IMG/VR virus record: IMGVR_UViG_2585427765_000017 | Length of the DNA stretch: 36,151 bases | Strand: one strand, 5' to 3' | Source of the DNA: a virus | Taxonomy: Duplodnaviria > Heunggongvirae > Uroviricota > Caudoviricetes | Shown here: one piece after another, positions 1 to 36,151 of the stretch | How positions within the stretch are numbered: position 1 is the first letter of the stretch | How the letters are laid out: the number at the start of each line of letters is the position of its first letter | The notes under the pieces: generated by a model | The model's database searches: none | The model's input: the letters and a program-made list of their open reading frames with translations, nothing else | Told to the model about the DNA's origin: nothing | Translations under genes and position numbers: made by a program

Positions 1-1119
1 TCAAATAACCAACTTAACCCATTCCTGACCTCGAGTATCGTTATAGCGATCGGTGGTTGCCTGGACTTTATGCCCCAGTAATGTTTTTGTATCGACACCC
101 TGTGCCCGGTACAGCCGTTCTGACAGGGAACGTTGTTCATGAAATGTTGGTGGTGTTTTTCCTGCTGGTGGAATTATTCCAGCCAGGTCCCGTGCTTTGG
201 CAAAGTAATCGCTCAGGTTGTCTTTACTCATCGGCTTCGGTTGTTTCTGGTGCCGACTATGGATTAGATATGGACTTAATATTCTGTCTCGGCACCCATC
301 AATAACTTCTTTTAACGTTATCCCAATGGCATCACAGCGTAGTGTAAGCGGTAACGCCAGACGCATTCCGGTTTTTCCCTGGGTGATATGCAGGTGTTCG
401 TTCCACACATCTGAAAAACGCATGTGGCAAATGTCATCACGGCGCTGACCAGTAACAATCGCAAGAAGCATTGCGTTACGGATAAAGTGTTTTTCAGGCG
501 TTGCGTTGTAAATTTTTTGCCAGTCTTCCAGGGTGAGCCTGGCTCTGGTTACTTTAGGGATCGGTTTACGGGTAGCCTCCGGAGGATTCCATCCAGGAGG
601 AACTTCCCCTGCATGCTGTGCTTCTTTATAAATATCAACCCATAATCCACGATTTACTCTCGCTGTGCTGACCATGTCTTTATCCAGCCACTCATCCAGT
701 ATTAATGCAAAGTCTCTTACTTCCAGTTCTTTCAATGGGTGGTTTCCCAGACGGGAAACCAGGTATGCAGCCATTCGGGCTTTTTCTTTGTGAGTTGTAG
801 TTGCAATATCCCCATTTTTCAGTCGCGTGTCCTGTATTTTCAGATATCGATCAACCCATGCCTTTAATCTGATACCCCGACGTTTTGTTGCTGACGGACT
901 TTCATCAATTTTGCGCATGAAATATTCAGCTTCTGCTGCAGCTATTCGCTGATTGGCTGTGGAAGCGATTTTTTCTGCTTTGCCTTTGTCTGTTCCGAGA
1001 CCGTGAAATTTTCCAGTCACAGGGTTTTTATACTGGTAGTAAACCCTGCCAGTTCTGCGATCAAACTTTTCGTAAAGACCGGTTACGTCAGTGCTGTTTT
1101 TTCGTGGCCTCGGTGACAT
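1..1119 (-). CDS. int: Phage tyrosine integrase (lambda-like); complete, stop codon at window positions 1-3
   Basis: 372-aa ORF from track. Position at prophage end next to an excisionase-like gene and a C-terminal region (HxxR-like, LLGH, terminal Y context) are typical of tyrosine recombinases. Family assignment by pattern recognition, not search. Confidence 0.85.
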   Translation of the reverse strand: MSPRPRKNSTDVTGLYEKFDRRTGRVYYQYKNPVTGKFHGLGTDKGKAEKIASTANQRIAAAEAEYFMRKIDESPSATKRRGIRLKAWVDRYLKIQDTRLKNGDIATTTHKEKARMAAYLVSRLGNHPLKELEVRDFALILDEWLDKDMVSTARVNRGLWVDIYKEAQHAGEVPPGWNPPEATRKPIPKVTRARLTLEDWQKIYNATPEKHFIRNAMLLAIVTGQRRDDICHMRFSDVWNEHLHITQGKTGMRLALPLTLRCDAIGITLKEVIDGCRDRILSPYLIHSRHQKQPKPMSKDNLSDYFAKARDLAGIIPPAGKTPPTFHEQRSLSERLYRAQGVDTKTLLGHKVQATTDRYNDTRGQEWVKLVI

Positions 1120-1366
1120 GAGTTAAAATCTCCTTCAGTGCATCATCATCGCCAGTATGAATTTCCGGCGCAATTCCCGTTTCACCAGGTCCAACAAATA
1201 CTGCCCGGCGATCTATCAGCCAACGCCCACGAATTTTTTGTGGTCTTGGAACGATGTATCCTAGTTTTCCGTATTTCACCAGGGTAGTGTTTGTTATTGG
1301 GAGACTGAACCGTTTTGGTTTCCACTCATCGAGCGTTATCAGGTACTGTTCGCTCATGGCTATCAC
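1088..1366 (-). CDS. xis: Excisionase-like protein (Xis)
   Basis: Small basic ORF immediately upstream of int and overlapping it by about 30 nt; EW...P...GKLGYIVP...GRWLI pattern resembles lambdoid/HK022-type Xis. True start may be the internal Met (MSEQ...). Confidence 0.6.
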   Translation of the reverse strand: MIAMSEQYLITLDEWKPKRFSLPITNTTLVKYGKLGYIVPRPQKIRGRWLIDRRAVFVGPGETGIAPEIHTGDDDALKEILTHVTEATKKQH

Positions 1367-1418
1367 TCCGGAACGCGCCAGTTGCAGAATACCAACGACA
1401 ACTGGCGACGGTTGAACA

Positions 1419-3890
1419 TTAAAAATCAGCCTGATTCGGAATCAGTTTTTGCCAGATAGCTGAAACGTATTTTGCCTGGTAACGGGCGTCATCAAGTGCA
1501 TTATGGCGCTCACCTTCGAATGGAATAGCCGTTCTGGCATCGAAGTCTATGGCTTTCCCCAGCTCAACGATTGTGCGTACATCGCGATCGTTGTAGTAAC
1601 GCCACGGGCAGGGGATCCCCTGCCGTTCGTATGAACGGCGCAAAATCGTGTTGTCGAAGTTGGCTCCATTTCCCCAGACCTGAACAAAAAATTCACCGGA
1701 GTTTTCGTCGATAAATTCCCGCAATTGTAACAGTGCATCATCTAACGGGATTTCATCGGTCATAATGGCAGATTGCGCTTCGCGTGATTGCTTAAGCCAC
1801 CATTTAATGGTGTCCCGATCAATGACTCCGCCAGCAGTTTCCAGATCGATAGTCTTACTAAATTCCGGTCCCATATCTCCGGTTTGCGGATCGAAAAATA
1901 TTGCACCTATTGAGATAATCGGGGCATCAGGATTTTTTCCCATGGTTTCAAGGTCGATCATTAGATGGTCACACGTCCTACTGGCGGATGTGATTTCGTG
2001 ATGACCGTTCACCTTAATTGAGTGATCTGCCGTCTCGCCAGTTTCATTATCGCTATTGTGATGCTGATTGCCGCCAGTGTTCTTCTTGTTTGGATGTTCA
2101 GCGCCTTCCATTTCCTCCGGATCATCTTCCTGAACTTCAACCTGATACTCTTCATCGAATGTTTCCTGGTATGTTGCGTCGCCCATCACCGCGCCACAAT
2201 CAGGGCAGTTGCCGCCGCCGGTCTGACCGCAGGCGGTGCAGATCTTTTCCGGTTCCTGTTGCACTACTGGTTCAGGTTGTTTCGTTTCTTGCTCGTTTTG
2301 TAACGCATTTGGGCTGTTTTGTTCCGCTTTCTGGCCGTTCTGTTCCGTTTCTTGCTGGTTCTGGTTCACAGAATCGCGGGTTTCCATCCCCTTCACCCAT
2401 TTCGGATCATTCGGATCGCTAATTCCTACAACAAATTCACCACGTGATACTGCAAGCAGTTCATCGGCGTCAGGCTGGCTGATATTGGCTGCCTGCATAA
2501 TGTTGTTTACTTCGTCAGCGGTAACTTTTACCGGCCCTGGTTGTGCGGTCGTGTCAGATGCACCAGTATTTTGTTGTGAACCTGAGTATGTACTGTTTTT
2601 GCGGACGAAATATTCTTCTTTCGTGATTTCAGTAGCCCCGGCAGCCAGTGCCTTATCCAGACCAGAAAGTTTGTTTGCGCGACCGTATTTTTCACCATCC
2701 TTGTCGGTGAAGAGGAAGTAGAACGGCCCCTCACGCTCTACAGATGGTTCGACTTCCACTTTGCATTCGGTTTTTTCGTTGTCCGGAATTGCCGTTTCCA
2801 CTGCATCAGTTTCTGGTACTGGCGACGAGAGAGTATCAGTTGCGATCTGATTTGTTCCTTCATCTTCAAACACGCCCTTTGTAGTCAGGTATTCAGTAAT
2901 GTATTTGTTCAGTGCCACAGGGTCTTTGTGAATGTCGATCGGACGCTCACGGACAAGGCCAAAAATAGTCTGGCGGTCGTAGCGAAGGGCATCAGGCTGT
3001 TTGCGCATTGATGCTGAGATACGCTTCCAGTCTTCGCGGTCGTTGTTGATAACTTCATTTTTTGCCCAGCGATGGATGCTGCCGTCAATGTTTCCGGCAT
3101 CAATGTCACCAGGCCACAGAGCGTAGGCCAGTTCATCATCCAGTGTTTTCCATGTCTGCTTATATTCGCGACGAATGACTGCAGTGACAGGGGGGATATT
3201 TTCTGCTGAGTTTTCAGTGTGCTGTCGGTTGACTCTGGCGCGGGCGAGATCAACAGCAGACGTGTATTTTCCGGTTTCCTTGCGTTCACCTTCGCGACGT
3301 TTTTTCCAGATGCGCATCTCTGCCTGAATTTCGGGCCATTTAGCTCCAGGCTTACATTTATGCTTAACCCACCCGATGGCATGCAACTTAAGTTCTGGAT
3401 ACATGGCGTTAACTTCTGGCATTTTCATCAACGCTTCAACGATATGTCCGTCGAATGTTGCCATGTCTTCCTGCAACAGTTCCTGTGCACTAATCACCAT
3501 ATCAACGGTGATGTTTTCACATGTGTCGAACTTAACCATGACAGCGTTCTGTACTTCAGGGGCCAGCTTGTCAAAAGTGACGTTCATCGGATCTGATTCA
3601 GTCTCAACCGGGACAAAGGAAGCTGACTCCTCATCCCAGCGGTTTTCCTGCATATATTCAGCATCCCAAGAATCGAGGGCAGGGCGGGGTATACCGGGTT
3701 TATCCTCGCAAACAAGAAATTTATAAGCGCAGTCCTGAGCAGCCGGATATTGCTCCAGGAATTGCCAGGTAAATTTGGCACGGGCGCGGCGTTCGTCGCC
3801 AGCTTCAATGGCAGTGGCTACAGCGACTGCACCTTCTTCCTTTATTGCCTGTTCGTCCGGAATAGCGGCGCAAATAAAGACTTTACTCAT
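1419..3890 (-). CDS. Large putative exonuclease (823 aa) with C-terminal DnaQ-like DEDDh 3'-5' exonuclease domain and a central Cys4 zinc ribbon
   Basis: C-terminal motifs read in translation: LMIDLETMG (Exo I), VWGNGANFD (Exo II), HNALDDARY (Exo III); CTACGQ...CPDCG zinc ribbon mid-protein; occupies the exo/recombination position of the early-left operon. Confidence 0.65.
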   Translation of the reverse strand: MSKVFICAAIPDEQAIKEEGAVAVATAIEAGDERRARAKFTWQFLEQYPAAQDCAYKFLVCEDKPGIPRPALDSWDAEYMQENRWDEESASFVPVETESDPMNVTFDKLAPEVQNAVMVKFDTCENITVDMVISAQELLQEDMATFDGHIVEALMKMPEVNAMYPELKLHAIGWVKHKCKPGAKWPEIQAEMRIWKKRREGERKETGKYTSAVDLARARVNRQHTENSAENIPPVTAVIRREYKQTWKTLDDELAYALWPGDIDAGNIDGSIHRWAKNEVINNDREDWKRISASMRKQPDALRYDRQTIFGLVRERPIDIHKDPVALNKYITEYLTTKGVFEDEGTNQIATDTLSSPVPETDAVETAIPDNEKTECKVEVEPSVEREGPFYFLFTDKDGEKYGRANKLSGLDKALAAGATEITKEEYFVRKNSTYSGSQQNTGASDTTAQPGPVKVTADEVNNIMQAANISQPDADELLAVSRGEFVVGISDPNDPKWVKGMETRDSVNQNQQETEQNGQKAEQNSPNALQNEQETKQPEPVVQQEPEKICTACGQTGGGNCPDCGAVMGDATYQETFDEEYQVEVQEDDPEEMEGAEHPNKKNTGGNQHHNSDNETGETADHSIKVNGHHEITSASRTCDHLMIDLETMGKNPDAPIISIGAIFFDPQTGDMGPEFSKTIDLETAGGVIDRDTIKWWLKQSREAQSAIMTDEIPLDDALLQLREFIDENSGEFFVQVWGNGANFDNTILRRSYERQGIPCPWRYYNDRDVRTIVELGKAIDFDARTAIPFEGERHNALDDARYQAKYVSAIWQKLIPNQADF

Positions 3891-3969
3891 GTTGTTTTAA
3901 CCTCATTACAGATTTAAGGGTGAACAAATCCCTGCCATTGCTGGCATATAAAATGAAACCGGATATTAA

Positions 3970-4173
3970 TTACGGCGCTGTTTTAAGTCCTGCCGGGATT
4001 TCGTTATTATCCATGTGAATAACTTTATCGACCGGATAGCAGTTACCGGGAATTTTTTGTTCTGCTGCGGCAGCTATGCATTCTTTCATTGAACCGTAAA
4101 TGTTAATAACCATGTCAACAGGCTCGCCAGTATTAAGAAAAACAGTCAGAGTGAGGGCAATAGCAGTATTCAT
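3970..4173 (-). CDS. ydfD: YdfD-like small membrane protein (internal Met start of the 85-aa track ORF)
   Basis: Translation MNTAIALTLTVFLNTGEPVD... has a hydrophobic N-terminus; start codon overlaps dicB stop (ATGA), as in the Qin dicB-ydfD arrangement. Homology from memory. Confidence 0.5.
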   Translation of the reverse strand: MNTAIALTLTVFLNTGEPVDMVINIYGSMKECIAAAAEQKIPGNCYPVDKVIHMDNNEIPAGLKTAP

Positions 4174-4358
4174 TGCCAGTATCCTTTTTGCATCGGGCGT
4201 AAACGGGCCAGCATTGAAAGAATGCATATTTTATTTAATAGCTCCCGTTCGTATTTTCTCTTATTAATGGCATCTTCAGTAAATACAGGGTTACTGATTC
4301 TGACACCAATTTCAAAACAACCTTCAGACGTATTGACGTTTGGTAATAACGTTTCCAT
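4170..4358 (-). CDS. dicB: Cell division inhibitor DicB (62 aa)
   Basis: Internal-Met product METLLPNVNTSEGCFEIGVRISNPVFTEDAINKRKYERELLNKICILSMLARLRPMQKGYWQ is near-identical in length and sequence to E. coli Qin DicB as I recall it; the track ORF 4170..4454 extends upstream of the true start. Confidence 0.8.
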   Translation of the reverse strand: METLLPNVNTSEGCFEIGVRISNPVFTEDAINKRKYERELLNKICILSMLARLRPMQKGYWQ

Positions 4359-4540
4359 TATCGCGTCCTCAACAATGAATTTTGTGATGCGGCGCCTGGT
4401 GCCTCCAGGTGACGTTAACCAGTTAACAATTAACGCCGGATACAGAGAACCCACCCATAAGAACCAATACGGAAGTCAACTGGTCTTTTTAACTGTTCCG
4501 CGTGCGCTGAGCCGCATTCACCGCATCACAAAATTCACTT

Positions 4541-4605
4541 TAAAAAGGGCGGGTATCACAAGGGAAAACAAAAAACGGATACCCGCCAAAAGGTAATCAG
4601 CATGG
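4541..4605 (-). ncRNA. dicF: DicF-like small RNA candidate ending in an intrinsic terminator (approximate coordinates)
   Basis: Minus-strand reads ...CAUGCUGAUUACCUUUUGGCGGGUAUCCG...GUGAUACCCGCCCUUUUUAAAGUG: GGCGGGUAUC/GAUACCCGCC stem followed by a U-run, directly upstream of dicB where dicF lies in Qin. Resemblance to DicF (UUUGGCGGUAUC...GCCGCCC) is from memory. Confidence 0.4.
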
Positions 4606-4927
4606 GTTGTTGCAGCGGAGTTGTCACTTAAGCGTATGGTCAACCTGACAACCCGGTGCTCCACAGGGGAGGGAGAATAGTCCCCCTGCCATACTTACCG
4701 CCGCGCCATTTCGCGGATTGCCACAACCGGAAGCGTACGGTCGAATTAAATTTAACGACAAGCCTCATAGGTGAAGGCCTTCGCCGTACGCTTTCGTGTT
4801 ATGCCCTGACTTTTCAGGGATATATCCTTTCAGTAAACTGTCAGTGCCGGATGCTCACCCGTGTCCGGCGCACGCACTCCACCTCACCCGTGGAGAACTC
4901 CTTAATTACCAACCCTCAGGAGGGTGA

Positions 4928-5161
4928 ATGTTAAAATCAACTCTTATTGCTAAATGCCTTTATCAAAATCGCATGGTAAGCAGCATTTCAATAGGCGAGT
5001 CTGCAGTTAAAAGTATTTTCGAAGAGTACTTTTCCGGGCATGATTTTAATAAATGGAATACTAAATTACCGCCAGCAGTTTCAACGCGTATTCTGAAAGC
5101 AACTGAAAGAGCAAGTACAATTCGCGTTAACTATTTCATTAAAGATTTGTGGGATCTTTGA
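4928..5161 (+). CDS. Hypothetical 77-aa protein, opposite in orientation to the surrounding leftward operon
   Basis: Strong RBS (CTCAGGAGGGTGA) directly before the ATG; AT-rich coding; 3' end overlaps the convergent 135-aa gene by about 23 nt. No family recognised. Confidence 0.35.
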   Translation: MLKSTLIAKCLYQNRMVSSISIGESAVKSIFEEYFSGHDFNKWNTKLPPAVSTRILKATERASTIRVNYFIKDLWDL

Positions 5162-5546
5162 TATCCACAGAGCCTAAAGTATGTGCATATGGATGTGCTA
5201 TTGTGCGCCCCTGTAAATTTGCATCGTTTTCTAAATCTTTTGATTTCAACAGAACATCAGCAAGACTCTGAATCATGCAGAGATAATCAAAAGCAGTTGC
5301 CGTTTCTGTTCTGATTGCTGAAATAACATGACCATTCAGGCAAACAGAAATTACCCGTTCATCAATATCGTTTTCCTGTTTTTGATTATCAGAACCATAT
5401 AGCCCTGAAAAAGCATTGCGCACATTACGAACCATATTATCGATGGTTTCTTTTTTGGTGTATGCCGGGTCAATTTTCACCAGACTATCACCGAGTGTCG
5501 TTGCAGCAATTATCTGGATTTCTTTTGGTAAATCTTTAAATTCCAT
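5139..5546 (-). CDS. Hypothetical 135-aa protein between ydfC-like gene and the DicF-like region
   Basis: Clean ORF with ATG start in the leftward early operon; no recognisable motif; absent from the Qin dicB operon as I remember it. Confidence 0.45.
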   Translation of the reverse strand: MEFKDLPKEIQIIAATTLGDSLVKIDPAYTKKETIDNMVRNVRNAFSGLYGSDNQKQENDIDERVISVCLNGHVISAIRTETATAFDYLCMIQSLADVLLKSKDLENDANLQGRTIAHPYAHTLGSVDIKDPTNL

Positions 5547-5568
5547 TATTAGCCTCGTTGGTTAGCCA

Positions 5569-5787
5569 TTAACGTGGGTATGTAATCATTCTGGCAATGC
5601 TTAATGCCGCTGCTTTTTCCAGATTGGTGATATCCTGCTCCAGAGCGGACAGATTTTCAGCTTGCTTAGCCCTGGCTTCATTGGCCCATTTCAGGTCCTG
5701 CGCAGCCTTAATTTTCTGGTGCATCCACTCATAAAGTTCATCATCGGTATAGTCTGGCGCGATGATGACGGGTTCTCGTTTCTGCAT
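5569..5787 (-). CDS. ydfC: YdfC-like protein (72 aa)
   Basis: 72-aa coiled-coil-like ORF (MQKREPVIIAPDYTDDELYEW...) with GAGGAA RBS, in the ydfA-ydfB-ydfC synteny of the Qin dicB operon. Confidence 0.55.
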   Translation of the reverse strand: MQKREPVIIAPDYTDDELYEWMHQKIKAAQDLKWANEARAKQAENLSALEQDITNLEKAAALSIARMITYPR

Positions 5788-5816
5788 ACTGATTCCTCGC
5801 GGTGCTGCTTCGCTTA

Positions 5817-5945
5817 TCAGCCGTTAGATTTTGCCGAGCTGGAAAGCGCCTGTATAAACTCACTGAAGCTGAGAGCTTCTTCGCCTTTGGCAAGGCCTTC
5901 GAAGTATTCTTCGTAAGCCTTTTCCATGATTGTGTCGAAATCCAT
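5817..5945 (-). CDS. ydfB: YdfB-like small protein (42 aa; below track threshold, hand-translated)
   Basis: Minus-strand ORF translating to MDFDTIMEKAYEEYFEGLAKGEEALSFSEFIQALSSSAKSNG; sits between ydfA-like stop and ydfC-like start with 1-nt spacing to the ydfA stop. Confidence 0.45.
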   Translation of the reverse strand: MDFDTIMEKAYEEYFEGLAKGEEALSFSEFIQALSSSAKSNG

Positions 5946-5946
5946 A

Positions 5947-6102
5947 TCACTCACCTGAGTTTCTTTCCAGCCAGCGACGGGCACCATTTTCGGTTTTAAA
6001 CGTTTTGCTTTTGGTATACGTCATCGCGGTGAACGTACCGTCCTGGTTGGGGAACACGCCACATACCAGAGATTCGTTGTTGCCAAGATCGATAGTATCC
6101 AT
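5947..6102 (-). CDS. ydfA: YdfA-like protein (51 aa, internal Met of the 78-aa track ORF)
   Basis: MDTIDLGNNESLVCGVFPNQDGTFTAMTYTKSKTFKTENGARRWLERNSGE matches my recollection of Qin YdfA; GAGGT RBS upstream; first gene downstream of the leftward promoter. Confidence 0.7.
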   Translation of the reverse strand: MDTIDLGNNESLVCGVFPNQDGTFTAMTYTKSKTFKTENGARRWLERNSGE

Positions 6103-6283
6103 GTTGACCTCATTTCCCCTTAACGCCGGGGTAGCGGAACAAAAACCTGCTGCATAGTTATTAAAGTTGAACCCTGCCGTCATGTTCTTACGCCTCGGGC
6201 TGGCTACTTAACCCCTGACCACTGCCTGGTAACTCGAGGTATTGCCCTGTATTGTGTGGGACGGGATGGGTTGGTATGGGAAA

Positions 6284-6350
6284 ACTATAGGAAATGCCTA
6301 ATTACTTGTCAATAGGCTATGCCTAATAATTTGGGCGCAACCTAATAGGT
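6284..6350 (-). promoter_or_regulatory. Leftward early promoter/operator region (PL/OL-like)
   Basis: Minus strand carries TTGACA (about 6307-6312), 17-bp spacer, TATAGT (about 6284-6289). Overlaps the 17-bp operator ATTAGGCATAGCCTATT (inverted, 6311-6327) plus extra GCCTAAT/CCTAATAGG half-sites at about 6296-6302 and 6341-6349. Confidence 0.5.
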
Positions 6351-6420
6351 GATGGTTTGTGGAAGAGGTAGTAGGAGTTAACTAACGGGAACTAGGAATT
6401 TCCCGTCGGACCATATAAGT

Positions 6421-6897
6421 TTAAGTTCCTGTCTTGGTGATGTTCTGGCTTTTCCGTTTTGATTCTTGATTTTTCAGATAGTTAGCTACCTTCATTTCCA
6501 TTGCGGCAATGTAGGCGCGAACGTCATGATCAACCCAACTAGGCTCCGTAGCATTTCCAGATAAGATGAAAGCCACAATTGCTCTTTTTTCATCAGAGGC
6601 GGCTTGATAAAGGCTGTTTATGTCTAAAAGTTCACTTTTTGTATCTGAAGTGGATGGGGTTGGTATGGGGTATTCGTTAAGCCCCCAATGCTCTGGACCA
6701 ACCACATCAGAAAAGAAACGCCATAGTTCTGGAAGTTTGTCTTTACTTATCGAACCTTTCTTAATCCAGTCATGGATTGATGGTGGTTGGACTTTGAAAT
6801 GACGTGCGATTTCCGCCTTTGATTTGACGGCTCCTGATGCAATTTTTTTGTTAATGGCCTGCTCTATCGCTCGGCCTAAGTCTTTACCACTAAGCAT
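6421..6897 (-). CDS. Prophage CI-like repressor (HTH), no recognisable LexA/S24 autocleavage domain
   Basis: N-terminal HTH region (GKDLGRAIEQAINKKIASGAVKSKAEIARHFKVQPPSIHDWIKKG) resembles the phage CI-repressor HTH family; divergent from the cro-like gene; flanked by matching operator repeats. No Ala-Gly/Ser...Lys S24 signature seen in the 158-aa product. Confidence 0.75.
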   Translation of the reverse strand: MLSGKDLGRAIEQAINKKIASGAVKSKAEIARHFKVQPPSIHDWIKKGSISKDKLPELWRFFSDVVGPEHWGLNEYPIPTPSTSDTKSELLDINSLYQAASDEKRAIVAFILSGNATEPSWVDHDVRAYIAAMEMKVANYLKNQESKRKSQNITKTGT

Positions 6898-6944
6898 TGC
6901 TTAATAGTCTCCTATGCGCATCGCGTTAGGCAATCCCTACTCTC

Positions 6945-6997
6945 GATGTATTAGGCATAGCCTATTGACAATTTCATTAGGCTAAGCCTAATATTGT
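6945..6997 (+). promoter_or_regulatory. Rightward early promoter/operator region (PR/OR-like)
   Basis: TTGACA (about 6965-6970), 18-bp spacer, TAATAT (about 6989-6994). Operator ATTAGGCATAGCCTATT at 6950-6966 and near-palindrome ATTAGGCTAAGCCTAAT at 6977-6993 overlapping the -10. The 22-bp TTGTCAATAGGCTATGCCTAAT is repeated inverted at 6306-6327. Confidence 0.55.
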
Positions 6998-7021
6998 TGC
7001 GTGTTTTTTGGAGTTCATTCG

Positions 7022-7345
7022 ATGAAAAAAGATAACTATTCATTCAAACGAGCTTGTGCTGTTGTCGGTGGGCAATCAGCAATGGCTAGGCTTTTAGGTG
7101 TATCTCCTCCAAGCGTAAATCAATGGATCAAAGGTGTACGTCAGTTACCTGCTGAGAGATGTCCTGCGATTGAACGAGCAACAAAAGGTGGTGTCCTGTG
7201 TGAAGAACTTCGTCCTGATGTTGATTGGACATACTTACGACGCTCGTCATGTTATTCGCAGAATATGTCGATGAAGCAACCAAATGACGAAAACGATCAT
7301 ACCCGAAGCATCAAGAGGCAAATGATTCATGAAAATCAAACATGA
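7022..7345 (+). CDS. Cro/YdaS-like HTH regulator
   Basis: MKKDNYSFKRACAVVGGQSAMARLLGVSPPSVNQWIKGVRQLPAERCPAIE is a Cro/C1-type HTH resembling Rac YdaS. ATG at 7022 with GGAG RBS is preferred over the track GTG at 7001, which would lie at the predicted transcription start. Confidence 0.7.
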   Translation: MKKDNYSFKRACAVVGGQSAMARLLGVSPPSVNQWIKGVRQLPAERCPAIERATKGGVLCEELRPDVDWTYLRRSSCYSQNMSMKQPNDENDHTRSIKRQMIHENQT

Positions 7346-7754
7346 GCACATCCGCATGGCGATGAATGCCTGGGCATACCCTGATGGTGAGAAAGTTCCT
7401 GCAGCTGAAATAGCCCGGACTTATTTCGAACTGGGGATGACGTTCCCTGAACTGTATGACGACAGCCATCCGGAAGCCCTGGCTCGCAATACCCAGAAAA
7501 TTTTCCGCTGGGTAGAGAAAGACACCCCTGATGCAGTTGAAAAAATTCAGGCGTTGTTACCAGCGATCGAAAAGGCAATGCCACCTTTGCTGGTGGCCAG
7601 AATGCGCAGCCACAGTTCAGCTTATTTTCGGGAGCTGGTGGAGACGCGGGAGCGACTGGTGAGAGACGCTGATGATTTTGTCGCAGTGGCAATCGCCGGT
7701 TTCAATCAGATGAACCGTGGTGGCCCGGCAGGAAATGCTGTGGCAGTACATTGA
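7329..7754 (+). CDS. YdaT-like (CII-like) regulator
   Basis: MKIKHEHIRMAMNAWAYPDGEKVP... matches my recollection of the Rac YdaT N-terminus; immediately follows and overlaps the Cro/YdaS-like gene. Confidence 0.6.
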   Translation: MKIKHEHIRMAMNAWAYPDGEKVPAAEIARTYFELGMTFPELYDDSHPEALARNTQKIFRWVEKDTPDAVEKIQALLPAIEKAMPPLLVARMRSHSSAYFRELVETRERLVRDADDFVAVAIAGFNQMNRGGPAGNAVAVH

Positions 7755-7825
7755 CTGACAATAGCCATATCGAATCGCTTCCGGCAACTCGTGAGTAAAA
7801 AGATTCGGTATCAGAAGAGGTGAGT

Positions 7826-8896
7826 ATGGCTAACGCCTGGCTCAGATTATGGCATGACATGCCAAATGACCCTAAGTGGCGAACAATTGCCAGGGTGTCA
7901 GGGCAGCCAATTGCAACAGTGATGGCAGTGTATATCCACCTCCTGGTGAGCGCGTCACGAAATGTCACGCGAGGTCACATTGATGTCACGACAGAAGATT
8001 TGGCAAGTGCGCTCGACGTGACAGAAGAGGTAATTGATTCAATTTTGCAGACGATGCAGGGGCGGGTACTTGATGGTGATTTAATCACTGGATGGGAAAA
8101 ACGCCAGGTGCTGAAAGAGGACAACGGCAATATTTCGCAAACCGCAAAATCTCCGGCAGAGCGCAAGAGGGCGCAGCGAGAGAGGGAAAGAAAGCGGGAA
8201 CAAAATGGCGATTGTCACGGCGAGTCACGAAATGTCACGCACATGTCACGACGAGTCACGACAGATAAAGATACAGATAAAGATACAGATCAAGAAGATC
8301 AAAACACTATGGTCCATGGCGTAAAAAACGCCACGAACCAGGCAGGGGATGTTCAGACCGTCACTCCTGGCCAGCCCGCAGGCACGACACCGGAAGCCGA
8401 TTCAGCGTATGCGCTGAAAGCCGATTCGGGCGCTGTGCAGCAGGTGATGACCGCAAGGCAGGAGCAATCACACCAACTTCAGCAGCCTGAAGCCGATTCC
8501 GCCATTCAGCGGGAAGCCGATCGGGTAGTCCCGGAAAACACCGGGCAGCCTGTGGGACGAGTGGATTATCCTGATGTGTTCGAACAGGTCTGGCGGGAAT
8601 ACCCGTTGCGTGCTGGGGCAAACCCGAAGAAATCCGCTTTCAGTGCCTGGAAGGCCAGATTACGCGAGGGGGTGTCACCAGAGGCCATGCTGGATGGCGT
8701 GAGGCGTTACGCAAGATACCTTGCGGCTACCGGGAAAACGGGAACGGAATTTGTTCAGCGAGCGACGACGTTTTTTGGACCGGACCGGAATTTTGAAAAC
8801 CCCTGGCTGCTCCCGGTAAGCGGCACGAACAACCAGCGTTGTGTGAATCATATTTCTGAACCGGATACCGAAATTCCACCGGGCTTCAGGGGGTAA
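7826..8896 (+). CDS. Replication initiation / replisome-organiser protein (O-like, YdaU/DnaT-like C-terminus), contains the putative origin
   Basis: Position after cro/cII-like genes; N-terminal MANAWLRLWHDMPNDPKWRTIARV and C-terminal WREYPLRAGANPKKSAFSAWKARLREG...FFGPDRNFENPW pattern typical of phage replication proteins; iteron clusters lie inside the ORF. ATG at 7826 with GAGGTG RBS preferred over track GTG at 7820. Confidence 0.6.
   Translation: MANAWLRLWHDMPNDPKWRTIARVSGQPIATVMAVYIHLLVSASRNVTRGHIDVTTEDLASALDVTEEVIDSILQTMQGRVLDGDLITGWEKRQVLKEDNGNISQTAKSPAERKRAQRERERKREQNGDCHGESRNVTHMSRRVTTDKDTDKDTDQEDQNTMVHGVKNATNQAGDVQTVTPGQPAGTTPEADSAYALKADSGAVQQVMTARQEQSHQLQQPEADSAIQREADRVVPENTGQPVGRVDYPDVFEQVWREYPLRAGANPKKSAFSAWKARLREGVSPEAMLDGVRRYARYLAATGKTGTEFVQRATTFFGPDRNFENPWLLPVSGTNNQRCVNHISEPDTEIPPGFRG
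7950..8290. repeat. Iteron clusters (putative ori) inside the replication gene
   Basis: Four T/GTCAC(G/A) copies at about 7954-7990 plus inverted CGTGAC at about 8026-8031; five GTCACG copies at about 8212-8262 spaced about 10-11 bp; then tandem GATAAAGATACA x2 and an A-rich stretch. Resembles lambda ori lying within O. Confidence 0.5.
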
Positions 8897-8936
8897 GTGT
8901 TGATTTCTGGTCATGAGGTAATTTTCAGGAGGACTT

Positions 8937-9359
8937 GTGGCAAAAGTTTTTACACAAGAAGAGCGAGAAAAAATTAAAGGGCAGGTTGTTGAACTCGTAC
9001 GCCAGAGTGGGCGTGAGACGTTACGGCAACTGGAAGTCAAGACAGGTGCGACAAGATATCTGATGAGCGTTCTCGCAAGAGAGCTGGTTGCCAGCGGCGA
9101 TGTATACAACTCTGGTTACGGGTTATTCCCGTCTGAACAGGCGCGTAAGGACTGGCAAAATGCCCGTAAAAAGCTCTCAAGGGCAAAGCTGAAGAAACCA
9201 TCTGCGGTTGATCCGGACCTTATCTGGTCATTACCTGACGGAGAAATACGTCGCTACGACAGGCGTCAGAACATAATCTGTCGCGAGTGCCGGAAGAGTG
9301 AGGTTATGCAGCGAGTGCTGGCGTTTTATCAGGGTAATTTTCAGGAGGTGATGGCGTGA
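8937..9359 (+). CDS. Hypothetical protein (140 aa)
   Basis: ORF with GTG start preceded by CAGGAGG; no family recognised. Confidence 0.45.
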   Translation: MAKVFTQEEREKIKGQVVELVRQSGRETLRQLEVKTGATRYLMSVLARELVASGDVYNSGYGLFPSEQARKDWQNARKKLSRAKLKKPSAVDPDLIWSLPDGEIRRYDRRQNIICRECRKSEVMQRVLAFYQGNFQEVMA

Positions 9360-9652
9360 GAGTGAGAGTCTATATCGCCGGTCCAATGACCGGGTATAAA
9401 AATTTCAACCGTGAGGCGTTTCACAATGCGGAAGAGGAACTGAAACGGGAAGGGCATACCGTCTTAAACCCGGCAGTACTTCCGGACGGGCTGACACAGC
9501 CGCAGTACATGGATATCTGCATGGCGATGATTCGTTGCGTGGATGCGATTTACATGCTGCAAGGCTGGCAGCGGTCAGCAGGCGCTAAGGCGGAACTGGC
9601 GCTGGCGGAGAAGCTGGGGCATGCAGTTATTTTCCAGGAGGAGGTACAGTGA
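9356..9652 (+). CDS. Nucleoside 2-deoxyribosyltransferase-like small protein (DUF4406-like)
   Basis: VYIAGPMTGYKNFNREAF...GHTVLNP...YMLQGWQRSAGAKAELALAEKLGHAV pattern typical of this phage-encoded family; GTG start after CAGGAGG. Confidence 0.55.
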   Translation: MRVRVYIAGPMTGYKNFNREAFHNAEEELKREGHTVLNPAVLPDGLTQPQYMDICMAMIRCVDAIYMLQGWQRSAGAKAELALAEKLGHAVIFQEEVQ

Positions 9653-9924
9653 ATATCGACGCAACAATGACGATTGGTACGGCCCTCAATACGGGGCTGG
9701 CGCTTCTTGGTTGGTGCTACATCATGTTCTGCTCATGGCGGTGGCTGTCACTGATGTTACTGAAAGAATGGAATAAACGCTGTAAACAGACGCAGCGGCA
9801 GAAGGCAATGAATGCGTTTTTTGAGACCTTCGATATTGACAGTATAGAACCAGGAGAGCCAGCTCGCGTGATTAGCAGAGGTGACGTTGTAATTCTTGTA
9901 TACCGGAGTGAAGAGAAAGCATAA
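9649..9924 (+). CDS. Hypothetical small membrane protein
   Basis: 91-aa ORF with one hydrophobic segment (LALLGWCYIMFCSWRWLSLMLL); start overlaps upstream stop. Confidence 0.4.
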   Translation: MNIDATMTIGTALNTGLALLGWCYIMFCSWRWLSLMLLKEWNKRCKQTQRQKAMNAFFETFDIDSIEPGEPARVISRGDVVILVYRSEEKA

Positions 9925-10038
9925 TCCAAATCTGAATAATTAAATCCAGCACTGTAAATAAAATTTAATCCTTAACCGGAGGGATTTCTGCCCCCTCAGA
10001 ACATCAGGAGGCCGCCCGAAAGGGCGGTGGAGATAATA

Positions 10039-10545
10039 ATGGAAATAACTAAAGAACGATTATTGGAAATAGCAAATCTTAGTGAAAGGGCATTAAGTGA
10101 TGGGAGGATTATTTCTCCTGATGCTTATGAATCAGTTACAAGTATAGAAATAATAACGATGGCCAGGATGCTTCTTGCCCGCTTCAAAAAAGAATATAAA
10201 AAACAGGTAGATAGCAATGCTAATATATATGATATTTTGGACTGTTGGGGAGCTTGGGCTGTAGCTGGAAATAGTTCTATCAACTGGCAGCAAGTGGCTG
10301 ATAAATATAAAGATGTTGTGCCTCATGGTAAAAAATTGCGTCGCCAGAGCAGCGATGATGAAGGGCGAGTGATTGATGAGTGGATATTGAGACTCAGACA
10401 ATATAAAATAGATGAATATGAGTTAATTGTTGCCCACTTTGTAATAGGCGTTTCTTTGAGAAAGATCGCAAAAAGAAAGAAATGTGCGGATGGGACTATT
10501 AGAAAAAAATACAAGCAGCGATGGGAGTATTGGAGGGAGTATTAA
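10039..10545 (+). CDS. Q-like antiterminator homologue (QuuD/PF06530-like), AT-rich, second Q-type gene in the window
   Basis: Motifs ILDCWGAWAVAGNSSINWQ, DDEGRVIDEWILRL, YELIVAHFVIGVSLRKIAKRKKCADGTIRK resemble (from memory) the ERWGAWA...DDD...YVVG... pattern of QuuD-type Q proteins. ATG at 10039 with GGAGA RBS; visibly AT-rich compared with flanks. Confidence 0.5.
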   Translation: MEITKERLLEIANLSERALSDGRIISPDAYESVTSIEIITMARMLLARFKKEYKKQVDSNANIYDILDCWGAWAVAGNSSINWQQVADKYKDVVPHGKKLRRQSSDDEGRVIDEWILRLRQYKIDEYELIVAHFVIGVSLRKIAKRKKCADGTIRKKYKQRWEYWREY

Positions 10546-10566
10546 TGCTCTAACTGTTAGAGCTAA
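10546..10566. terminator. Hairpin between convergent genes (possible bidirectional terminator)
   Basis: Perfect inverted repeat GCTCTAAC-tg-TTAGAGC sits between the stop of the Q-like gene and the stop of the minus-strand membrane-protein gene. Confidence 0.35.
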
Positions 10567-11783
10567 ATAAAAATCTTCGCAAGAAATATTCCTGCTGCAA
10601 TAGAACTTGGTAGCCAAGCCAAATACATAAATAACTTTATTGTATTATCACATTTGGTTTGGCTCTTTGATAGTTCATATAGAGCCTCATTAATGTCCTT
10701 CTTAAGGTCTTCTGGATAATTTTCATTGTTTTTTAGAAAAGGCATAAATGCTATATCTTTAGCATGGTAAATATGTTTTAATTGTTTATCCTGATTGAGT
10801 AATACCATATATAAAATAAGTGAGCTTAACAATACACCTAATAAAACGAGTAACATTTCAGATCTTGATGTTAGTTTTATAATCCCGAAGGATGCCAGTA
10901 AAGACACAGGGATTGATAATACTTTTGTCGTCAAATCAGTAATAAGTTTTGAGATTTTTTCAGCAAACTCTGCTTCAGACTTCGCAATTTCTTTTCGTGC
11001 CTTATGGAATGAAAAACCACTCATATACGTGGATAAATTATTTTCAAATAGCTTTACAAATTTATCCCAATGGCAAATTAGGTTTTCAAAATCATATTTG
11101 TTATCGAGAATAAACTCCACTATGGTATTCCTGAAAATACCTGTTTTTTCTGCTTGATGGGGGATTTGGGCGTTTTTTACATCTAAAAGACTCTTGATGA
11201 TAGCATCATCAATGTCATTTATATTGAGCATCTTAGGTGTAATGCACGTTTCTAAAATAATAGATGTTGATTTTGCGTCAGAATCTTTCACGAAAACTAA
11301 ACGATAATTTGAAGATTCCGATTTTGTATCGTGAAAGTGCGCAATCTCAGCCAGGGAAGAAATAATTGCACAAATTTTCTCGATTTTTATAATTTCGTCC
11401 GGTTTACTTGAATCAGACGGATGAAAATCCTCATCGATTATGTAATACTCTTTAGGAATTACACCTTTCTTGAGTGAGTTTATACAAAGGAACTCTTGAA
11501 TTGAGTTATAGAAACGTTCTGCTCCATTTTTAGGGGATATGTAAGTGTATGAGAATTTATCTCCAATTTTAATTGGGTGTGATTTTAAATCGTCTTCGTC
11601 AATGAACTCATTATTAATATCAACATCTTCAAAATAACCGTAGGCTTTATGTGAATTTACTAACAAGTTTACCAAACGTTGATTGTTATTATTTATTTCA
11701 ACAGTTGCAGAAAAAGAACGTCCGTCGAATTGGGGCTTCGATGATGCTCTATAAAAATCTACAACCGTTGATAAATTAGCCAT
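10563..11783 (-). CDS. Protein with about 280-aa soluble N-terminal region and three predicted C-terminal transmembrane helices; second gene of AT-rich operon
   Basis: Hydrophobic segments VLSIPVSLLASFGIIKL, MLLVLLGVLLSSLILYMVLL and IKLFMYLAWLPSSIAAGIFLAKIFI near the C-terminus. ATG (MANLSTVV) overlaps the upstream gene stop as ATGGCTAA; the track GTG start at 11795 is less likely. K/N/I/D-rich composition. Confidence 0.7.
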   Translation of the reverse strand: MANLSTVVDFYRASSKPQFDGRSFSATVEINNNNQRLVNLLVNSHKAYGYFEDVDINNEFIDEDDLKSHPIKIGDKFSYTYISPKNGAERFYNSIQEFLCINSLKKGVIPKEYYIIDEDFHPSDSSKPDEIIKIEKICAIISSLAEIAHFHDTKSESSNYRLVFVKDSDAKSTSIILETCITPKMLNINDIDDAIIKSLLDVKNAQIPHQAEKTGIFRNTIVEFILDNKYDFENLICHWDKFVKLFENNLSTYMSGFSFHKARKEIAKSEAEFAEKISKLITDLTTKVLSIPVSLLASFGIIKLTSRSEMLLVLLGVLLSSLILYMVLLNQDKQLKHIYHAKDIAFMPFLKNNENYPEDLKKDINEALYELSKSQTKCDNTIKLFMYLAWLPSSIAAGIFLAKIFI

Positions 11784-12918
11784 TTTCTTTTCCACTATCC
11801 CTTATTTTTAAATTTTCTTTTACCACAGCGCTTAGTTTAGCCTTAAATTCAGCTGGTAAGTTTGTAAATGATAATCTTCCAGTTGTTTCATCGTACCACA
11901 CATCATCATCAGCTGTCACTCCAAGGAGAGACTTGTCAAAATTAAATCCAATCTCATCAGTCTTAAAGGTGATGTTTTTAATGTCTTTCAACGCCCGTTT
12001 ACTGATAACAAATTCAGTTGGAATTCTCACATTTTCACTATTTAAAAAAAGAATTAATTCGTGAGTGTAAGATTCTTTGGTAGACTCATCTAAATTTGTC
12101 ATGTGACGTGCTGCAATTACTTCAATATCACTCAATCGGGCTGACAAATTTTTAGCTGCTTGTGTGTCTAAATATGCAATAACGTCATGTTTAAATCTAT
12201 TGGCACATGCTTTAAGTTCTGGTTTTTGGTTAAAAAATTGTTTTGCGACAGTTGGTAGTTTTTTTGTGGCTTTTGCTGCTGCAAGTGATTTGTCGCATCC
12301 TATTGCTGCAATAAAATATGCTGATGTGGATTGACCCACTCCTTTACTTACGAAACTTAGATAACTTAAGTCAATTTTTTCAGACTCATCAGCAGTTTTA
12401 TATTGTTGGTAGAGATTGAAATTTATTCTTGCTGCTTGGTGTATTTTGGATAGATCCAAATGGATCATTTCTTCAGGTTCGAGTTTGTTGCTGATAGTAA
12501 CACCATTTTTCTTTTTAATCATTGCAATTAAAAAGAATTTATTGTTATTTACAATATAGTCACAAAACACAATAAAACCACCAGATGACCAAGGTTCTTC
12601 TTTGGCTTTTTTTACAAGTTGCTTCATCACTTCAATAGAAAAAGGCACAAACTTTTCATTAATGTTATCCTCTGACTGAGAATACTCTTCAAATATTGAT
12701 GGCACAGGCCCTTGTTCTGTTTTTTCCTCTTTAAAAACGCCATAATGTGCAGAATTGCCTTTGGTTCCATATAAAGATGAAATGTCTTGAATAAGTTTTA
12801 TAACAATTGGATTGGTTTTATCGAGAGGAGTGGATCTAAGCTGATACGGCTTAGAAAAATCAAAATCCTTTTTTGCTTCTTTAATTAGTTCATGAACGAT
12901 AACTTGCTTAATTTCCAT
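11776..12918 (-). CDS. NdpA/YejK-like (NA37 nucleoid-associated protein family) homologue; first gene of AT-rich operon
   Basis: VIVHELIKEAK near the N-terminus, GGFIVFCDY and YLSFVSKGVGQSTSAYFIAAIG motifs parallel YejK IALHQLIK, GGFVLFCHY, YLTFLKGRVGRKVADFF as I recall them; AGGTGA RBS 8 nt upstream of ATG. Needs HMM confirmation. Confidence 0.65.
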   Translation of the reverse strand: MEIKQVIVHELIKEAKKDFDFSKPYQLRSTPLDKTNPIVIKLIQDISSLYGTKGNSAHYGVFKEEKTEQGPVPSIFEEYSQSEDNINEKFVPFSIEVMKQLVKKAKEEPWSSGGFIVFCDYIVNNNKFFLIAMIKKKNGVTISNKLEPEEMIHLDLSKIHQAARINFNLYQQYKTADESEKIDLSYLSFVSKGVGQSTSAYFIAAIGCDKSLAAAKATKKLPTVAKQFFNQKPELKACANRFKHDVIAYLDTQAAKNLSARLSDIEVIAARHMTNLDESTKESYTHELILFLNSENVRIPTEFVISKRALKDIKNITFKTDEIGFNFDKSLLGVTADDDVWYDETTGRLSFTNLPAEFKAKLSAVVKENLKIRDSGKENG

Positions 12919-13192
12919 ATTGAAAATATCACCTATGTTATTGTTAGATCGTTTGTGATTTTTTTACCATCACAACAACGACACAAAATCATTAATGCGT
13001 ACGCAAAAATTTTGAATAATGAGTTAATCAATGTCAATAGTTAAACACACTACCGCTGTAGAGTTGTTGTCATTAAATTGCGTCATAAGTAGAATTGCTG
13101 CGGGTGCTTGAGGCTATCTGTCTCAGGCATGAACACCAAAAGGCAGATAGATAAAAGCCCCACCCGACTATAAATCGAAGTGAGGCCCCTAT

Positions 13193-13405
13193 ATGCTCGT
13201 CACATATAGATTGCCTCTTACGGACCGAAAGGTCAAGGAGAAGCAGGCTATGAAGCAGCAAAAGGCGATGTTAATCGCCCTGATCGTCATCTGTTTAACC
13301 GTCATAGTGACGGCACTGGTAACGAGGAAAGACCTCTGCGAGGTACGAATCCGAACCGGCCAGACGGAGGTTGCTGTTTTCGTAGACTACGAATCTAGAG
13401 AGTAA
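13193..13405 (+). CDS. mok: Mok-like overlapping reading frame of the hok locus
   Basis: 70-aa frame that starts upstream of, and terminates with, the hok coding sequence, as in hok/mok/sok loci. Confidence 0.5.
   Translation: MLVTYRLPLTDRKVKEKQAMKQQKAMLIALIVICLTVIVTALVTRKDLCEVRIRTGQTEVAVFVDYESRE
13250..13405 (+). CDS. hok: Hok/Gef-family type I toxin (51 aa)
   Basis: MKQQKAMLIALIVICLTVIVTALVTRKDLCEVRIRTGQTEVAVFVDYESRE is a near-exact Hok-family toxin sequence (HokD/RelF-like from memory). Confidence 0.85.
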   Translation: MKQQKAMLIALIVICLTVIVTALVTRKDLCEVRIRTGQTEVAVFVDYESRE

Positions 13406-13414
13406 GAGTGACCT

Positions 13415-13501
13415 GGCGGGAGAGTAATCTCCCGCCACCTCTGATGTGTCGGCATCCTCAACGCACCCGCACTTAACCCGCTTCGGCGGGTTTTGTTTTT
13501 T
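13415..13501 (+). terminator. hok mRNA 3' structures: 9-bp perfect hairpin (fbi-like) plus intrinsic terminator
   Basis: GGCGGGAGA-gtaa-TCTCCCGCC at about 13415-13436 immediately after the hok stop; then AACCCGC-ttcg-GCGGGTT with a T-run at about 13475-13501. Confidence 0.5.
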
Positions 13502-13573
13502 CTGGTCGTTCTGGTTTACAATCCATCCGTCAGCCTGAACAACTGGCACCTGCTGCGCCAGCAGAGAAAACAG

Positions 13574-13852
13574 ATGGCGCACGATACCAAATTTTACAAT
13601 TCGGATAACTCTGCCGCCCCTGCCAGCAGGCACGGGCGGCGTTCTCATGCATTCAAATCTGACTGGTATCAGCACGACCCCTGCACCGAAGAACAGGCTG
13701 AATGGCTGATTCAGCGCTACCGCAGACACGGATACGAGATTAAGAAAGCCCTCAGCCTCGATTATCGTCACTGGATAATCTTCGTCAGGCTCCCTTATTC
13801 CGAACGCCCACCGCGTCCGTCCCGCACATTCCAGCAACGCATCTGGAGGTAA
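13574..13852 (+). CDS. Hypothetical nin-region protein (internal Met of track ORF 13493..13852)
   Basis: ORF MAHDTKFYNSDNSAAPASRHGRRSHAFKSDWYQHDPCTEEQAEW...; stop 1 nt before the next gene start. No family recognised. Confidence 0.4.
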   Translation: MAHDTKFYNSDNSAAPASRHGRRSHAFKSDWYQHDPCTEEQAEWLIQRYRRHGYEIKKALSLDYRHWIIFVRLPYSERPPRPSRTFQQRIWR

Positions 13853-13853
13853 C

Positions 13854-14912
13854 GTGCGGGTATTACTTCGACCTGTTCCGGTACCGGAACTTGGGCTGGT
13901 GGTGCTAAAACCGGGCCGTGAATCCATGCAGGTATTTCATAATCCTCGAGTTCTGGTGGAGCCGGAACCGAAAAGCATGCGCGGTCTGCCGTCCGGAGTC
14001 GTTCCTGCCGTTCGCCAGCCATTGGCGGAGGATAAATCATTACTGCCATTTTTCAGCGATGAGCGGGTGATTCGTGCTGCTGGTGGTGCTGGTGCACTGT
14101 CTGACTGGCTGTTACGCCACATTAAATCCTGCCAGTGGCCTCATGGTGACTACCATCACAGCGAAACCGTCATACATCGTTACGGTACCGGTGCAATGGT
14201 GTTGTGCTGGCACTGCGACAACCAGCTGCGTGACCAGACTTCCGAATCACTCGGGCAGCTTGCTCACCAAAATTTGTCAGCATGGATGATTGACGTCATA
14301 CGCCATGCAATGAATGGCACGCAGGAGCGGGAATTATCGCTGGCTGAATTATCCTGGTGGGCAACCATAAATAACGTAGCGGACGCACTACCGGAGACGG
14401 TATTACGTCGTTCTCTGGGGTTACGTGCGGAAAAAATCCGCTCGGTGTACCGCGAAAGCGACATCATACCGGGAGAGCAGACAGCCACCAGCATCCTGAA
14501 ACAGCGCACAAAAAATCTTGCGCCGTTGCCTCACGCCCACCAGCAACAGAATCCACCACAGGAAAAGATGGTGGTCAGCATTGCCGTTGATCCGGAGTCA
14601 CCGGCTCAGTATCTCCAGCGCCAGAAACCACAACGGGAAGATATGCCTGTATACACGCGTTGGGTAAAAACGCAGAAATGCATGACGTGTGGCAATCAGG
14701 CAGATGATCCGCATCACATCATTGGTCATGGACTGGGAGGGATGGGAACAAAGGCTGATGATTTGTTTGTTATTCCGCTGTGCCGTAAATGCCATAGCGA
14801 ACTACACGCCGGGGTAAAAGATTTTGAAGAAAAACACGGCAGCCAGCTGTTGTTGCTGATTCGTTTTTTAATGCACGCGAGAAATTCGGGTGTCCTGAAG
14901 TGGAAAGCATGA
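13854..14912 (+). CDS. DUF968-family protein (YdfU-like) with C-terminal Cys/His cluster
   Basis: C-terminal CMTCGNQADDPHHIIGHGLGG...LCRKCHSELH pattern; GTG start 5 nt after GGAGG; immediately upstream of rusA as in lambdoid nin regions. Confidence 0.6.
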   Translation: MRVLLRPVPVPELGLVVLKPGRESMQVFHNPRVLVEPEPKSMRGLPSGVVPAVRQPLAEDKSLLPFFSDERVIRAAGGAGALSDWLLRHIKSCQWPHGDYHHSETVIHRYGTGAMVLCWHCDNQLRDQTSESLGQLAHQNLSAWMIDVIRHAMNGTQERELSLAELSWWATINNVADALPETVLRRSLGLRAEKIRSVYRESDIIPGEQTATSILKQRTKNLAPLPHAHQQQNPPQEKMVVSIAVDPESPAQYLQRQKPQREDMPVYTRWVKTQKCMTCGNQADDPHHIIGHGLGGMGTKADDLFVIPLCRKCHSELHAGVKDFEEKHGSQLLLLIRFLMHARNSGVLKWKA

Positions 14913-15278
14913 ATGACTGAACGCATAGAATTTGTTTTGCCTTACCCGCCAACGGTGAACACTTACTGGCGACGTCGTGGCAGCACATATTTTGTATCAA
15001 AAGCCGGTGAGCGTTATCGCCGTGATGTGGCGCTTATTGTTCGCCAGCAGCGGCTGAAATTAAACCTGTCCGGAAGGCTGGCGATAAAGATTATTGCAGA
15101 GCCACCGGATAAACGTCGTCGTGACCTGGACAATATCCTGAAAGCACCACTGGATGCGCTGACGCATGCCGGACTTCTCATAGACGACGAGCAGTTTGAT
15201 GAAATTAATATTGTGCGCGGTCAGCTCGTTCCTGGGGGGCGGCTGGGCGTGAAGATTTACAAAATTGAGAGTGAGTGA
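14913..15278 (+). CDS. rusA: Holliday junction resolvase RusA
   Basis: LPYPPTVNTYWRRRG...RRRDLDNILKAPLDALTHAGLLIDDEQ parallels the RusA PWPPSNNRYY...RRRDLDN...DAL pattern; 121 aa. Confidence 0.85.
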   Translation: MTERIEFVLPYPPTVNTYWRRRGSTYFVSKAGERYRRDVALIVRQQRLKLNLSGRLAIKIIAEPPDKRRRDLDNILKAPLDALTHAGLLIDDEQFDEINIVRGQLVPGGRLGVKIYKIESE

Positions 15279-15829
15279 TCGTAAATATGATATATCCGGA
15301 AATTACAGGCAAAAGCGGCGAGCATTTACGTCTAAAAACGCTGGAAGCCGTCTGGATCCAGGGGAAATTACGGATGTGGGGGCGTTGGTCGTATATAGGT
15401 GGTGGCAAACCAGGAAATATGTTCAATCAGTTGCTGGCATCCAAAAAACTGACAAAAACCGCGGTCAATGAAGCCCTGCGTAGAATCAGGGAGTCAGGGA
15501 TTGATAAACCAGAGCTGGAAGCATTCTTGCGAGAGATGATCGCTGGCAGACAGAAGAGCTGGTTGTCTCACTGTACTGATGCAGAGGCGTTACGCATTGA
15601 TGGGGTGATAAGTAAAGCGCTTGCACGTTATCCTGGATTGATTGATATCCTGCGGCAAAGGTACGAAGGGCGGGGGATGAGTAAACGCAAAATGGCTGAA
15701 TTGTTGAATGAGGTTCACCCTGAGTGGTGCTATGCAACATGCCGCAATCGTATAGATATGTGGCTGAGAATAGCTGAGTTTATTCTGTATCCACTGATGC
15801 GAGATGCATTTTCTTTTACTGACGCTTAG
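15275..15829 (+). CDS. Late antiterminator Q candidate (canonical position)
   Basis: About 180-aa ORF directly after rusA and directly upstream of a short non-coding stretch ending in a strong intrinsic terminator (tR'-like), the standard Q-PR'-tR' arrangement. Sequence family not confirmed. Confidence 0.5.
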   Translation: MIVNMIYPEITGKSGEHLRLKTLEAVWIQGKLRMWGRWSYIGGGKPGNMFNQLLASKKLTKTAVNEALRRIRESGIDKPELEAFLREMIAGRQKSWLSHCTDAEALRIDGVISKALARYPGLIDILRQRYEGRGMSKRKMAELLNEVHPEWCYATCRNRIDMWLRIAEFILYPLMRDAFSFTDA

Positions 15830-15996
15830 AATCTGGAGGGCGTTTGTTGTTGCACGAAGAGGATTTTTGGCTGGTAGTAAGGTTTGTGCAGTTTTAGAAA
15901 AAAAGCTTGTATTTTTAGCCATAAACTGTTTCAATCCAGCTACGCTTCGCAAAGCTGTACCGCGAGGCGAATAGCAGACATGGACACCTGAAAGAA

Positions 15997-16019
15997 CCCG
16001 CTTTATGCGGGTTTTTTTA
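15997..16019 (+). terminator. Intrinsic terminator (tR'-like) downstream of Q
   Basis: CCCGC-tttat-GCGGG followed by TTTTTTT at about 15997-16019. Confidence 0.6.
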
Positions 16020-16141
16020 TGCCTGAAAAACGGCACAGAACATTAAACGCGCTGGTAGTTGTGAATACTGGTCTTTCAGCTTGCTGGCTTTTTCGACAAG
16101 AGGTATTGGTATGTCACGTTAACCAGAAAAGGGAAAAAGGC

Positions 16142-16339
16142 ATGCTAAAACAGCAGGATATGACCGAAACCGCCAGAGTGGTGTTTAATGAATTAAGCGT
16201 CACCGAACCGGCGACCGTCGGGGAAATTGCGCAGAATACTTACCTTTCACGCGAACGCTGCCAGTTAATACTGACTCAGCTTGTTATGGCGGGTCTGGCA
16301 GATTATCAGTTCGGTTGTTACAGACGCCTTCCGCAGTGA
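16142..16339 (+). CDS. Small hypothetical protein (65 aa), possibly winged-helix DNA-binding
   Basis: Internal Met of track ORF 16019..16339; MLKQQDMTETARVVFNELSVTEPATVGEIAQNTYLSRERCQLILTQLVMAGL; sits between tR' and the methyltransferase. Confidence 0.35.
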   Translation: MLKQQDMTETARVVFNELSVTEPATVGEIAQNTYLSRERCQLILTQLVMAGLADYQFGCYRRLPQ

Positions 16340-16489
16340 AGGCTTTTTAATTTGTGGTAATGGGCGGCTGGTGGGTGTTAGCGGCACCTGCCAGCCATCT
16401 GCTCATGCGTTGGGGTCACAAGCAAACCTCAGGCCCATCTGCTTTGCGCAAAAGCGGTATGAGCCTATCAGAGAAGTGCTTATTGATCT

Positions 16490-17539
16490 ATGATTAATAC
16501 TGTAAAAATATCCAGTTGTGAGTTAATCAACGCTGATTGCCTGGAGTTTATCCAGACCTTACCGGAAAACTCTGTCGATCTGATAGTCACAGACCCGCCA
16601 TATTTTAAAGTGAAGCCCGAGGGCTGGGATAACCAGTGGGAGGGCGACGATGATTACCTGAAATGGCTGGACCAGTGTCTGGCGCAGTTCTGGCGGGTAC
16701 TGAAGCCTGCCGGAAGTCTTTACCTGTTCTGTGGTCATCGCCTGGCATCTGACACCGAAATCATGATGCGTGAGCGCTTTAATGTGCTGAACCACATTAT
16801 CTGGGCGAAGCCGTCCGGACGCTGGAACGGGTGCAATAAGGAAAGTCTGCGGGCGTATTTTCCGGCAACAGAGCGCATTCTGTTTGCAGAACATTATCAG
16901 GGACCGTATCGCCCGAAAGATGATGGCTATGTGGAGCAGGGGCGCGAGCTAAAACAGCACGTCATGGCCCCGCTGATTTCTTACTTTCGTGATGCGCGTA
17001 AATCACTGGGAATAACGTCAAAACAGATAGCGGAAGCCACCGGAAAGAAAAACATGGCTTCGCACTGGTTTGGTGCCAGTCAGTGGCAGTTACCGAACGA
17101 GGGTGATTACAATAAATTGCAGGCGTTGTTTGCGCGTGTTGCGGCAGAAAAACATCAGCGCGGGGAACTGGAAAAGCCACACCACCAGCTGGTCAGCACA
17201 TACAGTGAGCTGAACCGGCAGTATACGGAACTGCTGAGTGAATATAAAAATTTGCGGCGGTATTTCGGTGTGACGGCGCAGGTTCCGTACACCGATGTCT
17301 GGACGCATAAACCGGTGCAGTACTATCCAGGGAAACATCCGTGCGAAAAACCGGCAGAAATGCTGCAGCAGATAATCAACGCGAGCAGTCGTCCGGGAGA
17401 CCTGGTTGCAGATTTTTTTATGGGTTCAGGTTCAACGGTAAAAGCGGCGATGGCACTGGGGCGTTGTGCGATTGGTGTTGAGCTGGAGACCGGACGTTTT
17501 GAACAGACAGTCAGGGAAGTTCAGGATTTAATCGTTTGA
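16490..17539 (+). CDS. DNA methyltransferase (N6-adenine/N4-cytosine class, DPPY motif), apparently orphan
   Basis: Motif IV DPPY near the N-terminus (LIVTDPPYF) and motif I FxGxG near the C-terminus (DFFMGSGST). No restriction endonuclease gene identifiable adjacent. Confidence 0.85.
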   Translation: MINTVKISSCELINADCLEFIQTLPENSVDLIVTDPPYFKVKPEGWDNQWEGDDDYLKWLDQCLAQFWRVLKPAGSLYLFCGHRLASDTEIMMRERFNVLNHIIWAKPSGRWNGCNKESLRAYFPATERILFAEHYQGPYRPKDDGYVEQGRELKQHVMAPLISYFRDARKSLGITSKQIAEATGKKNMASHWFGASQWQLPNEGDYNKLQALFARVAAEKHQRGELEKPHHQLVSTYSELNRQYTELLSEYKNLRRYFGVTAQVPYTDVWTHKPVQYYPGKHPCEKPAEMLQQIINASSRPGDLVADFFMGSGSTVKAAMALGRCAIGVELETGRFEQTVREVQDLIV

Positions 17540-17588
17540 AACGGATGAGATTGCAGAATTAATTACGCACCATTATTATTCTGCTCCC

Positions 17589-17664
17589 GGCCCTTTAGCT
17601 CAGTGGTGAGAGCGAGCGACTCATAATCGCCAGGTCGCTGGTTCAAATCCAGCAAGGGCCACCA
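17589..17664 (+). tRNA. ileZ: tRNA-Ile (anticodon CAU, lysidine type; ileX/ileZ-like)
   Basis: GGCCCTTTAGCTCAGTGG...ACTCATAATCG...GGTTCAAATCCAGCAAGGGCCACCA: acceptor GGCCCTT/AAGGGCC, anticodon loop CUCAUAA, encoded CCA; close to E. coli ileX as recalled. Confidence 0.8.
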
Positions 17665-17671
17665 TCACATA

Positions 17672-17748
17672 CCGCCATTAGCTCATCAGGATAGAGCGCC
17701 AGCCTTCGAAGCTGGTTGCGCGGGGTTCGAGTCCTCGATGGCGGTCCA
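17672..17748 (+). tRNA. argN: tRNA-Arg (anticodon UCG)
   Basis: Cloverleaf folded by hand: acceptor CCGCCAT/ATGGCGG, anticodon stem CCAGC/GCTGG with loop CTTCGAA, T-loop TTCGAGT, encoded CCA. C1-G72 start is unusual. Confidence 0.7.
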
Positions 17749-17761
17749 TTATCTGTACCCT

Positions 17762-17838
17762 GCGTTGTTAGCTCAGCCGGACAGAGCAATTGCCTTCTAA
17801 GCAATCGGTCACTGGTTCGAATCCAGTACAACGCGCCA
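17762..17838 (+). tRNA. argO: tRNA-Arg (anticodon UCU)
   Basis: Acceptor GCGTTGT/ACAACGC, anticodon stem ATTGC/GCAAT with loop CTTCTAA, T-loop TTCGAAT, encoded CCA. Confidence 0.8.
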
Positions 17839-17852
17839 CGCTTATTTTTCCA

Positions 17853-17882
17853 GGCTCGCTTCGGCGGGCCTTTTTCATATCC
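17853..17882 (+). terminator. Hairpin plus T-run directly after the tRNA cluster
   Basis: GGCTCGC-ttcg-GCGGGCC followed by TTTTT at about 17853-17882. Confidence 0.4.
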
Positions 17883-18013
17883 GCGCCACGCCCGGCGCAC
17901 ATCAAAAAACCACAGAGCCTTTCAGGGGTGAGCTTACGGGATGGTCAGTGTGACTTTCTCTGTGGGCTGGTCACCCCCGGGCGCAGGCTCACCCACTAAA
18001 AGGAAAAGTCACG

Positions 18014-18439
18014 ATGTTTGGTATTTTCAAAAAGAAAACCCGCAAGGCCATTACCGAGGTGAAGAAGATGGAGAACCGTGACGCAGTGGAGGCGACCGTC
18101 TGGGGCGCGTACTCCATTGCATACGCTGACGGCACCTGTGACGCGAAAGAAATCGCGGTACTGGAAAAAACCATTGCAGCACTTCCTGTCTTTGCGCCGT
18201 TCTCCGGTGAGATTGCACAAATGAGTGCAAATATCCGCGCCCGTTATGAAGCGTCGCCGCGTTCTGCCAATGCCGAAGCTCTTCGTCAGCTGGCTGATGT
18301 TGCCGGTACTGATGATGCAGTTAATGTGCTGTGCCTGTGTCTGGATATCGCTGACCAGGACGGTATCGGTCAGGAAGAAGAAGCGCAACTGAAGAAAATT
18401 GCGCAGGCGCTGCAGTTGCCGCTGGAGCAGTACCTGTGA
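18014..18439 (+). CDS. TerB-domain-like protein (moron at the position occupied by stx in Stx phages)
   Basis: Two ADG/ADQDG...E...L repeats (IAYADGTCDAKEIAVLEKTI and LDIADQDGIGQEEEAQLKKIAQALQL) characteristic of TerB-like domains; RBS AAGGAAAAG before ATG. Confidence 0.55.
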   Translation: MFGIFKKKTRKAITEVKKMENRDAVEATVWGAYSIAYADGTCDAKEIAVLEKTIAALPVFAPFSGEIAQMSANIRARYEASPRSANAEALRQLADVAGTDDAVNVLCLCLDIADQDGIGQEEEAQLKKIAQALQLPLEQYL

Positions 18440-18588
18440 AAAGTGCGCGCCTTGTGCTGGCTGTCATCCTGTTGTTTCTGGTAGTGGTGGTTGATTTCAC
18501 CGGACGACTGATGTCGGTGCTGGCAGATGGTGTGCTGGTGGCGATGGCGCTGGTCGTGCTCCGGCCTTTACTGCGTAAATCTGAATAA
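18436..18588 (+). CDS. Small hydrophobic protein (50 aa, GTG start overlapping the TerB-like stop; below track threshold)
   Basis: Hand translation VKSARLVLAVILLFLVVVVDFTGRLMSVLADGVLVAMALVVLRPLLRKSE; two hydrophobic segments; start overlaps the upstream stop (GTGA). Confidence 0.3.
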   Translation: MKSARLVLAVILLFLVVVVDFTGRLMSVLADGVLVAMALVVLRPLLRKSE

Positions 18589-18674
18589 CATCACACAAAA
18601 GGCATCTGCGGATGCCTTTGACGGGGTGTTTTTTACGGGTCGCTGGTGGCCCTTTTTTATTTTCAGGAGGAAGT

Positions 18675-19067
18675 ATGTCTGAACCCTTATCCGGTTCCGG
18701 CACGGCTGCGGCGCTGGGTGGCGCGACGGTATTCGGGCTGTTTACCGGGATGGATTTCGGGATTGTGTTTGGCGCGTTCGCCGGGGCGTTATTTGTGGCA
18801 ACGATGCCGCAGTCACTTTCAGTCTGGCGCGTGGTGGCACATTTTCTGGTGTCGTTTATTGTCGGCGTGCTGGGAGCGCGTGTGCTGTCAGCCTGGATTG
18901 CATCAAAAACAGGGTATGACGGTACATCAGCAGATGCGCTTTGCGCGGTGCTGGTCTCGGTGGTGTCGGTGAAGATTCTCTCGTTCATCCACCAGCAGGA
19001 TATTGCATCGCTGGTGTCCGGTGTGTTCTCCCGCCTGCGGGGTGGAGGAGGCGGCAATGTTAAGTAA
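18675..19067 (+). CDS. Holin candidate (multi-TM; internal Met of track ORF 18612..19067)
   Basis: MSEPLSGSG... with three hydrophobic segments and a Gly-rich charged C-terminus; AGGAGGAAGT RBS; immediately upstream of endolysin. Confidence 0.55.
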   Translation: MSEPLSGSGTAAALGGATVFGLFTGMDFGIVFGAFAGALFVATMPQSLSVWRVVAHFLVSFIVGVLGARVLSAWIASKTGYDGTSADALCAVLVSVVSVKILSFIHQQDIASLVSGVFSRLRGGGGGNVK

Positions 19068-19332
19068 CCTTCCCGAATTGCTGAATGTGGCGTTATGCAT
19101 GGTTATCGTGCTGACGCTCTTTTTTTATCGTCGCCGTGATTCCAGACATAAACCGCTGGTGTCATGGCTGGCCTGGCTGCTGATGCTGCTGTATGCCTTT
19201 GCGCCCCTCAGCTATCTGTGTGGTCGCCCGTTAGCAACGGGCTGGCTGGAAGTGTTTTTTAATCTGCTGTTCTGCGTGCTGGTGATACGCGCACGCGGGA
19301 ACGTCACAAAAATCTTTCCATTGTTGAGGTGA
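19057..19332 (+). CDS. Second small membrane protein of the lysis cassette (holin/antiholin-like)
   Basis: MLSNLPELLNVALCMVIVLTLFFYRRRD...WLAWLLMLLYAFAPL...; GGAGG RBS; overlaps holin stop and endolysin start. Confidence 0.45.
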   Translation: MLSNLPELLNVALCMVIVLTLFFYRRRDSRHKPLVSWLAWLLMLLYAFAPLSYLCGRPLATGWLEVFFNLLFCVLVIRARGNVTKIFPLLR

Positions 19333-19334
19333 AT

Positions 19335-19712
19335 ATGCCGGGTAAATTCAGATTCAGCCGTCGCAGTGAAAAAAATCTGGAGGGTGTCAAACCACAGCTG
19401 GTTGCTGTAGTTCGCCGTGCGCTGGAGCTGACGGAGGTTGATTTCGGTATTACGGAAGGCCTGCGCAGTAAGTATCGCCAGAAACAGCTGGTTGCGGAAG
19501 GGAAAAGCCAGACCATGAACAGCCGTCACCTGACCGGTGATGCGGTGGATGTTGTGGCCTACATCGGCAGTCAGGTGTCATGGGAGTGGCCTCTGTACGA
19601 GAAAATCGCACAGGCATTTAAGCAGGCTGCCGCAGAGCTGGGGATCGCTATCGAATGGGGCGGGGACTGGAAAACGCTGAAAGACGGACCTCACTTTCAG
19701 CTGAAGCGATAA
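19335..19712 (+). CDS. Endolysin, peptidase M15 family (L-alanyl-D-glutamate / D-Ala-D-Ala peptidase fold)
   Basis: Zn-binding pattern SRHLTGDAVDV...DGPHF typical of M15 peptidases; ATG at 19335 with GAGGTG RBS preferred over track GTG at 19329. Confidence 0.75.
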   Translation: MPGKFRFSRRSEKNLEGVKPQLVAVVRRALELTEVDFGITEGLRSKYRQKQLVAEGKSQTMNSRHLTGDAVDVVAYIGSQVSWEWPLYEKIAQAFKQAAAELGIAIEWGGDWKTLKDGPHFQLKR

Positions 19713-19723
19713 GTAAAACAAAA

Positions 19724-19753
19724 CCCCGGCTGGGGGAACAGTCCGGGGTTTTT
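19724..19753 (+). terminator. Intrinsic terminator after endolysin
   Basis: CCCCGG-ctgggggaacagt-CCGGGG followed by TTTTT. Confidence 0.5.
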
Positions 19754-19844
19754 AGTTTTCACGTCAAAGGGGAAATTGTGATTAGTGAGTAGGGAGAAAA
19801 TCCTCGTGGGAAAGTATAAAAGATTCTTTTTGAGGTTGTCCATT

Positions 19845-19958
19845 ATGAAAGGTATTGAAATGGAAACTCCCGCGAGCCTTGATTTGACAAGGGCTGCGGC
19901 CTTTGCAATTCGCCTTGTGGCGGTCGCTGTTCTGATTTGGGCTGTGCGTTGGTGGTGA
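19845..19958 (+). CDS. Small membrane ORF (37 aa), possible spanin-like component (approximate coordinates)
   Basis: Hand translation MKGIEMETPASLDLTRAAAFAIRLVAVAVLIWAVRWW; ends 1 nt before the lipoprotein gene. My hand count differed by 1 nt from the ORF track in this stretch. Confidence 0.25.
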   Translation: MKGIEMETPASLDLTRAAAFAIRLVAVAVLIWAVRWW

Positions 19959-19959
19959 T

Positions 19960-20142
19960 ATGGCGCGAAAACACTGGACACACAGAATGCCGCGAACGGC
20001 GGTGAAACGGGCACTGGTAGCGATACTGGTGCCTTTTTTATTGGTGGGGTGCGTCAGCCTGGATAAGGCGCGCCAGCTTTTCGATACCGCGTCTCAGGTC
20101 TGTGAAATTGTCGACGGTGTTCGGCAGTGTCTGCAGAACTGA
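19960..20142 (+). CDS. Small lipoprotein (lipobox LLVGC), possible outer-membrane spanin or moron
   Basis: MARKHWTHRMPRTAVKRALVAILVPFLLVGCVSL...: signal peptide plus lipobox Cys; located after the lysis genes. Confidence 0.45.
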   Translation: MARKHWTHRMPRTAVKRALVAILVPFLLVGCVSLDKARQLFDTASQVCEIVDGVRQCLQN

Positions 20143-20484
20143 TCGCCTGTAAGAGCAGAATATTTTGCTGAAAAATGAAGGGTGCGTCAGCGTCCGGAAA
20201 GCATGAAATTCTGCTGCGTGTGCCAATTTTATCTTATTCATTCTAAATCTTGCCGAATCAAGATGAATTTTGATCAACTGCCCGGCGGCAAGGGGCATTA
20301 AAACAGGAGAAAATTATGTGGAAACCTACAGGTGATAAGTTAATCACCGCGTTGATTGACGGCAAGCCACAATACTTACGCATTGAAATGAGCGGTCAAC
20401 ATGCTCGATTGATTCGTGAGTAACAGGCATTACAGCAGCCCTTCAGTGAGGGGCTGCGATAATGTCGGTATTAAGGAGATTCCA

Positions 20485-20835
20485 ATGCCATCACGAATAC
20501 CCCGCGCCTGTCGTAAGCGTGGATGTGCAGGCACAACAACAGACAGTTCGGGTTACTGCGATAAGCATCGCGGTGAAGGCTGGGTGCAGCACCAGCGCGG
20601 ACTGAGCCGCCACCAGCGTGGCTATGGCTCAAAATGGACGGTGATTCGTGCCCGTATTCTGAAGCGCGATAAAGGTCTGTGTCAGTTGTGTCTGCGTGCC
20701 GGTGTGGTGAGCGAGGCGAAAACCGTCGACCACATCATCCCGAAAGCGCATGGCGGAACAGACGCAGACAGCAACCTGCAGAGTCTGTGCTGGCCCTGCC
20801 ATAAAGCGAAAACAGCGCGCGAACGAATCAGGTGA
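20485..20835 (+). CDS. HNH endonuclease (terminase-associated)
   Basis: HNH motif region VDHIIPKAHGGTDADSNLQSLCWPCHKAKT; located immediately upstream of terS as in HK97-like cos phages; internal ATG with AAGGAGA RBS. Confidence 0.8.
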   Translation: MPSRIPRACRKRGCAGTTTDSSGYCDKHRGEGWVQHQRGLSRHQRGYGSKWTVIRARILKRDKGLCQLCLRAGVVSEAKTVDHIIPKAHGGTDADSNLQSLCWPCHKAKTARERIR

Positions 20836-20950
20836 TAATTATTCTCACTTGTAGGGAGGGGCGGGGCAAATCCCTGCAGCCCTGGCTGTCCGGGACCGCC
20901 CGCCTCGTCAAATTTTTACACCCGCGAAATTAAAAATTTCAGGATTTGAC

Positions 20951-21421
20951 ATGTCAGAAAAATCTGTTGCGCCCGGAAGAGGGAGAAAGCCGAAGCCGAC
21001 TACCCGTAAGGAACTGGCAGGCAATCCCGGCAAGCGGGCATTAAATAAGTTTGAACCAAAATTCACGCCGATCACCCATGCTGAGCCTCCCGAGTGGTTT
21101 GATGAAACCGCTCGTCATATGTGGGACACCATTATTCGTGAGCTCTGTGCCCAGCGAGTTCTTTATGTTACTGATTTGCACAACGTCGTTGCATTCTGCA
21201 CTGCTTTTCGCAACTGGCATGAGTCGCAGCAGGAGGTTATGCGCGTTGGGATTACGGTAGAGAGTGAGGCGGGGCCAAAGAAAAACCCGGCACTCACGGC
21301 GGCAAATGAGGCCGCCAGACAAATGGTGACATTCGGTAGTTTATTAGGACTCGATCCTGCCAGTCGGCAGCGGCTTATCACGCCGAAGCAGGGGAGCGAT
21401 AATCCATTTAAAAACCTATGA
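20951..21421 (+). CDS. terS: Terminase small subunit (P27-family-like)
   Basis: 156-aa basic protein directly upstream of and overlapping the large terminase gene; N-terminal [21 protein letters not shown] typical of P27-type TerS. Confidence 0.7.
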
Positions 21422-23148
21422 CACGAAAAAATTACGTGAACGTTAATGCCGCAAATCAGTATGCACGTGATGTGGTTCGCGGAAAAATTCAGGTTTGCCG
21501 TTATGTCGTTCTGGCCTGCCAGCGTCACCTTGATGACCTGGAAAATTCAGTTAAAAAAAACTATCCGTTTAAATTTGATAAAGATAAAGCTGAGCGGGTG
21601 GCGAAATTTATCCAGCTTTTGCCACACACCAAAGGGGAGTGGGCATTTAAGCGGATGCCCATTACGCTTGAACCCTGGCAGTTGTTCTGTATCTGTGTTG
21701 TGTTTGGGTGGGTGAGAAAAAAGAGCGGTCTGCGTCGATTTCGCGAGGCTTACAACGAAATACCCCGTAAAAACGGGAAATCAGCAATGTCTGCTGGCGT
21801 TGGTCTGTATATGTTTGCCTGCGATGATGAATTTGGCGCTGAAGTGTATTCCGGGGCCACAACAGAGAAACAGGCGTGGGAAGTTTTTCGTCCAGCCAGA
21901 CTGATGGCGCAACGCACGGAGCCATTGCGTGAAGCATTTGGTATTGAAGTACATGCTCAAAGCATGAGCCGTCCGGAGGACGGTGCCCGTTTTGAACCGT
22001 TGATTGGAGATCCCGGAGACGGCGCGTCGCCGAGTTGCGCTCTCATTGATGAATATCACGAGCATCAGACCGATGCACTTTACCAGACGATGCAAACCGG
22101 GATGGGGGCGCGTCGTCAGCCGCTGATTTTTGGTATCACCACTGCGGGCTATAACATTGAAGGGCCATGCTACGACAAACGTCGTGAAGTGATCGAAATG
22201 CTTGAAGGGATTGTGCCCAATGATGAACTGTTCGGGATTATTTATACCATTGACGACGGGGATGACTGGACAGATCCGGCGGTATTGCGTAAAGCGAACC
22301 CCAATATGGGGATTTCTGTCTACAGTGATTACCTGTTATCTCAACAGCGCGCGGCAATTAACAACCCACGAAAAGTGGGCGTGTTCAAAACGAAACATCT
22401 GAATATCTGGGTGGCAGCAAAAGACGCCTTCTTCAATCTTGTGAACTGGCAGAAATGTGAGGACAGGAGTCTGACGCTGGAGCGTTTTGAGGGGCATACC
22501 TGCATTCTGGCGTTTGACCTTGCGCGAAAGCTGGATTTGAACGCAATGGTACGGCTTTTTACCCGAGAGATTGACGGTAAAACGCATTATTATTGTGTCG
22601 CACCCAAGTTTTTTGTTCCCTACGACACAATCTATAGCGCTGATGTGACAGACAGTCGCACAGCAGAACGTTATCAGAAGTGGGTTGAAGGGGGATTTAT
22701 TACCGTTACCGATGGTGCGGAAATTGATTACCGGGAGATCCTTGAGTCTGCGAAAGAAGCAAATCGCTTAAACGCAGTGGAGGAGTCACCTATAGATCCC
22801 CACGGAGCCACAAACCTTTCTCACCACCTTGCTGATGAAAACTTAAACCCTATTACCATCATTCAGAACTACACCAATATGTCGGATCCCATGAAGGAAC
22901 TTGAGGCGGCTATCGAGGCCGGGCGTTTTCATCATGATGGTAATCCTGTGATGACATGGTGTGTCAGCAACGTGATTGGAAAGCACATTCCCGGCGACGA
23001 TGATGTTGTTCGTCCGATCAAACAAGGTAACGAAAACAAAATCGATGGTGCTGTGGCGCTGATTATGGCGATTGGTCGTTGCATGCTATTTGAGAAAGAA
23101 GACACGCTGTCTGATCACATTGAGTCCTACGGGATCCGCTCGCTGTAA
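21418..23148 (+). CDS. terL: Terminase large subunit
   Basis: 576 aa; position after terS and before portal; ATPase/nuclease-sized protein typical of HK97-type TerL. Confidence 0.85.
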
Positions 23149-23159
23149 CTGAGGTAATT

Positions 23160-23342
23160 ATGATCATGCTGATTCTCGCGCCTCTGGTGGGCGTGCTGGG
23201 TGCGATTTTGCTGGCGTATGGTGCCTGGCTGATTTATCCCCCGGCGGGGTTTGTTGTTGCCGGGGCGTTGTGCCTGTTCTGGTCGTGGCTGGTGGCGCGA
23301 TATCTCGACCGTACACAGTCGTCTGTCGGCGGAGGTAAATAG
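23160..23342 (+). CDS. Small membrane protein (60 aa)
   Basis: [49 protein letters not shown]: two hydrophobic helices; GAGG RBS; between terL and portal. Confidence 0.4.
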
Positions 23343-24583
23343 TGTTCTTTTCGGGATTATTTCAAAGAAAAAGTAACGCACCGGTGACCACGCCAGCAGA
23401 GCTGGCAGATGCTATCGGGCTGTCCTACGACACCTATACCGGAAAGCAGATCAGCAGCCAGCGGGCCATGCGACTGACGGCGGTTTTTTCCTGCGTCAGG
23501 GTGCTGGCAGAGTCGGTCGGGATGTTGCCCTGCAATCTGTATCACCTGAACGGCAGCCTGAAACAGAGAGCCACCGGCGAACGTCTGCATAAGCTGATCT
23601 CCACGCATCCTAATGGCTATATGACGCCGCAGGAGTTCTGGGAGCTGGTGGTCACCTGTCTGTGTCTGCGGGGAAACTTTTACGCCTACAAAGTGAAAGC
23701 ATTTGGCGAAGTGGCTGAACTGCTGCCCGTCGATCCCGGTTGTGTGGTACCGAAGCTTAACAGTAGCTGGGAGCCGGTCTATCAGGTCACATTCCCGGAC
23801 GGCTCCACGGATGTGCTGACCCAGGAGGATATCTGGCATGTGCGCACGCTGACGCTGGACGGACTGGTGGGGCTGAATCCCGTCGCCTATGCCCGCGAGG
23901 CAATATCGCTGGCGGCAGCGACCGAAGAGCACGGGGCCAGACTGTTCAGCAATGGTGCGGTGACGTCGGGTGTGTTGCGTACAGAGCAAACGCTGTCAGA
24001 TCAGGCTTACGAGCGCCTGAAGAAAGATTTTGAGGAGCGTCACACCGGGCTTGGCAATGCTCACCGCCCGATGATCCTTGAGATGGGGCTGGACTGGAAG
24101 TCGATGGCGCTGAACGCCGAGGACAGCCAGTTCCTGGAAACCCGCAAGTTTCAGCTTGAAGAAATCTGTCGTCTGTTCCGGGTGCCGTTGCACATGGTGC
24201 AGAACACCGATCGCGCCACCTTCAACAATATCGAAGAGCTGGGGCTGGGATTTATCAATTATTCACTGGTGCCGTATCTGACCCGCATCGAACAGCGGAT
24301 CAACACCGGACTGGTACGAAAAAGTAAGCAGGGCGTTTATTACGCCAAATTTAACGCCGGGGCGTTACTGCGCGGAGATATGAAGTCCCGTTTTGAAGCC
24401 TACGCCACCGGGATCAACTGGGGAATTTACTCTCCCAATGACTGCCGTGACCTGGAAGATATGAATCCGCGTCCCGGTGGTGATGTCTATCTCACACCGA
24501 TGAACATGACCACGAAACCCTCCGATGGCAGTAAAGCCGGTAAGCAGAAGGATAACGCCAATGCAGACGAAACAACGTCTTGA
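23342..24583 (+). CDS. Portal protein (HK97 family)
   Basis: 413 aa directly after terminase; portal-sized protein with acidic C-terminus; GGAGGT RBS before GTG start. Confidence 0.8.
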   Translation: MFFSGLFQRKSNAPVTTPAELADAIGLSYDTYTGKQISSQRAMRLTAVFSCVRVLAESVGMLPCNLYHLNGSLKQRATGERLHKLISTHPNGYMTPQEFWELVVTCLCLRGNFYAYKVKAFGEVAELLPVDPGCVVPKLNSSWEPVYQVTFPDGSTDVLTQEDIWHVRTLTLDGLVGLNPVAYAREAISLAAATEEHGARLFSNGAVTSGVLRTEQTLSDQAYERLKKDFEERHTGLGNAHRPMILEMGLDWKSMALNAEDSQFLETRKFQLEEICRLFRVPLHMVQNTDRATFNNIEELGLGFINYSLVPYLTRIEQRINTGLVRKSKQGVYYAKFNAGALLRGDMKSRFEAYATGINWGIYSPNDCRDLEDMNPRPGGDVYLTPMNMTTKPSDGSKAGKQKDNANADETTS

Positions 24584-25211
24584 TGTACCGCTGAGTCTGA
24601 AATCTGTCAGTGACTCCGGTGAGTTTGAAGGGTATGGCTCCGTCTTTGGTGTAAAGGACAGCCACGATGATGTGGTGATGTCCGGGGCATTTGCTGCTTC
24701 CCTGCGGGCGTGGAGTGACAGAAAAGCGTTACCTGCGCTGCTCTGGCAGCACCGCATGGATGAACCCATCGGTGTTTACACCGAAATGAAGGAAGACGAT
24801 GTCGGGCTTTACGTCAGGGGACGGTTGCTTATTGATGATGATCCCCTCGCAAAACGCGCACATGCACACATGAAGGCCGGTTCGTTAACCGGCCTTTCTA
24901 TTGGGTACGCCCTGAAAGACTGGGAATACGACCGGAGCAAAGAAGCCTTTCTGCTGAAAGAAATCGACCTCTGGGAAGTCAGCCTGGTGACGTTCCCGTC
25001 TAACGACGAGGCGCGGATCAGCGACGTCAAGAACGCACTGGCCCGCGGGGAAATCCCCGAACAGAAAAAAATCGAAAGAGTCCTGCGTGATGTCGGACTC
25101 TCCCGTACCCAGGCCAAAGCATTCATGGCCGGGGGCTATGGCGCACTGTCCCTGCGCGACGCTGAGGATGTGGGCTCTGCATTGAATGCACTGAAAAATC
25201 TGAACTTCTAA
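24561..25211 (+). CDS. Prohead maturation protease (HK97 family)
   Basis: Between portal and major capsid; FEGYGSVFGVKDSHDDVVMSGAF... pattern typical of HK97-type prohead proteases; internal Met start overlapping the portal end. Confidence 0.75.
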   Translation: MQTKQRLDVPLSLKSVSDSGEFEGYGSVFGVKDSHDDVVMSGAFAASLRAWSDRKALPALLWQHRMDEPIGVYTEMKEDDVGLYVRGRLLIDDDPLAKRAHAHMKAGSLTGLSIGYALKDWEYDRSKEAFLLKEIDLWEVSLVTFPSNDEARISDVKNALARGEIPEQKKIERVLRDVGLSRTQAKAFMAGGYGALSLRDAEDVGSALNALKNLNF

Positions 25212-25225
25212 TCAGGAGAAATACG

Positions 25226-26431
25226 ATGGCGGTTGATATTAAAGATGTCGAACAGGTCGCGCAGGAGCTGCAGCAGAAGTTTGACGACTTCAAAGCAAAG
25301 AACGACAAGCGCGTTGAGGCGATTGAGCAGGAAAAAGGCAAACTTGCCGGGCAGGTGGAAACCCTGAACGGAAAACTCAGCGAGCTGGAAAACCTCAAAA
25401 GCGACCTTGAAAAAGAGCTGCTTGAGCTGAAACGTCCGGCAGGTGGTGCGCAAAATAAACTGGCCACCGAGCACAAAGAGGCGTTTGTGGGCTTTCTGCG
25501 TAAAGGCCGTGAAGACGGTCTGCGCGATCTGGAGCGCAAGGCATTGCAGGTGGGCACCGATGAAGACGGCGGCTATGCCGTGCCGGAAGCACTGGATCGC
25601 AACATTCTCACCCTGCTGAAAGATGAAGTGGTGATGCGCCAGGAAGCCACGGTGATCACCGTTGGTGGTTCCGACTACAAAAAACTGGTGAATCTGGGCG
25701 GCACGGCTTCCGGATGGGTTGGCGAGACTGACGCGCGCTCCCAGACTGCCACCTCAAAACTGGGCCTGATTGAACCTTTCATGGGGGAAATCTACGGTAA
25801 CCCGCAGGCTACCCAGAAAATGCTGGATGATGCCTTTTTCAACGTGGAAGCCTGGATCAACAGCGAGCTGGCAACCGAATTTGCCGAACAGGAAGAAATT
25901 GCCTTTACCACCGGCGATGGCACCAAGAAGCCAAAAGGGTTCCTGGCGTATGAATCCACGGATGAAACCGATAAGGTTCGTGCGTTCGGTAAACTTCAAC
26001 ATATTGTATCCGGTGAAGCGACGACGGTGACCGCAGACGCCATTATCAAACTGATTTACACGCTGCGTAAGGCACACCGCACCGGCGCGAAGTTCATGAT
26101 GAACAACAACAGCCTGTTTGCCATCCGTCTGCTGAAAGACAGCGAGGGTAACTATCTGTGGCGTCCGGGGCTGGAGCTGGGGCAGCCGTCCTCTCTGGCG
26201 GGTTACGGTATCGCTGAAAACGAACAGATGCCGGATATCGCCGCTGATGCGAAAGCCATTGCATTTGGTAACTTCAAACGGGGTTACACCATCGTTGACC
26301 GTATCGGCACCCGCATTCTGCGTGACCCGTACACCAATAAACCGTTTGTCGGTTTTTATACCACCAAGCGCACCGGCGGGATGCTGGTCGATTCGCAGGC
26401 CATCAAACTGCTGAAGATTGCAGCGGCGTAA
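25226..26431 (+). CDS. Major capsid protein (HK97 fold) with N-terminal coiled-coil delta domain
   Basis: 401 aa; N-terminal about 100 aa is strongly coiled-coil (EQEKGKLAGQVETLNGKLSELENLKSDLEKELLELK), followed by a capsid-domain-sized region; position after protease. Confidence 0.85.
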   Translation: MAVDIKDVEQVAQELQQKFDDFKAKNDKRVEAIEQEKGKLAGQVETLNGKLSELENLKSDLEKELLELKRPAGGAQNKLATEHKEAFVGFLRKGREDGLRDLERKALQVGTDEDGGYAVPEALDRNILTLLKDEVVMRQEATVITVGGSDYKKLVNLGGTASGWVGETDARSQTATSKLGLIEPFMGEIYGNPQATQKMLDDAFFNVEAWINSELATEFAEQEEIAFTTGDGTKKPKGFLAYESTDETDKVRAFGKLQHIVSGEATTVTADAIIKLIYTLRKAHRTGAKFMMNNNSLFAIRLLKDSEGNYLWRPGLELGQPSSLAGYGIAENEQMPDIAADAKAIAFGNFKRGYTIVDRIGTRILRDPYTNKPFVGFYTTKRTGGMLVDSQAIKLLKIAAA

Positions 26432-26480
26432 TCATTCAGGGGCGCGGAACCGCGCCCCCTGTTCTGACGGGTGAAGAATC

Positions 26481-26681
26481 ATGATCCTGAAACAAGATCT
26501 GAAATGGTCACCGGACGGTATGCGTGTTGAGGTCATTCGGGCCGGTGAGTATGACGACGGGGCGCTTCCTGCCCGGGTGCAGGAGATTGCACTTCAGGCC
26601 GGGTTAGCAGAGCGCGGAACCAGTGCAAAAAGCAGTAAAGCGGCAAAAGAGAAAAAAGCCACGGCCAGTAAAGAGGGCTGA
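26481..26681 (+). CDS. Hypothetical head-module protein (66 aa)
   Basis: Short ORF between capsid and connector genes; Lys/Ala-rich C-terminus. Confidence 0.4.
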   Translation: MILKQDLKWSPDGMRVEVIRAGEYDDGALPARVQEIALQAGLAERGTSAKSSKAAKEKKATASKEG

Positions 26682-26683
26682 GT

Positions 26684-27007
26684 ATGCTTCTGACAATGGA
26701 AGAGATTAAAGCCCAACTCCGGCTGGATGAGGATTTCGATGCTGATAACCGCCATCTGCAACTGCTGGCCTGTGCGGCGCAAAAGCGGACGGAAACGTAT
26801 CTGAACCGGAAGCTCTATGCTCCGGATGAAACCATTCCGGACAGCGATCCGGACGGGCTGCACCTGCCGGATGATATTCGTCTGGGGATGCTGATGCTTA
26901 TCAGCCATTTTTACGAAAATCGCTCGTCGGTTACAGACGTTGAGAAAATGGAGTTGCCAATGAGCTTTAACTGGCTTGTCGGCCCGTACAGGTATTTCCC
27001 GCAATGA
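26684..27007 (+). CDS. Head-tail connector protein (gp6-like)
   Basis: MLLTMEEIKAQLRLDEDFDADNRHLQLL... matches the typical N-terminus of gp6-like connector/DNA-packaging proteins. Confidence 0.6.
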   Translation: MLLTMEEIKAQLRLDEDFDADNRHLQLLACAAQKRTETYLNRKLYAPDETIPDSDPDGLHLPDDIRLGMLMLISHFYENRSSVTDVEKMELPMSFNWLVGPYRYFPQ

Positions 27008-27414
27008 AAATTCGTCAGGCGCAGACCAGCGCAACCTACATTCTGCCGGACCCCGGTGAACTGAATAAACGCGTCCTGATCCGCCAGCGGGTGGATATGC
27101 CCGCGGATAACTTTGGCGTGGAGCCTCAATACCCGGTTACGTTCCGGACATGGGCGAAGGTTATCCAGACCAGTGCCACCACCTGGCAGGAAACCGCGCA
27201 GACCGGGGACGCCATCACCCATTACATCACCATTCGTTACCGCCGGGGGATCACCGCTGATTATGAGGTGGTCTGCGGTGACAGTGTGTACCGGGTGAAA
27301 CGTCAGCGCGATCTGAACGGAGCGCGGCGCTTTCTGCTGCTGGAGTGTACGGAGCTGGGCGAATTTACGCAGAGTCACGGAGGCAACAATGGCGACTTCC
27401 TTTTTGCACGTTGA
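27004..27414 (+). CDS. Head closure / head-tail adaptor protein candidate
   Basis: 136-aa ORF in the conserved position between connector and gp10-like genes; overlapping starts and stops on both sides. Confidence 0.5.
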   Translation: MKIRQAQTSATYILPDPGELNKRVLIRQRVDMPADNFGVEPQYPVTFRTWAKVIQTSATTWQETAQTGDAITHYITIRYRRGITADYEVVCGDSVYRVKRQRDLNGARRFLLLECTELGEFTQSHGGNNGDFLFAR

Positions 27415-27895
27415 TGTTCAGCAGCCCGCGGAGATGCGCTTTAACCGCGCCCGTGTCCGGCGGGCGTTTGTCACGATTGGTCAGCGTCATATGCGTGATG
27501 CCCGACGGCTGGTGATGCGCCGTGCGCGGTCGGCACCGGGTGAAAACCCCGGTTATCAGACCGGACGCCTGGCTCGTTCGATTGGTTACATGGTACCCAG
27601 AGCCAGTAAAAAGCGAGCCGGTTTTATGACACGCATTGCCCCTAACCAGCGCAACGGGAAGGGGAACCGGATGATCTCTGGTGACTTCTATCCGGCGTTT
27701 CTGTTTTTTGGTGTCCGGGGAGGAGCAAAACGTCGTCGTAGTCATCATCGTGGTGCATCTGGTGGCAGCGGCTGGCGGCTGGCTCCACGTAATAACTTTA
27801 TGGTGGAAACGCTTGAAAAGAACCGCAGCTGGACACGCTATTTTCTGGCGCGGGAATTACGTAAATCACTGAAGCCGGAGCGACGACGCAGATGA
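27389..27895 (+). CDS. HK97 gp10-family tail-component protein
   Basis: Contains the ...SAPGENPGYQTGRLARSI... region typical of the HK97 gp10 family; very basic C-terminus. Confidence 0.6.
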   Translation: MATSFLHVDVQQPAEMRFNRARVRRAFVTIGQRHMRDARRLVMRRARSAPGENPGYQTGRLARSIGYMVPRASKKRAGFMTRIAPNQRNGKGNRMISGDFYPAFLFFGVRGGAKRRRSHHRGASGGSGWRLAPRNNFMVETLEKNRSWTRYFLARELRKSLKPERRRR

Positions 27896-28452
27896 AACTG
27901 ACGCCTGTTATTGCTGCGCTGCGTGCCCGCTGCCCGTATTTTGAAAACCGGGTGGCAGGCGCGGCCCAGTTCAAAAATCTGCCGGAGGTCGGAAAGCTGA
28001 GACTCCCGGCGGCGTATGTGGTACCGGGGGATGACTCTCCGGGAGAAAACAAAAGCCAGACCGACTACTGGCAGGAGCTGAAAGAGGGCTTCTCCGTGGT
28101 TGTCATACTGAGTAACGGGCGTGATGAGCGCGGTCAGTTTGCCTCGTATGATGTGGTGGACGATGTCCGGCAGATGCTCTTTAAGGCCCTGCTGGGCTGG
28201 AACCCGGAAGCGTGCGGTAACCCGATTACCTATGACGGCGGCACGCTGCTGGATCTGAATCGTCATGAGCTGATTTATCAGTTCGATTTTTCGGTCATCA
28301 GTGAGCTGACCGAAGACGATACCCGCCAGCAGGATGACCTGAACAGTCTGGATGAACTGCAAACGCTGGCGATTGATGTTGATTATCTCGAGCCCGGTAA
28401 CGGACCTGACGGCGATATCGAACATCACACCGAAATAACCCTTCCTTCCTGA
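27892..28452 (+). CDS. Mu gp37-like protein (putative tail terminator/completion)
   Basis: Position immediately upstream of the small DUF2635-like ORF and tail sheath, as in Mu-like tail modules; acidic C-terminus. Confidence 0.45.
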   Translation: MKLTPVIAALRARCPYFENRVAGAAQFKNLPEVGKLRLPAAYVVPGDDSPGENKSQTDYWQELKEGFSVVVILSNGRDERGQFASYDVVDDVRQMLFKALLGWNPEACGNPITYDGGTLLDLNRHELIYQFDFSVISELTEDDTRQQDDLNSLDELQTLAIDVDYLEPGNGPDGDIEHHTEITLPS

Positions 28453-28460
28453 GGATCCTC

Positions 28461-28631
28461 ATGTTTGTCAAACCTGTTAAAGGGCGGTCAGTTCCTGATC
28501 CTGCCCGCGGCGACCTTTTGCCCGCCGAAGGGCGAAATGTTGATGAGAACAACTACTGGCTGCGCCGTGAAGCAGCGGGTGATATCCGGCGCGTGAATAA
28601 AAAGGTGAATACCGATGACGATAAGCTTTAA
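28461..28631 (+). CDS. Small DUF2635-like protein preceding the sheath (56 aa; below track threshold)
   Basis: Hand translation MFVKPVKGRSVPDPARGDLLPAEGRNVDENNYWLRREAAGDIRRVNKKVNTDDDKL; overlaps sheath start. Confidence 0.4.
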   Translation: MFVKPVKGRSVPDPARGDLLPAEGRNVDENNYWLRREAAGDIRRVNKKVNTDDDKL

Positions 28632-30111
28632 CACCATTCCGTCGAATACGCTGGTTCCGTTGTTTTATGCGGAAATGGATAACCAGGCGGCGAATACTGC
28701 ACAGGACAGCGGAGCATCGCTGCTGATTGGTCATGCCAATAACGGTGCAGAGATTGTTGCCAACAGTCTGGTGCTGATGCCGTCGGCAGACTATGCACGC
28801 CAGATTTGTGGTGTGGGAAGTCAGCTGGCGCGTATGGTCGAGGCTTATCGCCAGACCGACCCGTTTGGTGAGCTGTATGTGATTGCCGTTCCTGAATCCA
28901 CGGGCGCGGCGGCAACGGTTACGCTGACGGTGACCGGGGCGGCAACCGAAACCGGCACGGTGAATGTGTATGTGGGACGTACCCGCGTGCAGGCACCGGT
29001 GACCAATGGCGATAACGTCACGATGATTGCCAGCAGTATCCAGGATGCCATCAATGCCGTTCCGACTCTGCCGTTTACAGCTTCATCTTCGGCTGGTGTT
29101 GTCACGCTGACCGCGCGTCATAAGGGGCTTTGCGGGAATGAAATTCCTGTCAGCCTCAATTACTACGGCTTCGGTGGGGGCGAAGTGCTGCCAGCGGGCG
29201 TACAGATTGCCGTGGCGACGGGGACCGCCGGAACGGGCGCTCCGGTTCTCACCGGCGCGGTGGCTGCAATGGCGGATGAGCCGTTTGATTATATCGGTCT
29301 GCCGTTCAACGACACGGCCTCCGTTAACACGCTGGTGACCGAGATGAACGATACCAGCGGTCGCTGGAGCTATGCGCGTCAGCTGTATGGTCATGTGTAT
29401 ACGGCAAAGACCGGCACACTGTCAGAACTGGTGAACGCAGGTGACCAGTTTAACCAGCAGCACATCACCCTGGCGGGGTACGAAAAAGAAACCCAGACGC
29501 CTGCCGACGAGCTGGCAGCCAGCCGTACCGCCCGCGCGGCAGTGTTTATCCGCAACGATCCGGCACGTCCCACGCAGACCGGTGAGCTGGTGGGTATGCT
29601 GCCTGCGCCGAAGGGGAAACGGTTCACGATGACCGAGCAGCAGACCCTGCTGTCTCATGGCGTGGCAACGGCGTATGTCGAAAGCGGGGTGCTGCGCATT
29701 CAGCGTGATGTCACCACGTACAGGAAAAACGCTTACGGGGTTGCGGATAACAGCTACCTCGACAGCGAGACGCTGCATACCAGCGCGTATGTACTGCGCA
29801 AACTGAAATCCGTCATTACCAGTAAGTACGGGCGTCACAAGCTTGCCAGTGACGGTACCCGCTTTGGTCCCGGTCAGGCGATTGTCACCCCGGCGGTGAT
29901 CAAAGGGGAACTGCTGGCAACCTACCGTCAGCTCGAGCGTGCGGGGATCGTGGAAAACTACGAACTGTTTAAGCAGTACCTGGTTGTGGAGCGTGATGCC
30001 AGCGATCCGAACCGCCTGAACACGCTGTTCCCGCCTGACTATGTTAACCAGTTGCGTGTCTTTGCCGTGGTTAACCAGTTCCGTCTTCAGTATTCAGAGG
30101 AGTCTGCATAA
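28615..30111 (+). CDS. Contractile tail sheath protein (Mu gpL-like)
   Basis: 498 aa, followed immediately by the tube gene and the frameshifted chaperone pair; N-terminal TISFNTIPSNTLVPLFYAE is typical of Mu-like sheath proteins. Confidence 0.8.
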   Translation: MTISFNTIPSNTLVPLFYAEMDNQAANTAQDSGASLLIGHANNGAEIVANSLVLMPSADYARQICGVGSQLARMVEAYRQTDPFGELYVIAVPESTGAAATVTLTVTGAATETGTVNVYVGRTRVQAPVTNGDNVTMIASSIQDAINAVPTLPFTASSSAGVVTLTARHKGLCGNEIPVSLNYYGFGGGEVLPAGVQIAVATGTAGTGAPVLTGAVAAMADEPFDYIGLPFNDTASVNTLVTEMNDTSGRWSYARQLYGHVYTAKTGTLSELVNAGDQFNQQHITLAGYEKETQTPADELAASRTARAAVFIRNDPARPTQTGELVGMLPAPKGKRFTMTEQQTLLSHGVATAYVESGVLRIQRDVTTYRKNAYGVADNSYLDSETLHTSAYVLRKLKSVITSKYGRHKLASDGTRFGPGQAIVTPAVIKGELLATYRQLERAGIVENYELFKQYLVVERDASDPNRLNTLFPPDYVNQLRVFAVVNQFRLQYSEESA

Positions 30112-30467
30112 TGGCCCGTATCGGGGGAACCTGTTATTTCAAAATTGACGGTCAGCAGCTATCGCTGACCGGCGGCATTGAGGTGCCCATGAACAGGACG
30201 GTCAATGATGACATCATCGGCCTGGACGGTTCAGTGGACCGCAAGGAAACTCACCGTGCGCCTTATGTCAAAGGGACCTTCAAGGTGCCGAAGAATTTTC
30301 CGGTGAGCAAAATCACCTCGTCTGATGAGATGACCATCACTGCCGAGTTGGCGAACGGTCAGGTCTATGTACTGTCGTCTGCCTGGCTGCACGGCGAAGC
30401 GAACCATAATGCCGAAGAAGGCACGGTTGATCTTGAGTTCCACGGTGAAGAAGGGGATTACCAGTAA
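30111..30467 (+). CDS. Tail tube protein (Mu gpM-like)
   Basis: 118-aa ORF directly after the sheath with overlapping stop/start (TAATG). Confidence 0.75.
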   Translation: MARIGGTCYFKIDGQQLSLTGGIEVPMNRTVNDDIIGLDGSVDRKETHRAPYVKGTFKVPKNFPVSKITSSDEMTITAELANGQVYVLSSAWLHGEANHNAEEGTVDLEFHGEEGDYQ

Positions 30468-30736
30468 TGAAAGAGCTTGAGTTAAAGAAACCGATTACTG
30501 CTCATGGCGAGACACTCTCCGTACTGGAGTTTGATGAGCCCACCGGGAAGGATGTCCGCGAGCTGGGGTATCCCTACCAGATGAATCAGGATGAGTCCGT
30601 CAGACTTCTGGCGCATGTGGTGTCGAAATACATTGTGCGGCTGGCGAAAGTGCCGCAAAGCTCTGTCGACCAGATGTCTCCGGCAGACCTGAATGCAGCG
30701 GCGTGGCTTGTGGCTGGTTTTTTCCTCCAGGCCTGA
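30467..30736 (+). CDS. Tail assembly chaperone (short form)
   Basis: 89-aa ORF directly upstream of the tape measure gene, carrying a slippery heptamer near its 3' end. Confidence 0.7.
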   Translation: MKELELKKPITAHGETLSVLEFDEPTGKDVRELGYPYQMNQDESVRLLAHVVSKYIVRLAKVPQSSVDQMSPADLNAAAWLVAGFFLQA

Positions 30737-30885
30737 CGGCTGAATACCTCACTGATCGCTTCTTTGACTGCGCCAGCTACTGGCGCATTAATCCCTTCGA
30801 ATTGCTGAATATGTCGATCAGTGAAATTCCCTTGCTGGTCAGTCAGGCAAACAGGATAGAGCAGGAGAAACGCACACATGGCTGA
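30703..30885 (+). CDS. -1 frame extension of the tail assembly chaperone (programmed frameshift product)
   Basis: Slippery T TTT TTC at about 30718-30724 in the zero frame of the chaperone; the -1 frame stays open to 30885, overlapping the tape measure start. Confidence 0.55.
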   Translation: MACGWFFPPGLTAEYLTDRFFDCASYWRINPFELLNMSISEIPLLVSQANRIEQEKRTHG

Positions 30886-32713
30886 ATTTGAGCTTAAGGC
30901 GTTGATCACCGGTGTCGACAGGCTTTCTCCCGCGCTGTCGAAAATGCAAAAGAAAATCCGGGGATTTAAACGCCAGGCGGAAGAAGCGTCACAGGGTGGG
31001 CTGGCGCTTGGTGGCGGACTGGCAGCGGGTCTGACGCTTTCCCTGAAATCTTATGCCGATCAGGAAAACGCCGCCACCGGGCTGAAAGTCGCCATGATGG
31101 ATGCGAACGGCGAGATTGGAAAGCGCTTTCAGGACATCAATAAACTGGCTATTGGCCTGGGTAACCAGCTACCCGGTACAACGGCTGATTTCCAGAACAT
31201 GATGCAGATGCTGGTGCGTCAGGGGATCCCGGCAGAAAACATTCTTGGCGGTGTGGGTAAAGCGACAGCTTATCTTGCGGTACAACTGAAAAAAACACCG
31301 GAAGCGGCTGCCGAGTTTGCCGCAAAGATGCAGGATGCTACCGGAACGGCGTCAGAAGACATGATGGGGCTGTTCGACACTATCCAGAAGGCGTTTTATC
31401 TGGGCGTTGACGATACCAACATGTTGTCCTTCTTCACTAAAACCAGCTCTGTTCTGAAGATGGTGAACAAGGACGGTCTTCAGGCTGCACAGAGCCTTGC
31501 CCCCATCAGCGTCATGATGGATCAGATGGGGATGAACGGGGAGTCGGCAGGTAACGCCCTGCGAAAAGTTATCCAGTCCGGATTAAGCGTTAAGAAAATC
31601 AGGGACGTCAATAAAGTCATGGCCCGCCAGAAACTCGGAGTGCAGCTCGATTTTACTGACGGCAAAGGGAGTTTTGGCGGTCTTGATAACATGTTCAGGC
31701 AACTGGCAAAGCTGCGAAAACTGACCGACGTTAAGCGAACAGGTGTACTTAAGGCAATATTTGGTGATGATGCCGAAACCCTTCAGGTGGTCAATGCCCT
31801 GATCGATAAAGGAAAGGATGGTTACGATCAGATCCAGCAGAAGATGAATAAACAGGCCAGCCTGAATAAACGTGTTCAGGCACAGCTTGGTACGCTGTCC
31901 AACCTGTGGGAGGCAATGACAGGGACCGCAACTAACGGCCTTGCGGCTATTGGCGGCGCATTTTCTGGTGACGCCAAAAATATCACGCAATGGCTGGGGG
32001 AGTTGGGGGAAAAATTCACGAAGTTTGCGGATCAAAATCCCCGGGTTATTCGCGGCGTCGTCGGGCTTGCTGCCGGTCTTGCGATTCTGAAACTGGGATT
32101 GATGGGCGTGGGCAGTGCCATCAGTATCGTCAGCAGGATCATGTCGATGACGCCGATTGGCATGATTGCGACGGCGATTGCTCTGGCTGCGGGATTAATT
32201 ATCACTAACTGGGATGTTGTCGGACCTTATTTTAAGAAGCTCTGGGAAACCATTGGTCCTTATTTTGAGGCTGGCTGGGAACTTCTGAAGAAAGTTTTTG
32301 CCTGGTCGCCGCTGGGAATGGTGATCAATAACTGGGGACCGGTTGTTAAGTGGTTTCAGGATATGTGGGACAAGCTGAAGCCCATTATTGAGTGGTTTAC
32401 CGACAGTTCCGGTGACACGGTCGATGCCATTAACTCTGCGCAGTGGGGCGTGGGTGCTTATGATGCTTATGGGACGGGAATACCGGCGCGGGGATACACA
32501 CCTTATCCGGCGGTAGATCCGGCTCAGTCAAACAACGCCTCCGGTGCCACAGGCCCGAATCCCTTCATGATTAACAAAGCTTCTGCGCCAAAAGTTGATG
32601 GTGAGATCAAGGTCTCTTTTGTGAACTCGCCTCCGGGTATGCGGGTTATGGAAACGCGATCCAGCGGTTTTGATGTCAGCCATGATGTTGGTTATACGCG
32701 CTTTTGCAGGTAA
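30878..32713 (+). CDS. Tail tape measure protein
   Basis: 611 aa, alpha-helical/Gly-Ala-rich with a C-terminal hydrophobic/aromatic region; follows the frameshifted chaperone pair. Confidence 0.8.
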   Translation: MAEFELKALITGVDRLSPALSKMQKKIRGFKRQAEEASQGGLALGGGLAAGLTLSLKSYADQENAATGLKVAMMDANGEIGKRFQDINKLAIGLGNQLPGTTADFQNMMQMLVRQGIPAENILGGVGKATAYLAVQLKKTPEAAAEFAAKMQDATGTASEDMMGLFDTIQKAFYLGVDDTNMLSFFTKTSSVLKMVNKDGLQAAQSLAPISVMMDQMGMNGESAGNALRKVIQSGLSVKKIRDVNKVMARQKLGVQLDFTDGKGSFGGLDNMFRQLAKLRKLTDVKRTGVLKAIFGDDAETLQVVNALIDKGKDGYDQIQQKMNKQASLNKRVQAQLGTLSNLWEAMTGTATNGLAAIGGAFSGDAKNITQWLGELGEKFTKFADQNPRVIRGVVGLAAGLAILKLGLMGVGSAISIVSRIMSMTPIGMIATAIALAAGLIITNWDVVGPYFKKLWETIGPYFEAGWELLKKVFAWSPLGMVINNWGPVVKWFQDMWDKLKPIIEWFTDSSGDTVDAINSAQWGVGAYDAYGTGIPARGYTPYPAVDPAQSNNASGATGPNPFMINKASAPKVDGEIKVSFVNSPPGMRVMETRSSGFDVSHDVGYTRFCR

Positions 32714-32736
32714 TGAAAAATTAATCTGTTAATGAG

Positions 32737-32759
32737 TCCCACTCCGGTGGGATTTTTTA
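32737..32759 (+). terminator. Hairpin plus T-run between tape measure and the next tail gene
   Basis: TCCCAC-tccg-GTGGGA followed by TTTTTT, about 15 nt upstream of the ATG at 32774. Confidence 0.35.
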
Positions 32760-32773
32760 TGTACGGAGTTTAT

Positions 32774-34102
32774 ATGACGTGGAAAGACAGGCTTCAGGAT
32801 GCGTCATTTCGCGGCGTACCGTTTAAGGTTGAAGAAGAAAGTGCGGGAACCGGTCGCCGTGTGGAAACGCACGAATACCCGAACCGCGACAAACCCTATA
32901 CCGAAGATCTGGGAAAAGTCACTTTCCGCCCGTCCATCACGGCTTATGTGGTGGGAGATGACTGCTTTGACCAGCGCGATCGCCTGATTGACGCGCTGAA
33001 TAAACCCGGTCCCGGCACGCTTGTCCATCCGACATACGGTGAGCTGAAAGTCTGTGTTGACGGGGAGGTTCGGGTCAGCACATCGAAGAGTGAAGGGCGT
33101 ATTGTCCGCTTTGACCTGAAGTTTGTCGAAGCGGGAGAACTCTCTTACCCCACATCAGGTGCGGCGACGGCGCAGACGCTGATGTCATCCTGTTCTGCAC
33201 TGGATGACTGCATCAGTGACAGTTTCAGTGGTTTCAGTGTCGATGGCGTGGCAGATTTTGTACAGAACGACGTCGTCGGTAATGCCAGCACAATGCTTGG
33301 GTATGTTTCTGATGCGATGAAAGTGGTGGATTCTGCCGTATCGGATGCTGCCAGGCTGTTGCAGGGGGATATCTCGGTACTTCTGCCGCCACCATCGTCA
33401 GGCAAAAATTTCGTTGAGCAGGTGCAGAAAATGTGGCGTACCGGGAAACGCCTTTATGGTAACGCCAGCGACCTTGTCACCATGATCAAAACGCTTTCCG
33501 GTGTCAGCCTCGGCAGCGATCTGCAACCGCGCGGCATCTGGAAAACGGACAGTAAAACCACCGCCACGGCGACGCAGCAGCGTAACGTGGTTGCCAGCAC
33601 CCTTCGTACGACCGCAATCAGCGAAGCGGCGTATGCCGTCACCCGATTGCCTGCGCCAACAACTTCCGCGGTGATGCAGAATGCCACAGTGGGGCAGGCA
33701 ACAACACCTGCGCAGAGCACTGGCTGGCCTTCCGTCACGCATCCGGCACTGAACAATGCACCGGCGGTGAAAAACACGGTTGACCTGCCAACGTGGGAAG
33801 AACTGACCGACATTCGCGACACACTGAATACGGCAATTGATAAGGAGTTGTCCCGTACAACCAGTGATGCGTTGTTTCTGGCGCTGCGCCGGGTGAAAGC
33901 AGATCTGAATGCGGATATCAACACGCGCCTTGAACAGTCTGCACGGATCATTCAGCGCACACCGGATGAGGTTTTACCCGCGCTGGTGCTGGCGGCGACC
34001 TGGTTTGATAACGCGGCGCGTGACGAGGACATTATCCGGCGTAATGCCATTACGCATCCCGGCTTTGTGCCGGTGATCCCTCTGAAGGTGCCAGTGCAAT
34101 GA
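32774..34102 (+). CDS. Mu gpN-like DNA circularisation protein (tail/baseplate hub-associated)
   Basis: MTWKDRLQDASFRGVPFKVEEESAGTGRRVETHEYPNRDKPYTEDLG matches the typical N-terminus of the DNA-circulation family; ATG at 32774 with GGAG RBS preferred over the track start 32732. Confidence 0.7.
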   Translation: MTWKDRLQDASFRGVPFKVEEESAGTGRRVETHEYPNRDKPYTEDLGKVTFRPSITAYVVGDDCFDQRDRLIDALNKPGPGTLVHPTYGELKVCVDGEVRVSTSKSEGRIVRFDLKFVEAGELSYPTSGAATAQTLMSSCSALDDCISDSFSGFSVDGVADFVQNDVVGNASTMLGYVSDAMKVVDSAVSDAARLLQGDISVLLPPPSSGKNFVEQVQKMWRTGKRLYGNASDLVTMIKTLSGVSLGSDLQPRGIWKTDSKTTATATQQRNVVASTLRTTAISEAAYAVTRLPAPTTSAVMQNATVGQATTPAQSTGWPSVTHPALNNAPAVKNTVDLPTWEELTDIRDTLNTAIDKELSRTTSDALFLALRRVKADLNADINTRLEQSARIIQRTPDEVLPALVLAATWFDNAARDEDIIRRNAITHPGFVPVIPLKVPVQ

Positions 34103-35178
34103 ACGGCAATGTCACGCTACGGGTAAATGGCCGGGAGTGGAATGGCTGGACATCGGTGCGCATCGGTGCCGGTATTGAACGGCTGGCACGGGATTTCAGT
34201 GTGGAGATCCCCCGCCAGTGGCCGGGGGGGGAGGGTATCACCACGCTTCAGCCGCGCATTAAAAACGGTTCAAAAGTGGAGGTGCTGATTGGTGATGAAC
34301 TGGTGATCACCGGCTGGGTGGAGGCGACCCCCGTTCGTTACGATGCCCGTTCGGTCAGCACCGGTATTGCCGGACGTAGTCTGACTGCTGACCTGATTGA
34401 CTGTGCAGCCGAACCGACACAGTTTAACGGACGATCGCTGGTACAGATTGCGCAGGCGCTTGCTGCGCCCTTCGGCATTGAGGTGGTGAACAGCGGTGCG
34501 CCGTCGGGTGTTATTCCTGACGTCCAGCCCGATCATGGTGAAACGGTGATTGAGGTAATCAACAAAATACTCGGTCAGCAGCAGGCACTGGCTTACGACG
34601 ACCCGCACGGCAGGCTGGTGATTGGCGGTATTGGCTCAACGCGGGCGCATACTGCGCTGGTGCTCGGGGAAAACATCCTTTCCTGCGATACGGAGAAGAG
34701 TATCCGGGAGCGGTTTTCTGTTTACCAGGTGGCGGGGCAGCGTGCCGGAAACGACGATGATTTCGGTGAGGCCACCACCACCGCGCTGAGGGCCCGCACA
34801 GAGGACGCATTTATTGCCCGTTACCGTCCGATGTATATCAGGCAGACAGGGCAGGCTACGGGGGCAGGTTGTATTGCCCGTGCTGACTTTGAAGCCCGAC
34901 AACGGGCGGCGCGGACGGATGAAACCACCTATGTGGTGCAGGGCTGGCGACAGGGTAACGGTACGCTGTGGCAGCCCAACCAGCGGGTGATTGTCTTTGA
35001 TCCGGTCTGTGGTTTCGACAATACCGAACTGCTTGTCTCGGAAGTCACGTTTACTCAGGACCAGAACGGCACCCTGACGGAAATCCGTGTCGGCCCGCCT
35101 GATGCTTATCTGCCTGAACCCGAGGCTCCCGGCGCGCGGAAAAAGAAAAAAGCCAGAGTACAGGAGGACCCGTTCTGA
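34099..35178 (+). CDS. Mu gpP-like tail protein (baseplate hub / late control D family)
   Basis: 359 aa following the gpN-like gene with overlapping stop/start; conserved Mu-like order N-P-gp45-gp46. Confidence 0.7.
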   Translation: MNGNVTLRVNGREWNGWTSVRIGAGIERLARDFSVEIPRQWPGGEGITTLQPRIKNGSKVEVLIGDELVITGWVEATPVRYDARSVSTGIAGRSLTADLIDCAAEPTQFNGRSLVQIAQALAAPFGIEVVNSGAPSGVIPDVQPDHGETVIEVINKILGQQQALAYDDPHGRLVIGGIGSTRAHTALVLGENILSCDTEKSIRERFSVYQVAGQRAGNDDDFGEATTTALRARTEDAFIARYRPMYIRQTGQATGAGCIARADFEARQRAARTDETTYVVQGWRQGNGTLWQPNQRVIVFDPVCGFDNTELLVSEVTFTQDQNGTLTEIRVGPPDAYLPEPEAPGARKKKKARVQEDPF

Positions 35179-35726
35179 TGAGGACGATTGAAACCATACA
35201 GCGACAACTCCTCGGCCTGATTGGGCGGGCCGTGGTGAAAAGCATCAGTGCCGCCACGAAATGTCAGACCGTGGATGTGTCCCTGATTGCAGGTGAACCC
35301 AAAGCCGGGGTTGAACATCTTGAACCCTACGGTTTTACCGCAAGCGCAAACAGCGGTGCGGAAGCGGTGGTGTTGTTTCCGGATGGCGACCGTTCTCATG
35401 CGGTGGTTGTTACGGTGTCGGATCGGCGCTACCGCCTGAAAGGGCTGAAGACGGGTGAGGTGGCTGTCTATGACGATCAGGGGCAGTCCGTGACGCTGAC
35501 CCGGGAGGGGATCGTGGTGGACGGTGCAGGGAAAACGATCACGTTTCGCAATGCACCTAAAGCACGTTTTGAAATGGACCTGGAAGTGACAGGACAGGTG
35601 AAAGACCTGTGCGACTCCAGCGGCACCACCATGTCAGCGATGAGGCTTGCCTATAACGGGCATCGTCACAGAGAGAACGGTCAGGGCAGTAACACCGACA
35701 AACCTGATAAAGCGATGGAGGCATGA
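35178..35726 (+). CDS. Baseplate assembly protein V / spike (Mu gp45-like)
   Basis: 182 aa; GEPKAGVEHLEPYGFTASANSGAEAVVLFPDGDRSHAVVV resembles the OB-fold N-terminus of gpV-type spike proteins. Confidence 0.65.
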   Translation: MRTIETIQRQLLGLIGRAVVKSISAATKCQTVDVSLIAGEPKAGVEHLEPYGFTASANSGAEAVVLFPDGDRSHAVVVTVSDRRYRLKGLKTGEVAVYDDQGQSVTLTREGIVVDGAGKTITFRNAPKARFEMDLEVTGQVKDLCDSSGTTMSAMRLAYNGHRHRENGQGSNTDKPDKAMEA

Positions 35727-36151
35727 TGGAACTGTGGCTGACGGTGAACGGCAAACGCACCAGCGCCAGCGCACCGCTGGACCCGCTGACCCGCGCCGTG
35801 GTGATTTCCCTGTTCACCTGGCGGCGGGCGGAACCTGATGACAACGCCGACGTCCCGATGGGATGGTGGGGGGATACCTGGCCTGCGGTACAGAATGACC
35901 GTTACGGCTCCCGACTGTGGCTGCTTCAGCGCAGCAAACTGACCAATCAGCTGGTGCAGACGGTAAGGGGGTATATCCGCGAATGCCTGCAATGGATGAT
36001 TGATGACGGCGTGGTGTCCCGTATTGATCTGGATATCCGCCGCACCGGGATTAATGAACTGGGTAACAGTATCACTCTCTGGCGACGTGACGGACCGGTA
36101 ATGATTTCTTTTGATAATCTGTGGAGTGCGATAACGCATGGCGGACAGTGA
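35723..36151 (+). CDS. Mu gp46-like baseplate protein
   Basis: 142 aa directly after the gp45-like gene; stop codon at the last three bases of the window. Confidence 0.6.
   Translation: MMELWLTVNGKRTSASAPLDPLTRAVVISLFTWRRAEPDDNADVPMGWWGDTWPAVQNDRYGSRLWLLQRSKLTNQLVQTVRGYIRECLQWMIDDGVVSRIDLDIRRTGINELGNSITLWRRDGPVMISFDNLWSAITHGGQ

Follow-up and report, generated by a model that had tools for sequence, protein, structure and literature searches.

A prophage-borne YejK-like protein and its membrane-anchored partner as a probable anti-phage cassette distantly related to DS-1

The gene pair at positions 10563 to 12918 of the window, by which we mean the whole 36,151-nucleotide stretch of viral DNA analyzed (IMG/VR record IMGVR_UViG_2585427765_000017), is best explained as a prophage-borne, two-gene anti-phage cassette. 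By analogy with tested systems, we think it likely that the cassette joins a YejK-like nucleoid-associated protein (NAP) to a transmembrane effector, as a distant relative of DS-1 with the architecture of type II PANGU. Sequence comparison marks the pair as a distant, divergent relative of anti-phage systems reported in 2025-2026, probably defensive, and not as a new kind of system. A preliminary description had proposed an uncharacterized, horizontally acquired defense or abortive-infection module made of an NA37 sensor and a membrane effector, in a pairing unlike any named system. The functional part of that proposal is supported by the homology of both genes to DS-1 and by the type II PANGU architecture; the word "uncharacterized" is not. 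Nor is the pairing an unnamed one, because both genes are related to DS-1 and their architecture is that of type II PANGU, a match at the family level. On this reading, a very recently recognized immunity class, in which a membrane effector is coupled to a nucleoid protein that watches over genome integrity, now reaches a large, divergent subfamily that lambdoid prophages of E. coli, Klebsiella, and Xenorhabdus carry as a moron next to their Q gene. As a second, distant subfamily, it offers conserved residues and a natural comparison for how a NAP activates a membrane effector.

The gene pair and its products

The features to which the text refers are these.

10027 to 10545, plus strand: antiterminator-Q-family gene, convergent with the pair and in the same AT-rich block (RefSeq annotation)
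10563 to 11783, minus strand: gene 2, the partner, 406 amino acids, no Pfam domain (RefSeq WP_001460783.1)
10569 to 10640, minus strand: third, C-terminal hydrophobic helix of gene 2, about residues 382 to 405 (hydropathy windows of at least 1.5 start at residues 384 and 388)
10788 to 10934, minus strand: hydrophobic helical hairpin of gene 2, about residues 284 to 332 (hydropathy, predicted helices, and DS-1B alignment)
11776 to 11783, minus strand: overlap of the gene 1 stop and the gene 2 start, ATGGCTAA (read out of the sequence)
11776 to 12918, minus strand: gene 1, the NA37 protein, 380 amino acids, ATG start (RefSeq WP_001460784.1)
12934 to 12929, minus strand: gene 1 ribosome-binding site AGGTGA (read from the sequence)
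13009 to 13037, minus strand: candidate sigma-70 promoter of the operon, TTGACA, 17 nucleotides, CAAAAT (10 of 12 matches in a consensus scan)
13102 to 13252: sok RNA (Rfam RF01794, 109 bits)

Open reading frame calls and a direct read-out of the sequence agree with the earlier description of two minus-strand genes with an overlapping stop and start. In the read-out, gaaaATGGCTAAttt, the gene 2 ATG and the GGC-TAA end of gene 1 overlap by 8 nucleotides, and translational coupling of the two genes through this overlap is likely. The longest open reading frame of gene 2 runs from 10563 to 11795 on the minus strand, with a GTG start and 410 amino acids; an internal ATG at 11783 gives the 406-amino-acid form, which is that of the RefSeq annotation, and the same methionine is the start in 25 homologs. 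Neither gene is a chance reading frame, since hundreds of homologs were found for each. The promoter, about 90 nucleotides upstream of the gene 1 ATG, is a candidate only, because shuffled sequence is expected to hold at least as many such sites as the region does. A terminator scan gave no convincing intrinsic terminator downstream of gene 2; a 7-bp hairpin with no T-run overlaps the gene 2 stop codon (10563-10547), and a terminator-like site lies within the last codons of the gene (10595-10579).

The upstream product had been assigned to the YejK/NdpA family from three motifs, and these are present: VIVHELIK at residues 6 to 13, GGFIVFCDY at 113 to 121, and YLSFVSKGVG at 186 to 195. The assignment is confirmed by a full-length match to Pfam PF04245 (E value of 2e-51; 175.8 bits, cut-off 24.6; profile positions 1 to 324 of 325), and the protein begins directly with the NA37 domain (MEIKQVIVHELIK). 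It also matches phrog_3767 (E value of 3e-73), and the profile of its family matches the solved YejK chain 9be2_A with an E value of 3.9e-33. When its AlphaFold2 model (pLDDT 84.9) was compared with solved structures by Foldseek, the best match was 9BE2 (E value of 2.9e-16, TM-score 0.44/0.50), the sole match with an E value of at most 1e-3. Gene 1 shares Pfam family and fold with E. coli YejK/NdpA over its full length, but identity to this housekeeping protein is only about 19%, and whereas housekeeping YejK is a stand-alone chromosomal gene, gene 1 is prophage-borne and shares its operon with the gene of a membrane protein. It is not a YejK ortholog, because its score against the NCBIfam YejK model (NF001557), 139.4 bits, is below the equivalog cut-off of 341. 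Its sequence places it in a paralogous, mobile-element lineage of YejK.

Gene 2 matches phrog_5023 (E value of 7e-70). Kyte-Doolittle hydropathy in 19-residue windows shows hydrophobic stretches at about residues 284 to 306, 308 to 332, and 382 to 406, and none earlier; in the hairpin formed by the first two, windows of at least 1.5 start at residues 284 to 288 and 301 to 314, with a maximum of 2.83 at 311. The AlphaFold2 model (pLDDT 85.7) has helices at residues 290 to 303, 307 to 351, and 391 to 405. Hydropathy and model together bear out the earlier picture of a soluble region of about 280 residues followed by three C-terminal helices. The soluble N-terminal region, about residues 1 to 283, is acidic (residues 1 to 237 have a net charge of -11; pI 5.4), and its net charge ranges from -2 to -18 across 25 gene 2 homologs. 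Residues conserved in the family include AHxHD (148 to 152), YRLVF, and GIFRNT, the motif NNLSxYxSGFSFHKxR just ahead of the first hydrophobic helix, a nearly invariant W390, and an invariant P392. At 50% identity, the sequences that match the partner profile form about 1,000 clusters, and homologs of the partner are also found in Salmonella, Serratia, and Yersinia. The predicted structure is CorA- or ClyA-like in flavor, with an apparent alpha/beta cytoplasmic domain, long stalk helices, and a C-terminal hydrophobic hairpin.

Co-conservation and prophage setting

The two genes are strictly co-conserved and co-diverging in six loci. The homologous arrangements checked were from E. coli, Xenorhabdus, a Logan sequencing-run contig, K. 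pneumoniae, Arsukibacterium, and a DS-1-type pair in K. pneumoniae, and in all six the NA37 gene lies directly upstream of the partner. Identities of the NA37 and partner proteins to those of the window are 65 and 58% in E. coli, 53 and 40% in Xenorhabdus, 46 and 38% in the Logan contig, 39 and 29% in K. pneumoniae, 36 and 33% in Arsukibacterium, and 22 and 26% in the DS-1-type pair. The spacing of the two genes in homologous loci is -11 to +32 nucleotides. The earlier proposal had named co-conservation in unrelated mobile elements as a check, and the two genes stay together at all homologous loci examined. In Arsukibacterium the pair sits in an island that also carries an integrase, BrxR/WYL, and the type I restriction-modification methylase HsdM.

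In the window, the pair has an antiterminator-Q-family gene on one side and hok/sok on the other, within a Rac-like lambdoid prophage of E. coli. The hok/sok neighbor had been named before, and it is verified by the Rfam sok match and a Hok/Gef coding sequence. The GC content is 32.5% over 10563 to 12918, compared to 47.7% over 5000 to 10000, 51.8% over 13100 to 20000, and 50.3% over the whole window. The AT-rich character ascribed to the two genes stands against flanks of about 50% GC, but the block is not limited to them: it extends into the adjacent Q-family gene, with 38.8% GC in the interval 10001 to 10500. The Q-family gene at 10027 to 10545 is 57% identical to the Q gene that abuts the pair in a K. 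pneumoniae prophage and is part of the imported block, not of the prophage backbone. Phage Q is a recurrent and usual neighbor of homologous pairs, with PF06530 Q genes abutting the 3' end of the pair in loci L002, L005, L008, and L012. The cassette occurs in 4 of 5,426 E. coli genomes, and most prophages with the same backbone are without it. The DUF4752-hokD interval holds different cargo in related prophages; an empty-site search with joined flanks found the Q and hok flanks side by side in no genome. The context of such cassettes is cargo-like: they are antisense morons beside phage Q or, in Arsukibacterium, part of the island described above.

Proposed function and alternative readings

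The mechanism that we favor follows the logic of PANGU, in which a phage degrades host DNA and the YejK-like protein leaves the nucleoid to engage a transmembrane effector (10.64898/2026.04.06.716658). In a lysogen carrying the cassette, the NA37 protein would coat the chromosome without sequence preference, and the 406-amino-acid partner would be anchored in the inner membrane through its C-terminal helices, its acidic N-terminal region facing the cytoplasm. A superinfecting lytic phage that degrades the host chromosome would leave the NA37 protein without its DNA substrate, and the freed protein could then bind the acidic, putatively DNA-mimicking cytoplasmic domain of the partner. Binding might switch the helical membrane region to a membrane-damaging state, by ion leak or depolarization, so that the infected cell would stop growing and the phage burst would be aborted. 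That the effector acts through membrane damage is what we infer from this analogy. Degradation of the host genome is not part of lambdoid phage infection, and we propose that the carrier prophage can therefore keep the sensor untriggered at its own induction.

A more tentative reading, which we consider unlikely, makes the pair a separate NAP-plus-membrane-effector lineage, given 22 to 27% identity to DS-1 and no zinc ribbon, and perhaps one with its own trigger and phage range. The conserved tail-to-tail junction with Q might then be functional: when the carrier prophage itself enters lytic growth, early-operon read-through across Q would cross the cassette in antisense and silence it, and with the defense off the prophage would avoid self-restriction. 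The same reading makes the partner a gated oligomeric channel, because of its CorA- or ClyA-like model, and not a simple membrane-disrupting peptide.

We judge it improbable that the pair acts by non-abortive membrane exclusion, in which the partner would tether the NA37 protein at the envelope, where that protein would bind arriving phage DNA and block its entry, replication, or transcription while the cell survives, as in Kiwa or superinfection exclusion. Kiwa, too, couples a membrane protein (KwaA) to a DNA-binding one (KwaB), and the cassette is prophage cargo, as many exclusion genes are. The Kiwa roles run opposite to those in the PANGU model, with KwaA considered the sensor and KwaB the effector. 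KwaB chains are among the weak Foldseek matches of the gene 1 model (9nyu_A, E value of 0.40; 9mtn_K, E value of 0.53), but these are not significant (probability 0.02 to 0.09), no PADLOC Kiwa model matches either protein, and no literature link between KwaB and YejK was found. Moreover, the tested relatives of the pair are abortive, and their NAP is on the nucleoid rather than the membrane before infection (10.64898/2026.04.06.716658). As a KwaB/DUF4868 homolog, gene 1 was rejected (Foldseek E values of 0.4 to 0.5; no Pfam DUF4868 match), and the likeness to Kiwa is one of analogous logic, without a sequence or significant structural relationship.

It is more doubtful still that the pair has no role in defense and is instead a phage-encoded nucleoid protein system that organizes or silences prophage or host DNA, or tethers it to the membrane, to the phage's own advantage. 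Such a carrier-serving role has been proposed for plasmid-encoded NdpA homologs, such as that of pCAR1. Gene 1 does score higher on the housekeeping YejK model (139 bits) than on the DS1_1 model (101 bits), and tight linkage to phage Q in many prophages could hint at phage gene regulation. However, the partner's homology to DS-1B extends over 311 columns, and DS-1B belongs to a validated defense system; the pair is also found outside prophages, beside BrxR and the type I restriction-modification methylase. Its antisense orientation and low GC are what one expects of an accessory moron rather than of a core phage function, and the rarity of the pair among prophages that share the backbone likewise argues against such a role. 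A toxin-antitoxin or addiction module, in which NA37 would neutralize a constitutively toxic membrane protein and the module would stabilize the prophage, is very hard to credit: the operon has two overlapping genes, the membrane protein adjoins another membrane toxin locus, hok/sok, and gene 1 has a weak Pfam YafO_toxin match (E value of 0.051), but that match is far below threshold (14.1 versus 25 bits), and 380 and 406 amino acids are atypical sizes for type II toxin-antitoxin pairs.

Comparison with DS-1 and type II PANGU

DS-1 (working name D390) is a two-gene anti-phage system, WP_000355468.1 plus WP_000150292.1, reported with DefensePredictor by DeWeirdt, Mahoney, and Laub in Science in 2026 (PMC13092281), in whose tables other "nucleoid-associated protein" entries are listed as predicted defense genes. 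Cloned with its native promoter, it replicated as defensive and protects E. coli from phages, with -log efficiencies of plating of 7.6 for Bas1, 2.7 for Bas26, 1.7 for Bas3, and 1.7 for T3; T4 is not listed (Table S7, PMC13092281). The operon order is that of the window pair, an NA37 gene and then a partner of about 405 amino acids with C-terminal hydrophobic helices, and the genes are likewise adjacent (220602-221777 and 221780-222994). A close DS-1 homolog in a K. pneumoniae prophage with the same backbone genes occupies the same Q-adjacent slot as window-type pairs.

The published DS-1 proteins are 22% (NA37) and 27% (partner) identical to those of the window; in BLASTP, gene 1 aligns with DS-1A over 214 amino acids (E value of 9e-9) and gene 2 with DS-1B over 162 (E value of 1e-14). 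Gene 1 matches the NCBIfam model DS1_1 (NF053868) with an E value of 5.9e-29 and 101.2 bits, below the equivalog cut-off of 330, and gene 2 matches DS1_2 (NF053869) with an E value of 4.2e-30 and 105.1 bits, below the cut-off of 315; the window pair therefore scores at about one-third of the DS-1 equivalog cut-offs. By hhalign, gene 2 aligns with the single DS-1B sequence at 97.6%, and the gene 2 family with the DS-1B family at 99.2% (E value of 6e-20) over 311 columns, collinear from residue 83 to the C terminus, with the hairpin facing the "ALTIPGALIAAGGLVK..." segment of DS-1B. These profile alignments identify gene 2 as homologous to DS-1B at the superfamily level. The differences are that DS-1A has an N-terminal zinc ribbon (about 40 amino acids, CxxC...CxxC), also present in the K. 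pneumoniae homolog, whereas gene 1 has none, that the two partners do not align over their first 80 or so residues, and that the DS-1B and gene 2 families do not overlap in word-seeded searches. Neither window protein matched any model of PADLOC-DB v2.0.0 (2023), a library older than DS-1 and PANGU, at an E value of at most 1. Because the NCBIfam equivalog models and PADLOC v2 miss the pair, the defense content of prophages is under-counted.

Type II PANGU, or "Cluster 2," consists of Pag2A, which is YejK-like, and Pag2B, whose acidic N-terminal "DMK" domain binds Pag2A with a KD of 19 nM and whose C-terminal domain is transmembrane (Li et al., bioRxiv 10.64898/2026.04.06.716658). PANGU-Ecu acts by abortive infection and requires both genes; GFP-Pag2A leaves the nucleoid upon T4 infection, and T4 denA mutants escape (10.64898/2026.04.06.716658). 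DS-1 acts on Bas1, Bas26, and T3 and PANGU-Ecu on T4, so the family may not share a single trigger. PANGU operons are defined as bicistronic, with less than 40 bp between the genes and including a YejK-like NAP (10.64898/2026.04.06.716658), and the window pair fits this definition with its 8-nucleotide gene overlap and NA37 protein. Like PagB, gene 2 has a C-terminal transmembrane domain, as judged by its hydropathy peaks at residues 284 to 332 and 382 to 406 and by the model helices. PANGU was found by linkage to defense islands and lies on mobile elements or in defense islands, whereas the window pair is in the nin/Q region of a prophage. The likeness of the gene 2 N-terminal region to the "DMK" DNA-mimic domain is one of net charge only. 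By the published description, the layout of type II PANGU is that of the window pair, with NA37 first and then a partner with an acidic N terminus and a C-terminal transmembrane region, and by this analogy we propose gene 1 as a PagA- or DS-1A-like sensor and gene 2 as a Pag2B- or DS-1B-like effector.

Anatomy of the gene pair

Two genes on the minus strand make up the interval, and both were found as open reading frames at exactly the positions that the preliminary description had given. The features in and around the pair are as follows.

12918-11776, minus strand: gene 1, ATG start, 380 amino acids (ORF call)
11795 (GTG start, 410 amino acids) or 11783 (ATG start, 406 amino acids) to 10563, minus strand: gene 2
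13037-13009, minus strand: candidate promoter 5′ of gene 1 (TTGACA, 17 nt, CAAAAT)
12934-12929, minus strand: ribosome-binding site 5′ of gene 1 (AGGTGA)
13102-13405, plus strand: complete hok/sok locus (Rfam sok RF01794 at 13102-13252, 109 bits; Hok/Gef ORF within 13193-13405)
10027-10545, plus strand: Q-family antiterminator gene, tail to tail with the pair; 172-amino-acid product

The 406-residue form of gene 2 is that of the RefSeq annotation, and 25 homologues align from the same methionine. Its ATG overlaps the final codons of gene 1, the sequence reading ATGGCTAA. The pair has a GC content of 32.5%, compared with 48 to 52% on both flanks and 50.3% for the whole window, and the AT-rich block extends to the adjoining Q-family gene (38.8% GC at 10001-10500). 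The AT-richness, the stop-start overlap, and the hok/sok neighbor directly upstream of the operon had all been described correctly. The hok/sok locus is divergent from the operon, whose candidate promoter lies only ∼65 nt from the sok match.

Gene 1 encodes a complete NA37/YejK-NdpA protein, matching the whole Pfam profile (E 2e-51) and the PHROG family "nucleoid associated protein" (E 3e-73). Its family profile matched chain 9be2_A of the E. coli YejK structure (E 3.9e-33), and 9BE2 was the sole significant Foldseek match (E 2.9e-16) to its AlphaFold2 model (pLDDT 84.9). The NA37 assignment thus stood in sequence and in fold, and all three motifs quoted for it were found in the protein. Orthology to the housekeeping YejK was ruled out by a score of 139 bits against an NCBIfam cutoff of 341.

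Gene 2 had no match in Pfam or PADLOC and falls in phrog_5023, a phage protein family of unknown function (E 7e-70). Its hydrophobic stretches are confined to residues 284-306, 308-332, and 382-406, with none before about residue 284, as expected of the C-terminal membrane anchor proposed earlier. The structural model (pLDDT 85.7) comprises an alpha/beta domain at about residues 1-180, a helical region at 183-237, and long helices at 239-288, 290-303, 307-351, 358-388, and 391-405. Acidity is a consistent feature of the soluble part, with a net charge of -11 over residues 1-237 and of -2 to -18 among 25 homologues. Four motifs of gene 2, together spanning about 11342-10995 of the window, are strongly kept in the partner family: AHFHD (148-152), YRLVF (161-165), GIFRNT (215-220), and NNLSTYMSGFSFHKARK (248-263), which lies on the long helix entering the first hydrophobic segment. 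These four motifs are candidates for a surface that binds the nucleoid-associated protein (NAP) or gates the membrane region. Fold searches with gene 2 returned CorA channels and ClyA-/Ahl-type alpha-pore-forming toxins, all non-significant.

Prophage setting and distribution

The window sequence is identical to a Rac-like lambdoid prophage adjoining potCD in E. coli E203449. The prophage order is int, xis, exonuclease, dicB, racR, ydaT, replication genes, DUF4752, and the Q-family gene, followed by the pair (antisense), hok/sok, DUF968, rusA, DUF1133, methylase, three tRNAs, lysis genes, and terminase. The hok flank was matched in 4,968 of 5,426 complete E. coli genomes, and the cassette was present in 4. 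Between DUF4752 and hokD (flanks at about 9860-10030 and 13060-13760), related prophages carry ead/Ea22-like, DUF7167, and several hypothetical genes in place of the Q, NA37, and partner block, and the interval is therefore a variable accessory slot. Elsewhere in the prophage, a DNA methyltransferase gene (about 16490-17539) precedes three tRNA genes (17589-17838, plus strand) with anticodons CAT (Met by ARAGORN, Ile by RefSeq), TCG (Arg), and TCT (Arg), directly upstream of the lysis cassette. TerB-family (tellurite-resistance-like) and DUF3927 genes at 18014-18588 (plus strand) separate the tRNA cluster from the holin genes and may represent additional accessory cargo of the late-promoter region.

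Homologous loci, with amino acid identities (NA37 protein / partner) to the window proteins
L002-L004, E. coli: 53% / 40%; between holin and Q (L002 Q gene, 7218-7565)
L005-L006, Xenorhabdus: 65% / 58%; beside Q (L005 Q gene, 7209-7568)
L007, contig of a Logan sequencing run: 36% / 33%; short contig
L008-L009, K. pneumoniae prophage: 46% / 38%; between holin and Q (L008 Q gene, 7358-7702)
L010-L011, Arsukibacterium: 39% / 29%; island with integrase, BrxR/WYL, HsdM
L012, K. pneumoniae, DS-1 type: 22% / 26%; between holin and Q (L012 Q gene, 7195-7551)
Published DS-1 proteins: 22% / 27%

The two genes proved to be conserved together: in all six homologous arrangements examined, the NA37 gene lies directly upstream of the partner gene on the same strand, at a spacing of -11 to +32 nt. 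Identities of the two proteins drop in parallel, as expected of a co-inherited, co-evolving unit. One arrangement is outside a prophage; the pair of Arsukibacterium indicum (L010; JAHRID010000008.1, 1-8531), the most distant of the full-length pairs examined, belongs to an island that also encodes an integrase, RadC, AlpA, ProQ, and a BrxR-type WYL regulator, with the type I restriction-modification gene hsdM directly downstream, which is the setting of a classical defense island. A partner profile search of 1.84 billion cluster representatives found 1,041 homologues at E ≤ 1e-3, 634 at E ≤ 1e-10, and 210 at E ≤ 1e-30, and the best 150 of the 1,041 were mostly full-length (about 400 to 440 amino acids). 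The named ones belong to Photobacterium, Aliivibrio, Idiomarina, Serratia, Pantoea, and Xanthomonas, and their annotations read hypothetical or "phage-related membrane protein." One sequenced Klebsiella phage carries a partner copy.

In prophages, the 3′ end of the pair meets the 3′ end of the antiterminator Q gene, and in those of E. coli, Xenorhabdus, and Klebsiella this tail-to-tail PF06530 junction overlaps by 4 to 30 nt. The window Q-family protein shares 57% identity with the Klebsiella Q and has an N-terminal extension of ∼60 residues relative to the 114- to 119-residue Q proteins elsewhere; a second antiterminator-like gene (DUF1133) lies closer to the late genes. Q and the pair may be mobile as one block; alternatively, the Q 3′ end may be an insertion hotspot. 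The cassette could be subject to regulation by antisense transcription that reads through from Q. The window-type pair of L008 and the DS-1-type pair of L012 are found at the same position of K. pneumoniae prophages with a common backbone (DUF968, D12 methylase, Phg_2220_C, and DUF4222) and are therefore alternative cargo at one site. In L009 (CP154186.1), an IS1 at 7409-8106 lies exactly between the partner and Q genes, trimming the partner ORF by one codon (409 versus 410 residues in L008).

Putative function and comparison with DS-1 and PANGU

The preliminary description had not recognized the pairing as any named system, a view overtaken by two publications of 2025-2026. Gene 1 matches the NCBIfam model "DS1_1_antiphage, nucleoid-associated anti-phage protein" (E 5.9e-29) and gene 2 matches "DS1_2_antiphage" (E 4.2e-30), both at scores ∼1/3 of the equivalog cutoffs. 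DS-1 is system D390 of DefensePredictor (DeWeirdt, Mahoney & Laub, Science 2026; PMC13092281), an E. coli operon of WP_000355468.1 (DS-1A; 391 residues, zinc ribbon plus NA37) and, after 3 nt, WP_000150292.1 (DS-1B; 404 residues, hydrophobic C terminus). Cloned together with its native promoter, it was entered as a replicated defense system, with -log EOP values of 7.6 (Bas1), 2.7 (Bas26), 1.7 (Bas3), 1.7 (T3), 1.0 (T5), and 0.9 (T7) in the screen table; the text on DS-1 consists solely of the "YejK nucleoid-associated domain" as newly validated in defense (PMC13092281). By BLASTP, gene 1 is 22% identical to DS-1A over 214 residues (E 9e-9) and gene 2 is 27% identical to DS-1B over 162 residues (E 1e-14). 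With hhalign, the gene 2 family matched the single DS-1B sequence at 97.6% and a 33-member DS-1B alignment at 99.2% (E 6e-20; 311 columns, residues 83-405). The window NA37 protein lacks the DS-1A zinc ribbon, AHFHD reads ADHHN in DS-1B with the second His alone retained, and the two partner families did not overlap in word-seeded searches. Judged by these comparisons, the pairs are homologous but represent separate subfamilies.

The second publication describes PANGU, a bicistronic operon of a YejK-like NAP (PagA) and an effector (PagB) (Li et al., bioRxiv, April 2026; 10.64898/2026.04.06.716658). In type II, the effector Pag2B is a transmembrane protein that binds Pag2A (KD, 19 nM) through an acidic N-terminal domain, the DNA mimic "DMK"; the E. 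coli system requires both genes and acts by abortive infection, GFP-Pag2A leaves the nucleoid and disperses upon T4 infection, and T4 escapes through denA (EndoII) mutations (10.64898/2026.04.06.716658). The NAP of type I forms a dimer that threads DNA above about 200 bp in length, and the system turns toxic with a DNA-binding-dead NAP (10.64898/2026.04.06.716658). The window pair resembles type II in architecture, with the operon structure, the NA37 protein, and the C-terminal transmembrane region in common, and the net charge of its acidic N-terminal region makes this a candidate counterpart of the DMK domain.

By analogy, the best-supported reading is that the pair would be a prophage-encoded abortive-infection system with a NAP sensor and a transmembrane effector. 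The NA37 protein would sit bound to the chromosome and, once a phage degraded host DNA, would be freed to bind the acidic cytoplasmic domain of its membrane partner, whose helical membrane region might then shift to a damaging state. Lambdoid phages are not known to break down the host chromosome, which would let a prophage carry such a sensor safely. The sequence analysis itself establishes the anatomy, the homology to DS-1, the joint conservation, and the setting as cargo. Defense against phages, abortive infection, movement of the NAP, and its binding to the acidic domain are known from relatives, and we infer that the window subfamily acts like them and that its effector may damage the membrane.

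An alternative in which the pair blocks phages at the membrane in Kiwa-like fashion, without abortive infection, is improbable; PADLOC and Foldseek gave it no significant sequence or structural support. That the NAP serves purely phage physiology is likewise unlikely, considering the homology of the partner to DS-1B, the occurrence of the pair in a defense island, and the rarity of the cassette in E. coli. A classical toxin-antitoxin module conflicts with the report that all E. coli type II PANGU constructs are non-toxic (10.64898/2026.04.06.716658).

The defense or abortive-infection role first guessed for the pair appears a good one in light of the DS-1 homology and the type II PANGU architecture. 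The pair is of value for annotation because current models miss it, and it offers a second subfamily for solving the effector mechanism. Since its scores lie below the DS-1 equivalog thresholds and its likeness to PANGU is architectural only, we classed the pair as a divergent relative rather than DS-1 itself, that is, as a putative member of an already described kind of system, distinct from DS-1.

Follow-up and report, generated by a model that had tools for sequence, protein, structure and literature searches.

Organization of the locus

The window, that is, the whole 36,151-nt stretch of the virus record IMGVR_UViG_2585427765_000017 analysed here, carries on its plus strand a short toxin gene of the hok type, a mok frame that overlaps it, and a set of promoter, leader and trailer elements that together span positions 13067–13501, from the hok promoter through the T run of the terminator. 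A first-pass annotation of the DNA had set the limits of this locus at 13100 and 13501; the right end stands, whereas the left end has to be moved outward to the start of the hok promoter. All sequence and structure elements of a hok/mok/sok module are present, and the pairing between the two ends of the mRNA covaries among relatives. The source record annotates the Hok coding sequence alone; Table 1 adds positions for mok, for Sok and the Sok promoter, and for the RNA elements tac, ucb, dcb, fbi and the 3' stem-loop.

Table 1. Positions of the genes, promoters and RNA elements assigned to the locus, numbered along the window
Feature	Position	Strand	Details and basis
hok promoter	13067–13095	+	-35 TTGTCA 13067–13072, 17-nt spacer, -10 TAGAAT 13090–13095
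Full-length hok mRNA, ~398 nt	13102–13499	+	5' end by alignment, 3' end by terminator
tac (translational activator element), mRNA 5' end	13102–13113	+	Partner fbi in full-length mRNA, ucb in 3'-shortened mRNA
Metastable 5' hairpin of the nascent transcript	13102–13137	+	tac and sequence just downstream; predicted fold
ucb (anti-SD), AAGCCCC	13155–13161	+	Fold predictions
Sok target hairpin of the open mRNA	13182–13217	+	mok SD 13182–13185 paired with dcb GCCUC 13213–13217; loop CUCGUCA
mok, 70 codons	13193–13405	+	ATG 13193; stop and frame common with hok; Shine-Dalgarno (SD) GAGG 13182–13185, 7 nt upstream
Predicted Sok RNA, ~49–55 nt	13201 to ~13153 (3' end 13153–13147)	-	Ends transferred from sokW and sokC
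Putative Sok promoter	13236–13208	-	-35 TTGACC 13236–13231, 17-nt spacer, -10 CAATCT 13213–13208
hok toxin gene, 51 aa	13250–13405	+	ORF list; SD AAGGAG 13235–13240
TACG motif at Tyr47, candidate TadA A-to-I site	13388–13391	+	A13389, Tyr to Cys; sequence reading
3' stem-loop of processed hok mRNA (fold model)	13414–13437 (perfect hairpin 13415–13436)	+	GGCGGGAGA-gtaa-TCTCCCGCC
fbi (fold-back inhibitory element), CCUCAACGCACCC	13456–13468	+	Best duplex with tac
Intrinsic terminator	13475–13501	+	Stem 13475–13492, then T run; 7 pairs, 5 G-C, tail TTGTTTTTT

The Hok toxin and the mok frame

The hok product matches the Pfam profile HOK_GEF (PF01848) with 81.1 bits against a cut-off of 22 (E = 4e-23), residues 6–47 spanning the whole profile, and the open reading frame together with this match confirms the 51-aa Hok toxin named in the first-pass annotation. 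An identical sequence is held in RefSeq (WP_000813259.1), where it is annotated as a Hok/Gef family protein. Two NCBIfam models were scored below their cut-offs, namely the Hok family toxin NF007279 (53.2 bits, cut-off 73) and the HokA equivalog NF007290 (39.1 bits, cut-off 89); both are narrower than the Pfam profile, and RefSeq gives the identical protein its family name regardless. PADLOC returned no match for Hok.

The overlapping mok frame reported earlier is also present, and the layout of its 70 codons agrees with that of mokC (K-12) and mokW (Sp5) as annotated. Among the 50 loci compared, the mok start codon and the GAGG lying 6–9 nt upstream of it are kept in every one. The relation of mok to hok differs between types: the two are in frame in 19 loci (window, hokW and hokC types), mok overlaps hok in the +1 frame in a further 26 (70 codons in the R1 type, 55 in hokB), and mok is short in the remaining five. 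The in-frame mok of the window is thus a normal variant of the family, and it agrees with annotated mokC and mokW.

On the opposite strand, a 210-aa ORF (13295–13927) overlapping hok was treated as spurious, because it runs antisense to hok and to the downstream genes and because the RefSeq record of identical sequence (L001) shows no annotated gene on this strand in the region. Other records carry short 'hypothetical' or 'mobile element' coding sequences opposite the hok 3' UTR (2900–3079 in L006; 3383–3505 in L002), which are probably annotation artefacts of a GC-rich, structured UTR. Pfam has no match for the 94-aa downstream ORF.

The codon for Tyr47 contains a TACG motif that may serve as a site of TadA editing. 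Such editing has been reported at position 46 in hokC, hokD and hokE, homologous to the Tyr47 site (PMC5630033), where the edit supplies the second cysteine of the toxin (PMC5630033, PMC12214031). As the second cysteine is not hard-coded in the window, full Hok toxicity may depend on editing. In the fold of the full-length mRNA, the motif is presented in a 7-nt loop, CUACGAA; folding of the local 25-mer by itself puts it in a stem (z -0.3). The sequence of this loop is identical to that of the anticodon loop of tRNA-Arg(ACG). Because the local 25-mer gives no significant structure, the presentation of the motif in a loop is treated as a lead only.

The hok mRNA and its predicted conformations

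The hok promoter is sigma-70-like, with 10 of 12 consensus matches in the promoter scan, and its block TAAGTAGAAT is conserved in relatives. It lies 6 nt upstream of a conserved mRNA 5' end, GGGUGCUUGAGG, that lines up with the starts of the Rfam model, hokW, hokC and R1. In plasmid R1, three forms of the hok mRNA have been described: a nascent chain with a metastable 5' hairpin; a closed full-length form held by tac/fbi pairing, in which ucb masks the mok SD; and an open, 3'-truncated form with tac/ucb and SD/dcb stems, guarded from exonucleases by its last 3' stem-loop (PMC9841398). The nascent, closed and open forms predicted for the window mRNA match this scheme. Folded with no prior constraints, the full-length transcript gives -158.7 kcal/mol (z -7.6); its positions 1–12 pair with 13456–13468, and the GCC of ucb (13157–13159) pairs with the GGC (13184–13186) at the mok SD. 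When the last 42 nt are removed, the predicted fold switches to tac/ucb and SD/dcb, with ucb AAGCCCC paired to tac and the Sok target hairpin (GAGGC/GCCUC) formed; both pairings also belong to the consensus structure of the Rfam family. For the first 37 nt, the tac hairpin is predicted at -17.1 kcal/mol (z -3.7). The GCCCC of ucb is invariant in all 50 loci, and the target hairpin is the most variable stretch among close relatives.

Downstream of hok, a hairpin of ten pairs, counting the flanking U-A, begins about 10 nt after the stop (-20.5 kcal/mol, z -6.0). The first-pass annotation had noticed this element as a perfect 9-bp hairpin following the stop and had called it fbi-like. Its presence is confirmed, and the label is not: the post-stop hairpin was rejected as fbi, because the best partner of tac in the duplex search begins 50 nt downstream of the stop. 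Given this position of fbi, and given that the R1 forms are reproduced in the window folds, the hairpin is, within the fold models, the terminal 3' stem-loop of the truncated mRNA. The duplex of fbi with tac is computed at -21.5 kcal/mol and closes the full-length fold. Beyond it, the intrinsic terminator proposed earlier was recovered by the terminator scan as a stem followed by a T run.

Covariation of the mRNA ends

The pairing of the mRNA ends was followed across the family. For this, 79 loci encoding Hok relatives were collected from one-genome-per-species contigs, their leaders were located by profile, and the 3' UTR of each locus was searched for the best partner of its own 5' end; pairs were counted on an alignment of 50 distinct mRNAs. 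The 3' partner always lies 46–58 nt after the stop, and its sequence tracks that of the 5' end. In the window, hokW and hokD types, tac GGGUGCUUGAGG is matched by fbi CCUCAACGCACCC; in the R1 types, tac GGCGCUUGAGGC is matched by fbi GCCUGAAGCGCC; and the hokB types occur in two variants, one with tac GGGCGCCUGAGA and fbi UCUCAUGGCGCCC, the other with tac GGGUGCCUGAGA and fbi UCUCAUGGCACCC. Three IS-disrupted or frameshifted copies (L022, L042 and L082) were without an fbi-type partner in the 3' UTR search.

Over the 50 mRNAs, 87.7% of the cells of the tac/fbi helix are paired, and 82.5% of those of the 3' stem-loop, where changes on both sides are seen in 7 of 9 pairs; the structure scored is the window's own fold, which is hence favoured in these counts. 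A single pair of columns (4/447) illustrates the pattern: it is C-G in 28 loci, U-A in 22 and unpaired in none.

The predicted Sok antisense RNA

Both annotated antisense RNAs of the closest types, sokW (71 nt) and sokC (59 nt), begin 8 nt inside mok, at the complement of ATGCTGAAC. Alignment transfer sets the 5' end of the window Sok at G13201 (GACGAGCAUAUAGG...) and its 3' end at a U run. For a Sok RNA of 49 nt, the predicted fold has an unpaired 5' tail of 11 nt, followed by a long hairpin and a terminal UUUU (-18.7 kcal/mol, z -4.0), and the terminator scan reports a terminator-like site on the minus strand. As for the promoter, a TTGACC had been singled out as a candidate -35 at about 13225–13230; its sequence and strand are correct, and it lies 6 nt to the right of the position given. 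The Sok promoter went uncalled in the generic promoter scan, because its -10, CAATCT, agrees with the consensus at two of six positions, fewer than four. This hexamer aligns with the sokW -10, TAACCT, whose mutation (primers YO-421/422) led to loss of antitoxin activity (PMC8621323). The -10 of SokC, CACTCT, is equally poor. Invariant across the 50 loci are the first three bases of the -35 (TTG) and, in the -10, A2 and T6. The Sok promoter and RNA ends proposed here are thus putative assignments by homology to annotated sokC and sokW.

A covariance-model search for Sok, which the first-pass annotation had suggested as a check, gave a strong match to Rfam RF01794 ('sok') at 13102–13252 (+), with 109.2 bits against a gathering score of 59 (E = 3.7e-24) and model positions 1–157 of 157 covered. 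The family match thus stands, but it lies on the hok-sense strand and offers no direct antisense evidence, so that it was rejected as proof of an antisense gene. The same behaviour is seen elsewhere: RF01794 also falls on the hok strand in K-12 hokC, K-12 hokB and an R1-type locus, opposite the annotated sokC and sokB, with sense-strand matches at, for instance, 502–654 in L003 and 567–718 in L004. Since the model extends from the 5' end of the hok mRNA to the AUG of hok, what it describes is the hok leader, in which the complement of Sok is contained; the match therefore proves that the leader exists in the window. Annotation pipelines that use RF01794 would therefore put 'sok' on the wrong strand and make it about three times too long.

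Prophage context and distribution

As annotated, the surroundings of the locus are a Rac-like lambdoid prophage of E. coli adjoining potC/potD. The prophage runs from integrase, excisionase and exonuclease through dicB, racR, the replication genes and a Q-like gene to two minus-strand genes and hok, and continues with DUF968, RusA, DUF1133, a methyltransferase, three tRNAs, and the lysis and head genes. By this gene order, hok belongs to the accessory region, with the replication genes on one side and the late-control genes on the other. Two antiterminator-Q-like genes are present in the element, one matching Phage_antitermQ (10039–10545, ~40% GC) just before the AT-rich island described below and the other a DUF1133/Q-like gene (15287–15829) after RusA. 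The three tRNA genes (17589–17835; annotated Ile, Arg, Arg) lie downstream of the DNA methyltransferase gene and before the lysis genes; Stx phages carry ileZ-argN-argO at the corresponding position. In the window, no toxin gene is annotated after the three tRNAs, and a TerB-family gene comes next.

The locus is widespread. A stretch of the E. coli E203449 chromosome is 100% identical to it over 471 nt, and of 5426 complete E. coli genomes, 4947 (~90%) carry a similar locus, as do 78 phage records. Most of these loci are annotated as hokD, Hok/Gef, 'gef: phage maintenance protein' or MokW. The source genome itself has two further hok-like places. Enterobacterial-type hok loci were also met on short contigs of assemblies labelled Veillonella, Acinetobacter, Xanthomonas, Ferruginibacter, Streptomyces, Oscillibacter, Dysgonomonas and Vagococcus (L010, L025, L028, L037, L038, L039, L060 and L074), and in several of them Hok is the same as in the R1-type plasmid locus L005; contamination or mis-binning of E. 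coli or plasmid DNA is the most likely source of hok on such contigs.

On its upstream side, the locus borders an AT-rich island (~10400–13050) with two overlapping minus-strand genes (10563–12918, ~32% GC), whose products are a 406-aa protein for which Pfam has no match and a 380-aa nucleoid-associated protein (YejK/NA37). The two genes match the NCBIfam models DS1_2_antiphage (105 bits, E = 4e-30) and DS1_1_antiphage (101 bits, E = 6e-29), far under the curated cut-offs of 315 and 330, respectively, and PADLOC found nothing for either protein. DS-1 is a two-gene anti-phage system validated in the DefensePredictor study (PMC13092281). From these matches, the cassette looks like a distant, uncharacterised relative of DS-1 carried as a prophage accessory gene (moron), and in this part of the window it is a more interesting neighbour than the hok locus itself. 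The arrangement of island plus hok is also found in strain Z0117EC0005. A promoter-like site, TTGACA-17-CAAAAT, lies at 13009–13037 on the minus strand and is directed toward the NA37 gene and away from hok; with it, the 180-bp spacer 12919–13101 appears to hold the divergent promoters of the island operon and of hok.

Comparison with known hok/sok systems

The closest characterised relative is hokW-mokW-sokW of the Stx2 prophage Sp5/VT2-Sakai and of phage 933W (PMC8621323; GenBank AP000422), which like the window locus resides in a lambdoid prophage. HokW and the window Hok are both 51 aa long and identical at 49 positions, and mok is in frame and 70 codons long in both loci. The two loci agree exactly in tac (GGGUGCUUGAGG) and in fbi (CCUCAACGCACCC), and they also share the 3' stem-loop and the -10 of hok. 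The differences concern mainly the antisense region, and also the flanks: the window lacks a 21-nt insert that lengthens the SokW stem (71 nt compared with ~49 nt), the target loop reads CUCGUCA in the window and CUGAACA in hokW, the Sok -10 is CAATCT in the window and TAACCT in sokW, and the terminator and the rest of the sequence beyond fbi differ, as do the flanking genes. In Sp5, hokW-sokW has proved to be a functional type I system: the toxicity of Hok has been demonstrated, as has its neutralisation by Sok expressed from its own promoter, partly via RNase III and Hfq; after mitomycin C treatment, Sok vanishes and Hok appears in a RecA-dependent manner, and deletion of hokW-sokW delays growth arrest and halves phage release, so that its role is to aid lysis and release after induction (PMC8621323).

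The hok/mok/sok (parB) system of plasmid R1 has the same set of elements as the window, from the promoter through fbi, including tac, the metastable hairpin, ucb, the mok SD, dcb, hok and the 3' stem-loop. In both, the antisense Sok promoter overlaps dcb, the mRNA is ~398 nt long, and the same Rfam and Pfam families are matched. The R1 Hok is only 41% identical to that of the window; its mok is read in the +1 frame and stops 4 nt short of the end of hok, unlike the in-frame mok of the window; and its tac and fbi differ from those of the window yet are still complementary to each other (GGCGCUU/AAGCGCC). R1 is, in addition, plasmid-borne with proven post-segregational killing, whereas the window locus lies in a prophage.

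With hokC/mokC/sokC (gef) of K-12, the window shares the in-frame mok layout, a similar length of the Sok region and the same tac; hokC has been severed from its fbi by IS186, whereas the window copy has every element. The K-12-type HokD is identical to the window Hok at 47 of 51 residues (92%), and RefSeq names close relatives of the window locus hokD. The hokD locus of K-12 has been reported to be without canonical system components after genomic rearrangement (PMC12214031).

At the DNA level, the window locus aligns as a mosaic. Its promoter side matches a strain with the same upstream island, its Sok/target block is identical to that of a 'hokD' locus of strain E2 and likewise without the 21-nt sokW stem insert, and its C-terminal hok codons match hokW. 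Differences among the close relatives L087, L007, L006 and L008 concentrate in 13140–13215, where they affect the Sok 5' tail, the target loop and the 21-nt Sok-stem indel. This pattern suggests that variation in Sok and its target may have diversified the specificity of the antitoxins of co-resident loci. In 601 E. coli records, the 106-nt Sok region is present with an identity of at least 99%, which indicates that the window allele is common, tolerated and stably carried.

Interpretation and proposed mechanism

Taken together, these data identify the locus as a structurally complete hok/mok/sok type I toxin-antitoxin module that is an accessory gene of a Rac-like lambdoid prophage, at a probability of about 0.9. 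The type I reading is supported by the Pfam and Rfam matches, by homology to annotated and experimentally tested loci, and by the covarying pairing of the mRNA ends, and the same evidence upholds the earlier proposal of a complete hok/mok locus with a minus-strand Sok around 13150–13250. The assumption that a chance ORF and chance hairpins mimic such a locus has practically no probability left. The match to HOK_GEF and that to RF01794, with E-values of 4e-23 and 3.7e-24, lie far beyond chance when taken together with the promoter, the terminator and the post-stop hairpin. Furthermore, across thousands of genomes the DNA shows 92–95% identity to loci annotated as hokD-type or gef and 85–86% identity to 'host killer protein' and MokW loci.

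The mechanism proposed for the window is based on homology with Sp5 hokW-sokW and with plasmid R1 hok/sok, for which it has been established (PMC4147584; PMC9841398); the same two systems are the source from which Sok transcription, 3' processing, toxicity and biological role would be carried over to this locus. The hok promoter would produce a stable mRNA of ~398 nt, closed by the pairing of tac at its 5' end with fbi, close to its 3' end. As long as the mRNA is closed, ucb would mask the mok SD, so that ribosomes and Sok are both shut out. Slow trimming from the 3' end, as far as the stable hairpin at 13414–13437, would remove fbi; tac could then pair with ucb, and the mok SD would enter the target hairpin, leaving the mRNA translatable and open to Sok. 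As long as the short-lived Sok is made, it would pair across the mok start, block translation of mok and of the coupled hok, and mark the duplex for RNase III. Once the supply of Sok stops, Hok would be made and damage the inner membrane. Element loss, a block of transcription, or prophage induction, the last of which has been shown for sokW, could each bring the supply to an end.

Possible roles of the locus

The first-pass annotation had suggested that, in a prophage, the module could stabilise the element or take part in abortive infection. In the present analysis, help with lysis coupled to induction, prophage addiction, or both constitute the most likely role of the locus. Two other views of its function have to be weighed against this. 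According to one, the locus is a hitch-hiking relic that looks intact and is transcribed, and yet never kills under natural conditions. This is unlikely, and it is kept in consideration because several chromosomal hok loci are phenotypically silent: chromosomal hokA, hokB and hokC, whose architecture is similar, gave no post-segregational killing or rifampicin activation, as cited in a preprint (bioRxiv 10.1101/2025.08.07.668861). The weak Sok -10, and Tyr47 in the place of a hard-coded second cysteine, would fit such a silent locus as well. The window copy, however, has no IS insertion, frameshift or missing element, unlike K-12 hokC with its IS186 or the frameshifted copies L042 and L082; its structural elements still covary; and the near-identical hokW-sokW is active from its native prophage (PMC8621323).

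The other view, that the main function is defence by abortive infection, possibly exerted jointly with the adjacent DS-1-like cassette as a small defence island, is less probable still. R1 hok/sok on a high-copy plasmid is cited as having reduced T4 plating; the two neighbouring genes match the anti-phage models DS1_1 and DS1_2 at E-values around 1e-29; and the combination of island and hok recurs in another strain. Those matches are nevertheless far below the curated cut-offs and find no counterpart in PADLOC, most relatives carry hok without the island, and in the prophage homologue that has been tested, the effect is to promote the release of phage, not to block it. In addition, a survey reports that hok is not enriched near defence systems (bioRxiv 10.1101/2025.08.07.668861).

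A more far-reaching idea concerns the mosaic structure. If the locus is a recombinant, exchange of the Sok/target block could give co-resident prophages antitoxins that are mutually blind, each prophage having its own addiction or lysis switch, and the switch of the window might even act with the DS-1-like cassette; this is a speculative and rather doubtful proposal that starts from the distribution of sequence differences.

Altogether, the locus is already known in kind, being an ordinary member of the best-studied type I toxin-antitoxin family. The practical value of the analysis lies in annotation, and its value for discovery is small, as RefSeq already contains the identical protein and a near-identical prophage locus has been tested. 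For the biology of the prophage, the module may influence the timing of lysis or the retention of the element in its host.

Follow-up and report, generated by a model that had tools for sequence, protein, structure and literature searches.

In lambdoid phages, the slot between the Q and tRNA genes on one side and the lysis genes on the other is the site of the Shiga toxin genes, and its alternative occupants help to reconstruct the origin of the toxin phages. The window analyzed here, a stretch of 36,151 nucleotides from a virus of the class Caudoviricetes (IMG/VR record IMGVR_UViG_2585427765_000017), carries two small overlapping open reading frames (ORFs) at this position, which raises the question of what these ORFs are, how they relate to stx, and what they could do for the phage. 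Taking identity and position together, we regard it as nearly certain from the sequence comparisons that the two ORFs are tciA and tciB, which have already been named by homology in phage P1 and are annotated in RefSeq, and that they occupy the variable cargo slot in which phage phiP27 carries stx2e. The pair as such is already known; new here are its junctions with stx, a relic of tciB in phiP27, a census of the contexts in which the pair occurs, and a conserved leader upstream of tciA.

The window is a phiP27-like Escherichia coli prophage. The Stx2e phage phiP27 is the closest phage to it in the collection compared, and the chromosome of E. coli E203449 is 100% identical to window positions 17500–19100, the only stretch searched; the RefSeq labels of the two ORFs in that chromosome are "tellurite resistance TerB family protein" and "DUF3927 family protein". 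The left part of the window encodes, from left to right, an integrase, an exonuclease, a CII-like regulator, a replication protein, an HNH endonuclease, and RusA. All features listed with coordinates in the remainder of this paragraph are on the plus strand. A Q-like late antiterminator (15275–15829; Pfam DUF1133, E = 1.8e-101; phrog_753, E = 3.5e-78), which has an additional weak match to Phage_antitermQ in Pfam, is followed about 165 nt 3′ of its stop codon by a tR′-like intrinsic terminator (AACCCGC-TTTAT-GCGGGTT and then T7, 15995–16018). This terminator was read directly from the sequence and had escaped a consensus scan, and the Rfam search over 15915–16020 returned weak, sub-threshold isrK- and AgrB-like matches. 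Between the terminator and an N6/N4 DNA methyltransferase (16490–17539; PF01555, E = 2.3e-44), which is common to phiP27 and Stx2a phages, lies a small HTH ORF. The methyltransferase gene is followed by an array of three tRNA genes, ileZ (CAT), argN (TCG), and argO (TCT) (17589–17838), which were identified by ARAGORN and by Rfam tRNA matches and whose names were transferred from the homologous stretch of the Stx2a phage WGPS2. Directly 3′ of the third tRNA gene, the scan found a terminator-like hairpin with a T-run (AGGCTCGC-TTCG-GCGGGCCT, 17852–17876); then come the conserved non-coding leader of tciA, delimited by alignments (17880–18013), tciA (18014–18439), tciB (18436–18588), two hairpins seen in the sequence and by the scan (18598–18619 and 18637–18652 plus T6, together 18598–18658), and the lysis cassette (18675–19712), in which Pfam and PHROG recognize a Phage_holin_8 holin, a 3-TM holin, and an M15 endolysin. 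Genes for HNH, terminase, portal, protease, capsid, and contractile-tail proteins lie to the right of the lysis cassette.

The first-pass annotation of this DNA, made without database searches, had described a backbone of Q, a tR′-like terminator, a methyltransferase, and three tRNA genes with the above anticodons, every element of which was found, and had stated that toxin genes are absent, in agreement with the lack of any stxA homologue in the window in a tblastn search. Likewise, none of the window ORFs scanned is a ter gene; there is no terC, terD, terE, or terZ at the locus, where the neighbors of the two ORFs are tRNA, holin, and endolysin genes. The GC content is unremarkable and shows no sign of a foreign island.

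The product of tciA (141 aa, ATG start) matches the Pfam TerB family (PF05099) above the gathering threshold (E = 1.3e-7, 32.4 bits with a cut-off of 24.4), in an alignment that covers only residues 11–57 (47 residues) and profile positions 60–106 of 118, and it matches PHROG 632 ("tellurite resistance") over its full length (2.8e-64). The database contains 233 homologues of TciA, and NCBIfam has no model for either TciA or TciB. Pairwise BLASTP between TciA and Klebsiella TerB (2JXU) was not significant (E = 0.13), a single-sequence search of the PDB with TciA gave chance matches only, and a profile of close relatives matched no solved structure in the PDB. Because neither this profile nor pairwise BLASTP finds anything significant, the link to TerB rests on the Pfam match, intermediate sequences, and the fold. 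An exhaustive phmmer search identified 167 cluster representatives related to TciA. The extended alignment of full-length relatives has 61 members, 22–68% identical to TciA, all of which match PF05099 and 18 of which also match DUF533. A profile made from it, comprising TciA and its distant relatives, matches the solved TerB structure 2JXU end to end (E = 3.8e-27, positions 5–144 against 10–150), with weaker matches to 2OU3 and 2H5N. In the AlphaFold2 model of TciA (pLDDT 87.4, pTM 0.83), a disordered basic N-terminus precedes six helices, and 2H5N was top-ranked when this model was used in Foldseek. The TerB assignment proposed at first pass thus withstands both the profile search and the structure prediction. 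From these sequence and model comparisons, TciA is predicted to be a soluble cytoplasmic, all-helical, divergent member of the TerB family, and its kinship with canonical TerB is real but distant.

Two acidic DG…E loops are found in TciA, ADGTCDAKE at residues 38–46 and DQDGIGQEE at residues 114–122, in which G40, E46, G117, and E122 retain at least 90% conservation down to relatives at 22–40% identity. The family has 40 invariant columns, including both DG…E motifs and three cysteines (C42, C107, and C109) that are invariant in close relatives. TciA resembles the TerB protein of the terZABCDEF cluster (2JXU) in its PF05099 domain, in its length (141 versus 151–153 aa), in its all-helical fold, and in the two DG…E motifs. 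However, its three cysteines have no counterparts in the TerB sequence aligned with it, and its partner would be a 50-aa, two-TM DUF3927 protein, whereas that of TerB is the integral membrane protein TerC.

That small protein is the product of tciB, whose GTG start overlaps the TGA stop of tciA by 4 nt (GTGA) and is preceded by a GGAG 8 nt upstream; on this arrangement, tciB appears to be translationally coupled to tciA. TciB matches DUF3927 (PF13064) in Pfam (E = 1.4e-14) and PHROG 1470, "TciB-like" (3.3e-23), and has 166 database homologues. Its hydropathy peaks fall in windows 6–20 and 28–42, and the two stretches are joined by a DFTGR turn. Since Lys and Arg residues are present at both ends of the protein, the positive-inside rule gives an in–in hairpin topology, and TciB is accordingly predicted to be an inner-membrane protein with two TM helices. 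The tciB gene follows tciA in nearly all of the approximately 100 loci examined, including those in which TciA is only 41–43% identical, and the order TerB then DUF3927 is also seen in Pfam-annotated neighborhoods of Enterobacter and Yersinia prophages. Judging from the Pfam and PHROG matches and the homologue counts, both ORFs are real genes rather than chance ORFs, and the earlier description of a TerB-like gene with a 50-aa two-helix ORF overlapping its stop is confirmed by Pfam, PHROG, and hydropathy. A natural TciA–TciB fusion was also observed (P0060).

The proteins of phage P1 are 85.8% (TciA) and 52% (TciB) identical in amino acid sequence to those of the window. P1 and the window share the gene order, the overlapping stop and start codons, flanking tRNA genes, the location in a lytic-cycle operon, the accessory status of the genes, and a function assigned by homology. 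P1 has a third gene, tciC, whereas the window lacks it and tciB is followed by the holin module; a tblastn search of the window with P1 TciC gave no significant match (best E = 0.69, elsewhere in the window). In P1, tciABC lies after a dicF-like region and two tRNA genes in the ban operon, an early operon controlled by a C1 operator, and none of the annotated neighbors is a lysis gene; in the window, in contrast, the pair lies in an apparently Q-dependent late operon before the holin genes. The conserved leader of the lambdoid phages is another difference, as P1 does not have it. The tciA, tciB, and tciC genes scored non-essential in a CRISPRi screen of P1 (PMC10695390), the operon has been lost in about half of the P1 subgroup-1 phage-plasmids (PMC9603915), and a preprint lists the tci genes among those expressed differentially at 10–20 min of P1vir infection (bioRxiv 10.64898/2025.12.28.696737). 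In the literature searched, we found no experiments on the function of TciA or TciB.

Outside P1, tciAB is annotated in the phages JLK-2012, PPyecE_EH1910, and CharmingMan, in Klebsiella phages, and in P1-like phage-plasmids. Among 5,426 complete E. coli genomes, the leader together with tciAB occurs in 165 if at least 80% coverage is required and in 227 if any match is counted, at up to six places per genome, and intact, coupled tciAB ORFs occur in Escherichia, Klebsiella, Citrobacter, Enterobacter, Yersinia, Rahnella, and Pantoea.

The relationship to the toxin genes follows from the comparison with Stx phages. Two blocks of the window are 90% identical in DNA sequence to phiP27. The left block (16007–17887) covers the HTH ORF, the methylase, the tRNA genes, and the hairpin; the right block (18494–19706) comprises the 3′ part of tciB together with the pre-holin hairpins and the holin and endolysin genes. 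Between these blocks, phiP27 has stxA2e, stxB2e, and ORF L27. Stx2a phages, including WGPS2, have the same left block at approximately 90% DNA identity with ileZ, argN, and argO annotated, and stx2A starts 92 nt after argO. Stx2e, Stx2a, and tciAB phages have their left junction in common, some 70 nt 3′ of argO: in a four-way alignment, the terminator hairpin and a small GCGCC…GGCGC hairpin, which makes up the first ~30 nt of the leader, are still common to all, and the sequences diverge at position ~17910, from which the leader is specific to tciA phages. The same succession of flanks (Q, methylase, ileZ/argN/argO, cargo, lysis genes, at about 90% DNA identity) thus surrounds tciAB here, stx2e in phiP27, and stx2a in 933W-type phages, and both kinds of cargo would depend on late transcription, although the cargoes themselves, an AB5 toxin and a pair consisting of an intracellular and a membrane protein, are unrelated. 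The earlier claim that the pair sits at the position of stx is upheld by the junctions with phiP27 and WGPS2, and the locus arrangement in Stx phages agrees with the one described at first pass.

On the right side, homology with phiP27 resumes inside tciB. Codons ~19–50 of tciB are kept in phiP27 but are disrupted by a TGA in frame and by the loss of 1 nt. This decayed 3′ relic shows that in that lineage tciA, along with the 5′ part of tciB, was replaced by stx2e, and because phiP27 retains the dead fragment, tciAB predates stx2e there. In JLK-2012 and PPyecE, tciAB lies before a nanS-p esterase gene, in the position of stx2 in 933W-type phages. The two hairpins between tciB and the holin gene (18598–18658) are kept upstream of the holin gene in phiP27, pPE4, and SerU-LTIIb and, by this comparison, are assigned to the holin module rather than to tciAB. 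The SerU-LTIIb match was set aside, as it comprises the pre-holin hairpins only; the LT-IIb genes of that phage are in a different slot, after the endolysin gene.

With regard to expression, tciA is preceded by the hairpin at 17852–17871, with which the start of the locus in the first-pass annotation (17853) coincides, and tciB is followed by the hairpins at 18598 and 18637. The upstream hairpin (17852–17876 with its T-run) is conserved in phiP27, Stx2a WGPS2, and JLK-2012 and shows a compensatory C-G to U-A change in PPyecE; other contexts have a different terminator hairpin at the same place before tciA. The distance from the Q gene to the start of tciA is just 220 nt in Klebsiella phage 1 LV-2017, where the hairpin upstream of tciA is therefore probably the tR′ of that phage itself. 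No sigma-70-like site was found on the plus strand between 15700 and 20500 by a scan that is insensitive and also missed the pR′ promoter expected after Q. With a terminator hairpin ahead of the genes and no promoter detected, tciAB is probably made in lytic growth rather than in the lysogen, and it is likely that the genes are read only by Q-modified polymerase; given the insensitivity of the scan, there may be a weak promoter in the leader. The proposal that the TerB-like gene is a moron with a stress or defence function fared less well than the other parts of the first-pass annotation. The classic moron architecture is unsupported, with no sigma-70-like promoter found upstream in this insensitive scan and a terminator hairpin preceding the pair, and the reading as a stress or defence moron is somewhat disfavoured. 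Like stx2, the pair is probably carried as late cargo, in contrast to a classic moron, which is expressed in the lysogen.

A leader of 110–130 nt precedes tciA in every lambdoid context and is missing from P1 and from the early operons described below. It abuts tciA in all 20 phage records that match positions 17903–18016. Over this stretch, PPyecE shows 100% identity despite having a TciA that is only 42.7% identical, and the identity of the leader is 78–88% in Klebsiella, JLK-2012, and Evi phages. A 46-aa ORF inside the leader (17941–18081) was rejected as a gene, since Klebsiella and CharmingMan-type leaders have ACG or ATA in place of its ATG, and the lack of conservation of this internal ATG indicates that the leader is non-coding. 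Rfam gave no match over 17850–18020 even at E ≤ 1. RNAalifold folds the leader into a nested long hairpin in which pairing holds for 98.3% of cells and is preserved by most changes. Only one pair of this hairpin shows covariation (C-G to U-A, confined to one lineage), too little for a structure to be called, and the leader is at most a candidate structured RNA. A pseudoknot, in which CCACAGAG/CTCTGTGG would be interleaved with GGGTGAGC/GCTCACCC, was also considered; its second helix is invariant and so offers no covariation, and RNAalifold prefers the nested hairpin. Possible roles of the leader are those of a 5′ stabiliser, a signal for processing once the tRNAs have been excised, or a switch controlling whether the cargo is expressed. 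The more far-reaching scenario in which the leader is a structured, cis-acting RNA of the late operon, leader and tciAB together are ancestral in the stx slot, and TciAB tampers with a TerB-based membrane surveillance of the host is, as a whole, a long shot.

The contexts of tciAB were surveyed in 80 IMG/VR viral loci, 17 genome loci, and reference phages. A holin gene is the next recognised gene after tciAB in 77 of the 80 IMG/VR loci, in lysis cassettes of three types, and tRNA genes, in several different arrays, lie just upstream of the pair in 61 of these loci. About seven Q types are represented among the tciAB loci. In JLK-2012 and PPyecE, the nanS-p esterase gene (1.9 kb) separates tciAB from S. 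In Enterobacter prophages, tciAB belongs to an early operon close to the repressor and is followed by a YdfE-like gene and the integrase gene, and in Yersinia prophages the pair lies between a CI-type repressor and KilA-N/Lambda_Kil genes. The late operon before the holin genes, the early repressor-proximal operon, and the ban operon of P1 are all lytic-cycle operons.

What could such a pair do? The best overall explanation, to which we assign a probability of roughly 0.4, is that tciAB is an accessory pair in a late cargo slot whose products form a membrane-tethered TerB module that perturbs the inner membrane of the host. Q-modified RNA polymerase would read through tR′ and the hairpin after the tRNA genes, so that tciAB would be transcribed in lytic growth only. 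TciB would then hold TciA at the inner membrane, on its cytoplasmic side, and the two acidic DG…E loops of TciA would bind a divalent cation. For a TciA–TciB complex at the membrane, to which the coupling of the two genes points, we see about even odds. It would be a two-piece equivalent of the contact between TerB and TerC, for which a complex has been reported (PMC11003894, PMC12054061), and of single-chain, membrane-anchored TerB proteins; membrane association of TerB has been described, and in Bunzi proteins TerB domains are joined to TM helices (bioRxiv 10.1101/2022.05.11.491447). The Bunzi TerB protein and the YebE/DUF533 family would share with TciA the presence of a TerB-type domain at the inner membrane, but tciAB provides anchor and TerB domain as two distinct, coupled polypeptides, and there are no effector domains or partner genes. 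The TciAB complex would perturb an inner-membrane process of the doomed host, most likely septation or envelope-stress signalling, and the outcome would be a filamentation-type arrest, as with terZAB, during which the cell would stay productive until the holin fires. This specific phenotype, suggested by analogy, is doubtful. The pair would be dispensable for plaque formation and would not be a tellurite-resistance determinant.

A host-takeover role at the membrane is favoured because in Yersinia pestis terZAB causes filamentation whereas tellurite resistance comes from terCDE and not from terZAB (PMC4633105), and because tciAB has kil- and dicF-type neighbors, with the caveat that the adjacency to kil-type genes is guilt by association and that the filamentation data are for terZAB together, not for TerB alone. 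As it is terCDE that carries tellurite resistance, a stress or tellurite phenotype of tciAB in the lysogen becomes less likely, and a lone TerB homologue is unlikely to confer tellurite resistance. That tciAB is a genuine tellurite-resistance determinant, as database names have it, would fit the membership of TciA in the Pfam TerB family and annotations such as "tellurite resistance TerB family protein". However, these names were given by homology only, the locus lacks terC, terD, and terE, and its flanks are phage late and lysis genes, which, with the Yersinia results, leaves this explanation barely credible. The same membrane location could serve exclusion or defence, with TciAB blocking the entry or the action of superinfecting phages or colicins either in the lysogen, through leaky expression or a promoter of its own, or during lytic growth, where it would protect the burst. 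The ter cluster has historically been tied to phage inhibition and colicin resistance, from which the "tci" name originates; in Klebsiella, part of the resistance to phages is due to terC (PMC12054061), the Bunzi and Shango defence systems contain TerB domains, for which a role in membrane surveillance has been suggested (bioRxiv 10.1101/2022.05.11.491447), and the slot carries cargo that benefits the lysogen, such as stx. Nevertheless, neither TciA nor TciB matches a PADLOC-DB defence model at E ≤ 1 or carries an effector domain of the Bunzi or Shango type, GC content gives no signal of a foreign island, and the contexts are all repressed or late lytic operons, with a terminator upstream of the pair and no promoter found by the insensitive scan. 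We consider a function in exclusion or defence unlikely.

The regular position of the pair suggests yet another role, in the timing of lysis, with TciB, together with TciA, acting as an antiholin or modulator of the downstream holins. The size and topology of TciB resemble those of small holin- and antiholin-like proteins, and the near-constant position before a holin gene (77 of 80 viral loci, in three unrelated cassettes) fits a lysis role as well as it fits a membrane-perturbing module. Yet the involvement of three different holin families speaks against a specific protein partner, the 1.9-kb nanS-p gene intervenes before S in JLK-2012 and PPyecE, and the pair is also found in the ban operon of P1, where the annotated neighbors include no lysis gene, and in the early operons of Enterobacter and Yersinia prophages; a lysis-timing function is, on balance, improbable. 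Finally, tciAB could be an inert passenger that persists between two recombination-prone module boundaries, as might be thought of genes that are accessory, often lost, and replaced by stx2e in phiP27. But the ORFs are intact and coupled across seven genera and the family has 40 invariant columns, whereas a copy that is not under selection decays, as the tciB relic of phiP27 illustrates, and this explanation appears very unlikely.

For the biology of these phages, the comparison resolves the junctions of stx to within a few tens of bases, in a slot that in the phiP27 lineage was occupied by tciAB before stx2e. The widespread "tellurite resistance" label on tciAB is probably misleading. Establishing the function of tciAB would clarify a common accessory module of phages and might shed light on TerB domains at membranes.

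The 3' part of tciB, the gene for a 50-residue DUF3927 protein with two predicted membrane spans, persists in the Stx2e phage phiP27 (NC_003356), the closest relative of the prophage studied here. Comparison with the window showed that codons ~19-50 survive there as a decayed relic (record positions 18972-19067, or 5895-5990 in the phiP27 locus L001; counterpart, window 18494-18588), which is damaged by a 1-nt deletion and an in-frame TGA. The relic lies between stxB2e/L27 and the phiP27 holin, and is covered in part by L27, a hypothetical minus-strand ORF in RefSeq. Since only this decayed 3' relic is kept in phiP27, the stx2e cassette took the place of tciA there, along with the 5' portion of tciB.

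A conserved non-coding leader (window 17880-18013) lies upstream of tciA and is always preceded by a terminator hairpin, the sequence of which varies. Positions 17903-18016 match at 100% identity in a phage with a TciA of only 43% identity. The leader (17880-18013) matched no Rfam family, and the nested hairpin predicted in it has only one covarying pair. The leader is 100% identical in PP818812.1 ("Actinobacillus phage vB_Apl-pPE4", locus L002), which is attributed to the host Actinobacillus pleuropneumoniae and shares 91% DNA identity with the E. coli prophage over the leader, tciAB, holins and endolysin; this host attribution looks doubtful.

In a few otherwise near-identical prophages (IMG/VR loci L015 and L029), an intact tciA is followed by a TciB match truncated to 16 or 37 of 50 residues, which suggests that tciB is occasionally disrupted. 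In a 196-aa protein from a Logan assembly (P0060), a P1-type TciA (PF05099) runs into TciB (PF13064) in a single frame; the two genes are either fused in nature or only seem so through a sequencing error where stop and start overlap.

Elsewhere in the window, a second Q-family gene (10027-10545, plus strand; PF06530, E=3.6e-25) precedes the DUF1133 Q-like gene by ~5 kb. Next to it, on its downstream side, are two counter-oriented genes (10563-11795 and 11776-12918, both on the minus strand) encoding a homologue of the nucleoid-associated protein NA37 and a 410-aa protein that has neither a Pfam nor a PADLOC match; the pair is possibly a moron or defence insert. Between the DUF1133 gene and the tR'-like terminator, positions 15915-16020 gave weak, sub-threshold Rfam matches to isrK and AgrB, and may encode the short leader RNA that runs from pR' to tR' in this type of Q region.

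The tciA-tciB pair is also found in repressor-proximal early operons of Enterobacter-type prophages (L110-L112), where a YdfE-like gene and an integrase follow it, and of Yersinia enterocolitica (L113-L115), where it is flanked by a CI-type repressor on one side and KilA-N/Lambda_Kil on the other. In phage P1, it is preceded by a dicF-like region. Cell-division inhibitors recur in these neighbourhoods of tciA-tciB.
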